Numbered from the stretch's first letter, positions 1-64,000 are shown. The stretch is DNA of 64,000 nucleotides from an uncultured Veillonellaceae bacterium (GCA_963805085.1 CAWDTA010000002.1:1152001-1216000), one strand, 5' to 3'. Made by a program: numbers and translations. The notes: generated by a model from the sequence alone, not told the origin.

Positions 1-1812
1 ATTTTGTTTATTGCGCCGTTTCAAGAAATAGCCGATATTGCTAAACGCGTTATTTTGGAAATGGAACTATCCATACCCGTTATCGTTGCCAATAATGAAA
101 CAGCCTTGCAGGCAATCGAAGAATTTCCCAACGCATCGGTGCTCATAAGTCGTGGTGGTACAGCGAATGATTTGAAAGTTTTACCGGAAAAGACGATTGT
201 TGAAATCAATACATCGTTTACGGATATATTAATGGTTATAGAAAAAGCTTTGCGCAAAGGATATAAACGAATTGCTATCGTAACGAAGGATAATATTATT
301 GATAATATAGAAACAGATTTTAATTTTCTAGGTACTAAAATACAAATTCGACCGTGTCATAGCGACCTTGACATAAAAAATAGGGTGCAGTCCCTGGGAA
401 AAGATGGGGTTGACTGTATTATCGGCTGTAAACGGGCGGTTGAAGCGGCAAATGCTTGTGGTTTGCACTATGCGTATATTGAATCGGGCGAAATATCGAT
501 ACGCAAAGCGATTAGCGAAGCAAAAAATATCGTTTATTCTAACGGGGTGGCAGAGCTTCAGTTGGAGCGGATGAATGCAGTCATTAATAATATACAAGAA
601 GGCGTTGTGATTCTTGATCGTGAACAAAAACCGATATTTTCTAATAAAATTGCCAACGAAATATTAAGTGGTGAAAGTGAGTACGACTGGCGGAATAATA
701 TACTAAAGAAGATGGCCGGATTTGACAAGGAGAAAATTGTTGAAATCGAGGGCAATCGAATTTTGTTAAAAAGTATCCCGCTAGAGGTTTATAACCAATA
801 CAAAAATGATGTGTGGATTTTTGAGGAAATAAGCCGTATAGAAAAAGCAGAAAGAAAAATAAGGTTATCTATGTATAACAAAGGTTTCTATGCAAAGTGG
901 CATTTTGAGGATATTATAACAGCTTCGCCAGTGATGAAACATGTTGTGATGACAGCCCAAAAATTTGCGCTGGCGAATTCTAACATCTTGATTTATGGTG
1001 ATACAGGAACAGGTAAAGAAGGCTTGGCTCAAAGCATACACAATGCAAGCGCCCGAGCGAAACAGCCGTTTATATCGGTGAATTGCGCATCGTTGCCACC
1101 TAGCTTGATTGAAAGCGAATTATTTGGCTATGCAGAAGGTGCTTTTACAGGGGCTCGTAAATCAGGGAAGCGTGGACTTTTTGAGCTGGCACATAAGGGG
1201 ACTATTTTTCTTGATGAAATTGGTGAAATGCCATTGGATGTGCAGAGTCGATTGCTGCGTGTATTACAAGAACGCGAAATCATGCGTATTGGTGATGATA
1301 GAATTATGCCGCTAGATATTCGTGTTATTTGTGCAACGAATAAAGATTTATTAAAATTATCTCAAACTGGAAAATTTCGTTTTGATCTGTACTACAGGAT
1401 TAATGTGCTGAAACTGCAATTACCTTCGCTAAAAAAACGGCGTGAAGATATTCTGCCGATTTTTTATCATTATTTAAAAAAGTACCATACAGATCGAAGT
1501 AATATTCCACAATTGGATGCGAAAAGTGAAAAGCGTTTACTGGACTATAGTTGGCCGGGAAATATTCGAGAATTAAAAAATATAGCAGAAGTCTTGGCTT
1601 TTGAGAGTGGAAATATTGATGCGGCGCAGGTGGCAGAAATTTTAGCGCCGAGTGCTGAGGGGCAGCAAGAAGGAATTTACGTATCGACAGATCTTTCTTT
1701 AAAAGAAATAGAGCGAGAAATCATCCAGCATTTATTAAAAAAGCATACAGCAGAAGAAGTTTGTGCAAAAATGGGAATAAGTCGTGTGACTTTGTGGAGA
1801 AAAACAAAATAG
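1..1812 (+). CDS. Sigma-54-dependent activator, PrpR-like (PrpR_N, PAS, AAA+, Fis HTH); 5' end probably outside the window
   Basis: GDTGTGKE Walker A, ESELFG..GAFTGA, FLDEIGEM, WPGNIREL, C-terminal GISRVTLWRK HTH. Confidence 0.93.
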   Translation: MLFIAPFQEIADIAKRVILEMELSIPVIVANNETALQAIEEFPNASVLISRGGTANDLKVLPEKTIVEINTSFTDILMVIEKALRKGYKRIAIVTKDNIIDNIETDFNFLGTKIQIRPCHSDLDIKNRVQSLGKDGVDCIIGCKRAVEAANACGLHYAYIESGEISIRKAISEAKNIVYSNGVAELQLERMNAVINNIQEGVVILDREQKPIFSNKIANEILSGESEYDWRNNILKKMAGFDKEKIVEIEGNRILLKSIPLEVYNQYKNDVWIFEEISRIEKAERKIRLSMYNKGFYAKWHFEDIITASPVMKHVVMTAQKFALANSNILIYGDTGTGKEGLAQSIHNASARAKQPFISVNCASLPPSLIESELFGYAEGAFTGARKSGKRGLFELAHKGTIFLDEIGEMPLDVQSRLLRVLQEREIMRIGDDRIMPLDIRVICATNKDLLKLSQTGKFRFDLYYRINVLKLQLPSLKKRREDILPIFYHYLKKYHTDRSNIPQLDAKSEKRLLDYSWPGNIRELKNIAEVLAFESGNIDAAQVAEILAPSAEGQQEGIYVSTDLSLKEIEREIIQHLLKKHTAEEVCAKMGISRVTLWRKTK

Positions 1813-1813
1813 C

Positions 1814-1847
1814 TTCAAAAATGAAATATATGAATTTCATTTTTGAA
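1814..1847. promoter_or_regulatory. Candidate upstream activator sequence for the PrpR-like activator
   Basis: Perfect 14-bp inverted repeat TTCAAAAATGAAAT-N6-ATTTCATTTTTGAA; each arm is itself a TTCA-N4-TGAA palindrome; about 150 bp upstream of a -24/-12 promoter. Confidence 0.6.
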
Positions 1848-1991
1848 ATCGTGAATTTAAATTGTGAGAAAAATCTAAATATAATCATTGCAATAAATAA
1901 CCGTTTAAAAATTTTTTAAACGGTTTTTTATCTTGAATTACGTGGGTTCGAAAAGGATATATTCAGAAAATAATGACTATAGCGCAAAACT

Positions 1992-2006
1992 TGGCACTAT
2001 TATTGC
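1992..2006 (+). promoter_or_regulatory. Sigma-54 -24/-12 promoter
   Basis: TGGCAC-TATTA-TTGC, canonical spacing, downstream of a bEBP gene. Confidence 0.9.
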
Positions 2007-2206
2007 GTTAGTTTATGGTGTGATAATTTTAGAAGATGAAATCTAAAGATATAAATGATTTCATAAGTGTTATAAATAGATTTGCGTAATTGATTGAAAA
2101 CATAGAATATTTGTTTATTTCCCAATATACTGTGTTTTAAGGTGCGGACAGATTTATGCGTAAGTTTTATCACAATAAAGTGTAAAAAAAGAGAGGTCTT
2201 GTCAAA

Positions 2207-3235
2207 ATGAAAAGCATAGTAATCAACAATCCAGGTAACGTAGAAATCCGTGAAGTAAAAAAACCAGTACCGCAAGAAGGGGAAGCACTACTCAAACTCT
2301 TATATGGCGGAATTTGTGGCAGTGATCTGGGGACATACCGAGGTACTTTTGCGTATGCTTCTTATCCGAGAGTTCCTGGACATGAATTTTCGGCAGAGAT
2401 CATTGAAATAGGAACGAATAGTCAGGGGCTTAAACCAGGGATGATTGTAACCTGTAATCCGTATTTTAACTGTGGAACATGTTATTCTTGTGAACGTGGA
2501 CTGTTAAATTGCTGTACAAGCAATGAAACGCTAGGTGCACAACGAGATGGGGCTTTCTCAGAATATATAACGATGCCGATTGAACGTATCTATGATGGCA
2601 AAGGTCTTCCGGCTAAAACGCTGGCATTGATTGAACCATTTTGTATAAGTTATCATGGTGTCAGCCGGGCCAGTGTGCAAAAAGGAGATAAAGTTTTGGT
2701 GATAGGTGCTGGTACGATTGGTGTGTTGGCGGCTGTTTCGGCTAAAGCATTGGGGGCACAGGTTTATATCGCCGATGTAGCAAAAGGTAAAATAGAGTAT
2801 GCGATAAACACTTTCGGATTGGAAGGTGGTATCTTAAACGATACTGCAGAGAATTTTGCAAAAAAAATAGATGACTGCACGTCTGGCAAAGGGTTTGATG
2901 TTACGATTGAAGCGGTGGGTTTACCGTCAACCTTCCAAAACTGTATTGATGCCGTAGCTTTCGGCGGGAAAGTGATACAAATTGGTGTTGGTAAGAAAAA
3001 TCATGATTTTGATTTCACGTTGTTGCAGAAAAAAGAATTGAATGTTTTTGGTTCGAGAAATGCGTTAAAAAAAGACTTTCTGGAATTAATTGATTTGGTA
3101 AAAAGCGGAAAAGTTGATTTAGAAAAAATCATTACGAATACTTATAAAATGGAAGATGCAGCAAAAGCTTTTGAAGATTTTGATAAAAATGCTGCCTCCA
3201 TGTTAAAAGTTGTCTTGGAATTTCAATCGAACTAA
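2207..3235 (+). CDS. Zn-dependent MDR dehydrogenase, L-galactonate 5-dehydrogenase (LgoD/YjjN)-like
   Basis: GICGSD, GHEFS, CxxCxxC structural Zn site, GAGTIG, KELNVFGSRNA; operon with uxaB/uxaA. Confidence 0.8.
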   Translation: MKSIVINNPGNVEIREVKKPVPQEGEALLKLLYGGICGSDLGTYRGTFAYASYPRVPGHEFSAEIIEIGTNSQGLKPGMIVTCNPYFNCGTCYSCERGLLNCCTSNETLGAQRDGAFSEYITMPIERIYDGKGLPAKTLALIEPFCISYHGVSRASVQKGDKVLVIGAGTIGVLAAVSAKALGAQVYIADVAKGKIEYAINTFGLEGGILNDTAENFAKKIDDCTSGKGFDVTIEAVGLPSTFQNCIDAVAFGGKVIQIGVGKKNHDFDFTLLQKKELNVFGSRNALKKDFLELIDLVKSGKVDLEKIITNTYKMEDAAKAFEDFDKNAASMLKVVLEFQSN

Positions 3236-3282
3236 ATAATTTTACGAACTTATATAGAGTATTTTTTAAGGAGTGATGTCAA

Positions 3283-4566
3283 ATGGAACTTGCAAGAACA
3301 CAAAAAATGACAAAAGCTAGGTATGTTGTTGCTATATTTATGTTAGGGGCAATTGCGATAAATTATTTAGATCGTACAGTCATGTCTGCGGCCGCGCCGA
3401 CAATGATGAAAGAATTGAATCTGAGTTCGACTGAGATGGGCTGGGTCATGTCGATGTTTTTCTTAAGCTATGCTTTATTTCAAATTCCATCGGGGTGGCT
3501 CGCGGATCGTGTTGGACAGAGACTGTGTTTGGCGGTAGCAGTTGTTTGGTGGTCTGTGGCAACGGCTGCAACGGCTGGGGTGAAAACGGTAAGCGGACTG
3601 ATTGGTGCGAGATTGTTCATGGGTATGGGGGAAGCCGGGGTATATCCCTGTAATGCCGGTATTACGGCCAAGTGGTTTCCCGATAACGAGCGCGGAAAAG
3701 TAACGGCGTTGTTTGACAGCGGCAGTAGATTCGGGACGGCCTTTGCGATGCCTTTAGTTGCTTGGATGGTAACTGTGTATGGCTGGCAATTTCCTTTCAT
3801 TGCTTGCGGCGCTTTGGGGCTTGTTTGGACAGTTGCATGGCTAGCATATTATAATGACCCAGAACGGCATAAATTTATCAATGAACTTGAACTTAGATAT
3901 ATCCGTGATAACCAAGTGAAAAAAGAAGGTATTGATAAAACACAACCAATGAAATGGCATGAGTTATTAAAGTACCGTAATGTAAAAGCGATGTGTCTTG
4001 GGTTTTTCTGCTTAAATTATGCAGTTTATTTTTTCATTACGTGGTTCCCGACTTATCTAGTCAATGATCGTGGTATGCAGTTGACGACAATGGGCTGGAT
4101 GGCGATGTTGCCGCCTTTATGTGGTATCGTGAGTCAATGGTTTGGCGGTTGGTTTACTGATTACACTTATCAAAAAACCGGCAATTTAACAAAAGCCAGA
4201 AAAACAAACCTCGTAATTGGGATGCTTTTTGCGACTTCGGTTACGTTTGCAGGTCTCGTTGAATCCAATACCCTAGCGATGATTTTATTATGTGTTTCTT
4301 ATGCTGGATTGGCCTTTGCTGGAGCCGCATTATGGTCGTTGCCAGGTGATGTTGCACCGCGCAATATGACTTCGGTTTTGGGTGGAATTCAAAATTGTGC
4401 TTCAAATATAGGTGGTTTCCTTGGCCCGATTATTACTGGATATCTCATCAGTAGCAGCGGGAATTTTGGTACAGCGCTCGTTGTTTCCGGTGTAGCTTGC
4501 CTTGTCGGAGCCTTGACGTATGCATTTTATTTGACTGAATTAAAAGCAATTGAAGTAGAATCGTGA
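3283..4566 (+). CDS. MFS transporter, anion:cation symporter family (sugar-acid permease)
   Basis: INYLDR, GWLADRVG, WFPDNERG, TWFPTYL motifs; about 12 TM segments. Confidence 0.9.
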   Translation: MELARTQKMTKARYVVAIFMLGAIAINYLDRTVMSAAAPTMMKELNLSSTEMGWVMSMFFLSYALFQIPSGWLADRVGQRLCLAVAVVWWSVATAATAGVKTVSGLIGARLFMGMGEAGVYPCNAGITAKWFPDNERGKVTALFDSGSRFGTAFAMPLVAWMVTVYGWQFPFIACGALGLVWTVAWLAYYNDPERHKFINELELRYIRDNQVKKEGIDKTQPMKWHELLKYRNVKAMCLGFFCLNYAVYFFITWFPTYLVNDRGMQLTTMGWMAMLPPLCGIVSQWFGGWFTDYTYQKTGNLTKARKTNLVIGMLFATSVTFAGLVESNTLAMILLCVSYAGLAFAGAALWSLPGDVAPRNMTSVLGGIQNCASNIGGFLGPIITGYLISSSGNFGTALVVSGVACLVGALTYAFYLTELKAIEVES

Positions 4567-4614
4567 TTATAGAGGAGTACTTCTTATTAAGAAGCAAAGA
4601 ATAGAGGTTGAGCT

Positions 4615-7596
4615 ATGAAAAAGTTAGATTTGTCATACGATATGAATTTGCGCAGCGATTTGCCAGAAAGAATCATTCAATTCGGTGAAGGGAATTTCCT
4701 GCGGGGCTTTATCGATTGGATGGTTCATCAGTTAAACAAAAAAGGTCTTTTTAATGGGCGAATTGTAGCCGTGCAACCAACACCGCATGGACGAGTAGTC
4801 GGCAAGCTGAATGCGCAAAACGGCCTCTATACAACTATTTTGCAAGGTTTAAAAGATGGTCAGATTGTCGATGAAAGGGAGATTATAACCTCGGTCAGCC
4901 GAGGTATAAATCCATATGAAGATTGGCAGGCTTGTTTAAAGTGTGCGGAAGATCCAGCGATTGAATATGTTTTTTCCAATACAACAGAAGCTGGGCTTAC
5001 CTATAATTCTGAAGATAAAGCCGATATGATGCCGCCGCTTTCCTATCCGGGAAAACTGACGCTTTATTTATATCATCGTTATATGTTCTTTCATGGCGCG
5101 GCAGATAAAGGGATGATCATCGTTCCTTGTGAATTGCTAGATGATAATGGAATTGTTTTAAAGAACCTCGTGCTTCAATACTGTAAGGATTGGGAGCTGC
5201 CAATTGAGTTCAAGCAGTGGATTGAAGCAAGTAATTTGTTTTTGAATACATTGGTGGATCGTGTAGTCAGTGGCTATCCAAAAGCTGCTGCTGATAAATT
5301 TGCCACTGAACTTGGCTATGAAGATCAGCTCATGGTTTGCGGCGAATTGTTTCACTTTTTCGCCATTGAAGGTGATGCTTCGATTGAAGAAAAACTTCCT
5401 TTTCGTCAAATTGGTCTAAATGTTATGATTGCAAGAGACATTACTCCATATCGTAAGCGCAAAGTCAGAATCTTGAATGGGGCACATACATCGAGTGTCC
5501 CGGCAACTTTTTTAGAAGGACTGGATACAGTCGGTGCGATGATGGCAGATAAAATAGCTGGAAAGTTTGTTCGGCAGACGGTATATGAGGAAATTATGCC
5601 ATCCATTGATTTAGATCAAAGCATGCTCGGCGAATTTGCGAATGATGTTATGGAACGTTTCCAAAATCCGTTTATCGAGCATTATCTACTCAGTATTCTC
5701 CTCAATTCATCTTCTAAATTTCAGGCACGGGTTATGCCGTCTATTGAAGAATATAACAACAAATTTGGCAATTTGCCGCAAAGATTATTGTTTTCATTTG
5801 CCGCCTATATATATTTATACAAAAACGATAGCGGCAGCGGCAATACCGTCAAAGGGCAGCGTGGCAATGATGCATATGAAATAACCGATGATGCGGCAGC
5901 AGTAATGGCGATGCGTGAGGCTTGGCAGCTGTATGATGGCACGCTTACGCAGGCAATCAAAGTCTCTCAAGCAGTGCTACAAAATAAAACGTTATGGAAA
6001 AAAGATCTAAGCGCTAGCAAAGAAATGACAGAAAAAATTGGTGCATTCTTGTTTGAAATTGATCAGCAGGGGGCGGCTTCGGTGATGCAGCGACTCTGTG
6101 AAACGCAAACAACCGACGCCTTGCGAATTCATGCGGAGGATAACGTAGCGGTAGCTTTACGTGATTTACCAGAAGGACATGAAGTTAAGATTGAAGATCA
6201 CTATATAACCTTACAAGAAGTTATTGCGCGTGGACATAAATTCGCCTTGGAAAAGATCGTGGCAGAGGAAGATGTTATAAAATATGGTTCTCCCATTGGT
6301 CGCAGTAAAATGGATATAGAAAAAGGCAGTTGGGTACATACCCATAACATTGCTACGAAACTCGATGAAAAAATGGAATATCGGTATGAGCCAGTGGCTT
6401 TACCAGTTTTGCCAAAACAAGAGCGGTTTTTTCAGGGGTATCGGCGCAGTTCGGGCAAGGTTGGAATTCGAAATGAAGTGTGGATTATTCCAACGGTCAG
6501 TTGTGTGAATCGTACAGCGCAGCTTTTGGCACAGGCAGGTCAAAAAATAATCGATCAATATGATCATGTCGATGCTTGCTCGGCATTGACGCATCCTTAC
6601 GGATGTTCGCAAATGGGTGACGATCAGGATACTACGCAGCAGATATTGGCCGACTTTGTGAATCATCCCAATGCCGGTGCTGTACTCATAGTAGGCCTTG
6701 GCTGTGAAAATAACAATGTTGAAGCATTCAAAAAAGTATTGGGCGAATATGACGATAACAGGGTGAAATTTATTGTTGCACAGGAGGAAGAAGATGAATT
6801 TGCAGCCGCTGAAAAACTGCTGAAAGATTTACTCTCTTATGCGGAGCAAAACAGGCGGACTCCTTGTCCATTCGATGAATTGGTGGTTGGTCTCAAATGC
6901 GGCGGATCGGATGGTTTGTCTGGAATTACGGCGAATCCGCTGATTGGAGCTTTTTCCGATATTCTTGTTGGCAGTGGTGGTACGGCAGTGTTGACGGAGG
7001 TTCCAGAAATGTTTGGCGCAGAAACACTGTTGATGAATCGGGCGCAAGATGAGCAGGTTTTCAATAAAATGGTGGGTCTAATCAATCATTTTAAAGGCTA
7101 TTTTGAAAGCCATCACCAAACGGTATATGAAAATCCTTCTCCCGGTAATAAAAAAGGTGGTATTTCGACACTAGAAGATAAATCGCTGGGCTGTGTGCAA
7201 AAAGGCGGCAGAGCTTCTGTGGTAGATGTGATGAAGTATGGAGAATGTGCTACGAAAAAAGGTTTGCAGGTTTTACAGGCACCGGGAAATGATGCTGTGT
7301 CTACGACAGCCCTTGCGGCGGCTGGCTGTCAACTGATTCTTTTTTCTACTGGGCGTGGAACGCCATGGGGAACCGCTGTGCCAACGGTGAAGATTTCTAC
7401 CAATACTGCTTTGTTTGAACATAAACGAAATTGGATTGATTTTAATGCAAGCAGTTTAGTTAATGAGAAAGAACTGAACACCTTGCGCGATGAATTGGCG
7501 GACTATATCATAGCCGTTGCTTCTGGACAAAAAGTCAAAGCAGAAGAAATGGGCTTTCAGGAAATTGCTATTTGGAAAAGCGGCGTAACGATGTAA
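4615..7596 (+). CDS. uxaB-uxaA: Fused tagaturonate reductase (UxaB) and altronate dehydratase (UxaA)
   Basis: N-half QFGEGNFLRGF, SNTTEAG, KVRILNGAHT; C-half SAF domain DNVAVAL..GHKFAL, GLKCGGSD, ENPSPGNKKGG, IWKSGVTM. Confidence 0.92.
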   Translation: MKKLDLSYDMNLRSDLPERIIQFGEGNFLRGFIDWMVHQLNKKGLFNGRIVAVQPTPHGRVVGKLNAQNGLYTTILQGLKDGQIVDEREIITSVSRGINPYEDWQACLKCAEDPAIEYVFSNTTEAGLTYNSEDKADMMPPLSYPGKLTLYLYHRYMFFHGAADKGMIIVPCELLDDNGIVLKNLVLQYCKDWELPIEFKQWIEASNLFLNTLVDRVVSGYPKAAADKFATELGYEDQLMVCGELFHFFAIEGDASIEEKLPFRQIGLNVMIARDITPYRKRKVRILNGAHTSSVPATFLEGLDTVGAMMADKIAGKFVRQTVYEEIMPSIDLDQSMLGEFANDVMERFQNPFIEHYLLSILLNSSSKFQARVMPSIEEYNNKFGNLPQRLLFSFAAYIYLYKNDSGSGNTVKGQRGNDAYEITDDAAAVMAMREAWQLYDGTLTQAIKVSQAVLQNKTLWKKDLSASKEMTEKIGAFLFEIDQQGAASVMQRLCETQTTDALRIHAEDNVAVALRDLPEGHEVKIEDHYITLQEVIARGHKFALEKIVAEEDVIKYGSPIGRSKMDIEKGSWVHTHNIATKLDEKMEYRYEPVALPVLPKQERFFQGYRRSSGKVGIRNEVWIIPTVSCVNRTAQLLAQAGQKIIDQYDHVDACSALTHPYGCSQMGDDQDTTQQILADFVNHPNAGAVLIVGLGCENNNVEAFKKVLGEYDDNRVKFIVAQEEEDEFAAAEKLLKDLLSYAEQNRRTPCPFDELVVGLKCGGSDGLSGITANPLIGAFSDILVGSGGTAVLTEVPEMFGAETLLMNRAQDEQVFNKMVGLINHFKGYFESHHQTVYENPSPGNKKGGISTLEDKSLGCVQKGGRASVVDVMKYGECATKKGLQVLQAPGNDAVSTTALAAAGCQLILFSTGRGTPWGTAVPTVKISTNTALFEHKRNWIDFNASSLVNEKELNTLRDELADYIIAVASGQKVKAEEMGFQEIAIWKSGVTM

Positions 7597-7622
7597 GGCG
7601 AAGAGGTAGATTTTTTATATGA

Positions 7623-7678
7623 AAAGAGCTGCTGCATAAGTAGATGAAAATCATACTTATGCAGCAGCTCTTTCTTTT
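7623..7678. terminator. Bidirectional intrinsic terminator
   Basis: 20-bp perfect stem AAAGAGCTGCTGCATAAGTA / TACTTATGCAGCAGCTCTTT between convergent genes. Confidence 0.85.
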
Positions 7679-7801
7679 GAATTTGCAAAAATGTATTTGT
7701 CATTAACCTTGCTACATCAGACCATCCCTTGCGTATGCTGACGTATTCTCCAGCAACAATGGAACAATAAAACAAGCAATCGTTAATTCATATTCTTTAG
7801 T

Positions 7802-8446
7802 TCATTGTCTGCGCCCAGAAACATCATTTTTCATTTGAGACAGTATCCGCTTCATTGGCAGTGTACGTAAAATGATTAGGCAGACAGTCAATTCGGGTAC
7901 GAGATAGGTCGCATTGAATACAAAGGAATACCAATAGGGTGACGTTCCAACTGGTGCATAGCTGGCAAAGAAAACAGATCCAGATATAAAATGACAAATA
8001 AATCGACCACAAATGCCGACAATAGCTCCCAAGAAAATTCGATCTTTAAAATAGCCTGCCAAGCCAATCGCCATATAGGGCAAAGGATAATCAAAGAGCA
8101 CTTGGAAAGGATGCAAGATAAAAGGATCTTGGATTAAATTAATCAATCCATAGGAAAAGCCTGACAGATATCCGACGGCAGGTCCATAACGAAAAGCAAT
8201 CAATAAAAGAGGAATCATTCCTCCTAAAGTTACACTACCACCTTGTGGCATATGATACAGGCGGAAAGTATGCAGGATCACGGTTAAAGCAAGCATCAGA
8301 CCAATATGAACGATCATGCGCGTATTTAGTTTGACTTTTTTTATGTACATAAAAGCTAGAAGGAGGGCCACCAATCCTACTAGAGTAAAAACACTAGCTG
8401 GTTGCTCTAAAATCATTGTTACTTTACTATAAAAAGTTTCTTCCAT
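7802..8446 (-). CDS. thiT: ECF S-component thiamine transporter ThiT
   Basis: MPQGGSVTLG, QVLFDYPLPY, RFICHFISG..FFASYAP; TPP riboswitch upstream; ATG at 8446 with GGAG RBS. Confidence 0.92.
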   Translation of the reverse strand: MEETFYSKVTMILEQPASVFTLVGLVALLLAFMYIKKVKLNTRMIVHIGLMLALTVILHTFRLYHMPQGGSVTLGGMIPLLLIAFRYGPAVGYLSGFSYGLINLIQDPFILHPFQVLFDYPLPYMAIGLAGYFKDRIFLGAIVGICGRFICHFISGSVFFASYAPVGTSPYWYSFVFNATYLVPELTVCLIILRTLPMKRILSQMKNDVSGRRQ

Positions 8447-8487
8447 ACTACTCAACTCCATTTTGTTTTTTATTACTGGGTATAAGC

Positions 8488-8535
8488 AAAAATAAAGCAC
8501 CACATTCTCATCCCAGGAATGCGGTGCTCTTTATT
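8488..8535 (-). terminator. Riboswitch expression-platform terminator
   Basis: Minus strand AGCACCGCATTC...GAATGTGGTGCT followed by a T tract, between the aptamer and thiT. Confidence 0.8.
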
Positions 8536-8540
8536 GAATC

Positions 8541-8622
8541 GCTTCCCTACGCTGGCATTATCCAGACAGGTAAAGGGTAATGGAATTTATTCCATTTCTC
8601 AGCCGATTTGGCACCCCTAGCA
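8541..8622 (-). ncRNA. TPP riboswitch
   Basis: Minus strand CTAGGGGTGCC..GGCTGAGA..ACCCTTTACCTGTCTGGATAATGCCAGCGTAGGGAAG matches the THI element. Confidence 0.95.
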
Positions 8623-8682
8623 TATTTTATATTTCGTATTGTATCTATTTTACTACTTAATACTTATCAATTGCAATTTAAA

Positions 8683-9417
8683 CTACTCGTTATTTAAACT
8701 TTTTTCATCCCAGCACAAATAAATGCCTAACCAACCGGATTCTATAGCAACCGTAATCTCCGTCCCCGATTGATCAGGACGATTGCTCACAGCATAGGGT
8801 AAGGTATCGTAGAGTTCAACATCCGTTAACGGCCAGTGAACACCATCGATACATACACCGGAACATTGGGGTGACAAAGGAAGTAAGGAAACTACTTCTG
8901 GACGAGTCGTTGTTTCTATGCATACAGAATCTTTACCTTCTAACAGAATAAGTACTTCCTTTTCATCGGCAGCGCAACAGCCTCGTACCCCCCAATTTTC
9001 GCAGTCCTTTAATGAATAAATGTTGCTGAAAGTATGGTCAAAACGTCCGCCCCACACGCCGGTTACAATAATCATAGCTTGTTTATGCACGAATCCTACT
9101 GTTTGTAATGCCAGTTGTAAATCGGTCAAGTTCTTTTCCGGCGGGTAAACTTCGACAGGAATCCCCAATCGATTTCCCCAAGCCCATCCTTCAGAGGTAG
9201 CACTATCACCATCGCCAATAAGTCGCTCAGGGATAACATTACTCGCGTAACAAATATCGATTCCACTATCTACACACCAAACTGGAAACTGAGTAGCAGC
9301 CTTAGTCAGCCATTTTGACCCAGGTTTCCTTCCTCCAGCAACGACTAAAACTTGTGAATCTGGTAGTTCTCTTTCAAAGGAACAGCGTAATTGTGGTAGT
9401 ATCAAAAGGTTATTCAT
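8683..9417 (-). CDS. thiN: Thiamine diphosphokinase
   Basis: VDSG, IGDGDS, EKNLTDLQLAL, GGRFDHTFSNI, AVSN. Confidence 0.9.
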   Translation of the reverse strand: MNNLLILPQLRCSFERELPDSQVLVVAGGRKPGSKWLTKAATQFPVWCVDSGIDICYASNVIPERLIGDGDSATSEGWAWGNRLGIPVEVYPPEKNLTDLQLALQTVGFVHKQAMIIVTGVWGGRFDHTFSNIYSLKDCENWGVRGCCAADEKEVLILLEGKDSVCIETTTRPEVVSLLPLSPQCSGVCIDGVHWPLTDVELYDTLPYAVSNRPDQSGTEITVAIESGWLGIYLCWDEKSLNNE

Positions 9418-9575
9418 TCCATCAATCTCCCGAATTTTTGTCCATAAATCCTTGCAGCAATCGTATCATAGAATACTCTTTAACGCAAACTGCAACTGGT
9501 TTTCTCAGCTGTTGCAAAACTATTACAGCCAGATAAAAACGACCGTAAAGATCTAAAGCTCATTTAAAAAAATCC

Positions 9576-9606
9576 TTGACATGGGAATGTTCCCACAAAT
9601 TAAGAT
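9576..9606 (+). promoter_or_regulatory. Promoter with LacI-type operator
   Basis: TTGACA (9576-81) directly followed by palindrome TGGGAA-TG-TTCCCA (9582-95); a LacI gene closes the cluster; the -10 box (TAAGAT) has long spacing and is uncertain. Confidence 0.7.
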
Positions 9607-9645
9607 GATGTTATCTTAAAAATATAAATTGGGAGGTAAAAATGT

Positions 9646-11040
9646 ATGTCGAGGAATGCATTAAAAATAGTTACTATCGGTGGAGGTTCTAGCTATACTC
9701 CAGAATTAATAGAAGGATATATTAAACGTAGCGACCAATTGCCTATCAAAGAAATTTGGCTGGTTGATATTCTAGAAGGAAAAGAAAAACTGAAAATAGT
9801 TGGAGAAATGGCTAGGAGAATGGTCAAAGCTGCTAACTTGGATTGGGATATCCATTTGACAATAGATAGACGTGAAGCGTTGAAAGATGCTGATTTTGTA
9901 TCTACGCAGTTTAGAGTAGGGTTTTTACAATCACGTATAAAAGATGAAAGAATACCTAATTATTATGGAATCATTGGACAAGAGACGAATGGTGCTGGTG
10001 GTATATTTAAGGCTTTTAGATCTATTCCAGTAATTCTTGATATAGTTAAAGATATGAAGGAATTATGTCCAGATGCTTGGTTGGTTAACTTTACGAATCC
10101 AAGTGGGATGCTTACGGAAGCAATCGTTTCATATGGACATTGGAATAAAGTCATCGGTTTATGTAATGTACCAGTTATGGCAATGATTAGTGAGCCAAAA
10201 TTGATTGATAAAACTTTAGATGAACTTACGTATAAATTTGCAGGGCTCGACCATTTCCATTGGCATCGCGTTTGGGATAATACTGGTAAAGAAATGACAA
10301 TGGAAATCATCAACAAAATGTATGAAGGTAAAGATACCGGATTACCTAAAAATATTTTTAATGTTCCATTCTTTAAAGAACAATTAAGTCAAATGAAAAT
10401 GATTCCATGCGGTTACCATAGATACTATTATCGTCAGGAAGAAATGCTGAAACATGGCTTAGAAGAGTATGAAAGTGAAAAAGGTACACGCGGACAGCAG
10501 GTTATGAAGATTGAAAAAGAGCTGTTTGAATTGTATAAAGATTCTAAACTGGATTATAAGCCTAAGCAGTTGGCAGAACGAGGCGGCGCAAATTATTCTG
10601 ATGCAGCTTGTGAAGCTATTGCGTCTGTTTATGGTAACAAGAAAACACAAATGGTTGTATCTACCGTAAATAATGGTGCTGTTCCGGATTTACCTAGCGA
10701 GCAGGTAGTGGAAGTTTCTTCGCAAATTGGTGCATCTGGTGCTGTTCCAATGGTCTTTGGTCCTTTTGCACCGGCAGAACGAGGCTGGCTGCAAGTGATG
10801 AAGAATATGGAATTGGTAACAGTTCAAGCAGCGGTAACTGGTGATTATGGTTTAGCTTTACAAGCATTTACATTAAATCCGCTTATTCCGAGTGGGCAAA
10901 AAGCTAAGGATTTACTAGATGAAATGCTAGTGGCAAATAAAAAACATTTACCACAGTTTGCTGAAAAAATCAAGGAATTGGAAGCTGCTGGTGTAAAGGT
11001 ACATGATAAGATAGCTGCAAATATCGATGATACAATTTAA
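9646..11040 (+). CDS. GH4 6-phospho-beta-glucosidase (LicH/CelF-like)
   Basis: IGGGSSYTPEL, GQETNGAGG, NFTNP, GLCN, RGGANYSDAAC. Confidence 0.93.
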   Translation: MSRNALKIVTIGGGSSYTPELIEGYIKRSDQLPIKEIWLVDILEGKEKLKIVGEMARRMVKAANLDWDIHLTIDRREALKDADFVSTQFRVGFLQSRIKDERIPNYYGIIGQETNGAGGIFKAFRSIPVILDIVKDMKELCPDAWLVNFTNPSGMLTEAIVSYGHWNKVIGLCNVPVMAMISEPKLIDKTLDELTYKFAGLDHFHWHRVWDNTGKEMTMEIINKMYEGKDTGLPKNIFNVPFFKEQLSQMKMIPCGYHRYYYRQEEMLKHGLEEYESEKGTRGQQVMKIEKELFELYKDSKLDYKPKQLAERGGANYSDAACEAIASVYGNKKTQMVVSTVNNGAVPDLPSEQVVEVSSQIGASGAVPMVFGPFAPAERGWLQVMKNMELVTVQAAVTGDYGLALQAFTLNPLIPSGQKAKDLLDEMLVANKKHLPQFAEKIKELEAAGVKVHDKIAANIDDTI

Positions 11041-11109
11041 TTTGTAATTAAATAATTAGTGTATTTATGACAACTGAGAGTAAGAATCTAAAAAGTTGGT
11101 ATATACACT

Positions 11110-11200
11110 AGGACCTGTTGATTAATTTATAGCCTTTGAAAATGCACTATTGCAGTATTATAGATGATGAGGATAGTTCTATAAATTAATCAACACTTTA
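11110..11200. mobile_element. Putative MITE or internally deleted IS relic
   Basis: Perfect 17-bp inverted repeats TGTTGATTAATTTATAG (11116-32) and CTATAAATTAATCAACA (11179-95), 46 bp apart, no ORF. Confidence 0.5.
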
Positions 11201-11368
11201 AAAATAATGGAAATATTAAATTATTTTTAATTAATCAATATTTTGAAAATTTCAATAATTGTTATATATTATAGCTTTTCGTCACAAAAATTTGAGTTAT
11301 CGGTTAATATCGTTTTATAGGGAATTTTATATTTTATGTTCTAAATTTACTTGCAGAAAGAAGGGTTT

Positions 11369-13213
11369 ATGTTGAAACAAGAAAATATATCTAATCTAAT
11401 CATAGAAAATGTTGGCGGTACTGAAAATGTTGTAAACCTATATCACTGTATGACTAGATTGAGATTTATTTTAAAAGACCAAAAAAAATTTAATACCGAA
11501 GCATTAAAGAATATCCCGGGTGTTATAAATACAGTACAATCTGGAGCAGAGTCACAAATTATTATTGGTGCAGAAGTTGATAAATTTTATAATGATTTAT
11601 TAAAACATGGATTAGAGAATTTTAGTGATTGCTCAAGTAACCAAGAAAAACAAAAATTCAATATTAGAGATATGTTTCAAAAAGGCTTGAACACACTGGC
11701 TGGAATTATGGCGCCTATTTTACCTATTTTGATTGCTGGTGGTATGGTAAAGGTTGTGCTTGCATTGCTGGTGCTTTCGGGAATGAGTCGTGATTCGCAA
11801 AATTATAAAATACTTTATTTTATTTCGGATGCTACTTTTTATTTTTTACCGTTTTTCATCGCCAATAGTTTTGCAACGAGGATTAAGGCCAATAATTATA
11901 TGGCAATGGTTATAGCAGGGATAATGCTTCATCCTAATTTTATGAGCATGGTCAGTGCTGGTAAAGCAGTTTCTTTCTTTGATTTGCCAGTGCGCTTAGT
12001 ATCATATAGTGCAACGGTTATTCCTATTATTTTTGCTGTTTGGTTTATGAGCTATGTGGAAAAGGTTGTGGAAAAATACACGCCTAAATTAATTAAGACG
12101 ATGTTTAGACCATTATTAACCCTTTTGATAACCGCACCAGTGGTTTTGATTGTAGTTGGGCCTTTGGGGGGATATTTAGGTGAGGGTCTTTACTATATTA
12201 TACAAATACTCAATGAAAATGTTCCTTGGGCTGTACCAACGTTGATGGGAGCCTTTGCACCGTTGCTAGTAATGGCTGGTATGCATTTATCAATAACACC
12301 GTTTGCCATCTTGTCAGTATCTAAATTTGGCTATGAAACACTCATGGGCCCGGGAATGCTTGGCAGCAATATTGCACAAGGCGGTGCTTCACTGGCAATC
12401 GCATTTAAAGAAAAGCGAATAGAAAAACGTGAAGTGGCCATTTCATCAGGGATTACAGCTTTATCAGGAATAACGGAACCGGCACTTTATGGTGTAACGG
12501 TAAAATATAAAAGAGCGTTGGTCTGTGTTATGGTTTCAGGGGCTGTTGCTGGCCTTTATGCCGGAATAACAGGTGTGGTAAGATATGCCATTGCATCGGC
12601 AAGCTTTTTGTCTTTGCCGGTTTTTATTGGTGACAATCCTAATAATATAATCAATGCAGTTATTACAGCAATAATAGCATTAGTACTTTCTTTTGTATTG
12701 ACTTATGTGTTTGTTCCAGTAGAAAGTGTTGCAGCAGAAACAAAAAAAGAAGTAGAAAACGGTAAAGAAGAAATTAAAAATGTAGTAGCAGGTACATTGA
12801 TTCCATTGCAAGATGTTAAGGATGAAGCATTTTCATCAGGTGCTCTAGGGGGCGGGGCAGCGATAATACCACAGGAAGGGGCAATACATTCTCCTGTTGA
12901 TGGTGTAGTATCAATGGTATATCCTACTGGTCATGCGATTGGGATAACTAGTAAAAGCGGCAAAGAAATATTGATTCATATTGGTATAGATACTGTAAAG
13001 CTGGAAGGAGAAGGATTTAAGTCACATATAAAAAATGGAATGGAAGTCAAAAAAGGTGATTTGTTGATCGATGTTGATTTAGATCTTCTTAAAGAAAAAG
13101 GGTATGATACGACAGTAGTTATTGTCATATTGAATAGTGTAATAGATAATATGATAATCACAAAAAAAGACAGGTTGACCATCAATGATACATTGTTAGA
13201 AATTATTGATTAA
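11369..13213 (+). CDS. PTS beta-glucoside-specific EIIBCA
   Basis: HCMTRLRF (IIB Cys), GITEPALYGV (IIC), GHAIG and LIHIGIDTVKL (IIA). Confidence 0.93.
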   Translation: MLKQENISNLIIENVGGTENVVNLYHCMTRLRFILKDQKKFNTEALKNIPGVINTVQSGAESQIIIGAEVDKFYNDLLKHGLENFSDCSSNQEKQKFNIRDMFQKGLNTLAGIMAPILPILIAGGMVKVVLALLVLSGMSRDSQNYKILYFISDATFYFLPFFIANSFATRIKANNYMAMVIAGIMLHPNFMSMVSAGKAVSFFDLPVRLVSYSATVIPIIFAVWFMSYVEKVVEKYTPKLIKTMFRPLLTLLITAPVVLIVVGPLGGYLGEGLYYIIQILNENVPWAVPTLMGAFAPLLVMAGMHLSITPFAILSVSKFGYETLMGPGMLGSNIAQGGASLAIAFKEKRIEKREVAISSGITALSGITEPALYGVTVKYKRALVCVMVSGAVAGLYAGITGVVRYAIASASFLSLPVFIGDNPNNIINAVITAIIALVLSFVLTYVFVPVESVAAETKKEVENGKEEIKNVVAGTLIPLQDVKDEAFSSGALGGGAAIIPQEGAIHSPVDGVVSMVYPTGHAIGITSKSGKEILIHIGIDTVKLEGEGFKSHIKNGMEVKKGDLLIDVDLDLLKEKGYDTTVVIVILNSVIDNMIITKKDRLTINDTLLEIID

Positions 13214-13370
13214 AGCGAATGTAGCCCCAACTGTAGAGTAGGATTATATTTTGTTATTACAAAGTGTATAACCATAGTTTTAGTACAACGATTAAGTTAA
13301 GCAATCTGGTAATATGCCAAGCCCAAAAAATAAAGAATTGTAAACAAATTGAGAAAAAAGAGTACACTTC

Positions 13371-13532
13371 AAGCTTTTTGAGCAGTCACCATAAGGTGCT
13401 GTAGGAGGCGAAAGACGTAACCTTTGCTACAATTTATTGTAGCATCAGGAGTTCCTAATAAAGGAGTTGAAAGTAAAAAAATAAGCTTTGTAAGTTGGCG
13501 GATATCTGCTTACAAAACTTATTATACGAGGA
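13371..13532 (+). repeat. Duplicated intergenic leader, copy 1 (before the HAD gene)
   Basis: Blocks 13416-31, 13435-59 and 13474-13532 (59 bp) are identical to 14413-28, 14442-66 and 14480-14538. Confidence 0.9.
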
Positions 13533-13542
13533 AGGTAATCTT

Positions 13543-14343
13543 ATGAAAAAGAAAATAGTGTTTTTTGATATTGATGGAACCATGATAGATATTCCTGCGG
13601 GAATGCTTGAACCATTACCAAGTACGATTAAAGCAATAGAACAGCTAAGATTGAATGGTCATTATTCAGTCGTTGCAACAGCAAGGGCTAGTATGCCAGA
13701 AGCTTTTTCAAACCTAAACTTTGATGGCTTTATTTTTTGTAATGGAAACTATATAGAGTTCCAAAACAATCTTATTTATGACAACTTTTTTTCAGAAAAG
13801 CAAACCAAATTTCTAGTAGATTTATTTAAACAAAATGAAGGACAATACATTTTCAACGGACATTTTGGTAAATGGACAAGCCTTTCAACTCATCCACTAA
13901 TACTTCGCCAGATAGAACTTTTTGGAGGCTCTGTTTCTAGCAAAATTAGTGGGCAAGATGATTGGAAGACAAAAGATGTTCACGCAAACATGGTTACGGC
14001 TTTGTTTAAAACAGAAAAACAGTTGCTTAATTGCAAAGCTAATGTTCCAAGTGATTGGGTTATAGATGTTTATACCACCAGCAATATACGAATGGATATT
14101 CATTTACCAGGGTATACAAAAGGAACTGCAGTTGGCTATTTATCTAAAGTTTTTGGCGTGTCTTTTGACGATACTTTCGCTTTTGGGGATGCTTGTAATG
14201 ATATTGAAATGCTAAAAACTGTAAAGCACGGAATTGCCATGGGTAATGGGACTGATCAAATTAAAGCAATTGCCTCTGATATTACTGATGATGTTGCAAA
14301 TGATGGTATTTATAATGCATTGAAGAAATATAATGTAATTTGA
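13543..14343 (+). CDS. Cof-type HAD-IIB phosphatase
   Basis: FFDIDGT, ATAR, TKG, AFGDACNDIEML, AMGN. Confidence 0.92.
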   Translation: MKKKIVFFDIDGTMIDIPAGMLEPLPSTIKAIEQLRLNGHYSVVATARASMPEAFSNLNFDGFIFCNGNYIEFQNNLIYDNFFSEKQTKFLVDLFKQNEGQYIFNGHFGKWTSLSTHPLILRQIELFGGSVSSKISGQDDWKTKDVHANMVTALFKTEKQLLNCKANVPSDWVIDVYTTSNIRMDIHLPGYTKGTAVGYLSKVFGVSFDDTFAFGDACNDIEMLKTVKHGIAMGNGTDQIKAIASDITDDVANDGIYNALKKYNVI

Positions 14344-14358
14344 GCTGAGGAAATCTGC

Positions 14359-14538
14359 AAGTTTTTGAGCCAAATCTACAGTGCTGGGCTGGTTATTGGC
14401 AACAGCAAAAGGCGTAACCTTTGCTACAGCTCACTAAAATCTATTGTAGCATCAGGAGTTCCTAATGAAGTAATTAAAATAAAAAAATAAGCTTTGTAAG
14501 TTGGCGGATATCTGCTTACAAAACTTATTATACGAGGA
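14359..14538 (+). repeat. Duplicated intergenic leader, copy 2 (before the MR/MLE gene)
   Basis: Shares the three identical blocks with copy 1, including hairpin and RBS. Confidence 0.9.
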
Positions 14539-14547
14539 GAATTATTG

Positions 14548-15720
14548 ATGAAGATTACGGATGTAGAAATATTCTGTGCTGATTTTGATAAAACAGCACC
14601 AAATGAACCAATTTTTATAAAAATAAATACTGATGAAGGGGTAAGTGGTTTTGGTGAAGCTGGTGTAGCCTATGGTAATGCCAAACTGGGGGCTATCGGG
14701 CAAGTCCAAGATTTTGCTAAATTGATTATAGGTGAAAATCCCTTCTGTATAGAAAAAATTTGGGATCGTTTATACAGAGATACTTTCTGGGGACAAGGCG
14801 GTGGTACAGTAATTTTTGCGGCTATGAGTGCAATCGATATCGCTCTCTGGGATATCAAGGGTAAGGCATTAGGCGTTCCTGTTTATGAACTGTTAGGCGG
14901 AAAAACGCGTGATAAAATAAGAGCATATGCTAGTCAGATTCAGTTTGATTGGGGGAAGAATGCTATTCCTCTCGGTGGTGTAGAAGAATATGGCCTAGCT
15001 GCTCAGAAAGCTGTTGCAGACGGTTATACAGCAATTAAAGTCGATCCATTGCAGCGTGATGAAAATGGCAATAAAAACCATAGAAATGATGGGCTTTTAA
15101 CGTTTGATAAGTTAAAACTGTGTCGTGACAGATTAGTAGCAATAAGAAAAGCTGTTGGAGATAAAGTAGATATTATTTTGGAATTGCATGCCAAGACAGA
15201 TGTTAATTCAGCATTTCAAATTAGCAAGATGATCGAAGACTTAAATATCTATTATATGGAAGAAGCATGCGGTTCTTTGAATCCACAATTAACTAAAGAA
15301 TTGAAAAATAAAGTAAATGTTCCCTTAGCTGCTGGTGAGAGGATTTATTCACGTTATGGATTTAAGCCTTTTTTAGAAAGTCGCTCTTTGGATGTGATTC
15401 AACCAGATCTTGCTACTTGCGGCGGAATATCTGAGTGTAAAAAAATATGTGATATGGCTAGAATATATGATGTTTTAGTGCAACCGCATGTATGTGGTGG
15501 ACCTATTTCTTGTGCAGCGGCAATACAAATAGAAGCAGTAATTCCTAATTTTTGCATCCATGAACACCATATAGGTAATCTAACTGATTTTACAAGAAGT
15601 TTGGGTGTTTATGATGATCAGCCTGTTAATGGCTATATTATAGTGTCGGATCGACCGGGGCTAGGTCAGGAAATTCCTGCTGATATTTTGGCGAAATGTA
15701 GTAAAATAAAGATAGTCTAA
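14548..15720 (+). CDS. Mandelate racemase/MLE (enolase superfamily), probable acid-sugar dehydratase
   Basis: SAIDIALWDIKGK, KVD, ELH, MEE, GERIY, QPD, PHVCG, PGLG. Confidence 0.9.
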   Translation: MKITDVEIFCADFDKTAPNEPIFIKINTDEGVSGFGEAGVAYGNAKLGAIGQVQDFAKLIIGENPFCIEKIWDRLYRDTFWGQGGGTVIFAAMSAIDIALWDIKGKALGVPVYELLGGKTRDKIRAYASQIQFDWGKNAIPLGGVEEYGLAAQKAVADGYTAIKVDPLQRDENGNKNHRNDGLLTFDKLKLCRDRLVAIRKAVGDKVDIILELHAKTDVNSAFQISKMIEDLNIYYMEEACGSLNPQLTKELKNKVNVPLAAGERIYSRYGFKPFLESRSLDVIQPDLATCGGISECKKICDMARIYDVLVQPHVCGGPISCAAAIQIEAVIPNFCIHEHHIGNLTDFTRSLGVYDDQPVNGYIIVSDRPGLGQEIPADILAKCSKIKIV

Positions 15721-15735
15721 TATATAATTGATGAT

Positions 15736-15785
15736 AAAAAAGGCAGTTCTCCATGTATATAAGATACAGAGAGAACCGCCTTTTT
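15736..15785. terminator. Bidirectional terminator
   Basis: AAAAAAGGCAGTTCTC...GAGAACCGCCTTTTT between convergent genes. Confidence 0.75.
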
Positions 15786-15839
15786 ATGCGTGTTTATAAA
15801 ATATTTTATAGTAAAGACAACGAGAACTGATATTTTTTG

Positions 15840-16802
15840 TTAGCAAGTTTCTCTAAACACCAATTTTGGAGTGATTTGCTTGTATGTAAGGTTTGTATTA
15901 TTTAAGTTATTATAGATATAGTAAAATGAATTTATTGCTTGTTTTTCAAGAAATGTATCTACTGTGGATATATTCATTAAACGTCCGAAATTGCTATTAT
16001 CAAAACCAAAGATAGCACAATCTTTAGGTAGTTGATAGCCGTTTTCTTTAAGTATAGAAATAAATTCAGTAGCAACATAATCAGAATATATTACCACTGT
16101 TTTGGGGGCTGCTTTTCCGGCGGCAATCCATTTATGGGCGGCATCAATGCCAGCATCTTTTTGCGCATTATAAAATAATCTCCATTCATTATCCATGGAA
16201 TGAGTTTTTTCAAAGGTTTGTATTGCTTCTAAACGAGCTTGGGTATTAGAGTTTTTTTCACAATTTAAAATGTGACCGACAAGGCGTGCTCCTTTAGCAT
16301 AGATATATTCTAAGATTTGCATGTATATGGGGAAATGATCAATATATGATGAATATATCTTATCAGATTCGATTCGGCGCCAAGTTGCAATGGGACCAAA
16401 CTTTGTATATGGAATGATTTTATCCCAATCATTTATTTTTGCTAACAAAAATAAACCATCTAGAGAGCGTGTCGTCAATAGATTAAGAGCCGTTAATTCA
16501 TCTTGGAAATTTCCTGTGAAATATATGTTTACACGGTAGTTATATAGCTTGGCGGTATTGACGAAATAATTTATAAAATCTCCGACTGTAGGATAATAAT
16601 CATTTACTAAAAATCCTATGGTATTAGTGCGTTGATACTTCATCTGGCGAGCAATTTGGTTAGGGATATAGTTCAGTTCGTTTATTGCATCTAAAATACG
16701 AGAACGAGTTTCTGTACTGACATAACCATGATCACTAATAACTCTGGAAACAGTAGATTTAGAGGTCTTTGCTAACTTTGCTATATCAAATATAGTTGCC
16801 AA
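15840..16802 (-). CDS. LacI-family regulator
   Basis: TIFDIAKLAKTSKSTVSRVI HTH, LNYIPN, IFGFDN; probable TTG start at 16802. Confidence 0.9.
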   Translation of the reverse strand: MATIFDIAKLAKTSKSTVSRVISDHGYVSTETRSRILDAINELNYIPNQIARQMKYQRTNTIGFLVNDYYPTVGDFINYFVNTAKLYNYRVNIYFTGNFQDELTALNLLTTRSLDGLFLLAKINDWDKIIPYTKFGPIATWRRIESDKIYSSYIDHFPIYMQILEYIYAKGARLVGHILNCEKNSNTQARLEAIQTFEKTHSMDNEWRLFYNAQKDAGIDAAHKWIAAGKAAPKTVVIYSDYVATEFISILKENGYQLPKDCAIFGFDNSNFGRLMNISTVDTFLEKQAINSFYYIYNNLNNTNLTYKQITPKLVFRETC

Positions 16803-17061
16803 TGAATCACTTTCTTTCCCGAATATATCAATATGATATATTTTTTGATATTGTAGTTGGTTTAAAACAGTTTTTATTCTGATTTTTCCGAATATTAAAC
16901 TATACACCATTCTAGGTTTGGTAGACAAGGCCTTGTCAGAAAAAACGGATGAATCTTAAAGTAGTTTAATCTCTCATACTGCGGATGGTTAATCTTAGTA
17001 GAGGTTTTTCTTTGATCTTTTGACACTTACCTTATAGAAATTGGGCATCAATAGATACCAG

Positions 17062-17092
17062 AAAAGCCTTCCGAAATTATCGGAAGACTTTT
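17062..17092 (-). terminator. tRNA terminator
   Basis: AAAAGCCTTCCGA-AATTA-TCGGAAGACTTTT hairpin just 3' of the tRNA. Confidence 0.8.
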
Positions 17093-17102
17093 ATATTTAC
17101 TA

Positions 17103-17178
17103 TGGAGCTGATAATAGGATTTGAACCTACGACCTACTCATTACGAATGAGTTGCTCTACCAGCTGAGCTATATCAGC
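17103..17178 (-). tRNA. tRNA-Thr(CGT)
   Basis: GCTGATATAGCTCAGCTGGTAGAGCAACTCATTCGTAATGAGTAGGTCGTAGGTTCAAATCCTATTATCAGCTCCA: full cloverleaf, CGT anticodon, encoded CCA. Confidence 0.97.
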
Positions 17179-17191
17179 AATTACATATTAT

Positions 17192-17220
17192 ATTCTAATC
17201 CTCTGTTGTCATAATGTCAA
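17192..17220 (-). promoter_or_regulatory. Sigma-A promoter of tRNA-Thr
   Basis: TTGACA-N17-TAGAAT on the minus strand. Confidence 0.85.
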
Positions 17221-17353
17221 GAACTGGACTTGAATATTTATTTTTATGAAAGAAACCGCAATATTTACCTAGGTTCATTTGTGTAAATAGTTCTTTTAAT
17301 ATTAATTGAAAATCTAGATGGATATAAAGTAATTCTCGCTTTTTCTAATGAAT

Positions 17354-18745
17354 TTATTCTTTAGATGATAAACGATAAAATTCAATTCGGTTACGACCAT
17401 TAGATTTTGCTTGATAAAGAGCTTGATCTGCGTTATGAATAGTTTCAAAAACTTCTTGGTTTGGTGTGCATTGTGTGTTCGCAACACCAAGACTGACAGT
17501 AACGTAATCTGAAGTTTTAGATTCTTTATGGGAAATGTGGAGATTTTCAACGCTCGTTCTCATTTTCGCAGCAATCAATCCAGCATCCTCCATACTTGTT
17601 TCTGGCAGCATGCAAATGAATTCTTCGCCACCATACCGGGCGACGAGATCTTCGGGACGAGAAATGTTGCTGGCTAGTACTTTTGCAACTTGGCGTAGAC
17701 AGTCGTCGCCAGCAAGATGCCCATAGGAGTCATTAAAGCCCTTGAAAAAGTCAATATCAATCATAATAAAAGATAACCTAGCATTACTTTGAGATAATCT
17801 AGCATATTCTAAAGATAATGCTTCGTCAAAATACCGTCGGTTTGCCAAATTGGTCAAGCCATCTTCATTACTTAGTACTTCGAGCTTTTTTATTGCATTT
17901 TTTAACTGTTTTTCGAGTAGTTTTCTTGCATGGATATCAGTCAACATAGCAAATGATCCTGTATAGTGTCCTTCCTCATCCATTATTGCTTTCGCAGAAA
18001 TAATTACCCAATGTTTAGAACCGTCTTTTTTTCGCAAGTATCTCTCGTACAATGCGTCTTTACCCTGCTGTCTTTCTTTCATCTGCACGTCAAGGTCGCT
18101 TAAATGTTCCTTAAATAATAAACTTTTAAAACTTAGTCCCAACAATTCTTCCGTTTCATAACCGAGCATAGAAGACAATTTATAATTAACAAATGAAATT
18201 TTTAAGTCGGGCTTTAAAATCATAATTCCTTCATTGGCTGCCTCGACAATAAAGCGATAACGTGCTTCGCTTTTTTGTAATTTTTCTTCGGCTATTTTAC
18301 GATCCGTTATATCAGTGCCAAGGACAATAAATGAACTAACATTTCCCATGGCATCAAATTCAGGGATATAATCCACTTTAACCCAACGATTTCCGATAGG
18401 GACATTAAAATAATATTCGTAAGTTGTGGGGGTTCCTTTTTTTACTGCTTCAATATATTGAATTGCGTTTTGATAGTTTTTTTCTGGGAGTATTTCACTC
18501 ATATGACGACCTAAAATCTGTTCCCTTGGAAGCTGATAGCCTTTTGCAAATGCGTTGTTAACAAACTTGTATCGTAAAGTAGTGGCATCAATATAGCAAA
18601 CATAAGCAGCAATACTATCTAGGATAAAAAACAATTTTTCATTGAGAGCCTTTTTTAATATAGCTTTACTTGGAATATATGTGCTTTCTTCTATTTCAGC
18701 AGCTATTTTTTTATAGGGGAAATGCTTTGGGGTCAATGGGCTCAC
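17354..18745 (-). CDS. PAS-PAS-GGDEF diguanylate cyclase
   Basis: Two PAS/PAC repeats, DGLTNLANRR, RPED I-site, ARYGGEEF; start may be the TTG at 18736. Confidence 0.93.
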   Translation of the reverse strand: MSPLTPKHFPYKKIAAEIEESTYIPSKAILKKALNEKLFFILDSIAAYVCYIDATTLRYKFVNNAFAKGYQLPREQILGRHMSEILPEKNYQNAIQYIEAVKKGTPTTYEYYFNVPIGNRWVKVDYIPEFDAMGNVSSFIVLGTDITDRKIAEEKLQKSEARYRFIVEAANEGIMILKPDLKISFVNYKLSSMLGYETEELLGLSFKSLLFKEHLSDLDVQMKERQQGKDALYERYLRKKDGSKHWVIISAKAIMDEEGHYTGSFAMLTDIHARKLLEKQLKNAIKKLEVLSNEDGLTNLANRRYFDEALSLEYARLSQSNARLSFIMIDIDFFKGFNDSYGHLAGDDCLRQVAKVLASNISRPEDLVARYGGEEFICMLPETSMEDAGLIAAKMRTSVENLHISHKESKTSDYVTVSLGVANTQCTPNQEVFETIHNADQALYQAKSNGRNRIEFYRLSSKE

Positions 18746-18862
18746 TCCTTCTGTTGATGATTCCTGATTGCTACTTAATATTTATTGTGTTTTATAAAGT
18801 CGATATTTGTAAAAAATGAATTTTTATAATAATTATATACTATCCTTTTTCAATTGCAAAAC

Positions 18863-18962
18863 AAAAAAGGCTTCCGAAATTTTCGGAAGCCTTAAAGCCT
18901 CTATAGAGCTGAGAAACTACGACCTACTCATTACGAATGAGTTGTTCTACCAACGGAGCTAT
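18863..18962 (-). pseudogene. Degenerate tRNA-Thr(CGT) copy 1 with homologous terminator
   Basis: 28 bp (18917-44) identical to 17127-54; part of the T-arm deleted; terminator GGCTTCCGAAATTTTCGGAAGCC resembles 17062-92. Confidence 0.9.
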
Positions 18963-18994
18963 TACTGGAATGGTAAACCTATGAATAGATATTT

Positions 18995-21900
18995 CTAATG
19001 AGAAGTGAAGATTTTTTTTAACTTATTTATAACACTAACTTTTAATTTTTTATTTATACGGTCAATAACAATAAATAAGACAGGAATTAAAAACACTCCG
19101 AGTGAAGTTGCTGCAAACATACCGCCAACAACAGCTGTCCCCATGGAGACTCTTGATCCTGCTCCGGCGCCGGTAGCAAGAGCTAAAGGAATACAGCCAA
19201 TAATAAAAGCCAGTGATGTCATTAAAATTGGTCGTAAACGTATTTTAGCTGCTTCAATTACTGCTTGTAATGGGTTCATCCCGTTATCAACTCTTAATTT
19301 AGCGAATTCTACAATTAAAATAGCATTTTTAGCCGCTAGGCCAATCAGCATAATTAAGCCAATCTGCATATAAATATCGTTTTCTATGTGGCGTAAATAC
19401 TGAGATAAAAAGGCGCCAAAGATACCTATGGGAACACAAAGAATAATTACAAATGGTATACTCCAACTCTCGTATAAAGCTGCTAAACATAGAAATACAA
19501 ACAATAGAGAAAAAGCGAACAAAACAGGTGCTTTACCACCAGAAATTTTTTCTTCACGACTCTGATCTGACCATTCATAACTGAATTGGGCAGGTAGCGT
19601 TTGTGCGGCAACTTCTTCTAATGCCTGCATCGCTTGTCCAGAACTGTAGCCAGGGGCAGGATTACCGCTCAGTTGGATGGCGCGATATCCGTTGAAGCGC
19701 TGAATGACAGCAGGACCGCTAGTAAATGTTGGCTTGACTAAAGTATTAAGTGGCACCATTACCCCATCGCTACTCTCAACATAAAAGAAACGGATATCCT
19801 CTGCGTTGTTTCTGAACTGTGATTCAGCTTGCATTATAACTTTAAAGGTTCTACCAAAATCATTGAAGTCATTCACTTGATAACCACCAAGAAAGACTTT
19901 TAATGCGCTATATATGTCAGTTAATGAAACTTTTAAAGTTTTGGCTTTTTCCCGATCTACTTCATACTTATAAAGTGGCGTATCAATCCGGAAAGTCGAA
20001 TTAACGTTACCGATTTCAGGTCGATTTTTAGCGGTAGCAATAAATTTTTGGGAAATCTGATTGAGTTCGTCATCAGAACTGCTCTCCATGTCTTCAAGCA
20101 TCAGTGTAAATCCGCCACGAGAACCAATACCCGGTAAAGAAGGGGCGTTAAAAGATTGAATGCTAGCCTCTGGAACATTTTTGCTTTTAGCGGCAACCTG
20201 TTGGATTATTTGGCTAACCTGCAAATCAGGTGTTTCGCGCTCACCCCATGATTTAAGGCGTGTATAGAGTAAGGCTGTGTTTGGCTTGCTTGCACCAGAT
20301 ACAAAGTCAGTACCATTAATAACAAGTACGTCTTGAACTCCTGGAATAGACCGCACTTCGTCAGCTACTTTATCTGCTACAGCGCGGGTACGCTTCATGT
20401 TTGTTGCTTCGGGCAAAGTAACGGCAATGGTAAAGAAACCTTGATCTTCCGAAGGGACAAAAGAAGAAGGAACCATATGAAATAGTGCGCCAGATAAAAT
20501 TACCAAGACTGCCAATAAAACCATACACATTCTTGCCTTTTTCGTAACTTTATTTAGCCCTTGGCCGTAGTTTTCAATTAGTTGATCGAACCAAGTGTTG
20601 AATTTTTCAAACCATAGCCCGAGTTTGCCAGTGTGTGCATTTGGATTATGTGGTTTAAGCAATAAGACACAAAGAGCCGGTGTTAAGGATAAAGCTACTA
20701 TAGCAGATAAGCCCATGGATACAGCGATCGTTAAGGCAAACTGCCGATATAAAATGCCGGAAGTTCCGCCAAAAAAGGCCACGGGAATAAATACTGAAGC
20801 GAGTACAAAGGCAATTGCGACAACTGGTCCGGAGACTTCGTTCATTGCCTTTATGGTTGCTTCCTTTGGCGTAAGAGCGTTATAACGCAGGTGATGTTCA
20901 ACTGCTTCAATAACGACAATCGCATCATCGACAACCAAACCAATCGCTAGCACCATGGCAAACATGGTTAAAATATTAATAGAAAATCCTAAAATATAGA
21001 AGGAGCCCAATGTACCAACTAAAGATACCGGCACCGCTAGCATGGGAATCAATGTAGCACGCCAAGTTTGCAAGAAGATAAAAACAACTACCATTACTAG
21101 TAAGAGTGATTCGAGCAAAGTGATGAGTACTTCTTTCATGGATTCTTTTACAAATTCATTAAAATCAACGATTACCTTGTATTCCATATCGTTAGGAAAT
21201 TTTTTTGAAGCTTCATCAATAGTTTTTTGGCATTTTGCAATCGTTTCTAGAGCGTTTGCATCTGTTGTCAATTGAATTCTAAATGTTGCAGCTGGCTGAC
21301 CGTTAATATCGCTATTAGAAGTGTAACTTTTAGCGCCTAATTCTACTCTACCTACATCGCGAATGCGAATAAGCGAGCCATCTGTATTTTCTTTTATAAT
21401 TATGTTGGAAAATTCCTCGGGATTTAGTAAACGACCTTGTACAATGGCTGATATCTGTGATTCTTGGTCAGCAGGCGATGGTTCTCCGCCAATCGTTCCT
21501 GCTGGAGCTTGTGCATTTTGTTCGGTGATTGCATTGGCAATCGCTGTTGTCGTAATCCCTAAATGAGCCATTTTGTCAGGTTGCAGCCAAATTCTCATAG
21601 CAAAGTCGGAACCAGACTCTACAACATTCCCAACACCGGGAACTCGTTTCAACGCATCTACAAGATTAATGTCGCCATAATTTTTTAAAAAGGTGCCATC
21701 ATAGGTTCCGTTTGGAGACCACAAGGAAAAGACATAAGCTGTTGCTGGTGAAACCTTTCGGATGGTAAGACCCTCTTGGGTTACGGCGGTAGGAAGAGAT
21801 GCATTTGCTTGTGAGGCCCGATTTTGAGTTTGCACAGTTGCAATATCTGGATCTTGTCCTAATTCGAATTTGACATTTAGATTGTATGTACCGTCGTTAG

Positions 21901-22147
21901 CGCTGGTAGATAACATGGACACCATATTTTGCACGCCATTGACTTGCATTTCGATCAACTGAGCGACCGTTTGCTCCACGACTTTCGCATTGGCCGCCGA
22001 ATAGGTCGTCGAAACGTTAACTTGTGGCGGGGTAATTTGTGGATAGCGGGCTATTGGTAAATTCACTGCGGAAATTAATCCTATCAACGTTATAATAATT
22101 GATAACACAATAGCGAAAATTGGACGCTCAATAAAAAATTTAGCCAT
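18995..22147 (-). CDS. RND efflux permease (AcrB/HAE1 family)
   Basis: MAKFFIERPIFA, GLVVDDAIVVIE, AKNAILIVEFA, RLRPILMTSLAF. Confidence 0.95.
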   Translation of the reverse strand: MAKFFIERPIFAIVLSIIITLIGLISAVNLPIARYPQITPPQVNVSTTYSAANAKVVEQTVAQLIEMQVNGVQNMVSMLSTSANDGTYNLNVKFELGQDPDIATVQTQNRASQANASLPTAVTQEGLTIRKVSPATAYVFSLWSPNGTYDGTFLKNYGDINLVDALKRVPGVGNVVESGSDFAMRIWLQPDKMAHLGITTTAIANAITEQNAQAPAGTIGGEPSPADQESQISAIVQGRLLNPEEFSNIIIKENTDGSLIRIRDVGRVELGAKSYTSNSDINGQPAATFRIQLTTDANALETIAKCQKTIDEASKKFPNDMEYKVIVDFNEFVKESMKEVLITLLESLLLVMVVVFIFLQTWRATLIPMLAVPVSLVGTLGSFYILGFSINILTMFAMVLAIGLVVDDAIVVIEAVEHHLRYNALTPKEATIKAMNEVSGPVVAIAFVLASVFIPVAFFGGTSGILYRQFALTIAVSMGLSAIVALSLTPALCVLLLKPHNPNAHTGKLGLWFEKFNTWFDQLIENYGQGLNKVTKKARMCMVLLAVLVILSGALFHMVPSSFVPSEDQGFFTIAVTLPEATNMKRTRAVADKVADEVRSIPGVQDVLVINGTDFVSGASKPNTALLYTRLKSWGERETPDLQVSQIIQQVAAKSKNVPEASIQSFNAPSLPGIGSRGGFTLMLEDMESSSDDELNQISQKFIATAKNRPEIGNVNSTFRIDTPLYKYEVDREKAKTLKVSLTDIYSALKVFLGGYQVNDFNDFGRTFKVIMQAESQFRNNAEDIRFFYVESSDGVMVPLNTLVKPTFTSGPAVIQRFNGYRAIQLSGNPAPGYSSGQAMQALEEVAAQTLPAQFSYEWSDQSREEKISGGKAPVLFAFSLLFVFLCLAALYESWSIPFVIILCVPIGIFGAFLSQYLRHIENDIYMQIGLIMLIGLAAKNAILIVEFAKLRVDNGMNPLQAVIEAAKIRLRPILMTSLAFIIGCIPLALATGAGAGSRVSMGTAVVGGMFAATSLGVFLIPVLFIVIDRINKKLKVSVINKLKKIFTSH

Positions 22148-22447
22148 GAATCTTGTCTCCATTCTAATTCTGTCATTACTTCTTCAATTTTAATTCCAGA
22201 TGCTTCAACAAATTTGCTCACCTACGGATGCACAAAACACTATGTTTCATTTTCGTATACTTTAAGATTGAAATCTTCAAAAGCCTTTTTATCGTTTTCG
22301 ACAATTTCCTTGTTTTTTTTACACAATGAAACTACAATAAAAAAATAATAGCACAATGTGGCAATTACTACAATATTCGATCTACATGAATTGGGCTGTA
22401 GAAAAAAAAATAAGCCTAGAAGTTTTAGTGCTATATATATTTGTGTA

Positions 22448-22476
22448 TTGACAAATATAAAAAATTAAACTAAAAT
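22448..22476 (+). promoter_or_regulatory. Sigma-A promoter
   Basis: TTGACA-N17-TAAAAT. Confidence 0.85.
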
Positions 22477-22546
22477 CATAAACATATTAATCATATATGA
22501 ACAATATAGAATGTCAAAAATAAATAGTTTTGCTGATCAGAAAACT

Positions 22547-22595
22547 GAAGGCAGAAAAACAGGTAATTACTGTTTTTCTGCCTTCGTTTTTTTTT
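22547..22595 (+). terminator. Leader terminator (possible attenuator)
   Basis: 16-bp stem GAAGGCAGAAAAACAG / CTGTTTTTCTGCCTTC, then G and T9, located between the promoter and the first gene. Confidence 0.8.
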
Positions 22596-22650
22596 ACTGT
22601 ATTAAAGCCATAAGGATTCAATCAAAACAAAATAAATGGAGGAATTTCAT

Positions 22651-23646
22651 ATGACGCAGACAAAAAAAGAATTGGTGCAAGCGGCACTCAACAATCAACC
22701 AGTGGATCGTGTTCCGGTGGGGTTCTGGTTTCATTACTTGGCGGATGAGGTAAATTCAAATGCACTTATTGATCCGAATATCGCGAGGCAGAATCTCGAC
22801 GGCCATCGCGCGTTTTATGAACGGTTTCAGCCGGATTTTGTAAAACTGATGAGTGATGGTTATTTCATCTATCCAAATGAAGGATTACAAAAGGTAACCT
22901 CGGTGCAAGACCTTAAAAATCTTCGTCATCTTGGTCCTAAGCATCCGTGGATTGAAAGGCAGGTTGAACTTGTAAAGAATCTACAGGACATCTTTGGCGA
23001 TGAGGTACTGACGTTTTACAACATATTTGCGCCAGCTCGCTATCTTGAGTGGTCGTTGCCTACTTACGGAAAAAATATTCTCGGTGATTTTATCGCAGAG
23101 GATAAGGAAGCCTTTAAAGCAGCACTTGCTGTTGTGACCGAGGATGTGGCCTCCTTGGCAGAGAGGATTATCAAAGACGGCGGTGCCGATGGTATTTATT
23201 TTAGTGTTCAGAACATTGATGATAGTCGGGTTACGCACTCGGTATATAAAGATGTGATTGAGCCGGGTGAACAATCCGTTTTGGCGGTGGCCAATGAAGT
23301 GAGCGATAACAACATTCTCCATATCTGCGGTTACGAAGGGCATCACAATGATCTTAGCTGGTATGCGGATTACGCAGCCAAAGCCTATAACTGGGCGGCC
23401 AAGGTTGAAAATATATCACTTGAGGCAGGCAAAAAAATCTTTGGTGGTAAAGCCGTAATTGGCGGTTTTGGTAATACAAGAGAAGATGTATTATATAGCG
23501 GCACAGAGAAAAGCATTACGGACGAAACAGCAAGAATTCTGCAGGCTGCTGGCAGTACGGGCATCATTTTAGGAGCCGACTGCACAGTGCCGCGCGATAC
23601 CGATTTGAAACATCTGGAATGGGTGCGGCAGGTGGGGAAACACTGA
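22651..23646 (+). CDS. Uroporphyrinogen decarboxylase-family (URO-D/CIMS-like) protein
   Basis: DRVPVGFWFH, ILHICGY, ILGADCTVP; heads an amino-acid ABC operon. Confidence 0.85.
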   Translation: MTQTKKELVQAALNNQPVDRVPVGFWFHYLADEVNSNALIDPNIARQNLDGHRAFYERFQPDFVKLMSDGYFIYPNEGLQKVTSVQDLKNLRHLGPKHPWIERQVELVKNLQDIFGDEVLTFYNIFAPARYLEWSLPTYGKNILGDFIAEDKEAFKAALAVVTEDVASLAERIIKDGGADGIYFSVQNIDDSRVTHSVYKDVIEPGEQSVLAVANEVSDNNILHICGYEGHHNDLSWYADYAAKAYNWAAKVENISLEAGKKIFGGKAVIGGFGNTREDVLYSGTEKSITDETARILQAAGSTGIILGADCTVPRDTDLKHLEWVRQVGKH

Positions 23647-23696
23647 AGGTGAAGACAGCAGTGTACTACAATGATAAATAAAAGGAGAGAAGCATC

Positions 23697-24560
23697 ATGA
23701 ATTTCATAAAGGCAAAAAAAGCTTTTGGTATTATATTTACGGCAATTATCGCCATTGGGCTCGTCGGTTGCGGTGGTGAGAAGGCTGTGAAAGGAAATGA
23801 TGGCGGTCAGGGACCAAAGGTTGTCCGAGTTGCACATACGCAGACCTATGTACCTTATGATTTTGTTAATGATAAGGGCGAATCTGATGGTTTTGAAGTG
23901 CAGGTACTTAAAGAGGTGGCTAAACTTTTGCCACAGTATAAGTTTGAATTTGTGCCGACCTCCGATGACGATTTGCTGATTGGCGTGGAATCTGGTAAAT
24001 ACAATGTAGGCATCAAGGGGGCATGGTATACGGAGCAGCGCAAGGATAAGTTCATCTTCCCGAAAGAACCAGTCGGCGCGAGTATCATCGGTTTTGCCTT
24101 CCGTAAGGAAAATGCCGATCAAATAAAGGATATTGAGTCCTTTGCGAAATTTAGTGGTAAACTTGTGCCGATTGCACCGCAGAACGCGCAGTATGCTGTC
24201 ATCGAAAACTTTAACAAATCACATACTGATAAGCCAATCAAGCTTGTATCCTCAGAAGCATTCACCATTGCCGATGCTTATACCTGGGTCCTTGAAGGGC
24301 GCTACGACGCGTACCTTGATATTGATTTGAGTTATAAAAACAATGTTGAAAAAGAAAGTGGTGCCTACCACAATCTCGCTGATAAGCTCTCTTATGTACG
24401 CTATAAAGCTATCCCAACGTATCCGTTATTTAATAAAAAAGATCAACAGTTTGCTGATGACTATGACAAAGCTTACAAACAGTTAAAGGAAAGTGGCAAG
24501 ATTCTTGACCTCGAAAAGCAGTATTTCGGGGAAGATGTCTTCCAATATGTAAAAGATTAA
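23697..24560 (+). CDS. Polar amino-acid ABC substrate-binding lipoprotein
   Basis: Lipobox LVGC, PYDF..GFEV, SBP_bac_3-type motifs. Confidence 0.9.
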   Translation: MNFIKAKKAFGIIFTAIIAIGLVGCGGEKAVKGNDGGQGPKVVRVAHTQTYVPYDFVNDKGESDGFEVQVLKEVAKLLPQYKFEFVPTSDDDLLIGVESGKYNVGIKGAWYTEQRKDKFIFPKEPVGASIIGFAFRKENADQIKDIESFAKFSGKLVPIAPQNAQYAVIENFNKSHTDKPIKLVSSEAFTIADAYTWVLEGRYDAYLDIDLSYKNNVEKESGAYHNLADKLSYVRYKAIPTYPLFNKKDQQFADDYDKAYKQLKESGKILDLEKQYFGEDVFQYVKD

Positions 24561-24569
24561 AGTTGAGGA

Positions 24570-25277
24570 ATGATAGGAATGAGACCATTTAATCCGCAAT
24601 TTATCCTAGATGTCATACCGAATTTGCTACCGTTTTTATGGGTGACATTGGCGGTAGTGCTGGGAACTGTATTTTTCGGTTCACTCCTCGGTTTCGTGCT
24701 AGCACGGGCGAAACTGAGCCAGAAGCCGCGCTACCGTTGGTTGGCAGATGGCTATACATATATCATTCGCTGCACACCATCAATCGTGCTCCTATTCATC
24801 GTGTTTTACGGTCTGCCTAAGTTCTTCCTTGAAGTATGCGACACGGATATCAACGGCTACGACAAGATCTTCTTTGTTCTAGTGACGTTTACGCTACTAT
24901 TTGCGGCGCCGATATCCGAGGTCATGCGTTCAGCATATGAGGCGATTGACCACGGACAGTATGAAGCAGCAGTCAGCATCGGGCTTACGCCCCGGCAGGC
25001 ATTTTATCACATAGTTTTGCCACAGGCGACGGTCGTTGCCCTGCCGAACTTTGGTAATTCGGTGATCAATCTGATGAAAGAGGGATCGCTTGCCTATACG
25101 ATCGGACTGATTGATCTGATTGGTAAAGGTCAACTCATCATTTCGCAGAATTATGGAGCCTATGCTCTAGAAACGTATTTGGCATTGTCCTTTCTTTATC
25201 TGTTGCTTACGTTGGGCGTAGAAAAATCGTTTTTACGTTTAGAACATGCATTTTCCCGGCAGAAGAAAGTAGCCTAG
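24570..25277 (+). CDS. Amino-acid ABC permease
   Basis: IRCTPSIVLLF, GQYEAA..IGLT, LPQA. Confidence 0.92.
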   Translation: MIGMRPFNPQFILDVIPNLLPFLWVTLAVVLGTVFFGSLLGFVLARAKLSQKPRYRWLADGYTYIIRCTPSIVLLFIVFYGLPKFFLEVCDTDINGYDKIFFVLVTFTLLFAAPISEVMRSAYEAIDHGQYEAAVSIGLTPRQAFYHIVLPQATVVALPNFGNSVINLMKEGSLAYTIGLIDLIGKGQLIISQNYGAYALETYLALSFLYLLLTLGVEKSFLRLEHAFSRQKKVA

Positions 25278-25287
25278 GAGGCAGACT

Positions 25288-25998
25288 ATGGATATCGATT
25301 ATCAATTTTTAGTAAAGACATTTTATCTGGTGTTGTCGGCCGTACCGATGACGATTAACATCACGGCAGTATCACTCTTAATTGCCATGCCACTTGCGTT
25401 TTACTTGGCGGTACTCAGACTGCGTCCAGGAAAATACATTAGGCCCATCATCAGTGGCTATATTACCTTTGTGCGCGGCACGCCGATTGTTCTGCAAATT
25501 CTCATTATCTATAGTATCTTGCCGAGTCTCCTGAACAGTATAGCCAAAGGATTTGCATTACCAGTCAATGTATTTGAATGGAATCCAATCATGTATGCGT
25601 ACATTATTTTTTCGCTGAATACGACGGCGCTTTTGTGTGAGGTGTTTCGTTCGGCGCTTGGCAGTATAAATAAGGGGCAGTTAGAGGCAGCACTTTGTGC
25701 TGGCATGACGACCGTACAGGCCTATCGGCATATCATCATTCCGCAGGCACTGGTCGTTGCGATGCCCAATATATGTAATATAACAGTGAATCTCATCAAA
25801 GGAACTTCACTTGCGTTCTTGATGACGGTCAAGGACATGACCGCTGTCGCCAAGATCGCGGCGTCTTACGGCTACAATTACATTGAAGCGTATATGGATG
25901 TTTTTGTCGGTTATATCATTGTCTGCTCCGTCGTACAGGTCGCATTCGCTTTCGCGGAAAAACACGTCGGAAAGTTTCGTCTCATCAAGCAAAAGTAG
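25288..25998 (+). CDS. Amino-acid ABC permease
   Basis: [25 protein letters not shown]. Confidence 0.92.
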
Positions 25999-26006
25999 GT
26001 GTAAAT

Positions 26007-26759
26007 ATGTTAAAGATCACGAATGTCCATAAAAAATACAACGATAATGAAGTCCTGAAAGGTGTCGATATCACTGTTGATAAAGGAGATGTCGTTGTTA
26101 TCCTCGGACCGAGCGGTTCAGGCAAGACAACGCTGCTGCGGTGTATAAACTTTCTTGACCATGCCGATCAAGGCGAGATGGAATTCGATGAATACCATCT
26201 GCAGCTAAACAGTGCATCGACCAATGAAGTGAGAAAAATCCGTCAGAAAACAGCATTCGTCTTTCAAAATTATAATTTATTCCAAAATAAAACGGTGTTA
26301 GAAAATGTTACGGCAGGGCTCATTATCGGTCGCAATATGGAAAAGAAGGAAGCAGTAGACCTCGCACAAAAGGCACTTGCTAAAGTAGGTCTAGCTGATC
26401 GCGCCGACTTTTATCCCACGCAACTTTCTGGGGGACAGCAGCAACGTGTCGGCATTGCAAGAGCGATTGCTGTACAGCCGGATGTTATCTTGTTCGATGA
26501 GCCGACATCGGCACTTGATCCCGAGCTTATCGGCGAAGTGCTAGGTATTATCAAGCAGCTCGCCAAGGAAGGAACGACGATGGTCATTGTAACGCATGAA
26601 ATGAAGTTTGCTGCCGATGTGGCTACGCACGTCATCTTTATGGCTGATGGGAATATCATTGAAGAGGGGCCGCCGAAAGATATATTTCAGCGGCCTAAAG
26701 AAGAGCGCACGCGAAACTTTTTGCGTCGTATCCTGCCGCAGGTGGAATACAATATTTGA
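26007..26759 (+). CDS. Amino-acid ABC ATP-binding protein
   Basis: [29 protein letters not shown]. Confidence 0.95.
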
Positions 26760-26968
26760 ACCGCTGTAACGCTTTCGCGGCGCAGGGGAAAAGTGCAAAG
26801 AAATGCTAATTTTTTTGGTAAATATATAGTGCGAAATCAAAATGCCAATCAACTAACTTTATGTTATTTGTATTGGCATTTTTTATTTATTAGATGTGTT
26901 GAGGTTTATCTTAGAATAAGCCTTATTTATTTGCAATAGAAGACAAAAAATATATAGAATATCTCATC

Positions 26969-27020
26969 TGTAAATAAAGGACATATCTTTTTGACAGATA
27001 GAATGTTAATGATATATAAT
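26969..27020 (+). promoter_or_regulatory. Promoter with degenerate mannan-locus operator
   Basis: TGTAAATAAAGGACATATCTTTTTGACA, then TATAAT at 27015-20 (18-bp spacer). Confidence 0.65.
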
Positions 27021-27227
27021 TCTAAATAAAAATGAATATGTTCTTCTGGAAATAAATACCTAATAAAAGAAGATATTACTTCTAATTTTCAAATATAGTT
27101 GTAAAGAAAATATCGCAATGACGCGTCACATTGGTTTAAATTCTATATGCACTTCAATGTGTTTATTTGCTATTGACGCTACAATAAGAACTATTAAAAG
27201 ATATATGATGAAGGAGAAAATGCAATT

Positions 27228-27941
27228 ATGGTTAAATATCGAGAAATTGCCAAAGATTTGCGAGATAAAATATTAAATAAACTATATTTGCCAGGGGTGC
27301 AGCTTCCTCAGGAAAAGGAAATGTGCCGCACTTATAATGTTAGCCGTATTACGATAAAAAAAGCGGTAGATGAATTGGTTAATGCAGGGCTTGTGATCAA
27401 GCGACGAGGAGCTGGAACTTTTATAAAGTCAGTAAATGATGATGCGGTGAAGGAACTTAGTATGGTACAGCAATTTACTGGTTTTACAGAATCGAATCAA
27501 GGGAAAAGTATCTTTTCGGAGATTATTAGGTTTGAGATAGTTCATCCTTCGGCTGAAGTTGCGGATAAATTGCAAATTGACAAAGACGGTTTTGTTTATG
27601 ATATTATTCGTGCTCGTTATGCGGATAAAGAACCGTTTGTTGTAGAATATACCCAGATGCCATTGGATATCATCCCGGGATTAAAACGTGATGTTTTATT
27701 CGATTCTATTTACCGCTATATTCAAAGTGGATTAAAATTAAAGATTCAGTCTGCGCATCGTGCAATACGAGCAATGTGGCCAAATGAGATAGAACAAAAA
27801 TATTTGAAAATAGATACTAGTTTTCCTATGCTAGAGGTGGAGCAAGTTGCTTATTTGGACGATGGCCGTGCATTTGAGCATTCTATTTCACGACATCGTA
27901 GTGATAAGATTATTTTTAAAACTTTGAGTATCAGAGCTTAA
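27228..27941 (+). CDS. GntR/HutC-family regulator (GmuR-like, UTRA), paralogue 1
   Basis: VSRITIKKAVDELV..RRGAGTF winged HTH plus UTRA domain. Confidence 0.92.
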   Translation: MVKYREIAKDLRDKILNKLYLPGVQLPQEKEMCRTYNVSRITIKKAVDELVNAGLVIKRRGAGTFIKSVNDDAVKELSMVQQFTGFTESNQGKSIFSEIIRFEIVHPSAEVADKLQIDKDGFVYDIIRARYADKEPFVVEYTQMPLDIIPGLKRDVLFDSIYRYIQSGLKLKIQSAHRAIRAMWPNEIEQKYLKIDTSFPMLEVEQVAYLDDGRAFEHSISRHRSDKIIFKTLSIRA

Positions 27942-28057
27942 TTCATAATATTCAGAGACTAGAATGACAATCTACGCGTTTGTACATGATCGTCAAAAGG
28001 ATATTAGACTATCAGCTCTTCGCGGTATGATCTTGATTTATCAAAGTAAGTCCTAAT

Positions 28058-28108
28058 AAAAAAACAGTCATTGAGTGTCTATATTTCCTCAATGACTGTT
28101 TTTTTTTT
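28058..28108. terminator. Bidirectional terminator
   Basis: AAAAAAACAGTCATTGAG / CTCAATGACTGTTTTTTT between convergent genes. Confidence 0.85.
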
Positions 28109-28222
28109 GTAATTCATATAAAAAGTAGCGTATTTTACAGTAGCTAATTTAAAGGTATAAATATCATCCTGTTAGTACAGTAGTGCAATTCAATAGTTTA
28201 TATTTGGGAATTAAATTTGGAA

Positions 28223-29575
28223 TTAGAAGGCGAAGATGAGATTCGAGAAGAAAGCTGTATGATGGGGATGATTCGCGTCATAGTTAGAGTCAATTGCCTT
28301 ACCGAAGAAGACATAGTTCTGCAACTGAATACTCTTCGTGAAGTGGTACCAGACGCTGGCCTCCATGCCCTTGCTGCCTGGTTTTTCACTGCCATTGACA
28401 ACGCTAGACATAATCAGGGCATCAGAGCCGAGGTAACGATAGCCGATGGATGAACCCCAGCGCTTGTCGGTTCCCCATGGACTGCCGTTGTAGACGAGCT
28501 TGAAATCATAGGCTTTGTTCTGATAGTCCTGGTTACCGTGAGAATAGAAGCCCACGAGATTGAGATTGTCGGCCAGCTTCTGACGGGCGTTGAGAGCGAT
28601 AATTCCCAGTCTACTGTCATCATAGGCATTCGGGGACTTCAGGCTGTAGTAGCCAAGGCCGGCAGAAGTCTTGGGCGTAAAAGTATGCTCAGCAGAAAAA
28701 CCATAGACACCAAGCGTATTGTCATCTTTATCGCTTCCGTCATTGTAGAAATCATAGCGATTGCCATGACGGATGAAGCCGTCCGACCAAGGAGAGGACA
28801 GATCAGCATTCTTTTCATACACTTTACCGGTATAGGCGCGAAGTGTAGTTTTACCAACATTGTAGTCAACCTCAACACCTTTGGTGCGGGCATTGCCAAC
28901 AACACCTTCCTGTAAGCTAGGGGTGAAGAGACCAATCGAGGCGTTGAGATCTTTACCGAGCGGGCCCTGGGCATAGAGTCGGTAAATCATGGCATTGACA
29001 TCTTTATTAGATGTGCCATAAAGATCAGAGAAGGATTCTTCCCCATTCCAGCCCTTGGTGTTGGTTCCCCATTTCCAGTCAAGACCGCTGTGGACTCCCC
29101 ATCCATCGCCGATATCGCTATCGACATTCAGGAACAGTTCTTTTTCCCACCAGGTATTGCCGCCTGTAATGCCTTTCATGGCCTTGTTGGCGAAGACGCC
29201 GCTAAATTTTACGTTGCCGGACTTCTTTTCAAGGTTCTGTATGCGGATGCCGAGAGAATTCAACTCATCGGAGAATTCATTAGACAGGCGCTGGATTAGA
29301 GCCTTGTCCTCTTCGCTGGCCTTTTCAGAATGCGTGCGGGCGCTGGCAATCATCTGTGCCATTTCATAGCGGGTGATTGCGCGGTCGCCGCGAAACGTGC
29401 CATCGCCATAGCCCGTGACAATACCGTCATTGGTCAGTTTGGTGACAGCGGCTACCGCCCAGTTATCCTTCGATACATCATAGTATAACTGATCAGCAGA
29501 TGCTGCAGATGCTGCACTTGCGCTGATGATGAGTGTGGATAAGACCGATAGAACAACTTTCTTTTTGTTTCTCAT
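28223..29575 (-). CDS. SLH-domain outer-membrane porin (OmpM/Mep45-like)
   Basis: Signal peptide, SLH domain (DVSKDNWA..GYGDGTFRGDRAITRYEMAQ), coiled coil, VKFSG start of a beta-barrel, C-terminal Phe. Confidence 0.88.
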   Translation of the reverse strand: MRNKKKVVLSVLSTLIISASAASAASADQLYYDVSKDNWAVAAVTKLTNDGIVTGYGDGTFRGDRAITRYEMAQMIASARTHSEKASEEDKALIQRLSNEFSDELNSLGIRIQNLEKKSGNVKFSGVFANKAMKGITGGNTWWEKELFLNVDSDIGDGWGVHSGLDWKWGTNTKGWNGEESFSDLYGTSNKDVNAMIYRLYAQGPLGKDLNASIGLFTPSLQEGVVGNARTKGVEVDYNVGKTTLRAYTGKVYEKNADLSSPWSDGFIRHGNRYDFYNDGSDKDDNTLGVYGFSAEHTFTPKTSAGLGYYSLKSPNAYDDSRLGIIALNARQKLADNLNLVGFYSHGNQDYQNKAYDFKLVYNGSPWGTDKRWGSSIGYRYLGSDALIMSSVVNGSEKPGSKGMEASVWYHFTKSIQLQNYVFFGKAIDSNYDANHPHHTAFFSNLIFAF

Positions 29576-29640
29576 AGTTCTTCCTCTCTCCCATTACTAT
29601 TTAAGTAAAACTTTAAAAAATAAAACTTTACTTAAATACG

Positions 29641-29718
29641 ATAGTACAATAAAGGTGTTACATTGTCAATTAAAAGATATAACTTTTAATTGACAATAGA
29701 TATACTTAATCTTATAAT
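29641..29718. promoter_or_regulatory. Divergent sigma-A promoters sharing a palindromic operator
   Basis: ATTGTCAATTAAAAG-N6-CTTTTAATTGACAAT (29662-97) contains both -35 boxes; -10 TATAAT (+, 29713-18) and TACTAT (-, 29641-46), each with a 17-bp spacer. Confidence 0.85.
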
Positions 29719-29783
29719 TGAAAATGAAAGCAAAAAGCATTAGGCAATGATTTAGTAAAGAAGATAAATAAGAGGAGATGTTT

Positions 29784-29882
29784 ATGAAAGAAAAATTTAT
29801 TAAGGTTGCAATCGTATGTGCGCTCATTGGTGAGACTATACCGGTATTAGCTTTTGCGGCAGTGAGTAGTAAGGATTTATAG
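29784..29882 (+). pseudogene. Signal-peptide-only sORF or truncated secreted-protein relic
   Basis: AGAGGAG RBS; MKEKFIKVAIVCALIGETIPVLAFAAVSSKDL*; reading continues in another frame (IANDPNNKVYIERTAYADNGK). Confidence 0.5.
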
Positions 29883-30004
29883 CTAACGATCCAAATAACA
29901 AGGTATACATAGAAAGAACTGCTTATGCCGACAATGGTAAGGCGAGTAGGATTGCATAGAGGTAGAATTTCAATTATATTTCAAATCAAAAGGAGAATTA
30001 TACG

Positions 30005-32017
30005 ATGAAAAGAAAAAGCTTTGTTTCTTTTATTGTGTTAGTCCTATGTTTTTTTTCAGTAATAACTTTAAAATCAGTTGCTTTAGCTAATGATAGTAAT
30101 GAGCAAAATAGTGATTTTGTGACTCGCCAAGGCGACAAACTTATGTTAAATGGTAAAGAATTTAGATTTTCCGGTTCGAACAATTATTATTTTCATTATC
30201 GTTCTAATAAAATGATTGATGATGTAATGGATAACGCTAGTAAAATGGGATTAAAAGTGATGAGATGTTGGGGCTTTATTGATGGTAATGGGGAAGATAA
30301 AACAACAGACCCCAAAATAGAGATGCAACCCAACATGGGAGAATACGCTGAGAGTGGCTTTGAAAGATTAGACTATGCTATCAAAAAAGCTAGTGAAAAA
30401 GGTATAAAATTAGTTATAGTGTTAGTAAATAACTGGGATGACTTTGGCGGTATGAATGCCTATGTCAATTGGGCAAAAGATCCGAATAGACATGATGGAT
30501 TTTATACTAATGAAAAAATTAAAAGTGCCTATAAAGCTTACGTAAATCACATGCTGAATAGAGTTAATACATATACTGGTGTAAAGTATATGTATGATCC
30601 TACTATTATGACATGGGAATTAACTAATGAAGCACGTTGTGAATCTGATCCGTCAGGGAAAACACTTTTTAACTGGACAAAAGAGATGAGTGAATATGTT
30701 AAATCTGTTGATAATAGCCATCTTGTAGCATTAGGTGAAGAAGGATTTATAAGAGATACTAAAAGTACTATCTTAGAATACAATGGCTCAAAAGGCCTTG
30801 ACTGGGGGCAAGTTATTGCATTGCCAACTATCGACTATGGTACTGTACATTTGTACCCTGATTATTGGGGTGATCCTTGGAAAGATGGCGTGAAATCGGG
30901 TTCTGCTTGGTTAAAAGCTCACGCTGGTTTAGCGAAAGCTGCTAACAAACCTGTCGTTTTTGAAGAATATGGAGTATTAAAAACAAGTGTTACAAATCGT
31001 GATTATGCATACGAAACTTGGAATAATTTAGCATACGAACTTGGTTATAGTGGAAGTATGTTTTGGCTTTTAACAGGTATTGATGATTTAAAGCCAGATG
31101 CAGATGGGCTTTATCCGGATAATGATAGTCTTAGAATCGTATACAATAAAAAAGAAAATGCGGCAAGCGTTAAAATTTTCGAAGAAAATGCAAAGTTAAT
31201 GAATGGTAAAAAAGTAACAAGAACTCCACATATTTATATAACTGCACCAAGTAAAAACGAAAGAATCAAAGATCTTGCTTCTGTAGAAGTTAAAATCATA
31301 CCATATGGTAAAGAAATAAATAACGTATTGTTTTCAACACCAAAAGAGAAAAATATCATAATGAAAGCAAATGCTGGCAGTTACAAGTATGATCTTGATA
31401 TATCCAAAGAAGAAAATGGTAAAATGCCTATTTCAGCTGTAGTTCAATTTAAAGATGGAACCTCTGCAGCTACATCAGATATAATCAACATCCGAAATAA
31501 ACAAGGAAAATTGGTTAGTGAAAAAGTATTTGATTTCAGCAAAGAAATCGATGGATGGGATCAAAATGGCATATATCAATCAGAAATTAAAGATGTGAAA
31601 TACACGAAAGAAGTTGGAAATGGGTCCTTACAGCTCGATGTTAAATTCCCTGGAGCTTCTGATTGGGAAGAACTTAGAATAGCTCTTAAATCTATAGATT
31701 TAACTCCTTATGCCGGCTGTAAGTATGACATATATATTCCCAAGGAAGGATTACCAGCACATGCTCAATTAAGACCGTATGTCGTTGTTACACCAGGCTG
31801 GGTGAAATGTGGTGTAGATCAAAATAATGCTTATATCGGTCAATTACCTACTGTTACATTCAGCGGAAAAGAATATGTAAAATTACAAGTTACAAATATG
31901 TTCAATGGACAAGCAAAAGATAAGAATGAACTTGATATTGATCTGGTTGCAAACATGTTTAAATATGAAGGTCCAATCTATTTTGATAATATTGAATTGC
32001 TTAAGGAGGTAGAATAG
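30005..32017 (+). CDS. Exported GH5 endo-beta-1,4-mannanase with Ig-like and CBM27-like modules
   Basis: Sec signal peptide; NNWDDFGGM, WELTNEAR (acid/base), HLYP, VFEEYG (nucleophile); C-terminal WEE..LRPY..PGWVK..GPIYFDNI as in CBM27-bearing mannanases. Confidence 0.88.
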   Translation: MKRKSFVSFIVLVLCFFSVITLKSVALANDSNEQNSDFVTRQGDKLMLNGKEFRFSGSNNYYFHYRSNKMIDDVMDNASKMGLKVMRCWGFIDGNGEDKTTDPKIEMQPNMGEYAESGFERLDYAIKKASEKGIKLVIVLVNNWDDFGGMNAYVNWAKDPNRHDGFYTNEKIKSAYKAYVNHMLNRVNTYTGVKYMYDPTIMTWELTNEARCESDPSGKTLFNWTKEMSEYVKSVDNSHLVALGEEGFIRDTKSTILEYNGSKGLDWGQVIALPTIDYGTVHLYPDYWGDPWKDGVKSGSAWLKAHAGLAKAANKPVVFEEYGVLKTSVTNRDYAYETWNNLAYELGYSGSMFWLLTGIDDLKPDADGLYPDNDSLRIVYNKKENAASVKIFEENAKLMNGKKVTRTPHIYITAPSKNERIKDLASVEVKIIPYGKEINNVLFSTPKEKNIIMKANAGSYKYDLDISKEENGKMPISAVVQFKDGTSAATSDIINIRNKQGKLVSEKVFDFSKEIDGWDQNGIYQSEIKDVKYTKEVGNGSLQLDVKFPGASDWEELRIALKSIDLTPYAGCKYDIYIPKEGLPAHAQLRPYVVVTPGWVKCGVDQNNAYIGQLPTVTFSGKEYVKLQVTNMFNGQAKDKNELDIDLVANMFKYEGPIYFDNIELLKEVE

Positions 32018-32129
32018 TTCAAATATCAACAGTAATAACAAATAATTATTTCTTAATATCATTAAATTTTTTAATGCAAATAAAAGGAGTAGTTCATAGA
32101 CGAAAAAAAGTAATCTATAATTAATTCAG

Positions 32130-32177
32130 CACAACTCCTGTTTATGGAATTATTTACATAAATGGGAGTTGTTTTTA
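32130..32177 (+). terminator. Intrinsic terminator
   Basis: ACAACTCCTGTTTATG...CATAAATGGGAGTTGT followed by TTTT. Confidence 0.7.
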
Positions 32178-32477
32178 TGAGTGAGAAATAAGATCGATAA
32201 ATACAAAAACAGATTCAGTTCGTTTAAGATTCCTTTTAGTACAGTAAATCTTGTTCGGCATACCAGAACTACGACGGTATTCTATTTTAATAATAAACAA
32301 AATCAAATTTATTAGCTGATGCAATGATAGATTGTAAAGATCAGTATAATTTTTTAGGATATTTAAGAGCTAAACTTGGTGTAAATATAGGAAATTGTTA
32401 ATTTATTGCCAGCATTAAATTTGCCCAAAATTCTGGTAGTCAAGATTTGTCGGAGACGAATTAAATTGTGTTAAACA

Positions 32478-32552
32478 TGTCGATAAAGAACATTTCTTTT
32501 GTCAATAAAAGATATATCTTTTATTGACAAAGGGAATGTCTAGACGTATAAT
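32478..32552 (+). promoter_or_regulatory. PTS operon promoter with tandem operators
   Basis: Perfect 34-bp palindrome TTTGTCAATAAAAGATATATCTTTTATTGACAAA (32498-531) overlapping TTGACA-N17-TATAAT; degenerate second site just upstream. Confidence 0.88.
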
Positions 32553-32608
32553 CTTTATAGGAAGAAAAAAGTAACAAGATGAACTAATAGAAATCAGGAG
32601 GCAGGAAG

Positions 32609-32908
32609 ATGAATATTTATTTAGTTTGTAACGCGGGAATGTCGACGTCTATTTTAGTTAAAAAAATGCGAGATGCAGCGATAACTCACAATATCGATGT
32701 GAATATTGAAGCTTTTTCAGTAGAAATATTGGATGAAAAAATAGGATCAGCTGATGTGGTCTTATTAGGACCACAGATTCGTCATATGTTAGCAGATGTG
32801 AAGAAAATGGTAGGTGATCAATGTCCGGTAGACGTTATTGACATGCGTGATTATGGCATGATCAATGGAGAAAAAGTGCTAAGTAAAGCATTAAAATTAA
32901 TTGGATAG
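32609..32908 (+). CDS. PTS cellobiose/lactose-family EIIB (GmuB-like)
   Basis: CNAGMSTS, LLGPQ, DYGMING. Confidence 0.93.
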   Translation: MNIYLVCNAGMSTSILVKKMRDAAITHNIDVNIEAFSVEILDEKIGSADVVLLGPQIRHMLADVKKMVGDQCPVDVIDMRDYGMINGEKVLSKALKLIG

Positions 32909-32922
32909 GAGGAGAAAATTAA

Positions 32923-34233
32923 ATGGGTAATGCTGTTGTAAAACTTGAAAAGGTAATAATGCCAGTTGCAGGGGTGATTTCTAGTAATAAATATTTGCTA
33001 GCGATGCGGGATTCATTTTCAATTATCTTACCATTTATGATTGTTGGTTCAATTTTTGGGATTTTGAGTTGGGTTGTCCTTGATCCACAAGGTACTGTTA
33101 TGGGGGCGAATGGCTTAAATTTAGGTCCATCTATTACGGGCTTGAACAGTGAAGAGTACCTAATCTCTGACTTTGTTATGAAGTTGAAAAATTTGCAGAC
33201 TTTGTGTGGATTAGTTACGACAATTGGTTTTGATGTATTTTCACTTCTTTTAGTTTTGTCTTTTTCCTATCGTTTAGGTGGTATCTGGGGCGGTGAAAAA
33301 TTTATGACTGCAATAACTGGTGTTGCGGCATTTTTAATTGTTACACCACAAAAAATCGGTGATGCAGGCGGTTTTAGTACTGGTTATTTTGGTAGTAAAG
33401 GTGTTTTGACAGCTATTATTGTTGCGACAGTAGCTTCATGGATTTTTGTTAAGCTATCAAGCAATAAAAAACTTAAAATAGCAATGCCAGACAGTGTTCC
33501 CCCAGCTGTATCTCAGTCTTTTGCAGCACTTGTTCCAGTTGGCATAACTTTAGGCCTTTTTGCTGCTTTTGCGGCGATTTTAATTTGGTTTGATATACCT
33601 GCTCTTAATAATTTGATTTATTTGGCAATCCAAGCACCTCTTTTGGGGTTTTCTCAAGGGTTTGGATTTTCGGTCTTATATCAGTTTTTAGTTTGGTTTT
33701 TCTGGTGGTTTGGTATCCATGGACACAATGTTACAGCAGCAATTCAAAATTCAGTTTATATGCCTGCTCAGCTTGCCAATCAAGCAGGTGATGCTTCTTA
33801 TATTTTCAGTAACGGATTTTTTGAAGCTGGTTTAATGCATGTCATGGGGTTGGTTATTGCTATTTTTTTATTTTCAAAGAAAGACAGTTGGCGGGCAGTT
33901 GCTAAAATTGGTGCACCAGCTATGCTCTTCAATATTCAGGAACCACTCGCATTTGGTCTTCCAATCGTACTTAATCCAATTTTATTGATCCCGTACATTT
34001 TGGCGCCATTGGCTAATACTGTAATTGGCTGGTTGTTTATTTCAGGTGGGCTGGTTCCGATTTTTCGCTTTGTGGTTCCTTGGACTATGCCAATGTTTTT
34101 TTGCGGTATGATTGGTACAGGTTCTCTAGCTGGGGGGCTATTGCAATTGGTATGGCTTGTAGTAGATATCTTAATTTATTCACCATTTGTTATAGCATCA
34201 AATAGGATTAAAGATATTGTCGAAGAAGAATAA
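32923..34233 (+). CDS. PTS cellobiose/lactose-family EIIC (GmuC-like)
   Basis: IAMPDSVPPAV, WFGIHG, FNIQEPLAFGLPIVLNP. Confidence 0.93.
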   Translation: MGNAVVKLEKVIMPVAGVISSNKYLLAMRDSFSIILPFMIVGSIFGILSWVVLDPQGTVMGANGLNLGPSITGLNSEEYLISDFVMKLKNLQTLCGLVTTIGFDVFSLLLVLSFSYRLGGIWGGEKFMTAITGVAAFLIVTPQKIGDAGGFSTGYFGSKGVLTAIIVATVASWIFVKLSSNKKLKIAMPDSVPPAVSQSFAALVPVGITLGLFAAFAAILIWFDIPALNNLIYLAIQAPLLGFSQGFGFSVLYQFLVWFFWWFGIHGHNVTAAIQNSVYMPAQLANQAGDASYIFSNGFFEAGLMHVMGLVIAIFLFSKKDSWRAVAKIGAPAMLFNIQEPLAFGLPIVLNPILLIPYILAPLANTVIGWLFISGGLVPIFRFVVPWTMPMFFCGMIGTGSLAGGLLQLVWLVVDILIYSPFVIASNRIKDIVEEE

Positions 34234-34336
34234 ATAACCTCGCATAAAAGTTAAAATAATTAGCAGTGCAGCCCCTTGTGCGGTTGGGAAGCATTTCACC
34301 CTAAGTATATTATTTATGAATTTGGAGGAAAATTTG

Positions 34337-34654
34337 ATGGATGAAAAAATAGTAGAACAGTCCATGCAATTGATTTTATACGCTGGTGCAGGACGTTCCA
34401 TGGTTGTAGAAGCAGTACAGAATCTATTAGAAGACAATGATGTTGTAAAAGCGAGAGAAGCTATCGCTGTGGCTGGAAAAGAAATAGGTAAAGCACATGA
34501 GATTCAAACTGCACTTATGGCAGAGGAATGTGATGGGAAATCGGTAGAAAAATCAATTCTCTTAATTCATGCACAAGATCATTTCATGAGTGCTTTGACT
34601 GTTCGGGATATGGGGTTACTTATGACAAGAATGTATGAAAAATTGAAGAAATAA
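34337..34654 (+). CDS. PTS cellobiose/lactose-family EIIA (GmuA-like)
   Basis: AHEIQT, LLIHAQDHFM. Confidence 0.93.
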   Translation: MDEKIVEQSMQLILYAGAGRSMVVEAVQNLLEDNDVVKAREAIAVAGKEIGKAHEIQTALMAEECDGKSVEKSILLIHAQDHFMSALTVRDMGLLMTRMYEKLKK

Positions 34655-34695
34655 AGAGTATATTTATAATATAGATTGCTAAAGGACTGGATGTT

Positions 34696-35379
34696 ATGCG
34701 TGAAGAGATGATTTATAATCCGAATTATTATCAACTGCGTGGTTATATGATTGAAACAATGGAAAAGATTATTGCTGTAAATCAAAAATCGAAATCGCAT
34801 GGGGTTTTGTTTTTTGGTGATTCGATTATAGAATGGTATGATATTGAAAACTATTTCCCGGAAATAAGAATAAAATATAATTCGGGAATTTGCGGTGCGA
34901 CCTCTGAATCCTTACGCTGGATTTGTGATGAAGCTGTGATCAAGTATAAACCCCAGGTTATAGTGTTAATGGTGGGAACGAATGATTTTGGCAATACAAA
35001 TATGAGAAGTCCCAGAGAGATTGTCCAGAATGTGCAAATTTTGCTTGATTTAATTCAAGGAAATTTGCCCAATGCCCATATTTTGTTACTAGAAACACTA
35101 CCCTGTGATGAAAATTTCCAGGGGAGCTTTGTGGGAAAAAAGATGCGATCTAATAAAATGATTGCTTTATTAAATGAGGAATATAAAAATATGGAGCAGC
35201 TTTTTCCTAACTTAGTTTTGGTTCCAACTTTTGAATTTTTCTTGGATAAACACCAAAATTCAATCATTCCTAAATATACAACAGATGGATTGCATTTGAG
35301 TGAGGCTGGATATGTTAGATTAACTCAAATCATTAAGCCTGTTTTAATCCAATATATAACCGATTTTAATTTAAACTAG
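34696..35379 (+). CDS. SGNH/GDSL hydrolase, candidate acetylesterase
   Basis: FGDS, G, GTND and DGLH blocks; no signal peptide. Confidence 0.85.
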   Translation: MREEMIYNPNYYQLRGYMIETMEKIIAVNQKSKSHGVLFFGDSIIEWYDIENYFPEIRIKYNSGICGATSESLRWICDEAVIKYKPQVIVLMVGTNDFGNTNMRSPREIVQNVQILLDLIQGNLPNAHILLLETLPCDENFQGSFVGKKMRSNKMIALLNEEYKNMEQLFPNLVLVPTFEFFLDKHQNSIIPKYTTDGLHLSEAGYVRLTQIIKPVLIQYITDFNLN

Positions 35380-35428
35380 ATAAGCTACATCATCCTGTAT
35401 TAAATATCAATAGGTAAAAGAAATAGAG

Positions 35429-36838
35429 GTGGCAGTTTTGAGTATAAAATATAAATTCCCAGAAAAATTTTGGTGGGGGGCAGCGACCTCGGGTCCACAG
35501 ACAGAAGGTCGCTTTAATAAAAAACATGCAAATATTTTTGATCATTGGTTTGATATTGAAAAAGATACATTTTTTAATGGCATTGGACCAAATGTTGCGT
35601 CCAATTTTTACAATAGTTATAAAGAAGATATAAAATTAATGGCGGATATTGGGCTGGATTCATTGCGGACATCTATTCAATGGACGCGGTTGATTAGAAA
35701 TTTTGAAACTGCCGAAGTTAATGAAGAAGCTGTTGATTTCTACAATCGTGTAATTGATGAATTTCTTAAAAACCAAATTACGCCTGTAATCAATTTACAT
35801 CATTTTGATTTACCAGTTGAATTATATGATAAATATGGTGGTTGGGAATCAAAACATGTGATCGAATTATTTGTCTTATTTGCTGAAAGGTGTTTTGAGC
35901 TTCTTGGCGATAGAGTAAAAAATTGGATTACATTTAATGAGCCAATGGTCATTGTCGAAGGTCAATATCTGTATAAATTTCACTATCCAAATCTTGTGGA
36001 TGGAAAAAAAGCCGTCCAAGTTTTATACAATTTGAATTTAGCTTCAGCCAAAGTGATTGCTGCATTTAAACAATCAAAATGCGCAAAGCAAGGCGGTGAA
36101 ATTGGTATTGTATTGAATTTAACACCTGCTTATCCCCGCTCACAAGCTGACGAAGATGTGAAAGCAGCGGCGTTTGTTGAAGATTTTTTCAATAAGTCTT
36201 TTCTGGATCCGGCGGTAAAAGGTGAATTTACCCCATCGTTAGTTCAAACATTACGAGAAGATGATGTATTATGGGAATCTACGCCGGAAGAGTTGATGAT
36301 TATCAAAAACAATACAATTGATTTTTTAGGTGTTAATTATTATCAGCCGCGTCGGGCTAAAAGCAAAGAAGTTGTTTGGGATATAGAAAAAGGCTGGATG
36401 CCTAACAAATATTTTGATGATTACGAGATGCCGGGACGCCGAATGAATCCTTATCGTGGTTGGGAAATATATCCTCAAGCGATGTATGATATTGCAATCA
36501 ATATTCGTGATTATTATAATAATATTCGTTGGTATGTGTCGGAAAATGGCATGGGCGTTGAGGGAGAAGAAAATTATCGCAACGCAGACGGTTTAATCGA
36601 AGATATATATCGCATTGATTTTTATGAAGAACACTTAACCTATTTGCATAAAGCAATTCAGGAAGGAGCAAATTGCTTCGGCTTTCATGCTTGGACACCG
36701 ATTGACTGCTGGTCATGGTCGAATGCTTACAAAAATCGTTATGGCTATATAGCAGTTGACTTAGCAACTCAAATCAAAACAATAAAAAAATCGGGCTATT
36801 GGTTTAAAAATGTAGCAAAGAATAACGGATTTTCATAA
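35429..36838 (+). CDS. GH1 6-phospho-beta-glucosidase/mannosidase (GmuD-like)
   Basis: WGAATSGPQTEG, TFNEP, YVSENG, WSWSNAYKNRYG. Confidence 0.92.
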   Translation: MAVLSIKYKFPEKFWWGAATSGPQTEGRFNKKHANIFDHWFDIEKDTFFNGIGPNVASNFYNSYKEDIKLMADIGLDSLRTSIQWTRLIRNFETAEVNEEAVDFYNRVIDEFLKNQITPVINLHHFDLPVELYDKYGGWESKHVIELFVLFAERCFELLGDRVKNWITFNEPMVIVEGQYLYKFHYPNLVDGKKAVQVLYNLNLASAKVIAAFKQSKCAKQGGEIGIVLNLTPAYPRSQADEDVKAAAFVEDFFNKSFLDPAVKGEFTPSLVQTLREDDVLWESTPEELMIIKNNTIDFLGVNYYQPRRAKSKEVVWDIEKGWMPNKYFDDYEMPGRRMNPYRGWEIYPQAMYDIAINIRDYYNNIRWYVSENGMGVEGEENYRNADGLIEDIYRIDFYEEHLTYLHKAIQEGANCFGFHAWTPIDCWSWSNAYKNRYGYIAVDLATQIKTIKKSGYWFKNVAKNNGFS

Positions 36839-36849
36839 AATAATAAGAA

Positions 36850-36933
36850 GCAAGGGTGTTCCTAGATGTATTTTATTAGCGATGTTTGATCAAGCATCGC
36901 TAGAAAATGTATGTGGGACATCCTTGTTTTTTA
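36850..36933 (+). terminator. Long hairpin terminator
   Basis: About 80-nt imperfect stem-loop CAAGGGTGTTCC...GGGACATCCTTG followed by a T tract. Confidence 0.7.
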
Positions 36934-37036
36934 TATTCTATAAGATATGTTTTTTACAAGATAAGGTCAGTTCTAATTTTAAGTTAGGATAAAAAGTGAT
37001 ATAATAAAAATATCTATGAACAAAGGAGAAAGTCCG

Positions 37037-37750
37037 ATGATAAAATATCAAGAGATTGCTGGGGATATAAGAAAAAACATTTTAGCAGGAAAATATTTGT
37101 CGGGAGAACAACTGCCCCTTGAAAAAGAGATGTGTAAACAGTATGATGTAAGCCGTATTACAATCAAAAAAGCAGTGGATGAGCTGGTGAAGTTAGGTTT
37201 TATTATTAAACGGCGCGGATCAGGTACCTTTGTTAAGTCGATTGATGATGAAGAGGCAAAAGATCTCAGTATGGCTAGACAATTTACAGGATTTACTGAA
37301 ACCAATAAAGGCAAAGAAATTCGGACTGAAATTGTTAAGTTTGATGTTGTACATCCTGATAATGAAATTGCTGCAAAATTGCAAATTGCTACGGATGATT
37401 TTGTATATGATATTATTCGGGTTCGTTTTGCCGATGAGATACCAATTGTTATCGAATATACCAAAATGCCGATTAATTTGATTCCTGGGATCAAACATGA
37501 TGTTTTGTTAAAATCCATTTATTTTTATATTCAGTGTCAATTGAAGCTCAAAATTCAATCGGCACATCGTTCGATTCGAGCAATTTTGCCTAATGAACTT
37601 GAGCAGCAGCATTTAAAGATTGCGGGGACATTCCCTTTATTAGAAGTAGAACAGATTGCTTTTTTAGATGATGGGCGGGCTTTTGAATATTCAATCTCGC
37701 ATCATCGCAGTGATCAAATTGTTTTTAAGACAGTGAGTATCCGGCAGTAA
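37037..37750 (+). CDS. GntR/HutC-family regulator (GmuR-like), paralogue 2
   Basis: Closely similar to 27228-27941 over its whole length. Confidence 0.92.
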   Translation: MIKYQEIAGDIRKNILAGKYLSGEQLPLEKEMCKQYDVSRITIKKAVDELVKLGFIIKRRGSGTFVKSIDDEEAKDLSMARQFTGFTETNKGKEIRTEIVKFDVVHPDNEIAAKLQIATDDFVYDIIRVRFADEIPIVIEYTKMPINLIPGIKHDVLLKSIYFYIQCQLKLKIQSAHRSIRAILPNELEQQHLKIAGTFPLLEVEQIAFLDDGRAFEYSISHHRSDQIVFKTVSIRQ

Positions 37751-37849
37751 ATTTTACGATAGTGAATTCTTTAAGGAGTATAGTATTTTTATTATAATAC
37801 AGTAAATATGAAAGAAAATACATAATGTAGTAAAAGGAGTAATGTAATC

Positions 37850-38815
37850 ATGTTATATCCATTAAAACTCACGGCACCACTCAAAGATTATATTTGGGGA
37901 GGTACTGCTTTAAAAACAAAATACAATAAGAAATCAAATCTTGAAAAAGTTGCGGAAAGCTGGGAACTTTCTTGCCATAAAGATGGACAGAGCCTGATTG
38001 CAAATGGTGTAGCTTCCGGTATGACATTAGCCAGCTATATTGAGCAGCAAGGTAAAAAAATTTTAGGAAGTAATGCGGATCGGTTTACTTATTTCCCACT
38101 TCTTATTAAATTAATTGATGCGAAAGATAATTTATCAGTGCAAGTGCATCCAGAAAATGAATATGCACTTCGCGTTGAAGGTGAATATGGCAAGACTGAA
38201 ATGTGGTATATTGTTGATTGTGAACCAGGTGCCGAGCTTTTATATGGTTTCAAAAATGAAATATCAAAAGCAGAGTTTCAGCAGCGTATTGAGGATAATA
38301 CGTTATTAGAAGTGTGCAATAATGTACCTGTTAAAAAAGGTGATGTATTTTTTATCGATGCTGGTACTTTACATGCCATCGGGAAAGGTATTTTAGTTGC
38401 TGAAATACAACAAAATTCGAATACAACCTACCGCATCTATGATTATGGACGTTTGGGTAATGGGGGCAAACCACGTGATTTACATGTACAAAAAGCACTT
38501 GATGTAACTAAATTGAGCCGTCCAATGAAACCGACAACCCCTGAAGCTGAAATGCATTTTTTTGCTGATTATGATATGAAACTATTAGCTCAGTGTGAAT
38601 ATTTTACGGTCTATCATTTTGACCTTATCAAAACATGCAATTTAAAAGCTGATAAGGATACGTTTCATTCCATCCTCGTATTGGAAGGTGGCTTGACACT
38701 TTGTTATGAAGAAGGAAAAATGGTCTTGAATAAAGGTGAAAGTGTATTTATTCCTGCTGGGTTAGGTGAATATAGTTTACAGGGTAAGGGCGAATTTATT
38801 TTAAGTATGGTATGA
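37850..38815 (+). CDS. manA: Mannose-6-phosphate isomerase, type I
   Basis: IWGG, FPLLIKLIDA, LSVQVHP, GKTEMWY, GTLHAIG, EIQQNS. Confidence 0.95.
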   Translation: MLYPLKLTAPLKDYIWGGTALKTKYNKKSNLEKVAESWELSCHKDGQSLIANGVASGMTLASYIEQQGKKILGSNADRFTYFPLLIKLIDAKDNLSVQVHPENEYALRVEGEYGKTEMWYIVDCEPGAELLYGFKNEISKAEFQQRIEDNTLLEVCNNVPVKKGDVFFIDAGTLHAIGKGILVAEIQQNSNTTYRIYDYGRLGNGGKPRDLHVQKALDVTKLSRPMKPTTPEAEMHFFADYDMKLLAQCEYFTVYHFDLIKTCNLKADKDTFHSILVLEGGLTLCYEEGKMVLNKGESVFIPAGLGEYSLQGKGEFILSMV

Positions 38816-38898
38816 TTACTTAATCGTACCTCGTACAATTAAGCATCGAGTAATAGAGCATTTGTAGTATTAAAGACTTGTTATATTAGTGCTACTAT

Positions 38899-38936
38899 CA
38901 GCCGTGTACCGATTTGGTACACGGCTGTCTTGTTTA
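38899..38936 (+). terminator. manA terminator
   Basis: CAGCCGTGTACC-GATTT-GGTACACGGCTG followed by a T-rich tail. Confidence 0.75.
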
Positions 38937-38974
38937 TTGTATAAAGCTTACCGGCTGTTGGTGGCTATGAGTAG

Positions 38975-39090
38975 TGGGCTGATAATGAAATTTAAAGCTA
39001 TGCCTGCTCAGTGTAAATAAACTACGTTAGCAACTGGTTTATAGCAGTAAATACAGAATATATTTTAGTACTTTGCTGCTGCAATATTGA
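38975..39090 (-). pseudogene. Degenerate tRNA-Thr copy 2, including promoter-side flank
   Basis: TGGGCTGATAATGAAATTTAAAGCTATGCCTGCTCAGTGTAAATAAACTACGTTAGCAACTGGTTTATAGCAG is colinear with 17103-78; the next ~40 bp also align with 17179-17220. Confidence 0.7.
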
Positions 39091-39271
39091 GAGAGTGGTG
39101 TAGTAATTAGAAAAACGTATTGACTCAATTACTATCTTCAATTTCCTTTCTGATGAAAGAAAAAGTATCATAGATAAAGACAAAACAATTGAATTAGGCA
39201 GTTCGAATTTGTCAGGCGTGAGATAATGTCTTACAATTGAAGTAAGTAAAATTGTGGGATGTGTTAAGTAT

Positions 39272-40165
39272 ATGGAGTTACGATTATTAGAAACTTTTCT
39301 TTTAGTTGCAAAGATGGAAAATATCACGCAAGCTGCGGAACAATTAAATTTTAGTCAGCCGACAGTAACAGCTCAAATTAGAACGCTCGAAGAGCATTTT
39401 GGCGTTTTACTGTTTGAACGAGTGGGGAAAAAATTATATATAACAGAAGCAGGGCAACGTTTGATTGGTTATGCAGAAAAATTACTGCTAATCCAAGGGG
39501 AAGCACAAGCGGCCCTGCAAGAGTTTTCGTATGATAAAGTGATTAAGGTAGGTCTTGGCACAGCAGTTGCGGCGCATACACTTTCGCCTGTTTTACAGGA
39601 ATTTCAAAAACAATTTTCTAATGTATCGGTAAGTATTGAGCATTGTTTTGACATTCCGATTACGGTGAAAGGAATCTTAGATAATAGTTTTGATTTTGCA
39701 ATTATCCACGATGAAATTTCCAATAATAGAATTATGCAATTTGACATTGTAGCTCAAAAGCTGATGTGGGTTGCTCATCCTTGTCTTGTTGAGAAGTATG
39801 GAAGTGATGTTTGGCAGCAGCCGTTTATTGCTTTGAAACAGGGGAAAATCTATCGGAAGAAATATGATAAACTGCTAAAGGAAAAGGCAATAAGACCTGT
39901 TTTGGAGTATAGTGATTCGGAAGCAATTCGCCAAGCAGTACTCAGTGGCTTGGGCGTTGGAGTATTGCCAGAGGTGTTAGTGAAAAATGATTTGGCGGAG
40001 GGGACGCTGATTACATTTAATAACGCACCTAAGTTGACGATCAATTTCTCAGTCATTTTTCATCGAGAAAAAACATTTACGATCCCGATCCGTACTTTGT
40101 TAGAAATGCTTGCGAAACAGGCAAATGTAAATAGTGGATTATTAGAGTATATAAGGAATATTTAG
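39272..40165 (+). CDS. LysR-family regulator
   Basis: NITQAAEQLNFSQPTVTAQIRTLEEHFGVLLFER. Confidence 0.93.
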   Translation: MELRLLETFLLVAKMENITQAAEQLNFSQPTVTAQIRTLEEHFGVLLFERVGKKLYITEAGQRLIGYAEKLLLIQGEAQAALQEFSYDKVIKVGLGTAVAAHTLSPVLQEFQKQFSNVSVSIEHCFDIPITVKGILDNSFDFAIIHDEISNNRIMQFDIVAQKLMWVAHPCLVEKYGSDVWQQPFIALKQGKIYRKKYDKLLKEKAIRPVLEYSDSEAIRQAVLSGLGVGVLPEVLVKNDLAEGTLITFNNAPKLTINFSVIFHREKTFTIPIRTLLEMLAKQANVNSGLLEYIRNI

Positions 40166-40181
40166 AAAAGTAGGGGATAAA

Positions 40182-41384
40182 ATGGCTGAAATCTATGCTG
40201 GTGAGCAGAGTAAAACACATAAAAAAGCCTTGCTGACAGGGAGTTTAGCACATTTTATCCAGGATGGATTTACGGATATGCTGTATATTTTTTTCCCCGT
40301 TTGGCAGGCACAATTTTTATTCACCTTTACCGAAATCGGTTTATTGAAAACACTTTTTTCTGGTACTATGGCAGGTTTTCAAGTGCCAGCAAGTTCGCTT
40401 GCACGCCGAACTGGGGCATTTAAATTATTGTTACTTGGGATCATTCTTACAAGTACGGCTGTTTTTTTCTTGGGATATGCACGAGCGCCAATCGTATTAG
40501 GCTGCTTTCTCGTAATTGGCGGATTAGGTGCTAGTGTGCAGCATCCGATATCTTCTTCGCTCATATCTAATGCTTACCTAGAGATCAATGCACGCAGAAC
40601 CGCCTTGAGTACTTTTAATGTAGCTGGTGATATTGGTAAACTAGTTTTGCCGGGGACAGCCGCATATTTGATGATGCAGTATAGCTGGATGACAGTAAGC
40701 CATATACTAGGTGTTTTTGGTATGGGGATAGCCGTCATTATTTTTCTAAATCACCGAGATGCTAAGCAAGCAGATAAAATTGCTGAAGCTAAGCCGGCAC
40801 AAAAAGCAGTGGGATGTTTTAAATGGAAGGGCTACGAAGCTTTCTGGTCTTTATCAATAATCGGGATCATTGATAGTGCAACACGGATGGGATTTTTAAC
40901 GTTTCTACCGTTTTTATTACAGGGAAAAGGTGCAGGGCTGACCACTATAGGTTTGGTGCTTTCACTCATCTTTGCTGGAGGAGCTGCTGGTAAATTTGTT
41001 TGTGGGATACTAGCGATAAAATTTGGAATATTACGGTCAGTGATTGCTACCGAGCTGATGACAACCATATGCATTTTGGCCATGATTATTTTTCCGCTAA
41101 ACACTGCGGTATTATTTTCCCCTTTGATCGGTATCGTGTTAAATGGTACTTCGTCAGTACTTTATGGAAGTGTCCCTGAATTGGTATCAGAAGAACGGCG
41201 TCAACAAGCTTTTGCAATTTTTTATACCTTAACTATTGGTTCAGGGGCAATATCTCCTTCTATTTATGGAGTGGTAAGTGATATCGTTGGGATACAAACC
41301 GCTGTAATCATCGTTGCGTTAGTCGTACTTCTTACGATTCCTTTAACAGTGCCACTAAGAAAGAAACTTATAGCAAAAAGCTAG
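40182..41384 (+). CDS. MFS transporter (Fsr-like)
   Basis: AHFIQDG, GASVQHP, GDIGK; about 12 TM segments. Confidence 0.85.
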   Translation: MAEIYAGEQSKTHKKALLTGSLAHFIQDGFTDMLYIFFPVWQAQFLFTFTEIGLLKTLFSGTMAGFQVPASSLARRTGAFKLLLLGIILTSTAVFFLGYARAPIVLGCFLVIGGLGASVQHPISSSLISNAYLEINARRTALSTFNVAGDIGKLVLPGTAAYLMMQYSWMTVSHILGVFGMGIAVIIFLNHRDAKQADKIAEAKPAQKAVGCFKWKGYEAFWSLSIIGIIDSATRMGFLTFLPFLLQGKGAGLTTIGLVLSLIFAGGAAGKFVCGILAIKFGILRSVIATELMTTICILAMIIFPLNTAVLFSPLIGIVLNGTSSVLYGSVPELVSEERRQQAFAIFYTLTIGSGAISPSIYGVVSDIVGIQTAVIIVALVVLLTIPLTVPLRKKLIAKS

Positions 41385-41417
41385 CTTGGATAGTGTCATT
41401 GCTAGCTATTGCACAAG

Positions 41418-41505
41418 AAAAAGACTTTCGAAATCTTCGGAAGTCTTGATTTGTTTATGAACTGAAAATAAGGCTCGTTCCTCAGGAATTGATGATTACG
41501 AATTG
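41418..41505 (-). pseudogene. Degenerate tRNA-Thr copy 3 with homologous terminator
   Basis: AAGACTTTCGAAATCTTCGGAAGTCTT hairpin resembles the tRNA terminator; then TATGAACTGAAAATAAGG...ATTACGAAT (anticodon loop retained). Confidence 0.6.
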
Positions 41506-41597
41506 GGGTAACTTTAAAGTAAGCCAAGAATATCTTAATGCTTTTAAAGTTGCTACAGTTGCAATTGAGCGAAGTTGTAAAAAATATCGCTGCAATT

Positions 41598-43142
41598 TTA
41601 TATAGCCCAATCTTCGCAATTCCATACATCCGTTACAATGTCTTTGTAAAATTCTGGTTCATGACATACTAAAATTATACTGCCACTATATGCTTTTAAA
41701 GCTCGTTTAAGTTCACTTTTGGCATATACGTCCAAATGATTTGTCGGTTCATCTAAAACTAATATATTCGTTGGCTTATTAATAAGTTTGCATAGTCTGA
41801 CCTTAGCTTGTTCTCCGCCGCTTAATCTATTAAAGGGGCTTTCTATATGTTTTCTAGTTAAGCCGCATTGCGCTAAGTTACGCCTTACTTCGCTTTGAGT
41901 AGAATCCGGAAATTTGAACCAAACGTCATCTAATACAGTATTCGTATTATCTTCGGCAAGTTCTTGTTCAAAGTAACCGACTTCTTGATAATCCCCTAAA
42001 TTGATTTTTCCATTGATCGGCTGCAATAAACCCAGCAAGCTTTTTAGTAAAGTTGATTTTCCTAAACCATTCGCACCGACAAGTGCGATTTTTTGGTCTC
42101 TTTGCATTTTTAAGTTTAGCGATTTGCTTAAAGGTTGATGATAGCCAATGACTAAATTTTTAGCTTGGAAAATTACGCTGTCAGAGCGGCGGGCTTTTAT
42201 AAACTCAAAATGAGGTTTTATAGCTTCACTTTTGATTTCAATTCGTTCAATTTTATCTAATTTCTTTTCTCGTGATTTTGCTTGCTTGGCAGTTGAAGCC
42301 CTAGCTTTATTTTTTTGTACAAAATTTTCGAGCTTTGCAATCTCATTTTGTTGCTCCTTATATTCAATGACGAGTTGCTCTTGTTTTATGTCATGAAGCT
42401 TAAGAAAATGGTCGTAATTGCCAACATACCTTGTTAATTTTTTATGTTCAAGATGGTAAACGACATTGATTACACTATTTACAAATTCAGTATCATGAGA
42501 GATTAGTATAAAAGCATTTTCATAACTTATTAAATAATTTTTTAACCACTCAATATGCTCTTCATCCAGATGATTCGTCGGTTCATCTAGCAATAAAACA
42601 TCAGGGGTTTCTAAAAGAAGTTTAGCGAGTAGGACCTTGGTTCTTTGCCCGCCGCTTAAATTTGAGGCATCTACGTCTAAAAATTCCCGAATCCCAAGAC
42701 CTGCTGCAGTGGCTTCGATTTTTGAATCAATACCATAAAAATTATTAGCATCTAAGACATCTTGCATAGTGGAAATTTTAAGCAGTGTTTTGTTGCTCTC
42801 TTCTTCCGACATGTCGCTCAATTCATTATATAAGTCAATGATTTTTTTTTCGATATCAAATAAATTTACAAAGGCACCTTTTAAGACAGTTTCTACAGTA
42901 TTGCCATTTTTAAGGTCAACATGTTGATCCATATAGCCAATACTGATTTTACTATTCCAGTTAATGTTGCCTTCATCTGGTAATAACTGATTGGTGATGA
43001 TTTTCATAAAGGTTGATTTTCCTTCGCCATTAGCACCAATTAACGCAATATGCTCGCCTTTTAATAATCTAAAAGATACATTACTGAATATGATTCTTTC
43101 GCCAAATGAATGGCTCATATTTTCAACTGATAAAATACTCAT
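41598..43142 (-). CDS. ABC-F ribosome-associated ATPase (YfmM-like)
   Basis: Two NBDs (GANGEGKST, GANGLGKST, LSGG, LDEPTNHLD), no TM segments. Confidence 0.92.
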   Translation of the reverse strand: MSILSVENMSHSFGERIIFSNVSFRLLKGEHIALIGANGEGKSTFMKIITNQLLPDEGNINWNSKISIGYMDQHVDLKNGNTVETVLKGAFVNLFDIEKKIIDLYNELSDMSEEESNKTLLKISTMQDVLDANNFYGIDSKIEATAAGLGIREFLDVDASNLSGGQRTKVLLAKLLLETPDVLLLDEPTNHLDEEHIEWLKNYLISYENAFILISHDTEFVNSVINVVYHLEHKKLTRYVGNYDHFLKLHDIKQEQLVIEYKEQQNEIAKLENFVQKNKARASTAKQAKSREKKLDKIERIEIKSEAIKPHFEFIKARRSDSVIFQAKNLVIGYHQPLSKSLNLKMQRDQKIALVGANGLGKSTLLKSLLGLLQPINGKINLGDYQEVGYFEQELAEDNTNTVLDDVWFKFPDSTQSEVRRNLAQCGLTRKHIESPFNRLSGGEQAKVRLCKLINKPTNILVLDEPTNHLDVYAKSELKRALKAYSGSIILVCHEPEFYKDIVTDVWNCEDWAI

Positions 43143-43516
43143 TATTTTTTTACTTCCTTTATGGTAGGTATACTTTCAGGCACATAAAAATCACATGATA
43201 AACACTCAGATTCATTTACAATTCTGTACTATATGTGACGATATAATATGGAAAAGGTTTCTTATCAAATGTTGCTCGTGAAATGCGGAAAAGTGATCCT
43301 AAAATTTTTGTATAAAAAGTCTAAACACTCTATTATTTCACAAATCAAAAGGAAGTGTCAAGTATTATGGGTGAATTGATTTTTAAAATCTTGTTATATT
43401 TGAGATTTCCAGACTGAATGTTTGGATCTATATCAAGCTGGTTGCGAAGTTTTAAAAGTTTTATAATCACGAGCATTTTAGATTGAAGAATGGTTTTAGT
43501 TTTAGAACGCAGAAAA

Positions 43517-43618
43517 AATGCTTTTGAGGAAAGCCTCAAAAGCATTGATTTTTCTATGAAGTTGATAATAGGATTCGACACGATGGCGTGCTAATTGCGA
43601 ATAAGTTCTCTACCAACG
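43517..43618 (-). pseudogene. Degenerate tRNA-Thr copy 4, with a terminator on its 3' side
   Basis: TATGAAGTTGATAATAGGATTCGACACGATGGCGTGCTAATTGCGAATAAGTTCTCTACCAAC is colinear with 17101-64; hairpin AATGCTTTTGAGG / CCTCAAAAGCATT. Confidence 0.75.
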
Positions 43619-43685
43619 AATTTTGCATTTTATACAGTACTGTTACTTTGCCTAGGCACTTATGAAGTAATTGCGATACATACTT

Positions 43686-43991
43686 TTATTGGAAAAGGTC
43701 ATCACCGCTTTTGTGATCAAAACCTGGATGGCTGTCAAATCTGACAACGCCTACGACGGCTTTGCCTTGTACTGCATTTTTAATCTTTGCAACACCCTCA
43801 ACGCCAAATCCAGCGCAAAGTTCAATGGCTTCAACACTTTGTGCCACTAAATCTTTGGCAACAGTTACTGCTTCTTGGTAGTTCTTTACGCCGACGGTAT
43901 GTAATTGAACAACTGGAGCATTAATAACTGCGTTGTGAATGTTAGAATCCGTTTCTGGAGCGATAAAAATAAATGCCGCTTTAAAAGCCAT
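43686..43991 (-). CDS. DUF6506-like small protein
   Basis: KAAFIF..VGV..IELCAGFG..VGVVRFD pattern; family assignment from memory. Confidence 0.7.
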   Translation of the reverse strand: MAFKAAFIFIAPETDSNIHNAVINAPVVQLHTVGVKNYQEAVTVAKDLVAQSVEAIELCAGFGVEGVAKIKNAVQGKAVVGVVRFDSHPGFDHKSGDDLFQ

Positions 43992-44057
43992 AAAAATCAT
44001 TCCTCTCAATATTAAAAGTAGTGAATATACGATTGAATTCACTGCCTATATAATATA

Positions 44058-44864
44058 TCAATCAGTTAGTTTTTCATTGTAAAAATGCGACATGAAATTT
44101 TCATCTTGTAGAAAAGCAGAGGGGTATTCACCAACGTTGTTTCTAAACTCTTTGATGAAATGTGATTGATCATAATAGCCATTTGCTAATGCAAGGTCTA
44201 AGTAATGCTTATTTTTATGGAGTAATAAATTTTTTACTACGGATTCAAAACGAGCAATTCGTTGAAAAGTTTTAGGGCTAACACCTACGGATTCTTTTAG
44301 CTTTCGCTGAAATTGCCGATCACTAATAAATAAATCGCGGCTAATATCTTTTAATTTGATCGTATTATACTGATAGAGTACATTTTTAACCGCCATATCT
44401 ACCCATTGTTCTGATCGGTGATATTTTTCGAGAAATTCCATGAGGAAGCTCTCGATGATCCTGATCCGTTCTTCTAGAGTTCTTGCCCCGATGATTAATT
44501 GCTCAAACTCATAACCTTTTCCGCCCCAGAGGTTTTTGATATCGATAAAAGAATCAATTAAATCGTTGCTTGCTTCATTACAAAAATGTCGAAAAGCTCC
44601 AGCTCGAAATCGTACAGCGATAAACCCTACGCGGTTAGTTGGTCTTAAAGGATAGAAGCCATAGCGAGGCGATATAATATGGCAATTTGGTAATAGATTT
44701 TCGTCGGTCGGAGTTAGGAGAACTGGTGGTTGATGATAATGAAACATTAATTCAGTTCCCGTACCTGGCAGAAGTTTTGGTAAGTCCTGTTCGTCCTCCC
44801 ACAACCAATAACGGCTGATATACTGTCGTAAGCATGTATTCGGTTTTAAATTCCATACTTTCAT
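44058..44864 (-). CDS. AraC-family regulator
   Basis: ISDRQFQRKLKESVGVSPK, GYYDQSHFIKEF. Confidence 0.9.
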   Translation of the reverse strand: MKVWNLKPNTCLRQYISRYWLWEDEQDLPKLLPGTGTELMFHYHQPPVLLTPTDENLLPNCHIISPRYGFYPLRPTNRVGFIAVRFRAGAFRHFCNEASNDLIDSFIDIKNLWGGKGYEFEQLIIGARTLEERIRIIESFLMEFLEKYHRSEQWVDMAVKNVLYQYNTIKLKDISRDLFISDRQFQRKLKESVGVSPKTFQRIARFESVVKNLLLHKNKHYLDLALANGYYDQSHFIKEFRNNVGEYPSAFLQDENFMSHFYNEKLTD

Positions 44865-44895
44865 AAACTAACCTCTGATATGTATTGCTTATTTT

Positions 44896-45732
44896 TTAAT
44901 TATTAATCTTTCTAGCAATAATATAATTCATTGCATGTTGATGAAAAATATTAGCTGAATTACAATCAATAATTTGTTCTTCGCACTGAAGGATTTCCCA
45001 ATCGTGATAGTATCGAGCTAAGTCGCCAGATATATAAAAAAATTCGTTTTTCTCCCAATCAGGTGCAGCTTTAATAAATGGTTTTTCGACGAAGACTAGA
45101 TGTGCATTTAACCCACCAATGCAGGTATGTCTCTTATATTTTTCAAAGTGATTTTGCCGTTGATCTAGCGGTAAAAATTGCAGTGAACCAATAGAATAAA
45201 TCACATCATAAAGAGTAGTTAGTTCATAGCCAATCATATTAGCGTGAATGACATTTACTCTGCACCCGGCAGACTGACTATACTGTATTATTTTTTCTAT
45301 ACCAGGTACAGAAATTTCTAATGAATCTACATTAAAACCGCACTTAGAAAAATAAACCGAATCTCTACCTTCGCCGCTACCAATATCTAATAAGGGTTTG
45401 TCTTGCTGAACTTCATCCTGCATGATTTTCACAACTTGTTCAGCAAGCTCGGAATGCTTTAGTCCCCAATAATATTCCTCTTTCGTATATTCACTATCAT
45501 ATGGACTTGGTTTTTCTATTGAATTATTTCCAGTAAGCAACTTGTCAATGGATACATCTAGTACCTTTGCCAATAAAGGCAACAGTGCTGTATCTGGTAA
45601 AGCATTGCTGTTTTCCCATTTAGAAATCGCTTGTGGAGTAACATTTAAAAGTACGCTCATTTGTTCTTGCGTATAGCCTTTTTCTTTTCGCAATAATGTA
45701 ATTCGTTGCCCAATTTTATTATCGATCATCAT
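44896..45732 (-). CDS. XRE HTH fused to a class I SAM methyltransferase (TehB-like)
   Basis: TQEQ..VTPQAISKWE HTH; LDIGSGEGRD SAM-binding motif. Confidence 0.85.
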   Translation of the reverse strand: MMIDNKIGQRITLLRKEKGYTQEQMSVLLNVTPQAISKWENSNALPDTALLPLLAKVLDVSIDKLLTGNNSIEKPSPYDSEYTKEEYYWGLKHSELAEQVVKIMQDEVQQDKPLLDIGSGEGRDSVYFSKCGFNVDSLEISVPGIEKIIQYSQSAGCRVNVIHANMIGYELTTLYDVIYSIGSLQFLPLDQRQNHFEKYKRHTCIGGLNAHLVFVEKPFIKAAPDWEKNEFFYISGDLARYYHDWEILQCEEQIIDCNSANIFHQHAMNYIIARKINN

Positions 45733-45775
45733 AACAGAAAACTTCCTTTTTATATAGTTCAGCGCTGATATTACT

Positions 45776-45850
45776 ATTGTAGCCTTGGTTACTAGCGAAG
45801 TCTACCAAATATTAGTTGTAGTGAACGTAGGTAAGTCAACCAATAGTTGA
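45776..45850 (-). promoter_or_regulatory. Promoter and candidate XRE operators
   Basis: TAGACT-N17-TACAAT on the minus strand; palindrome TCAAC-N5-GTTGA (45836-50) and a degenerate copy near 45805-19. Confidence 0.55.
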
Positions 45851-45917
45851 GCTTAAGCTATCAAAATGTAGTTGAGTCTATCTGCTATAAAAATAGCACC
45901 CTGTTTTCTGAAATCAT

Positions 45918-46316
45918 CTAGATATTAGTATCATTAACACTTATATTTCTTGAGTTGAAGACTTTTTTTGCAACACCAACAGCATTTAAAACTCTTGGGA
46001 AGCCAGTGTAAGGGATGCATTGAATAAAGACTTCAATTATTTTTTGTGGAGTAATCCCAACGTTTAGTGCGCCGTTGATATGCACATCTAGCTGAGTTTC
46101 ACAGCCACCTAATGTTGCTAAACTTGATAATGTGATAAGTTCTCTTTCTTGTAAATTTAAGTTTTCTCGGCAGTAGATATCACCAAAAGCGAACTCGACA
46201 ATATATTTTCCTAAATCAGGGGCAATGTCCCCAAGCGCTGCAATTACTTTTTCTCCGGCAGTACCATCTACCTCTGCTAGTTTTTCTAGACCTTTTTCAA
46301 AACGATTTAATTCCAT
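45918..46316 (-). CDS. Carboxymuconolactone decarboxylase-family protein
   Basis: EFAFGDIY..RELITL..QLDVHINGALNVG..YTGFPR. Confidence 0.9.
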   Translation of the reverse strand: MELNRFEKGLEKLAEVDGTAGEKVIAALGDIAPDLGKYIVEFAFGDIYCRENLNLQERELITLSSLATLGGCETQLDVHINGALNVGITPQKIIEVFIQCIPYTGFPRVLNAVGVAKKVFNSRNISVNDTNI

Positions 46317-46347
46317 TGTTATGACCTCCTGTATTTGTTATAATTGC

Positions 46348-46378
46348 ATTGTAACTCTTAAAGCTAACTTTAAGTCAA
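46348..46378 (-). promoter_or_regulatory. MerR-type promoter with AdhR-like box
   Basis: TTGACT-N19-TACAAT with CTTAAAG-N4-CTTTAAG (46357-74) across the spacer. Confidence 0.85.
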
Positions 46379-46390
46379 GGAGAATTTTAA

Positions 46391-46750
46391 ATGAATTATT
46401 CTATCGGACAATTTTCTAATATAACCAATATAAGTTCGCCTACATTACGGTATTATGAAAAAGAGCAACTGCTTGTGACTAACCGAGATTCAATAGGGAG
46501 ACGGTTTTATACAAAAGAAGATATTGCTTGGATTTTATTTATTAAAAAGCTAAAAGATACTGGAATGTCGATAAAAGAGATTAGAGAGTATGCAATCCTC
46601 AGATATCAAGGGGATTCCACAATAAAGCAGCGACTCGAAATACTAGAGAAGCACAAAGCCTTTGTAATGGAAGAAAAAGCGAAGTGGGAGCGCAATCTGA
46701 AAAATTTGGATGAGAAAATTGAAATATATAAAAATAGGTTAAATATGTAG
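46391..46750 (+). CDS. MerR-family regulator (AdhR-like)
   Basis: SIGQFS..TLRYYEK..GMSIKEI..KIEIY. Confidence 0.92.
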   Translation: MNYSIGQFSNITNISSPTLRYYEKEQLLVTNRDSIGRRFYTKEDIAWILFIKKLKDTGMSIKEIREYAILRYQGDSTIKQRLEILEKHKAFVMEEKAKWERNLKNLDEKIEIYKNRLNM

Positions 46751-46808
46751 CAAGAATAAAAGCAGTAAAACGTTTTTAATTGACTGACATAAATGGAGAT
46801 GATACAGA

Positions 46809-47390
46809 ATGAAAGTTGTTGGGATTAATGGGAGCCCTCGTAAGGATGGTAATACGGCAATATTGATTCAAACCGTGTTTAATGAGTTGAATCGTCAGGG
46901 GATTGAGACGGAATTGATTTCTTTGTCTAGCAAAAATATAAGAGGCTGCATAGCCTGTAGAGTCTGTCTAAAAAATAAGAATCAGCAATGCGTGATCAAT
47001 AATGATGATTTCAATGCTTGCTTGGAAAAGATGATCGCTGCCGATGGGATTATTCTTGGTTCACCAGTGTACTCTGCCGGTGTAACTTCGCAGATTAAGG
47101 CGCTGATTGATCGGGCTAGTATCGTATTAGCAGCAAATAAAGGCTTATTAAAGTATAAAGTTGGTGCAGTGGTAGTTGCAGCTCGCCGAGGCGGGGCAAT
47201 GAGTGCGTTTGATACTTTACATCATTTTTTGCATAGTAAAGAAATGTTTCTCGTTGGGTCAAGTTACTGGAATATGGTCTATGGCAATGAGATTGGTGAA
47301 GTCAAGCAAGACCAAGAAGGCATGAACAATATGAAGAATCTTGGTGAAAATATGGCTTGGTTATTAAAAAAGATTCATGGGATTTCATGA
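46809..47390 (+). CDS. Flavodoxin-family / iron-sulfur flavoprotein
   Basis: GSPRKDGNT, CIACRVC..C, GSPVY. Confidence 0.9.
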   Translation: MKVVGINGSPRKDGNTAILIQTVFNELNRQGIETELISLSSKNIRGCIACRVCLKNKNQQCVINNDDFNACLEKMIAADGIILGSPVYSAGVTSQIKALIDRASIVLAANKGLLKYKVGAVVVAARRGGAMSAFDTLHHFLHSKEMFLVGSSYWNMVYGNEIGEVKQDQEGMNNMKNLGENMAWLLKKIHGIS

Positions 47391-47415
47391 ACTTATGCAA
47401 AAAGGGCACTAATGA

Positions 47416-47471
47416 AATAAGCCGAGAATATCTTCGAATTAAGAAGATATTCTCGGCTTATTTATTTTTTT
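47416..47471. terminator. Bidirectional terminator
   Basis: AATAAGCCGAGAATATCTTC / GAAGATATTCTCGGCTTATT followed by a T tract. Confidence 0.85.
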
Positions 47472-47480
47472 GAGAGTGCG

Positions 47481-47966
47481 TTATTTTGCATCGTTCGCAG
47501 CGGGAGCGTCGTTGATGTTGTCCACGCGTTTTAAAGGATTTAACCAAAGACCATCCACGTAGATTTGGCCATCTTTTTGGATAAAGACACTGCTAACTAA
47601 TATAGGATCATTTCCTTGAGAAAATTTGCATTTATAGGAAACGGTAATATAGCCGTCTCTTATATCAATATTAGTGAATTCCATGGAAACATAGTCCCCC
47701 AGCTTAGATTTAATGGCTGTAGTAACGTCTTTGAATTTTGCTTCTGTCATTGCGTCTTTCATTTGTGGACTGAAATCTTTACTGTATTGACTATAGTTAC
47801 CATCATTAAACCGTAAAAGCATATTTTTTGTAGCTGGATCAGCAAACTTCCTGATTTCTTCAGTATAGTTCCAAGTGTTTTGGGTCTCGGCAGCTTGCTT
47901 TTTCGCAAAACAAGTAGGTGCGATGCAAACTAACATAATTGCTACGATGACAAAGACTTTTTTCAT
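47481..47966 (-). CDS. Exported DUF3887-like protein
   Basis: Signal peptide MKKVFVIVAIMLVCIAPTCFA; FSPQMKDAM..KLGDY..YKCKFS. Confidence 0.7.
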   Translation of the reverse strand: MKKVFVIVAIMLVCIAPTCFAKKQAAETQNTWNYTEEIRKFADPATKNMLLRFNDGNYSQYSKDFSPQMKDAMTEAKFKDVTTAIKSKLGDYVSMEFTNIDIRDGYITVSYKCKFSQGNDPILVSSVFIQKDGQIYVDGLWLNPLKRVDNINDAPAANDAK

Positions 47967-48132
47967 TATAATAGATTCCCCGCTTTCGTTTGTGGTTTGT
48001 AATTGTTGGTCATACAAATTTATTCATCATTTTGTTATTAAAGTGACACGTTTCACTATAGTAGATATCAAAGTCTTACTTAATATAATACAGTAAAGTG
48101 CTTTAGAAAAATAGCTTTTATTCAAATTTTCT

Positions 48133-48716
48133 CTACTGCATTTCGAATGTATCCAGAATACTGACAATAAAAGCTTTCATCGCAGGAGAAATCCATTCTT
48201 CTTTGTGATAGATAAGTTGGACTTTAATATTAAACGGTGCCCCAATCCAAGGTAATGCAACTAATTGCTGGTTTGCAAGTTCTTCTTTAACTGCGATATG
48301 CGGCAAAAAACCGATTCCCCAGCCATCAGAAACAAATTTTTTTATAACTTCGTTGCTACTTATTCCTAATGTGGAGGATGGCTTTGCACCTGCTTGCGCA
48401 AGAATGCTTTCTAAAATTCGACGATAGTTGCAGCCATCTTGGGTCAAAATTAACGACTGACCATTTAGATCATGGGGCGTAAGTTGAGCTTTGTTTGCTA
48501 GCGGGTGTTTTGGCGATGATATTATGGCCATAGGTTCGTCAACAAGAATATGTGAAATAAGATCAGGCTCATTGCATGGTACGTCAAGAAAGCATACGAT
48601 ATCAATGATATTTTTTCTAAGACTTGCTCGATAGTCAATGCAGGTATCAAAGCGAATGTCAATTTCTATGTTAGGATAACGCGAACGAAACATGGTGAGA
48701 ACTTCAGATAGACAAT
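48133..48716 (-). pseudogene. LysR regulator fragment (substrate-binding domain only)
   Basis: FRSRYPNIEI, HPLA, GWGIGFLP; no N-terminal HTH and no RBS. Confidence 0.8.
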
Positions 48717-49127
48717 GTGGTTCCTGTACCGGCATCAGAACCTTATGAATACTGGAATGAAAGTAGGCGACATGGACAAGGCATATTGTCGCTAAAGCAT
48801 GCAGTTGTGCGGGCGGGATTGGGGAGCATGGGGAAAAATACGCTTCTTGTCAACACACAATTCGGGAATATGATTTTGTTAGGTGCGGTTCTTAGCAGTA
48901 AAGAAGTTGAACCAGATAAGATGGCAAATGATCAGGCATGTATACCAGGCTGTCGGATTTGCCTAGACAATTGCCCGGCTAGTGCATTGGATGGCAATAC
49001 TATTGAGCAGAGCAAATGTCGAAGTGTTTGTGGAAAAACGACGGAGGGTGGTGGCTTTGTATATAGTTGTAATTTGTGCAGAACACTCTGCCTTCATAAA
49101 CAAGGGGGAAAGTCGGTAGCACGCTAG
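48717..49127 (+). pseudogene. Epoxyqueuosine reductase-like Fe-S protein, C-terminal fragment
   Basis: LSLKHAVVRAGLGSMGKNTLL, C..CRICLDNCP, CNLCRTLC; N-terminus missing. Confidence 0.75.
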
Positions 49128-49145
49128 AAAATAACGTTGCATTTT

Positions 49146-49385
49146 CTAGCATCTTTGAATTGGCATAACACTGATTATTTGCTGACAACGGACAAAAGCA
49201 ATGCCATATTTAATTTGCAAGGCGATGTGATCATGCTCGACAGCTAGCAATTTTCCATAGAGTTCTTTGCGCGTCGTTTCAACGACGACTTCCATTCCAA
49301 TCATTGCACCCAATCTTTTTAACCAAGATGGTTCAACAGGAGTAATCATTTCAGGTTGTTGAAATTCATGTTCGTCTGAAGACAA
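49146..49385 (-). CDS. YuzF/DUF2642-like small Sm-fold protein
   Basis: IGMEVVVETT..GKLLAVEHDHI..FVR..QIISVMP; AAGGAAAGG RBS before the TTG. Confidence 0.7.
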   Translation of the reverse strand: MSSDEHEFQQPEMITPVEPSWLKRLGAMIGMEVVVETTRKELYGKLLAVEHDHIALQIKYGIAFVRCQQIISVMPIQRC

Positions 49386-49670
49386 GACCTTTCCTTCTTT
49401 CGTAAAAGAGTTTATTACAGTCTATGTTACAATGATGGAGTTGTTTCAATTATTCTGGCTAGTTCGTAGCGTAGAAAATACAGGGATACAAGGAGCAGAT
49501 CTTTCTATATGGAATAATATACTAAAATTTGATCGTAGCAGATTTCATAAGTTTAAAAGTATAAGAAGTTTTACAAATTATGATAATGATACCAGACAAT
49601 AAAAAGAGTTGATAATGCTAGTTTAATTATGTATAATTCCCTTATATATTTTGGGCTGTTGTATAATTGA

Positions 49671-49718
49671 ATTATAGAGTAAAGGCAGGTTCTCGTGAAC
49701 CTGCCTTTACTCTATAAT
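49671..49718. repeat. Perfect 22-bp inverted repeat
   Basis: ATTATAGAGTAAAGGCAGGTTC-TCGT-GAACCTGCCTTTACTCTATAAT. Confidence 0.9.
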
Positions 49719-49901
49719 GATCGTTTTGTAGCAATCGATTATTATAGAATCAAAATATGTAAGACTAAAAATTAAAAGGAGATGACAAATGTAAGAATAG
49801 TAAGAATTTAATTATATATGTAAATATAATCATAAAAATATGTAAATGATTATATTCAGAAAACATTGAAAAATAAGTTTCTTTACAAACTTACTTTTGT
49901 T

Positions 49902-49917
49902 TGGCATGCAGCTTGCA
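49902..49917 (+). promoter_or_regulatory. Sigma-54 -24/-12 promoter
   Basis: TGGCAT-GCAGC-TTGCA directly upstream of the GGAGG RBS. Confidence 0.85.
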
Positions 49918-49939
49918 TTATATAAAAGCAGGAGGGCGA

Positions 49940-52882
49940 ATGATGAGAGAACAAATCCAAAAATTTATTGCAGAAGAAAATTATAATCAGCCATATACAG
50001 ACACTGAGCTCTGCAAAAAGCTTCTAGTCAGCAGAGAATATGTAACATTACTTCGCAAAGAATTGAAAATTTTGGATTCAAGAGAACGTAAACAAACTTA
50101 TATTTGTGAAGAAATAAAGCAAATTTTGCTGAATAAAACTAATTTTTCTAATCAGGAATTACGAGATATATTACAAAAAAAAGGATATTCCATTTCAACG
50201 TATTTGCTACAAAAATATATGAATGATATGGAAGCACAGAGTCTTTGTAAAGATTTAGTTACTGATTTATCACATGAGGAAACAGGTAGCGAAGAAAAAG
50301 AAAAGTTATACCATTCCTTTGAGAATTTAGTTGGCACAAAAGGAAGTTTGGACACACAAATTCAGCAGGCAAAGGCGACAATGCTATATCCACCACATGG
50401 ATTACACTGTTTAATTGTTGGTGAAACAGGAGTTGGGAAAAGTGAATTAGCAGAAGCAATGTATCGTTTTGCACTGGAAGCTGAATGCTTGCCGAAAGAT
50501 GCACCTTTTAATGTATTTAATTGTGCAGATTATGCCGAAAATTCACAGCTTTTAATTACACAACTCTTTGGCTCAGTAAAAGGTGCTTATACAGGTGCTG
50601 CAGCGGATCGCAAGGGATTGATTGAACAAGCTGATGGCGGAATTTTATTCCTCGATGAAGTGCATCGACTTTCTTCAGAAGGTCAGGAAATGTTGTTTCA
50701 ACTGATTGATAAAGGCCATTTTCGTAGGTTAGGTGAAACTGATGCTGTGAGGAACGCGAAGGTTCAGCTTATTGCGGCAACAACAGAAAATATTGAAACA
50801 AGCCTGCTCACGACATTTAAGCGGCGAATCCCAATGTTAATCAATATTCCTTCATTGGAAGAGCGCCCTCTCACGGAACGGTTACAGTTGATTCAAAGAT
50901 TTTTTAGTTATGAATCAGCTCGTATGAATGCGAAACTACAGGTTTCAGTCGACGTAATTAAAGCCTATCTTTTATATGAATGCAAAGGTAATATTGGTCA
51001 ACTTAAAAGTGATATTCAGGTTACTTGTGCAAAAAGTTTCTTGTCATATGTTACAAAAAAAGAAAAAGTCGTCAAAGTTGATCTGCAAAGCTTGAGCTTA
51101 TATGTAAAAAAAGGTTTGCTAAGAATTCAAAGTAAGAGACAGGAACTAGAGGCAATTGTTTGGAAGGATTTTCATTTCGAACCAAATCAATGTCAAGGCC
51201 CAGCGGAATCGGAAGATGATGCATACAGCTTTCCAAAGGAGTTTTATGGGGACATTGAAAAGTTGCATACGGAATATATGCAACAAGGTATGGATGAGAA
51301 TCAGATCAAGCGGTTGATTGGCGACGAAATAGAACAGAAGTTACAGCATGTGATATCGCACATCAAACATCGGCTGGCACCCTTGACATTAGAAGAAGTT
51401 TCTAAGGTTATTGGCAGTGAGGTAATTTATTTAGCGCAGGAGATTTTGAAGATTGCGGAGGCAGAGCTCGGCAAGCTGGATGAATCTCTGGTATATTGCT
51501 TAGCAATACATTTAAATGCGACATTTACACGATTGAGTCAAGGAAAAAAAATCATTAATCCAAATTTAGAAGATGTAAAACGAAAATTTAGCCAGGAATA
51601 TCAAGTTGCTGAAAAAATGGTCGATTTGATTAAACTTCGCTATAAAATCGATTTACCGAAAGATGAAGTTAGTTATATTGCTTTATACTTGCATGGCAAT
51701 GAAAAAGAAGAAGAAGGCAATGTTGGGGTTGTAGTGGCAACCCATGGTAATGTTGGCAGCAATATGCTTGAAATCGCCAATAAATTGCTAAATGTGACAC
51801 ATGGTAAATCTTTTAATATGAGTTTCGAAGAGAGCCCGCGTGATGCACTTGATCGCTTAACTACGGTTATCAGAGGTGCTGATGAAGGCAAAGGGGTATT
51901 GATGCTGGTTGATTTGGGATCACTATTAACATTTGGTGAGATTATTCAGACCCGCACAAAAATTAAGGTAGAAACAATTGATCGTGTTGATACGGTCATG
52001 GTAATTGAAGCATTAAGACGTAGTATTTTGCCAGGATCAAATTTGCCAGATATGGTTAACGGTATTGAAAATTTGAATTATCTTTTTCCAAAGGCACGTC
52101 CACAGGCACCAGTAGTTTTACGTAAAAAAGCAATTATTACTATTTGTTTTACTGGTGAAGGTGTGGCACTTTATTGCGCGGGACATATAAAAAAATTGTT
52201 TGGTGATCGTTTGCAGGGAATCACATTTTTGAATGTTGGTATGATTGGACGCCATGATATTTATAAACAGATTCAACAGATATTGACACAATATGATGTG
52301 ATTATGATTATTGGTAGCGTGGATCCGCAACTACAAGGAATACCATATGTTTCAATTAATGAACTTTCAACTAAGCAAGGAAATGAACGGTTGTCTTATA
52401 TCTTAAATGAATCGGCAACATCACCTGTTCTTTTAGAGCAGAAAGCGGCAGATGTACCGGAAGTTGTGAAAAAGGCTAAAGTGCTTATGTTAGGAAAAGA
52501 ACAATATACAAAAGCTCAGGTTATAAAAAAAATGTGTAAGTTGCTTATTGATGAAGATTATGTAAGAAGTGGCTATGAGAAAGCAGTTTTGGAACGAGAA
52601 AAGATGGGGGCATATTTGATAAACCAAAAGGTTGCATTGCCTCATGCGGATAGTTCCTATGTGAAGGAATCCGTAGTACTCATTGCTAAGGCCGAGATGC
52701 CGATTGCTTGGACAGGAAAAACAACTACAAGGTTGATTTGTCTGCTTGGTCTGGATATTAACGGCAAGGATGGGATACGTTATCTATATCAACGCTTCCA
52801 AAATGATGAAGTCATAGCATTAATGGAAGCTGCAAAAACAGAACAGGAACTGAGGGAGGCATTAGTTTACAATGCAAATTAA
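49940..52882 (+). CDS. LevR-type sigma-54 activator (AAA+, PRD, EIIA-Man, EIIB-like and EIIA domains)
   Basis: GETGVGKS, LFGSVKGAYTGA, FLDEVHRL, GNIGQLKSDIQ, LAIHL, VVATHG, LVDLGSL, VALPHA. Confidence 0.92.
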   Translation: MMREQIQKFIAEENYNQPYTDTELCKKLLVSREYVTLLRKELKILDSRERKQTYICEEIKQILLNKTNFSNQELRDILQKKGYSISTYLLQKYMNDMEAQSLCKDLVTDLSHEETGSEEKEKLYHSFENLVGTKGSLDTQIQQAKATMLYPPHGLHCLIVGETGVGKSELAEAMYRFALEAECLPKDAPFNVFNCADYAENSQLLITQLFGSVKGAYTGAAADRKGLIEQADGGILFLDEVHRLSSEGQEMLFQLIDKGHFRRLGETDAVRNAKVQLIAATTENIETSLLTTFKRRIPMLINIPSLEERPLTERLQLIQRFFSYESARMNAKLQVSVDVIKAYLLYECKGNIGQLKSDIQVTCAKSFLSYVTKKEKVVKVDLQSLSLYVKKGLLRIQSKRQELEAIVWKDFHFEPNQCQGPAESEDDAYSFPKEFYGDIEKLHTEYMQQGMDENQIKRLIGDEIEQKLQHVISHIKHRLAPLTLEEVSKVIGSEVIYLAQEILKIAEAELGKLDESLVYCLAIHLNATFTRLSQGKKIINPNLEDVKRKFSQEYQVAEKMVDLIKLRYKIDLPKDEVSYIALYLHGNEKEEEGNVGVVVATHGNVGSNMLEIANKLLNVTHGKSFNMSFEESPRDALDRLTTVIRGADEGKGVLMLVDLGSLLTFGEIIQTRTKIKVETIDRVDTVMVIEALRRSILPGSNLPDMVNGIENLNYLFPKARPQAPVVLRKKAIITICFTGEGVALYCAGHIKKLFGDRLQGITFLNVGMIGRHDIYKQIQQILTQYDVIMIIGSVDPQLQGIPYVSINELSTKQGNERLSYILNESATSPVLLEQKAADVPEVVKKAKVLMLGKEQYTKAQVIKKMCKLLIDEDYVRSGYEKAVLEREKMGAYLINQKVALPHADSSYVKESVVLIAKAEMPIAWTGKTTTRLICLLGLDINGKDGIRYLYQRFQNDEVIALMEAAKTEQELREALVYNAN

Positions 52883-53345
52883 GATTGAAGAGGATTTGAT
52901 TATGCTTGACCTTTGCGGACAAGCAAATGAAGATATTTTATCACAAATGGCGGATAATCTTTGTCATTGTGGGTATGTTAAAGAGAGCTATAAGCCAGCG
53001 GTAATTGCGCGCGAAAAAGTATTTGCAACAGGATTGCCGACAGGAAGTTACGGTGTGGCGATTCCACATACGGATATTGTGCATGTGAACAAGCCGACGA
53101 TCTGTATAGCTAGACTTAAGCATGATGTGGATTTTGTTATCATGGGCGAGGAGTCGGAAACAGTTGCAGTAAAATTGTTGTTTATGTTGGCAATGAATGA
53201 ACAGCATGCGCAATTAAATGTGTTACAAAAACTTATGGGCCTTTTACAGGATAATGAAGCATTGACTTATCTTGCAACAGAAGATGACAAGAGTAAGATC
53301 AAAGCGTTTATTATAGATAAATTAAATTTAGAGGAGGGCGAATGA
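52872..53345 (+). CDS. PTS galactitol-family EIIA
   Basis: REKVFATGL..VAIPHTD. Confidence 0.92.
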   Translation: MQIKIEEDLIMLDLCGQANEDILSQMADNLCHCGYVKESYKPAVIAREKVFATGLPTGSYGVAIPHTDIVHVNKPTICIARLKHDVDFVIMGEESETVAVKLLFMLAMNEQHAQLNVLQKLMGLLQDNEALTYLATEDDKSKIKAFIIDKLNLEEGE

Positions 53346-53347
53346 TT

Positions 53348-53632
53348 ATGGCAAAAAAAGTTGTACTTGTTGCTTGTGGTACGGGAATTGCGACATCGAC
53401 GGTTGTTTCTGATGCTGTAGATAAGTTAGCCAAAGAACACAAAATCGCTGTGGAAATCATTCAATGTAAAATGATGGAGGTTCCTGCATATCAGGACCGA
53501 GCAGATTTATTGGTGACGACTACGGTAGCAGGAAAAGATTATCCTTTTCCAGTTATCAATGCAAGGTCATTTTTGACAGGAATTGGACTTGATAAAGTAA
53601 AAAATGAAATTTTAGAAGAGCTAAAAAAGTAA
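53348..53632 (+). CDS. PTS galactitol-family EIIB
   Basis: VACGTGIATST, FLTGIG. Confidence 0.93.
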   Translation: MAKKVVLVACGTGIATSTVVSDAVDKLAKEHKIAVEIIQCKMMEVPAYQDRADLLVTTTVAGKDYPFPVINARSFLTGIGLDKVKNEILEELKK

Positions 53633-53720
53633 AAACAAATAGGACCAAGTCGGTATGCTGAGTTTATCTTAGGATGATTCGGCATACCAGAAGAAATATA
53701 TATGGGAGGTAGCAAGTATT

Positions 53721-54986
53721 ATGACAGATTTAATTCCTATGTTTCAAGCATTCTTAGGTCTAGGACCTACAGTAATTCTGCCAGTTGCAATTTTCATAAT
53801 TGGTATTTGTTTTGGACAAAAGCCGGCAAAGGCATTCCGTTCTGGGTTAACAATTGGGGTAGGCTTTACCGGTATATTCCTAGTAGTTGGTTTATTAGTT
53901 GATAATCTAGGCCCAGCAGCGCAAGCTATGATTAAGAACTTCGGGTTACAGTTAAACATCATTGATATCGGCTGGCCGGGTGCGGCAAGTATCGCTTGGG
54001 CATCCCCAGTTGCAGCGTTAGTATTGCCAGTAGGTTTATTAGTAAATGCACTTATGCTGGTAACAAAAACAACAAAAACAATGGACGTTGATATTTGGAA
54101 TTATTGGCATTTTACATTCATGGGTGCGTTTGTGTATACCCTATCCGGTAGTTTAATACAGGCAATGATTGCAGCAGTGCTTTTTGAAATTGTCGTATTG
54201 AAAATTGCCGATTGGACAGCACCTTATATGGAAAAATATTTTGATTTGCCTGGTATTTCTGTCCCAACAGGTAGTACAGTTTCTTATGCACCAATCGGGA
54301 TCCCACTTATTTGGTTGATTCAGAAAATTCCTATAATTAAAGATTTAAAAGCAGATCCGGAAAGTATTCAGAAAAAATTTGGTATCTTTGGAGAACCAAT
54401 TTTTATGGGCTTATTTTTAGGATTAGCTTTAGGTGCTTTGGCTGGGTATGGCCCTGGTCAGATGGTAAAAGTCGGAGTTGCAATGGCAGGGGTTATGGTT
54501 CTTATGCCACGGATGGTAAGACTTTTGATGGAAGGTCTTATTCCAATATCTGAATCAGCAAGAGAATTCTTAACCAAACGTTTTGGGGAAGATGCAAATA
54601 TTTATATTGGTTTGGATGCAGCTGTTACAACGGGGCATCCGGCTGTAATTGCTACAGCTTTAATCCTTGTTCCAATCACGATTTTCTTAGCTGTTATTTT
54701 ACCAGGGAACAATGTATTGCCATTTGGTGATTTGGCAACGATTCCATTTATCGTTGCTATGATTGTAGCGGCAGCACGCGGTAATATTATTCATTCGGTA
54801 CTTGCCGGATCAGTCGTAATTTCGCTGTCTCTCTTGATGGCTACCGCAGTTGCACAATTCCATACCCAGATGGCCTTGGCTGCGCATTTTAAAATGCCAG
54901 AAGGAACAGCCTTGATTTCTAGTATTGACCAAGGTGGAAATTTAATACATTTTATAATCTATCAAATCTTCGTTTTGTTTAACTAA
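53721..54986 (+). CDS. PTS galactitol-family EIIC
   Basis: DIGWP, DIWNYWHF, MPRMVRLLMEGL, LPFGDLA. Confidence 0.94.
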   Translation: MTDLIPMFQAFLGLGPTVILPVAIFIIGICFGQKPAKAFRSGLTIGVGFTGIFLVVGLLVDNLGPAAQAMIKNFGLQLNIIDIGWPGAASIAWASPVAALVLPVGLLVNALMLVTKTTKTMDVDIWNYWHFTFMGAFVYTLSGSLIQAMIAAVLFEIVVLKIADWTAPYMEKYFDLPGISVPTGSTVSYAPIGIPLIWLIQKIPIIKDLKADPESIQKKFGIFGEPIFMGLFLGLALGALAGYGPGQMVKVGVAMAGVMVLMPRMVRLLMEGLIPISESAREFLTKRFGEDANIYIGLDAAVTTGHPAVIATALILVPITIFLAVILPGNNVLPFGDLATIPFIVAMIVAAARGNIIHSVLAGSVVISLSLLMATAVAQFHTQMALAAHFKMPEGTALISSIDQGGNLIHFIIYQIFVLFN

Positions 54987-55072
54987 TAGACGACGTGATG
55001 GGCGCCGTCAAGCTCAAATTCTTGATGGCGCTTATTTTGTTTAAAAATTTTTTAGGGTAGGAAGTGTTGTTA

Positions 55073-56113
55073 ATGAAAGCAGCTGTAATTTATGGAACTG
55101 GTGATATTCGTTATGACGATATTGAAGATCCAAAGTGTGGAGCTGAGGATGTCATTATTCAGGTCAATGCCTGTGGAATTTGCGGTTCAGACAGTCCACG
55201 AATTTTAAAAGACTGGAAATATCCAGTACCGGGGGTACCGGGACATGAATTTTCTGGAAAAATTGTCGAAGTTGGTAAAAATGTAAAAGAATTTTCGCTA
55301 GGAGAAGCGGTTGTAGCTCAGCCACTAATTCCATGTAAACAGTGTCTTCATTGTAAATCTGGATTTTATTCGGTATGTGATGATATTACAATGATTGGTG
55401 CTGATATACATGGTGGATATGCGGAATATGTAAAAGTTCCAGCTTCAAACGTACTAAGGACTGGCCCTATTAATCTGCAGCATGCAGCTTTAATTGAGCC
55501 TTGTGCAGTGGCACTATATGGTGTACTTGGGATTGAACCGAAATTGGGCGATACTGTTGCGATTTTGGGTATGGGGACGATTGGTCAGCTTGTTTTGCAA
55601 TGGTGTAAGATTTATGGCGTTCGTCGTGTGATTGCAGTTGACATCTCGGAGAAAAAACTTGCTGAAGCCAAGGCATTGGGGGCAGATTACTGTATTAACG
55701 GTCTTAAGTCTGATGTAGAAAAGGAAATACTTGAATTAACAAGTGGCTTAGGTGTTGATATTGCAATGGAAACCGCCGGCTCAAAAATTACACAGGAACA
55801 ATGTTTGCTCGTCACCAAGAAACGCGGTAAAGTTGGTTATCTTGGCATAGCTCGAACAGATATTTTATTGAAAGAGAAATCGTTTGAAAGTATTTTTCGA
55901 CATGAGTTGACGTTGAAAGGATTTTGGAATTCCTATACGGCACCATTCCCAGGAGCTGCATGGGAGAAGAGCATCGGTTATATTCAGGATGGCAGAATTG
56001 AACTTGAAAAATTGATTTCACATCGATTCCCATTAAAGGATGTAAAAGATGTATTTACAATGATTGAAAAACGTAGTGAGGAATACAATAAAATTTTATT
56101 GATTGTAGAGTGA
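55073..56113 (+). CDS. Polyol-phosphate dehydrogenase (GatD-like, Zn MDR)
   Basis: CGICGSD, GHEFSG, GMGTIG, GFWNSY..PFPG. Confidence 0.88.
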   Translation: MKAAVIYGTGDIRYDDIEDPKCGAEDVIIQVNACGICGSDSPRILKDWKYPVPGVPGHEFSGKIVEVGKNVKEFSLGEAVVAQPLIPCKQCLHCKSGFYSVCDDITMIGADIHGGYAEYVKVPASNVLRTGPINLQHAALIEPCAVALYGVLGIEPKLGDTVAILGMGTIGQLVLQWCKIYGVRRVIAVDISEKKLAEAKALGADYCINGLKSDVEKEILELTSGLGVDIAMETAGSKITQEQCLLVTKKRGKVGYLGIARTDILLKEKSFESIFRHELTLKGFWNSYTAPFPGAAWEKSIGYIQDGRIELEKLISHRFPLKDVKDVFTMIEKRSEEYNKILLIVE

Positions 56114-56125
56114 TAGGAGGAAAAA

Positions 56126-56950
56126 ATGGATATAACTCAATTGAAAAAAAAAGCTCTAAATGCCCGTCTTAATATTATGAAGATGCTTGCGGAATCAGGA
56201 TCAGGACATCCGGGTGGATCACTTTCTATGGTTGATATTTTGACAGTACTCTATTTCGATAAGATGAATGTCAATGTTGCGGAGCCAAAATGGAAAGATC
56301 GCGATCGATTTGTTTTATCAAAAGGCCATGGTGCGCCGGGGCTTTATGCAGTACTTGCAGAAAAAGGATTTTTTCCTAAAGAAGAATTACTCAAGCTTCG
56401 TAAATGCGGTGCTATGTTACAGGGGCATCCAGATATGAAAGGGACACCAGGCGTTGACATGTCAACCGGTTCCTTAGGGCAAGGATTGTCTGTAGCAAAC
56501 GGTATGGCACTTGCTGGAAAACTTGACCAAAAAGATTATAGAGTTTATACAATCGTGGGTGATGGTGAGATTCAAGAAGGACAGATTTGGGAAGCTGCTA
56601 TGAGTAGTGCCCATTATCATCTTGACAATCTCACACTTTTTGTTGATCATAATGGATTACAAATTGATGGTTCAAACGATGAAGTTATGACGGTAAATCC
56701 AATTCCTGATAAATTCCGTGCATTTGGTTGGAATGTAATTGAGATTGATGGTCATGATTATGAACAGATTGGTGCTGCTGTTGCTATGGCACAGACCATT
56801 AAAGGTAAACCAACTGCTATTGTTGCTGAAACAGTCAAGGGTAAAGGTGTGTCGTTCATGGAACATCAAGTTGGTTGGCATGGAAAAGCTCCAAGTCTTG
56901 AACAGCGAGATAAGGCGGTTGAGGAACTGGAAAGAGGTGTTGAAAAATGA
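56126..56950 (+). CDS. Transketolase, N-terminal subunit
   Basis: GHPGGSLS, LSKGH, GSLGQG, GDGE..EG. Confidence 0.95.
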   Translation: MDITQLKKKALNARLNIMKMLAESGSGHPGGSLSMVDILTVLYFDKMNVNVAEPKWKDRDRFVLSKGHGAPGLYAVLAEKGFFPKEELLKLRKCGAMLQGHPDMKGTPGVDMSTGSLGQGLSVANGMALAGKLDQKDYRVYTIVGDGEIQEGQIWEAAMSSAHYHLDNLTLFVDHNGLQIDGSNDEVMTVNPIPDKFRAFGWNVIEIDGHDYEQIGAAVAMAQTIKGKPTAIVAETVKGKGVSFMEHQVGWHGKAPSLEQRDKAVEELERGVEK

Positions 56951-57873
56951 GTGGTGTTGCAACCAGAGAAGCTTATGCAAAAGTATTACAAGAAGAGTTG
57001 AGTAAAAACCCAAAAGTGGTTGTATTAGACGCCGATTTGGGGAATGCAACCAAATCAATGAGTTTTAAAAAAGTCTGCCCGGAACGATATTTTGATATGG
57101 GCATCGCAGAGCAAGACATGATGGGAACAGCAGCAGGACTAGCAACTTGTGGGAAAATTCCAATTGCAAGTACCTTTGCAATGTTTGCTGCCGGACGTGC
57201 CTTTGAACAGGTTCGTAATTCAATTGCCTATCCAAATCTGAATGTAAAAATCGCAGCAACACATGCTGGTGTAACGGTAGGCGAAGATGGTGGTAGCCAT
57301 CAAGCAATTGAGGACATTTCACTTATGCGCAGTATTCCGAATATGACAGTGATTAACCCAGCCGACGGTAAGGAAGCAGAAGAAGCGCTTAAGGCGGCAG
57401 TACAGTATTATGGCCCGGTTTATATTCGCCTAGGCAGAGCAGCAACACCTGATTTGCATAACGAACACTATCAGTTTGTTTGGGGCAAGGGTGAGGTTTT
57501 GCGTGAAGGAAAAGACGTAGGGATTATTGCGACAGGGATAATGGTAGCCAAAGCGCTTGAAGCAGCTAAAGAATTAAAAAAACAAGGAATTGAAGCTCGG
57601 GTTGTTAATATTCATACGATTAAACCACTGGATGAGGCTTTAATTGTTGAAACAGCGAAATTGACCGGTAAAATTGTAACAGCAGAAGAGCACAGCGTAA
57701 TTGGTGGACTTGGTTCAGCAGTCAGTGAAATTATATGTAAACAATATCCAGTAAAAATGGAAATGGTTGGTGTTAAGGATCAATTTGGCTGTTCAGGATC
57801 GCCGGATGATCTTTTGAAGAAGTTTGGTTTAACGGAAATTGATATCGTTAAAGCAGTAACGTCATTGTGTTGA
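56947..57873 (+). CDS. Transketolase, C-terminal subunit
   Basis: GIAEQ, GEDGGSHQ, EEHSVIGGLG. Confidence 0.95.
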   Translation: MSGVATREAYAKVLQEELSKNPKVVVLDADLGNATKSMSFKKVCPERYFDMGIAEQDMMGTAAGLATCGKIPIASTFAMFAAGRAFEQVRNSIAYPNLNVKIAATHAGVTVGEDGGSHQAIEDISLMRSIPNMTVINPADGKEAEEALKAAVQYYGPVYIRLGRAATPDLHNEHYQFVWGKGEVLREGKDVGIIATGIMVAKALEAAKELKKQGIEARVVNIHTIKPLDEALIVETAKLTGKIVTAEEHSVIGGLGSAVSEIICKQYPVKMEMVGVKDQFGCSGSPDDLLKKFGLTEIDIVKAVTSLC

Positions 57874-57884
57874 GGGGGAGCCAA

Positions 57885-58571
57885 ATGAATGTAGTTTTAG
57901 CTCCGTCTATTTTGGCGGCAAATTTCAGCCGATTAGGTGAAGATATAAAAACGCTGGCGAAAAATGGGATAAAAGCGTTGCATTTGGATATCATGGATGG
58001 TCATTTTGTGCCCAATATCACATTTGGGCCTGATCAAATTAAAGATTTTAGTACCGTTGTTCCAACGATGGAGTTAGATGTGCATCTCATGGTGAGCAAT
58101 GCTGATGCCTTACTGGAAAGGCTTGCCGCTGTAGGGGTACATTCAGTGACAGTTCATGCGGAAGCATGTGGTCATCTTTACCGGACACTTATGAAGATTA
58201 AGGATCTTGGTATGAAAGCTGGAGTTGCACTCAATCCAGCGACGCCGTTTACACAGCTTCTTTACGTAGCAGAAGCTGGAATTTTAGATAAAGTGCTTGT
58301 GATGACGGTGGAACCGGGATTTGGCGGTCAGGCATATATTCCGATGAGTACAAGAAAAATTGAATCGCTTGCTGGTTGGCGGCGTGAATTCGGGTTTAAT
58401 TTTGTGATTCAGGTGGATGGCGGCATTACAATTGATAATGTTGAAATGGTGGTAAAAGCCGGTGCTAGTGATATCGTAATTGGGTCATCTATTTTCAAAA
58501 ACAATCAAATGGACAAAAATATTAAAGCTTTTGCAGATAGATTAAAACTTGATTTAATGGAGGAAAAATGA
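57885..58571 (+). CDS. rpe: Ribulose-phosphate 3-epimerase family protein
   Basis: APSIL, HLDIMDGHFVPN, MTVEPGFGGQ, VDGG. Confidence 0.92.
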   Translation: MNVVLAPSILAANFSRLGEDIKTLAKNGIKALHLDIMDGHFVPNITFGPDQIKDFSTVVPTMELDVHLMVSNADALLERLAAVGVHSVTVHAEACGHLYRTLMKIKDLGMKAGVALNPATPFTQLLYVAEAGILDKVLVMTVEPGFGGQAYIPMSTRKIESLAGWRREFGFNFVIQVDGGITIDNVEMVVKAGASDIVIGSSIFKNNQMDKNIKAFADRLKLDLMEEK

Positions 58572-59602
58572 TGAAAGCATTAGTTAAAACAGCTTTGGGT
58601 GAAGGAAATTTAGAAGTGCTTGATCGCGATGAGCCACAAATAAATGAAAATCAAGTGAAAATTGAAGTAAAATATGCAGGAATTTGCGGTTCCGATGTAC
58701 ACACATTTGAAGGCAATTATAAAGTAGCTGCACCTGTAATACTTGGGCATGAATTTGCCGGTCAGGTGGTAGAAGTCGGTGACAATGTTAAAGAGTTCAA
58801 AGTTGGGGATCGAGTTACTTCCGAAACGACATTTGAAATTTGTGGTACATGCAGATACTGTAAAGAAAAAAAATATAATCTCTGCCCAACACGTAAGGGG
58901 TTAGGAACACAACAAGACGGTGCATTTACAAAATATATTATCGCTCGCAAGGAAAGTGTGCATTTGTTACCGGAGAAAGTAACCTATCTTGATGCATCAA
59001 TTACAGAAGCGGCAGCTTGCGCTTATCATGGCGTTGTTAAAGCAAAAATTGAAAAAGATGATATTGTTCTTGTCTTGGGACCAGGTCCAATTGGCCTGTT
59101 AGTAGCACAGATTGTTAAAGCAAAAGGCGGAAAAGTCGTAATGACGGGTCTTACAAAAGATGCAAAACGCCTTGATGAAGCAAAGACATTAGGCATTGAT
59201 TATACAATTGATGTGCAAACGGAGAATCCAAAAGATATGATTAGCAAGTTGACGAATGGCTATGGAGCCGATGTTTGTTTTGACTGTACTGGCGCGGTGC
59301 CTTCGATGCAAATGGGTATGGAGTTATTGAGAAAACAGGGACAATATGTTCAAGTGGGGATTTTTGCTAAAGATGAAATTTTAGTAGACTTTTCGAAAAT
59401 TATTCAAAAAGAACTTGTAGTTACAGGAAGCCGTAGTCAAAATACACATGACTGGGAACCGACGCTTGATCTTATGAATAGTGGAGCAATTCAAGCGAGT
59501 GCTATGATTACACATAAAATGAAAATCGATGAGTGGGATAAAGCGTATCAGCTTATAAAGAGCGGAGAAGCAATCAAGATAGCATTACAACCATTGGATT
59601 AA
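58568..59602 (+). CDS. Zn-dependent polyol(-phosphate) dehydrogenase
   Basis: AGICGSD, GHEFAG, GPGPIG. Confidence 0.88.
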   Translation: MMKALVKTALGEGNLEVLDRDEPQINENQVKIEVKYAGICGSDVHTFEGNYKVAAPVILGHEFAGQVVEVGDNVKEFKVGDRVTSETTFEICGTCRYCKEKKYNLCPTRKGLGTQQDGAFTKYIIARKESVHLLPEKVTYLDASITEAAACAYHGVVKAKIEKDDIVLVLGPGPIGLLVAQIVKAKGGKVVMTGLTKDAKRLDEAKTLGIDYTIDVQTENPKDMISKLTNGYGADVCFDCTGAVPSMQMGMELLRKQGQYVQVGIFAKDEILVDFSKIIQKELVVTGSRSQNTHDWEPTLDLMNSGAIQASAMITHKMKIDEWDKAYQLIKSGEAIKIALQPLD

Positions 59603-59836
59603 TTGAAGAAATAAAACTGTTGATTTCGGCCGGATGAAACAGTTAATAGCAGTAACAATATTGAGCTCAATAGATTGTTTTATAAAAAAATTCCTTTGAA
59701 TATTAGCGGGATGCAAGTTCCGGTTTAAATAAAGATGAAAAACGACTGAGTTAGTCTAATCAGGTATCTATATTTAACAATGAAGACAAGTTCCGGGGTA
59801 ATAGGTAGATGAATTTGTCAGGTGGAGGGTGATACT

Positions 59837-60292
59837 ATGGAAAATATTGTGGTGATCGGCAGTGATCATGCTGGTTTTGCGATGAAGCAGGAATTGATAG
59901 AAAAGTTGAAGGAAAATGGTTTTGTTGTTGAGGATAAAGGAACATATAGTGAAGAATCAACAGATTTTTCACCAATTGCGCAGATGGTTGCGGAAACAGT
60001 TGCAGCCGATGAGAGAAAGCGGGGCATTTTAGTCTGTGGTACAGGAATTGGTATGTCTATTATGGCAAATAAAATTCCAGGGATACGTGCTGCTTTAGTT
60101 CATGATCTTTTTTCTGCGAAGGCAACTCGTGAACATAATAATACCAATGTGTTATGTATGGGAGCGAGGATTATTTCGCCAGCCATGAGCTGGGAAATTG
60201 CATCTGTTTGGTTGCATACGGATTTTTTAGGCGGAAAGCATGCAAAAAGAATCCAATATATTGCTGATTATGAAGAAAATAAGACGAAGTGA
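59837..60292 (+). CDS. rpiB: Ribose-5-phosphate isomerase B
   Basis: GSDHAG, CGTGIGMS..ANK, REHNNTNVL. Confidence 0.93.
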   Translation: MENIVVIGSDHAGFAMKQELIEKLKENGFVVEDKGTYSEESTDFSPIAQMVAETVAADERKRGILVCGTGIGMSIMANKIPGIRAALVHDLFSAKATREHNNTNVLCMGARIISPAMSWEIASVWLHTDFLGGKHAKRIQYIADYEENKTK

Positions 60293-60522
60293 GGCGCAGA
60301 AGAAATCAATCTGCGTATTAATTTAGGGGCACTTAACAAAAAGTAATCATTGAAATCGCATTGTTGACAGATGAAGAAAGAGTGACGACATGTAAATTAA
60401 TTATGGATGCAGCCACAGATTATGTAAAAACGGCGACAGGTTTTAATGGCCGTGCAAGCAGAATTTGGACAAGTAATGCAGTGGAAATTATAATGAGAGA
60501 GCACATTGATAGTGGGTATTGA
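60293..60522 (+). pseudogene. deoC: deoC (deoxyribose-phosphate aldolase) relic with internal deletions
   Basis: Fragments GAEEINLRINLGAL / [35 protein letters not shown] / [16 protein letters not shown]. Confidence 0.8.
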
Positions 60523-60548
60523 TGCGTCAGGTTATTTGAGGATAAAAG

Positions 60549-61541
60549 GTGAAGTATATGAATGGACTAAAGCGGATAAAAAAAATTGGTGTTTTGACAA
60601 GCGGTGGTGATTCGCCAGGGATGAATGCCACGATTCGAGCGGTTGTTAGAACGGCAGATAATTTTGGCATCAACGTAGTCGGGATACGCCGTGGTTATAA
60701 TGGTTTATTAAATGGCGATATCATTGAACTTAATTCAAGATCGGTTGCTGACATTATGCATCGTGGTGGTACATTTCTATATACGGCTAGATGTATGGAG
60801 TTCTTAGAAGAAAAAAATCGCTTGCAAGCGGTTAAAAATGCGCAGAAATATGGAATTGAAGGATTGGTTATTATTGGTGGTGATGGTTCTTTTCGCGGTG
60901 CAGAAAAATTGAATGAGCTAGGTATACCAACAGTTGGAATTCCTGGAACAATTGATAATGATATCGCTGCTACAGACTATTCCATCGGTTTTGATACAGC
61001 TTGCAATATTGGGTTGGAAGCTGTCGATCGATTGCGTGATACGACGCAGAGTCATGAAAAGTGCAGCTTAATTGAAGTTATGGGGCGGAATGCCGGATAT
61101 TTAGCTTTGCAAGTTGGTATTGCTGCTGGGGCAACAGCAGTTTTGATTCCTGAAAAAAATTATAATATAACCAGAGATGTTTGCTATAAGATATCTGAAG
61201 GACAAAAACGTGGGAAGACTCATCATATCATTATTGTATCTGAAGGTTGTAAGGATAATATCCAAACTATTGCAGATCAGATTGAACTAGAAACTAAAAT
61301 TAGCACGCGAGTTACGGTATTAGGTCATATTCAGCGAGGCGGTCCGCCAACGGTTCTGGATCGAGTGATGGCCACGCGCATGGGGTATCATGCAATAGAA
61401 CTTTTATCTAAAGGTATTGGTGGACGGTTAGTTGGTTTGCAAAAAAATGAAATTATTGATATTGGCATCAACGAAGGTCTTGAAAAACAAAAATTTATTG
61501 ATGAAAATTTGTATGAGATATGTAATATTGTAGCTCGTTGA
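60549..61541 (+). CDS. pfkA: 6-phosphofructokinase
   Basis: TSGGDSPGMN, IGGDGS, PGTIDND, EVMGR, LGHIQRGG. Confidence 0.95.
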   Translation: MKYMNGLKRIKKIGVLTSGGDSPGMNATIRAVVRTADNFGINVVGIRRGYNGLLNGDIIELNSRSVADIMHRGGTFLYTARCMEFLEEKNRLQAVKNAQKYGIEGLVIIGGDGSFRGAEKLNELGIPTVGIPGTIDNDIAATDYSIGFDTACNIGLEAVDRLRDTTQSHEKCSLIEVMGRNAGYLALQVGIAAGATAVLIPEKNYNITRDVCYKISEGQKRGKTHHIIIVSEGCKDNIQTIADQIELETKISTRVTVLGHIQRGGPPTVLDRVMATRMGYHAIELLSKGIGGRLVGLQKNEIIDIGINEGLEKQKFIDENLYEICNIVAR

Positions 61542-61596
61542 GAAAAGTTGTTAATCTTTATGGAAGTTTATTATTTATATAGATATTTTAATTCGA

Positions 61597-61627
61597 AATC
61601 CTACAGTTTGTAGGATTCTTTTTTTTG
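61597..61627 (+). terminator. pfkA terminator
   Basis: AATCCTACA-GTT-TGTAGGATT followed by a T tract. Confidence 0.75.
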
Positions 61628-61824
61628 AAAAAAGAATATTTTAATGCACAGATACCCTTAAGGATAGTAAAAGTATCGTTGGTATGGTGGCTTATACAAA
61701 ATAAAAGCCAGCGCTTTTAAACGCTGGCTGGTAAAAAAATTACTGATTCAGTGAAAATCACATGGTCACGGTTGATTGTGATTAAATACATGAAATATGA
61801 ATATTGATTCGTGATATCTTTACA

Positions 61825-62526
61825 TTATATCGTCCAAGCAATACTACTTAGCTCTGGTGTTGCCAGATCAATTTTAGAGAGTGTTGTGAATATATTTTGA
61901 TGCTTTGAAGAAAAAGGAACTGCTAAGTTGCGTTTGTCTACATCACTTAATTTGATATAGGATAATGCTTTTTTGATAAATGTTATGGAATCACTGATAT
62001 TGCCTTGGGCTCCGGCTACTTGTGATTTGAAGCGGTAGGCATTGTAGAGATAACTATTATTTTTTGCAAACTTAGAATGATGCTCAGCAATTTTTTGATT
62101 TGCTTCCGCAAGTGCTATATTGGTTTGGTGGAGAAAGTTCAAAATGATCCATCTTTCTGCCCATAATTCGCCACGGTTAATAATATGGTAGCTGAAATCG
62201 ATGCTTTCAGCTAGAGCAATTGAGCTGTCGATATAGGTCAAAGCGTCGAGTAGATTACCTTTCTTTTTACGCAAAATTGAACTCAAGTATCGTAGAGACC
62301 AAGCTTTGTGTTCAATATCTTCGGGTGTATTGACTTGTACATCAATGACAGATTCAAATAGTTCAATTGCTGCATCAAATTTACTGTAGGCAGGGTGATA
62401 GAGAAATTTTGCTAAGGAAGCTCTTGTGTGCCAGTCCTCAAAGCCACCGATAAATAAAACACGGGGTGGCTTGATGCCAGTGGTTGCAACGAAATCAACT
62501 AATTGTTCAAATTCGTTTTTTGTCAT
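61825..62526 (-). CDS. Hypothetical helical-repeat (TPR-like) protein
   Basis: 233-aa ORF with GGGAGG RBS; alpha-helical repeat pattern; no motif recognised. Confidence 0.6.
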   Translation of the reverse strand: MTKNEFEQLVDFVATTGIKPPRVLFIGGFEDWHTRASLAKFLYHPAYSKFDAAIELFESVIDVQVNTPEDIEHKAWSLRYLSSILRKKKGNLLDALTYIDSSIALAESIDFSYHIINRGELWAERWIILNFLHQTNIALAEANQKIAEHHSKFAKNNSYLYNAYRFKSQVAGAQGNISDSITFIKKALSYIKLSDVDKRNLAVPFSSKHQNIFTTLSKIDLATPELSSIAWTI

Positions 62527-62798
62527 AATAAATGCCTCCCACCTTATCATATTTATCAATTGCAGTATCATGCTAAATAAAAAAATCATTTGATTTATAT
62601 CTATATTATACAGTGTTCAATAAACAATATAAACGATTTTAATATAATAAATCGAAAGGAGTAAATGCAGTAAAAGGTATCGGTGTATTTACAGTTTAGT
62701 ATATACAAGTTAGCTTGTTTGTCTATTGTTTTATTTTATTGTTATTTGCAAAATAAATTCATGAATTTTATTTTTTCTTTATATGCGGGCAAAATAGA

Positions 62799-62825
62799 AA
62801 AAGGCTATAAAAATATAGCCTTTTT
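62799..62825 (-). terminator. Terminator
   Basis: AAAAAGGCTATA-AAAA-TATAGCCTTTTT. Confidence 0.75.
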
Positions 62826-62830
62826 ATGGT

Positions 62831-64000
62831 TTAGTTAGAACTTTCAAAATATTGACTATAACTTTCAACAGAGTTGGCTAAAGCAAAGTCGTCCTTACCA
62901 CTTTTTTTTATTTTATATAAAGCCTTGTCGGCTTTCTTTAGTAGCTCCTTATAATTTCTGCCATCCTGTGGGCATAATGAAATTCCAATGCTGCCGGAAA
63001 TAGCATACTTGATATCTTGGTCAAAGTAATCAGTACGCAGTACATGTGTAATTGCGTTTGCTTTGTTAATGATATCTTTCATAGAACGAATATTATACAT
63101 AAAGACAACAAATTCATCGCCGCCAATTCGACCAACGATGTCATGTTTGCCAAATAGTGCTTTCAGTTGGTTGGTTACGGAAATTAACACTTCGTCACCA
63201 ACTAAGTGTCCTAACGTATCATTAATGGATTTAAAATTATCAATGTCAATAATCATTAATGCATGCATTCGATGCGGTTTTTGTTTTTTTATTAATTCAT
63301 TGATTAATGATTGGGTAGTCATTTTATTATATAGGCCAGTTAAAGAATCACGATAAGCTTTAGCTTGTAAGCTCTCTATTTCTTTTTTTTGCGCATCAAT
63401 ATTAATGATTTTGCCGACTAATTTAATTGGTTCATGCTGATCATTATAAATCGTTTCTCCATTAATATGCCACCAATTATATTGATCAGGATGCTTAATA
63501 TCTAAAATTTTTATTTCTGTGGAAATTTTGGGTGCACCAGTCAGCAATTTGATATAAAGTTCATGCAACGTTCTTTTATCACTTTTTGGTAATAATGTTG
63601 ATGATGGAATTATCTTAGAAAAGTTATAGATAATAGGGGATTTTCCAATAAGCTCTTGAAATTTGATTGAGTTTGTTAAAATATCTGATTTGACATCATA
63701 CTCAAAAAGGATGTCATTCGTTAATTGATTGGTAATGCGATAACGTTCTTTTTCTAAAAATAAAAGTTTTTTTGCTGTTTCATGTGAAGCAAGTGCATTC
63801 TTTAGTTTAGCTATTTCTCTTTGTGCGTGTTCTACTTGTGCTGACTTTCTTTCGAGAACATAAAAAAAATAAGCCAGTAATGCTATTTCAAAAGAAAATA
63901 AAAGATAAAATAAAGAAGTAGCATAGTCTACTATGTTCTGCTGATTTAAAAATAATAGTGCAAATAAAATGAATAGGACAATCTTCCCAATACTTCTTTG
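62831..64000 (-). CDS. Membrane-anchored sensor diguanylate cyclase (5' partial)
   Basis: Frame stays open from 63568 to the window edge (two TM segments, coiled coil, ERYR..DILFEYD PAS-like region); RIGGDEF; no RxxD I-site. Confidence 0.9.
   Translation of the reverse strand, partial: QRSIGKIVLFILFALLFLNQQNIVDYATSLFYLLFSFEIALLAYFFYVLERKSAQVEHAQREIAKLKNALASHETAKKLLFLEKERYRITNQLTNDILFEYDVKSDILTNSIKFQELIGKSPIIYNFSKIIPSSTLLPKSDKRTLHELYIKLLTGAPKISTEIKILDIKHPDQYNWWHINGETIYNDQHEPIKLVGKIINIDAQKKEIESLQAKAYRDSLTGLYNKMTTQSLINELIKKQKPHRMHALMIIDIDNFKSINDTLGHLVGDEVLISVTNQLKALFGKHDIVGRIGGDEFVVFMYNIRSMKDIINKANAITHVLRTDYFDQDIKYAISGSIGISLCPQDGRNYKELLKKADKALYKIKKSGKDDFALANSVESYSQYFESSN

Follow-up and report, generated by a model that had tools for sequence, protein, structure and literature searches.

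By what route do the oligosaccharides cut from beta-mannan cross the outer membrane of a diderm Firmicute? OmpM proteins are usually regarded as general pores that also tether the outer membrane in these bacteria, and we know of no characterised porin for mannan. Two earlier reports state that Veillonella parvula OmpM1 passes monosaccharides and excludes disaccharides (PMC10628300), and that raffinose crosses Selenomonas ruminantium Mep45 at no detectable rate (PMC5020339), so that oligosaccharides need another route. A candidate lies in the mannan locus at 26969-38815 of the window, the whole 64,000-nucleotide stretch of an uncultured Veillonellaceae genome analysed here. The first-pass annotation had proposed that an OmpM paralogue in this mannan regulon serves as the manno-oligosaccharide channel, a proposal that conserved linkage, membership of one clade and a shared operator now support.

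ORF calls with Pfam and NCBIfam searches recovered every gene of the first reading in place (Table 1) and added one, GntR-1, a second GntR/UTRA gene convergent with the porin. An OmpM-like porin with an SLH domain is indeed divergent from an exported GH5-CBM27 protein, and the PTS IIB/IIC/IIA, SGNH esterase, GH1, GntR and ManA genes are likewise all there. Among the locus genes, only those for the porin and GH5 encode signal peptides, the latter of the Sec type without a lipobox. The top PDB match of GH5-CBM27 is a full-length GH5 mannanase (6tn6, E 5e-160), with a further match to 3pz9 and a match of the CBM27 to 1of3. The SGNH esterase is a probable deacetylase of acetylated oligosaccharides after import. 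GntR-1 is 88% identical to its Propionispira orthologue, which keeps the adjacency to the porin. GntR-1 and the porin gene converge on a terminator (an A-run, an 11-bp perfect stem, a 12-nt loop and a T-run) that was found by eye; the automated scan had a loop limit of 8 and so did not pick it up. The GC3 of the porin gene, 0.565, is unlike the 0.23-0.32 of every other locus gene, so the porin differs in history from the rest of the locus.

Table 1. Features of the mannan locus, in window coordinates.
Feature	Position	Strand	Basis or remark
Operator O1, ahead of GntR-1; core TAAAGGACATATCTTTTT is degenerate	26975..26992	.	1 mismatch to 18-nt core
GntR-1 promoter, consensus sigma-70 TTGACA-18-TATAAT	26991..27020	+	12/12
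GntR-1, GntR/HutC-type regulator (GntR HTH + UTRA)	27228..27941	+	Pfam
Bidirectional intrinsic terminator between convergent GntR-1 and porin genes	28057..28108	.	Sequence inspection
OmpM-family porin, mannan-locus clade, 450 aa	28223..29575	-	Pfam, phmmer, AF2, tree
Putative porin promoter TTGACA-17-TACTAT	29641..29669	-	10/12, best minus-strand intergenic site
Operator O2, 34-nt palindrome TTGTCAATTAAAAGATATAACTTTTAATTGACAA, common to divergent porin and GH5 promoters	29663..29696	.	
GH5-ward consensus promoter	29690..29718	+	12/12
Signal-peptide-like ORF, 32 codons, between operator and GH5	29785..29883		
Exported GH5 endo-beta-1,4-mannanase with C-terminal CBM27	30005..32017	+	Pfam, PDB matches
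Operator O3, 32-nt palindrome TTGTCAATAAAAGATATATCTTTTATTGACAA	32500..32531	.	
PTS operon consensus promoter	32524..32552	+	12/12
PTS IIB, lactose/cellobiose family	32609..32908	+	Pfam, NCBIfam
PTS IIC, lactose/cellobiose family	32923..34233	+	Pfam; TIGR00410 262 bits vs cut-off 236
PTS IIA, lactose/cellobiose family	34316..34654	+	Pfam, NCBIfam
SGNH/GDSL esterase, cytoplasmic	34696..35379	+	Pfam; signal peptide absent
GH1, 6-phospho-beta-glycosidase type	35429..36838	+	Pfam; top PDB 4b3k, 5foo, E 1e-191
GntR-2, GntR/HutC-type regulator (GntR/UTRA)	37016..37750	+	Pfam
ManA, class I mannose-6-phosphate isomerase	37850..38815	+	Pfam; TIGR00218 181.9 bits vs cut-off 116.2

The association of porin and mannan genes is conserved. 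Orthologues at 48% identity or more mark 19 loci, 16 with usable flanks, and all 16 have mannan genes within 8 kb of the porin. A GH26 or GH5 mannanase lies within that distance in 13 of them, and the other three (L022, L023 and L032) hold PTS/GH1/GntR/ManA genes only. The linked orthologues come from Selenomonas, Anaerovibrio and Propionispira and show at least five gene arrangements, including a same-strand operon (IIB-IIC-IIA-GH1-GH26-GntR-porin-GntR-ManA), a porin divergent from the PTS operon, a porin divergent from GH26-CBM11 with the PTS not nearby, and a PTS operon inverted to the opposite side in Propionispira. None of the 70 remaining SLH porins of this locus set has mannan neighbours. 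A tree was built from 108 porins, in which all 31 mannan-linked sequences group with L017, a locus that has no flank, in a single clade (SH-aLRT 100, stem length 0.98); this clade is distinct from the housekeeping OmpM copies and splits into sub-clades, each still mannan-linked. Orthologous loci without the porin, which the first-pass annotation had named as counter-evidence, were looked for, and every informative locus proved linked. A same-genus genome, G001, was considered as a counter-example, the porin being missing there at E <=1e-40. Its contig C245 stops within the porin 3' end and C216 where the locus finishes on the other side, breaks that mark an assembly gap uninformative on absence. 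A Massilibacillus MAG (2.9 Mb) yielded no orthologue at E <=1e-60; its completeness is not stated, and the result is not read as loss.

Regulatory sequence ties the porin to the same genes. Of the shared palindrome previously described at three promoters, the O2 and O3 palindromes and all three promoters stand, whereas the third copy, O1, is degenerate, with one mismatch in the 18-nt core and weak arms. Between 26800 and 32700 there are just three 12/12 TTGACA-N17/18-TATAAT promoters, and each core abuts one of them. The -35 element (TTGACA) of the putative porin promoter is supplied by the left arm of O2, in a stretch conserved in Propionispira, and O3 is identical in Propionispira raffinosivorans. 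With one mismatch at most, the 18-nt core occurs at three sites in the whole 4.2-Mb genome, all in this locus, a count no higher than the control (5 strand-hits vs 6 for the reversed pattern); the operator argument therefore rests on placement, not number. A strict 34-nt palindrome search returned a single site, the copy at the PTS operon being shorter by 2 nt, and a 14-mer search gave 4 matches against 1.16 expected, the one at 35561, inside the GH1 gene, being probably due to chance. Allowing two mismatches, the core is matched 36 times in the 422,669 bp of 25 mannan-linked loci and nowhere in the 763,673 bp of 48 further porin loci. The operator is often directly upstream of the porin and recurs in several genera and arrangements; it sits between the porin and a divergent neighbour in L018, L022, L025, L026, L027, L031 and L040, and Propionispira has a separate copy close to the porin. 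In the Anaerovibrio loci it lies about 75 bp from the GH26 start vs about 260 bp from the porin start, which makes control of the porin there less certain.

It is fairly probable, in our view, that the product of 28223-29575 is an SLH-tethered OmpM porin specialised within a beta-mannan regulon, most likely the entry channel for manno-oligosaccharides. In the proposed pathway, the Sec-exported GH5-CBM27, assigned by enzyme family, would cut (gluco/galacto)mannan on either side of the outer membrane, and oligosaccharides too big for the general OmpM pore would cross that membrane via the mannan porin. The lactose/cellobiose-type PTS would import and phosphorylate them, the SGNH esterase would deacetylate them, GH1 would split the phospho-oligosaccharides and ManA would turn mannose-6-P into fructose-6-P, the families of these proteins being read from sequence and their substrates presumed. 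One or both HutC-type GntR repressors would bind the AAAAGATATATCTTTT operator, whose geometry is evident in the DNA. As the operator overlaps the -35 elements of the GntR-1, porin/GH5 and PTS promoters, the porin would be made only in the presence of mannan products. Induction by mannan and selectivity of the pore are properties that we infer from sequence; a look through sequencing runs turned up no RNA run covering the locus, and no run matched more than 0.17 of the sampled words. Co-encoding with the catabolic genes of one sugar, the mark of a sugar porin, is found here in the 16/16 linkage and in the operator on the porin -35, with regulation presumed.

The protein itself has the hallmarks of the OmpM family. 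A signal peptide is followed by a single SLH domain (PF00395, E 9.2e-11, residues 31-73) with the Trp, Gly and TRYE of the OmpM SLH motif as defined in PMC10628300; W39, G63 and T68-R69-Y70-E71 are conserved in an alignment of 25 orthologues, and the C-terminus, ...IFAF, has the aromatic end of OmpM proteins. The closest solved relatives by phmmer are V. parvula OmpM1 8bys and 8bym (E 5e-29 and 9e-28). The AF2 model (mean pLDDT 74.9; below 50 at 109-120) has VpOmpM1 chains as its top four Foldseek matches (8bym/8bys; E about 2e-16, TM 0.73-0.76). Predicted helices at 88-100 and 102-118 precede the first strand and would form the stalk joining SLH domain to barrel, which is probably 16-stranded and OmpF-like, by a strand count read from the DSSP string. 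The 18-stranded LamB fold is not seen, and no LamB-type chain is present among the 47 Foldseek matches listed (ranks up to 50), in which the E. coli chitoporin 7vtz ranks eleventh. With OmpM1 and 16-stranded general porins as its best structural matches, the protein is not of the LamB family, and could be a functional analogue only.

Within the OmpM family, the window porin is about 30% identical to housekeeping copies and departs from them in both tether and barrel. It has V41/A42 at positions where housekeeping OmpM rows have Tyr (62/65) and Asp (65/65). The Tyr column after the SLH Trp reads V7/Y7/I1 in the window-type clade and is Tyr in 14 of 15 members of the 530-aa clade. In PMC10628300, Y36 of VpOmpM1 is the proposed recogniser of polyaminated peptidoglycan in Negativicutes, highly conserved but not defining. 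The Tyr after the SLH Trp is absent from the window porin, where V41 replaces it, and with the Y/D pair lost the tether part may be altered. Fifteen barrel aromatic positions are conserved in at least 90% of the window-type clade and in at most 30% of housekeeping OmpM rows, and one of them, F148, aligns with Arg in 65/65 of those rows.

These features bear on the possibility that the porin, though controlled together with the mannan genes, is just a wider, non-selective pore that makes the outer membrane more permeable to oligosaccharides of any kind, with no mannan binding site or preference, which we regard as unlikely. Such a pore would agree with a fold and nearest structures that are those of general porins, with the non-specificity of characterised OmpM proteins in PMC10628300 and PMC5020339, and with the putative nature of any lumen-facing sugar-binding track. 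It fits poorly with a mannan clade kept through many rearrangements, its sub-clades still linked, which suggests a substrate-tuned function. It also gives no reason why this genome should have separate paralogues in its galactan, pectin, pullulan and beta-glucoside loci, since one OmpM paralogue per substrate would be unneeded if the pore were generic and wide. Barrel pI likewise counts against it, being 8.8-9.1 for the paralogues of the four anionic-substrate loci and 5.3-6.5 for the rest.

This genome encodes 13 SLH porins, the window porin included, and 10 of them lie in substrate-specific uptake loci, for galactan, pectin and pullulan among others; further contexts are the beta-glucoside locus, a MurNAc PTS, Opp/OPT peptide transporters and DcuC. 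Linkage of the galactan-locus porin is conserved in four families. For the pectin-locus paralogue, two of four matches outside this genome keep GH28/CE8 beside the porin (in G001 and in G012, of another family), and in the remaining two, at 32-35% identity, GH28/CE8 are not adjacent, so that a conserved pectin-locus porin appears partly supported. We judge it an evenly balanced question whether the large OmpM expansion of Negativicutes reflects a radiation into porins each dedicated to one substrate and embedded in its regulon, so that every uptake locus for a glycan, peptide or acid would carry an OmpM paralogue of its own with a pore chemistry to suit. If it is, such loci would form a third PUL design, beside SusC/D loci in Bacteroidota and ABC/PTS loci in monoderm Firmicutes. 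Such porins would also keep a wall-tethering stalk, so that those induced by nutrients would add to outer-membrane attachment.

The paralogues further inform the idea that the porin carries no substrate and instead aids the mannanase, by docking or displaying the enzyme or by tethering the outer membrane locally to the wall for export. This idea could draw on the constant pairing of the porin with a large exported mannanase carrying a CBM, or with a CBM27-like protein, and on the analysis having found no outer-membrane secretion route for these enzymes; but 3 of the 16 orthologous loci combine the porin with PTS/GH1/ManA, mannanase absent, and the paralogues in the MurNAc PTS, Opp/OPT and DcuC loci, which lack an exported enzyme, fit uptake better than display, so we hold a role in serving the enzyme to be improbable. 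That a housekeeping OmpM copy lies by chance beside a mannan island could appeal to the numerous OmpM genes and the unlike base composition of the porin, but it is hardly credible and is already contradicted by the comparative data, with 16/16 informative loci linked vs 0/70 for other porins, a single mannan clade and an operator in the porin promoter region.

The preferred reading, a mannan entry channel, amounts to a regulon-embedded sugar porin on an OmpM scaffold; the sugar-porin principle is known, and we did not find the OmpM version described. Searches of openly available full texts returned no paper linking OmpM or SLH porins to glycan loci. According to PMC5020339, the conditions under which Mep45 paralogues are expressed are still to be found. 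We propose as an answer to this paralogue puzzle that OmpM copies are wired into individual nutrient regulons; a dedicated pore inside a glycan cluster, the pairing conserved in relatives, may explain the high OmpM copy number. The locus also suggests a route of hemicellulose-fragment uptake by Selenomonadaceae in rumen and gut, and the mannan-clade porin offers a marker gene by which loci of this kind could be annotated in diderm Firmicutes.

Like Bacteroidota PULs, the locus brings together for one glycan an endo-enzyme that is exported, a component for import across the outer membrane, downstream hydrolases and a regulator. It differs in having no SusD-like or TonB-dependent gene; its inner-membrane step is a PTS, and outer-membrane import would be passive. 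The earlier phrase "instead of SusC/D" is upheld at the level of the genome (83% complete), which has no match to SusD-like PF07980, the B. thetaiotaomicron control being positive, and four to TonB-dependent receptors (PF00593), on contigs C1, C3 and C4 and not on that of the window. With no SusD-like gene found here, SusC/D-based locus prediction should find nothing in diderm Firmicutes.

The gmuBACDREFG glucomannan operon of Bacillus subtilis, which includes a ROK-type kinase (GmuE) and a GH26 mannanase (GmuG), had been named as the monoderm equivalent. As that operon is usually described, the family content agrees: lac-family PTS IIB/IIA/IIC, GH1 phospho-glycosidase, GntR repressor, mannose-6-P isomerase and secreted mannanase. 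The equivalence fails for the kinase and the mannanase family, since Pfam finds no ROK kinase or GH26 gene in 26969-38815, and the locus has GH5-CBM27 in place of GH26, two GntR genes and an extra SGNH esterase. Elsewhere, a ROK gene occurs in Selenomonas and Anaerovibrio loci, and ROK and GH26 in Selenomonas, Anaerovibrio and Mitsuokella loci. Bacillus, being monoderm, has no such porin.

With OmpM1 and Mep45 the window porin shares a signal peptide, one SLH domain with TRYE, a helical stalk, an OmpF-like barrel and a C-terminal Phe. Those proteins are abundant, constitutive and non-specific and are encoded in an outer-membrane biogenesis cluster, whereas the window porin belongs to a catabolic regulon and a separate clade, with clade-specific aromatics and without the Tyr and Asp that follow the SLH Trp. 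Its genetic setting resembles that of the regulon-embedded sugar porins of Proteobacteria, namely LamB (mal), ScrY (scr, PTS), BglH (bgl), ChiP (chb PTS) and KdgM (oligogalacturonate). As in those systems, a passive channel is encoded alongside the inner-membrane transporter, hydrolase and repressor that serve a single glycan, and is apparently under common regulation with them. The bgl operon of BglH comprises a PTS, a phospho-beta-glucosidase and the porin, and in the BglH and ChiP systems alike the porin goes together with a PTS and a phospho-glycosidase, as in the mannan locus. The scaffold is unrelated to 18-stranded LamB, to OprD or to 12-stranded KdgM: here, it is an OmpM barrel on a presumably peptidoglycan-binding SLH stalk.

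The gene set that the first-pass annotation described as a mannan locus at 26969-38815 is borne out by Pfam and NCBIfam, which assign ten genes to this interval (see table). The locus has unrelated flanks by Pfam: an amino-acid ABC transporter upstream, LysR and MFS genes downstream. The GH5 gene product matches the full-length GH5-CBM27 mannanase 6tn6 (E 5e-160) and the CBM27 1of3 (6e-38), and the nearest matches of the GH1 are the 6-phospho-beta-glycosidases 4b3k and 5foo. Within the locus, signal peptides are confined to the GH5 and the SLH protein and are missing from the esterase, GH1 and ManA.

Features of the mannan locus, in window positions
Feature	Position	Strand	Assignment or location
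GntR/UTRA regulator (GntR-1)	27228-27941	+	Pfam
450-aa protein, one SLH domain (porin)	28223-29575	-	Pfam
670-aa GH5, CBM27 at C-terminus	30005-32017	+	Pfam
PTS IIB, IIC, IIA, lactose/cellobiose family	32609-34654		Pfam/NCBIfam
SGNH esterase	34696-35379		Pfam
GH1	35429-36838		Pfam
Second GntR/UTRA regulator (GntR-2)	37016-37750		Pfam
Mannose-6-phosphate isomerase, class I (ManA)	37850-38815		TIGR00218, 181.9 bits (cut-off 116.2)
Palindrome, 34-nt	29663-29696		between porin and GH5
Palindrome, 32-nt version	32500-32531		upstream of PTS operon
18-nt palindrome cores	26975-26992; 29671-29688; 32506-32523
Terminator	28057-28108
32-codon ORF	29785-29883		between shared operator/promoter and GH5 start

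The SLH protein belongs to the OmpM porin family. A phmmer search retrieves OmpM1 of Veillonella parvula (8bys, 5e-29; 8bym, 9e-28), and an AlphaFold2 model with 25 orthologues as input (mean pLDDT 74.9) contains SLH helices, a helical stalk and a barrel. The best four Foldseek matches of this model are OmpM1 chains (TM 0.73-0.76), followed by 16-stranded general porins. The protein retains the terminal Phe, the TRYE motif and, in the SLH domain, the Trp and Gly. A Tyr-Asp pair follows the SLH Trp in housekeeping OmpM proteins (Tyr in 62 of 65 rows, Asp in 65 of 65); because these positions are Val-Ala in the window porin (residues 41-42) and variable across its sub-clade, the polyamine-peptidoglycan contact proposed for V. 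parvula OmpM1 Y36 may be relaxed.

The orthologue group of this porin is sharply bounded, with about 60 database proteins at ≥50% identity and the next matches at 31%; identity is 86% to Pectinatus frisingensis, 85% to Propionispira raffinosivorans and 61% to Selenomonas ruminis. A scan with the orthologue alignment, one genome per species, gave 74 loci, which were compared with the window proteins by tblastn and their neighbours annotated by Pfam. An orthologue at ≥48% identity is present in 17 of these loci and in two added from Propionispira genomes. Three loci were left out: L017 (a 1.5-kb contig), L024 (porin at the contig start) and L029, which supplies the latter half of a gene that is split between it and L031. 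Far from being absent from orthologous loci, the porin has mannan genes within 8 kb in 16 of 16 usable ones. Thirteen include a mannanase, and L022, L023 and L032 hold PTS, GH1, GntR or ManA genes only; the same locus set contains 70 other SLH porins, all without mannan-type neighbours. On such genomic grounds, the porin is very likely tied functionally to mannan use.

The order IIB-IIC-IIA-GH1-GH26-GntR-porin-GntR-ManA runs along one strand in L019, L028, L030 and L041, with L020 a fragment of the same, and L021 reads ROK-ManA-PTS-GH1-GntR-ABC-porin-GH26/CBM11. The porin diverges from the PTS operon in L022, L023 and L027 (the last with GH26 in between), and in Anaerovibrio (L018, L025, L026, L031) it diverges from ROK, CE2, GH26 and GH26-CBM11 on a flank without PTS. 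Propionispira L093 keeps the GntR-1/porin/GH5-CBM27 unit, with the PTS operon inverted on the other side. In L023, from one Selenomonas MAG, an IS21-type element (rve integrase and IstB, 7730-9860) sits between PTS operon and porin and parts the porin from the operator region. Contigs of G001, a draft genome of the same genus as the window, break exactly at the locus edges (C245 end, 12521, within the porin 3' end; C216 end, 13808), and the assembly or bin lacks the locus interior, from the porin through ManA.

The 18-nt palindrome core, with ≤1 mismatch, occurs at three genome sites only; a reversed control pattern is equally frequent genome-wide, so the argument rests on geometry rather than on site count. 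In a consensus scan of 26800-32700, 12/12 TTGACA-N17/18-TATAAT promoters number exactly three; they start at 26991, 29690 and 32524, in each case where an operator core has its right edge. Of the minus-strand sites in the spacer between porin and GH5, the best is TTGACA-17-TACTAT (29669-29641), with the left arm of the palindrome as its -35 element. The terminator, a perfect 11-bp hairpin with A and T runs on its flanks, reads as ending both the porin and GntR-1 transcripts. Because this terminator ends it and its promoter overlaps the operator, the porin looks monocistronic and under shared-operator control, with binding and induction predicted. The 32-codon ORF is signal-peptide-like, has its own Shine-Dalgarno-like AGGAG and a stop codon at its end, and may be either a leader peptide or a remnant. 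Propionispira lacks an equivalent of 29792-29968 and carries a second operator copy at that place.

Across loci, a 16-nt operator core with ≤2 mismatches gives 36 matches in 25 mannan-linked loci (422,669 bp) and none in 48 other porin loci (763,673 bp); by this count the operator travels with the mannan porin clade. It lies between porin and divergent partner in L018, L025, L026, L031, L027 (two copies), L022 and L040, and porin-containing operons also carry it upstream of IIB. Propionispira has a separate copy each for porin and GH5, the porin-proximal stretch being nearly identical to that of the window. Control of the Anaerovibrio porin is less sure, since the operator there lies closer to the start of GH26 than to that of the porin.

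In a quick IQ-TREE phylogeny of 108 porins (95 from loci, 13 from the window's genome; SH-aLRT support only), the 31 mannan-linked rows and L017 form one clade (SH-aLRT 100, stem 0.98), with a 450-aa branch that includes the window porin and a ~530-aa branch. The 65 rows of housekeeping OmpM proteins group apart in a clade of their own, into which two members of a tandem trio beside LptF/G in the window's genome fall; the remaining paralogues of that genome have long branches and cannot be placed safely. Porins of the ~530-aa branch often occur in tandem pairs beside GH26-CBM11, CE2 and a secreted CBM27-like protein of ~215 aa. This protein (L040:8930-9577, minus strand; L043:11714-12373, plus; L035:8903-9544, minus) is related to the CBM27-like N-terminal module of GH26-CBM11 mannanases, and in L040 the operator lies between its gene and the porin gene; the protein may act as a partner of the porin that binds mannan.

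Similarity between the window and Propionispira ends at 27211 and 38811, with 83-89% within the locus versus mostly 66-83% for flanking genes, which are located elsewhere in the Propionispira genomes. The porin gene has GC 0.493 and GC3 0.565; GC3 is 0.23-0.32 in the other nine locus genes, and genome GC is 0.374. The Propionispira porin is also GC-richer (0.47 versus 0.36 for its locus), and the Anaerovibrio and Selenomonas porins match their loci in GC. This GC contrast, along with the position of the window/Propionispira/L017 branch as sister of the Anaerovibrio branch in the 108-porin tree, suggests separate recruitment of the porin gene from a donor of ~50% GC, with codon selection as the alternative source of the contrast.

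Endo-mannanase products mostly exceed the size passed by the pores of V. parvula OmpM1 and Selenomonas ruminantium Mep45. In the available text of PMC10628300, OmpM1 passes monosaccharides and not disaccharides; that of PMC5020339 describes no detectable raffinose passage through Mep45, and six Mep45 paralogues undetectable under laboratory conditions. These limits make a dedicated pore plausible. Fifteen barrel positions are aromatic in ≥90% of the window-type clade and in ≤30% of housekeeping OmpM. F148 takes the place of an Arg that all 65 housekeeping rows share, and at the position of Y198, 43 of those 65 rows have Lys; the periodicity of the strands predicts that W142 and F148 point into the lumen. 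The best reading is that the porin is, with fair probability, a manno-oligosaccharide channel with some selectivity, and the mannan-locus porin proposed in the first-pass annotation gains support from independent comparative evidence.

The genome of the window (4.2 Mb, five contigs, 83% complete) has 13 SLH-porin genes. Among the other 12, neighbouring genes annotated by Pfam place only the tandem trio (contig C2:142012-146943) in an outer-membrane biogenesis context. Nine further paralogues (C2:630877-632109, C2:920604-921959, C4:377125-378654, C2:616724-618223, C5:148370-149638, C4:305224-306690, C5:371846-373204, C2:1545908-1547209, C2:1629050-1630420) are each in a substrate-specific uptake locus. 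Their neighbours are a MurNAc-type PTS and MupG; a cellobiose-type PTS under LevR, with GH1; GH53 galactanase, lactose-type PTS and GH1; DcuC; a glucose-type PTS, GH13, X25-GH13 pullulanase and GH4; GH28, CE8 and SGNH (pectin); GH67 and a GPH transporter; Opp and OPT peptide transporters; and BglG/PTS/GH1 of a beta-glucoside locus. Barrel pI tracks predicted substrate charge over 13 data points from this one genome: 8.8-9.1 at four predicted anionic-substrate loci (pectin, glucuronides with GH67, dicarboxylates with DcuC, MurNAc), 5.3-6.5 at neutral-sugar and peptide loci and 4.6-5.1 in the housekeeping trio. GH53 adjoins the galactan-locus porin in all seven matches at ≥41% identity (L119-L125; genomes G034, G065, G057, G012, G145, G149 and G137, from four families of the class), six of which also have the lactose-type PTS and GH1; three weaker matches (31-38%) have neither GH53 nor PTS/GH1 adjacent. 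As judged from gene neighbourhoods, the galactan linkage is conserved and the pectin linkage, kept in two of four matches, only partly so.

A full-text literature search found no paper connecting OmpM or SLH porins with glycan loci, and a 2021 OmpM preprint says it is not known why Negativicutes carry so many copies. A possible broader implication is that OmpM expansion in Negativicutes reflects substrate-dedicated porins.

The window locus is not of the SusC/D type, as the first-pass phrase "instead of SusC/D" had it. Its inner pathway matches the Bacillus gmu operon, from which it differs in lacking a ROK kinase and in having a GH5 mannanase. By sequence and fold the porin belongs to the OmpM family. 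In role it is like the sugar porins that Proteobacteria encode within regulons, namely LamB, ScrY, BglH, ChiP and KdgM; of these, BglH and ChiP likewise operate with a PTS and a phospho-glycosidase. By Foldseek it does not share their folds.
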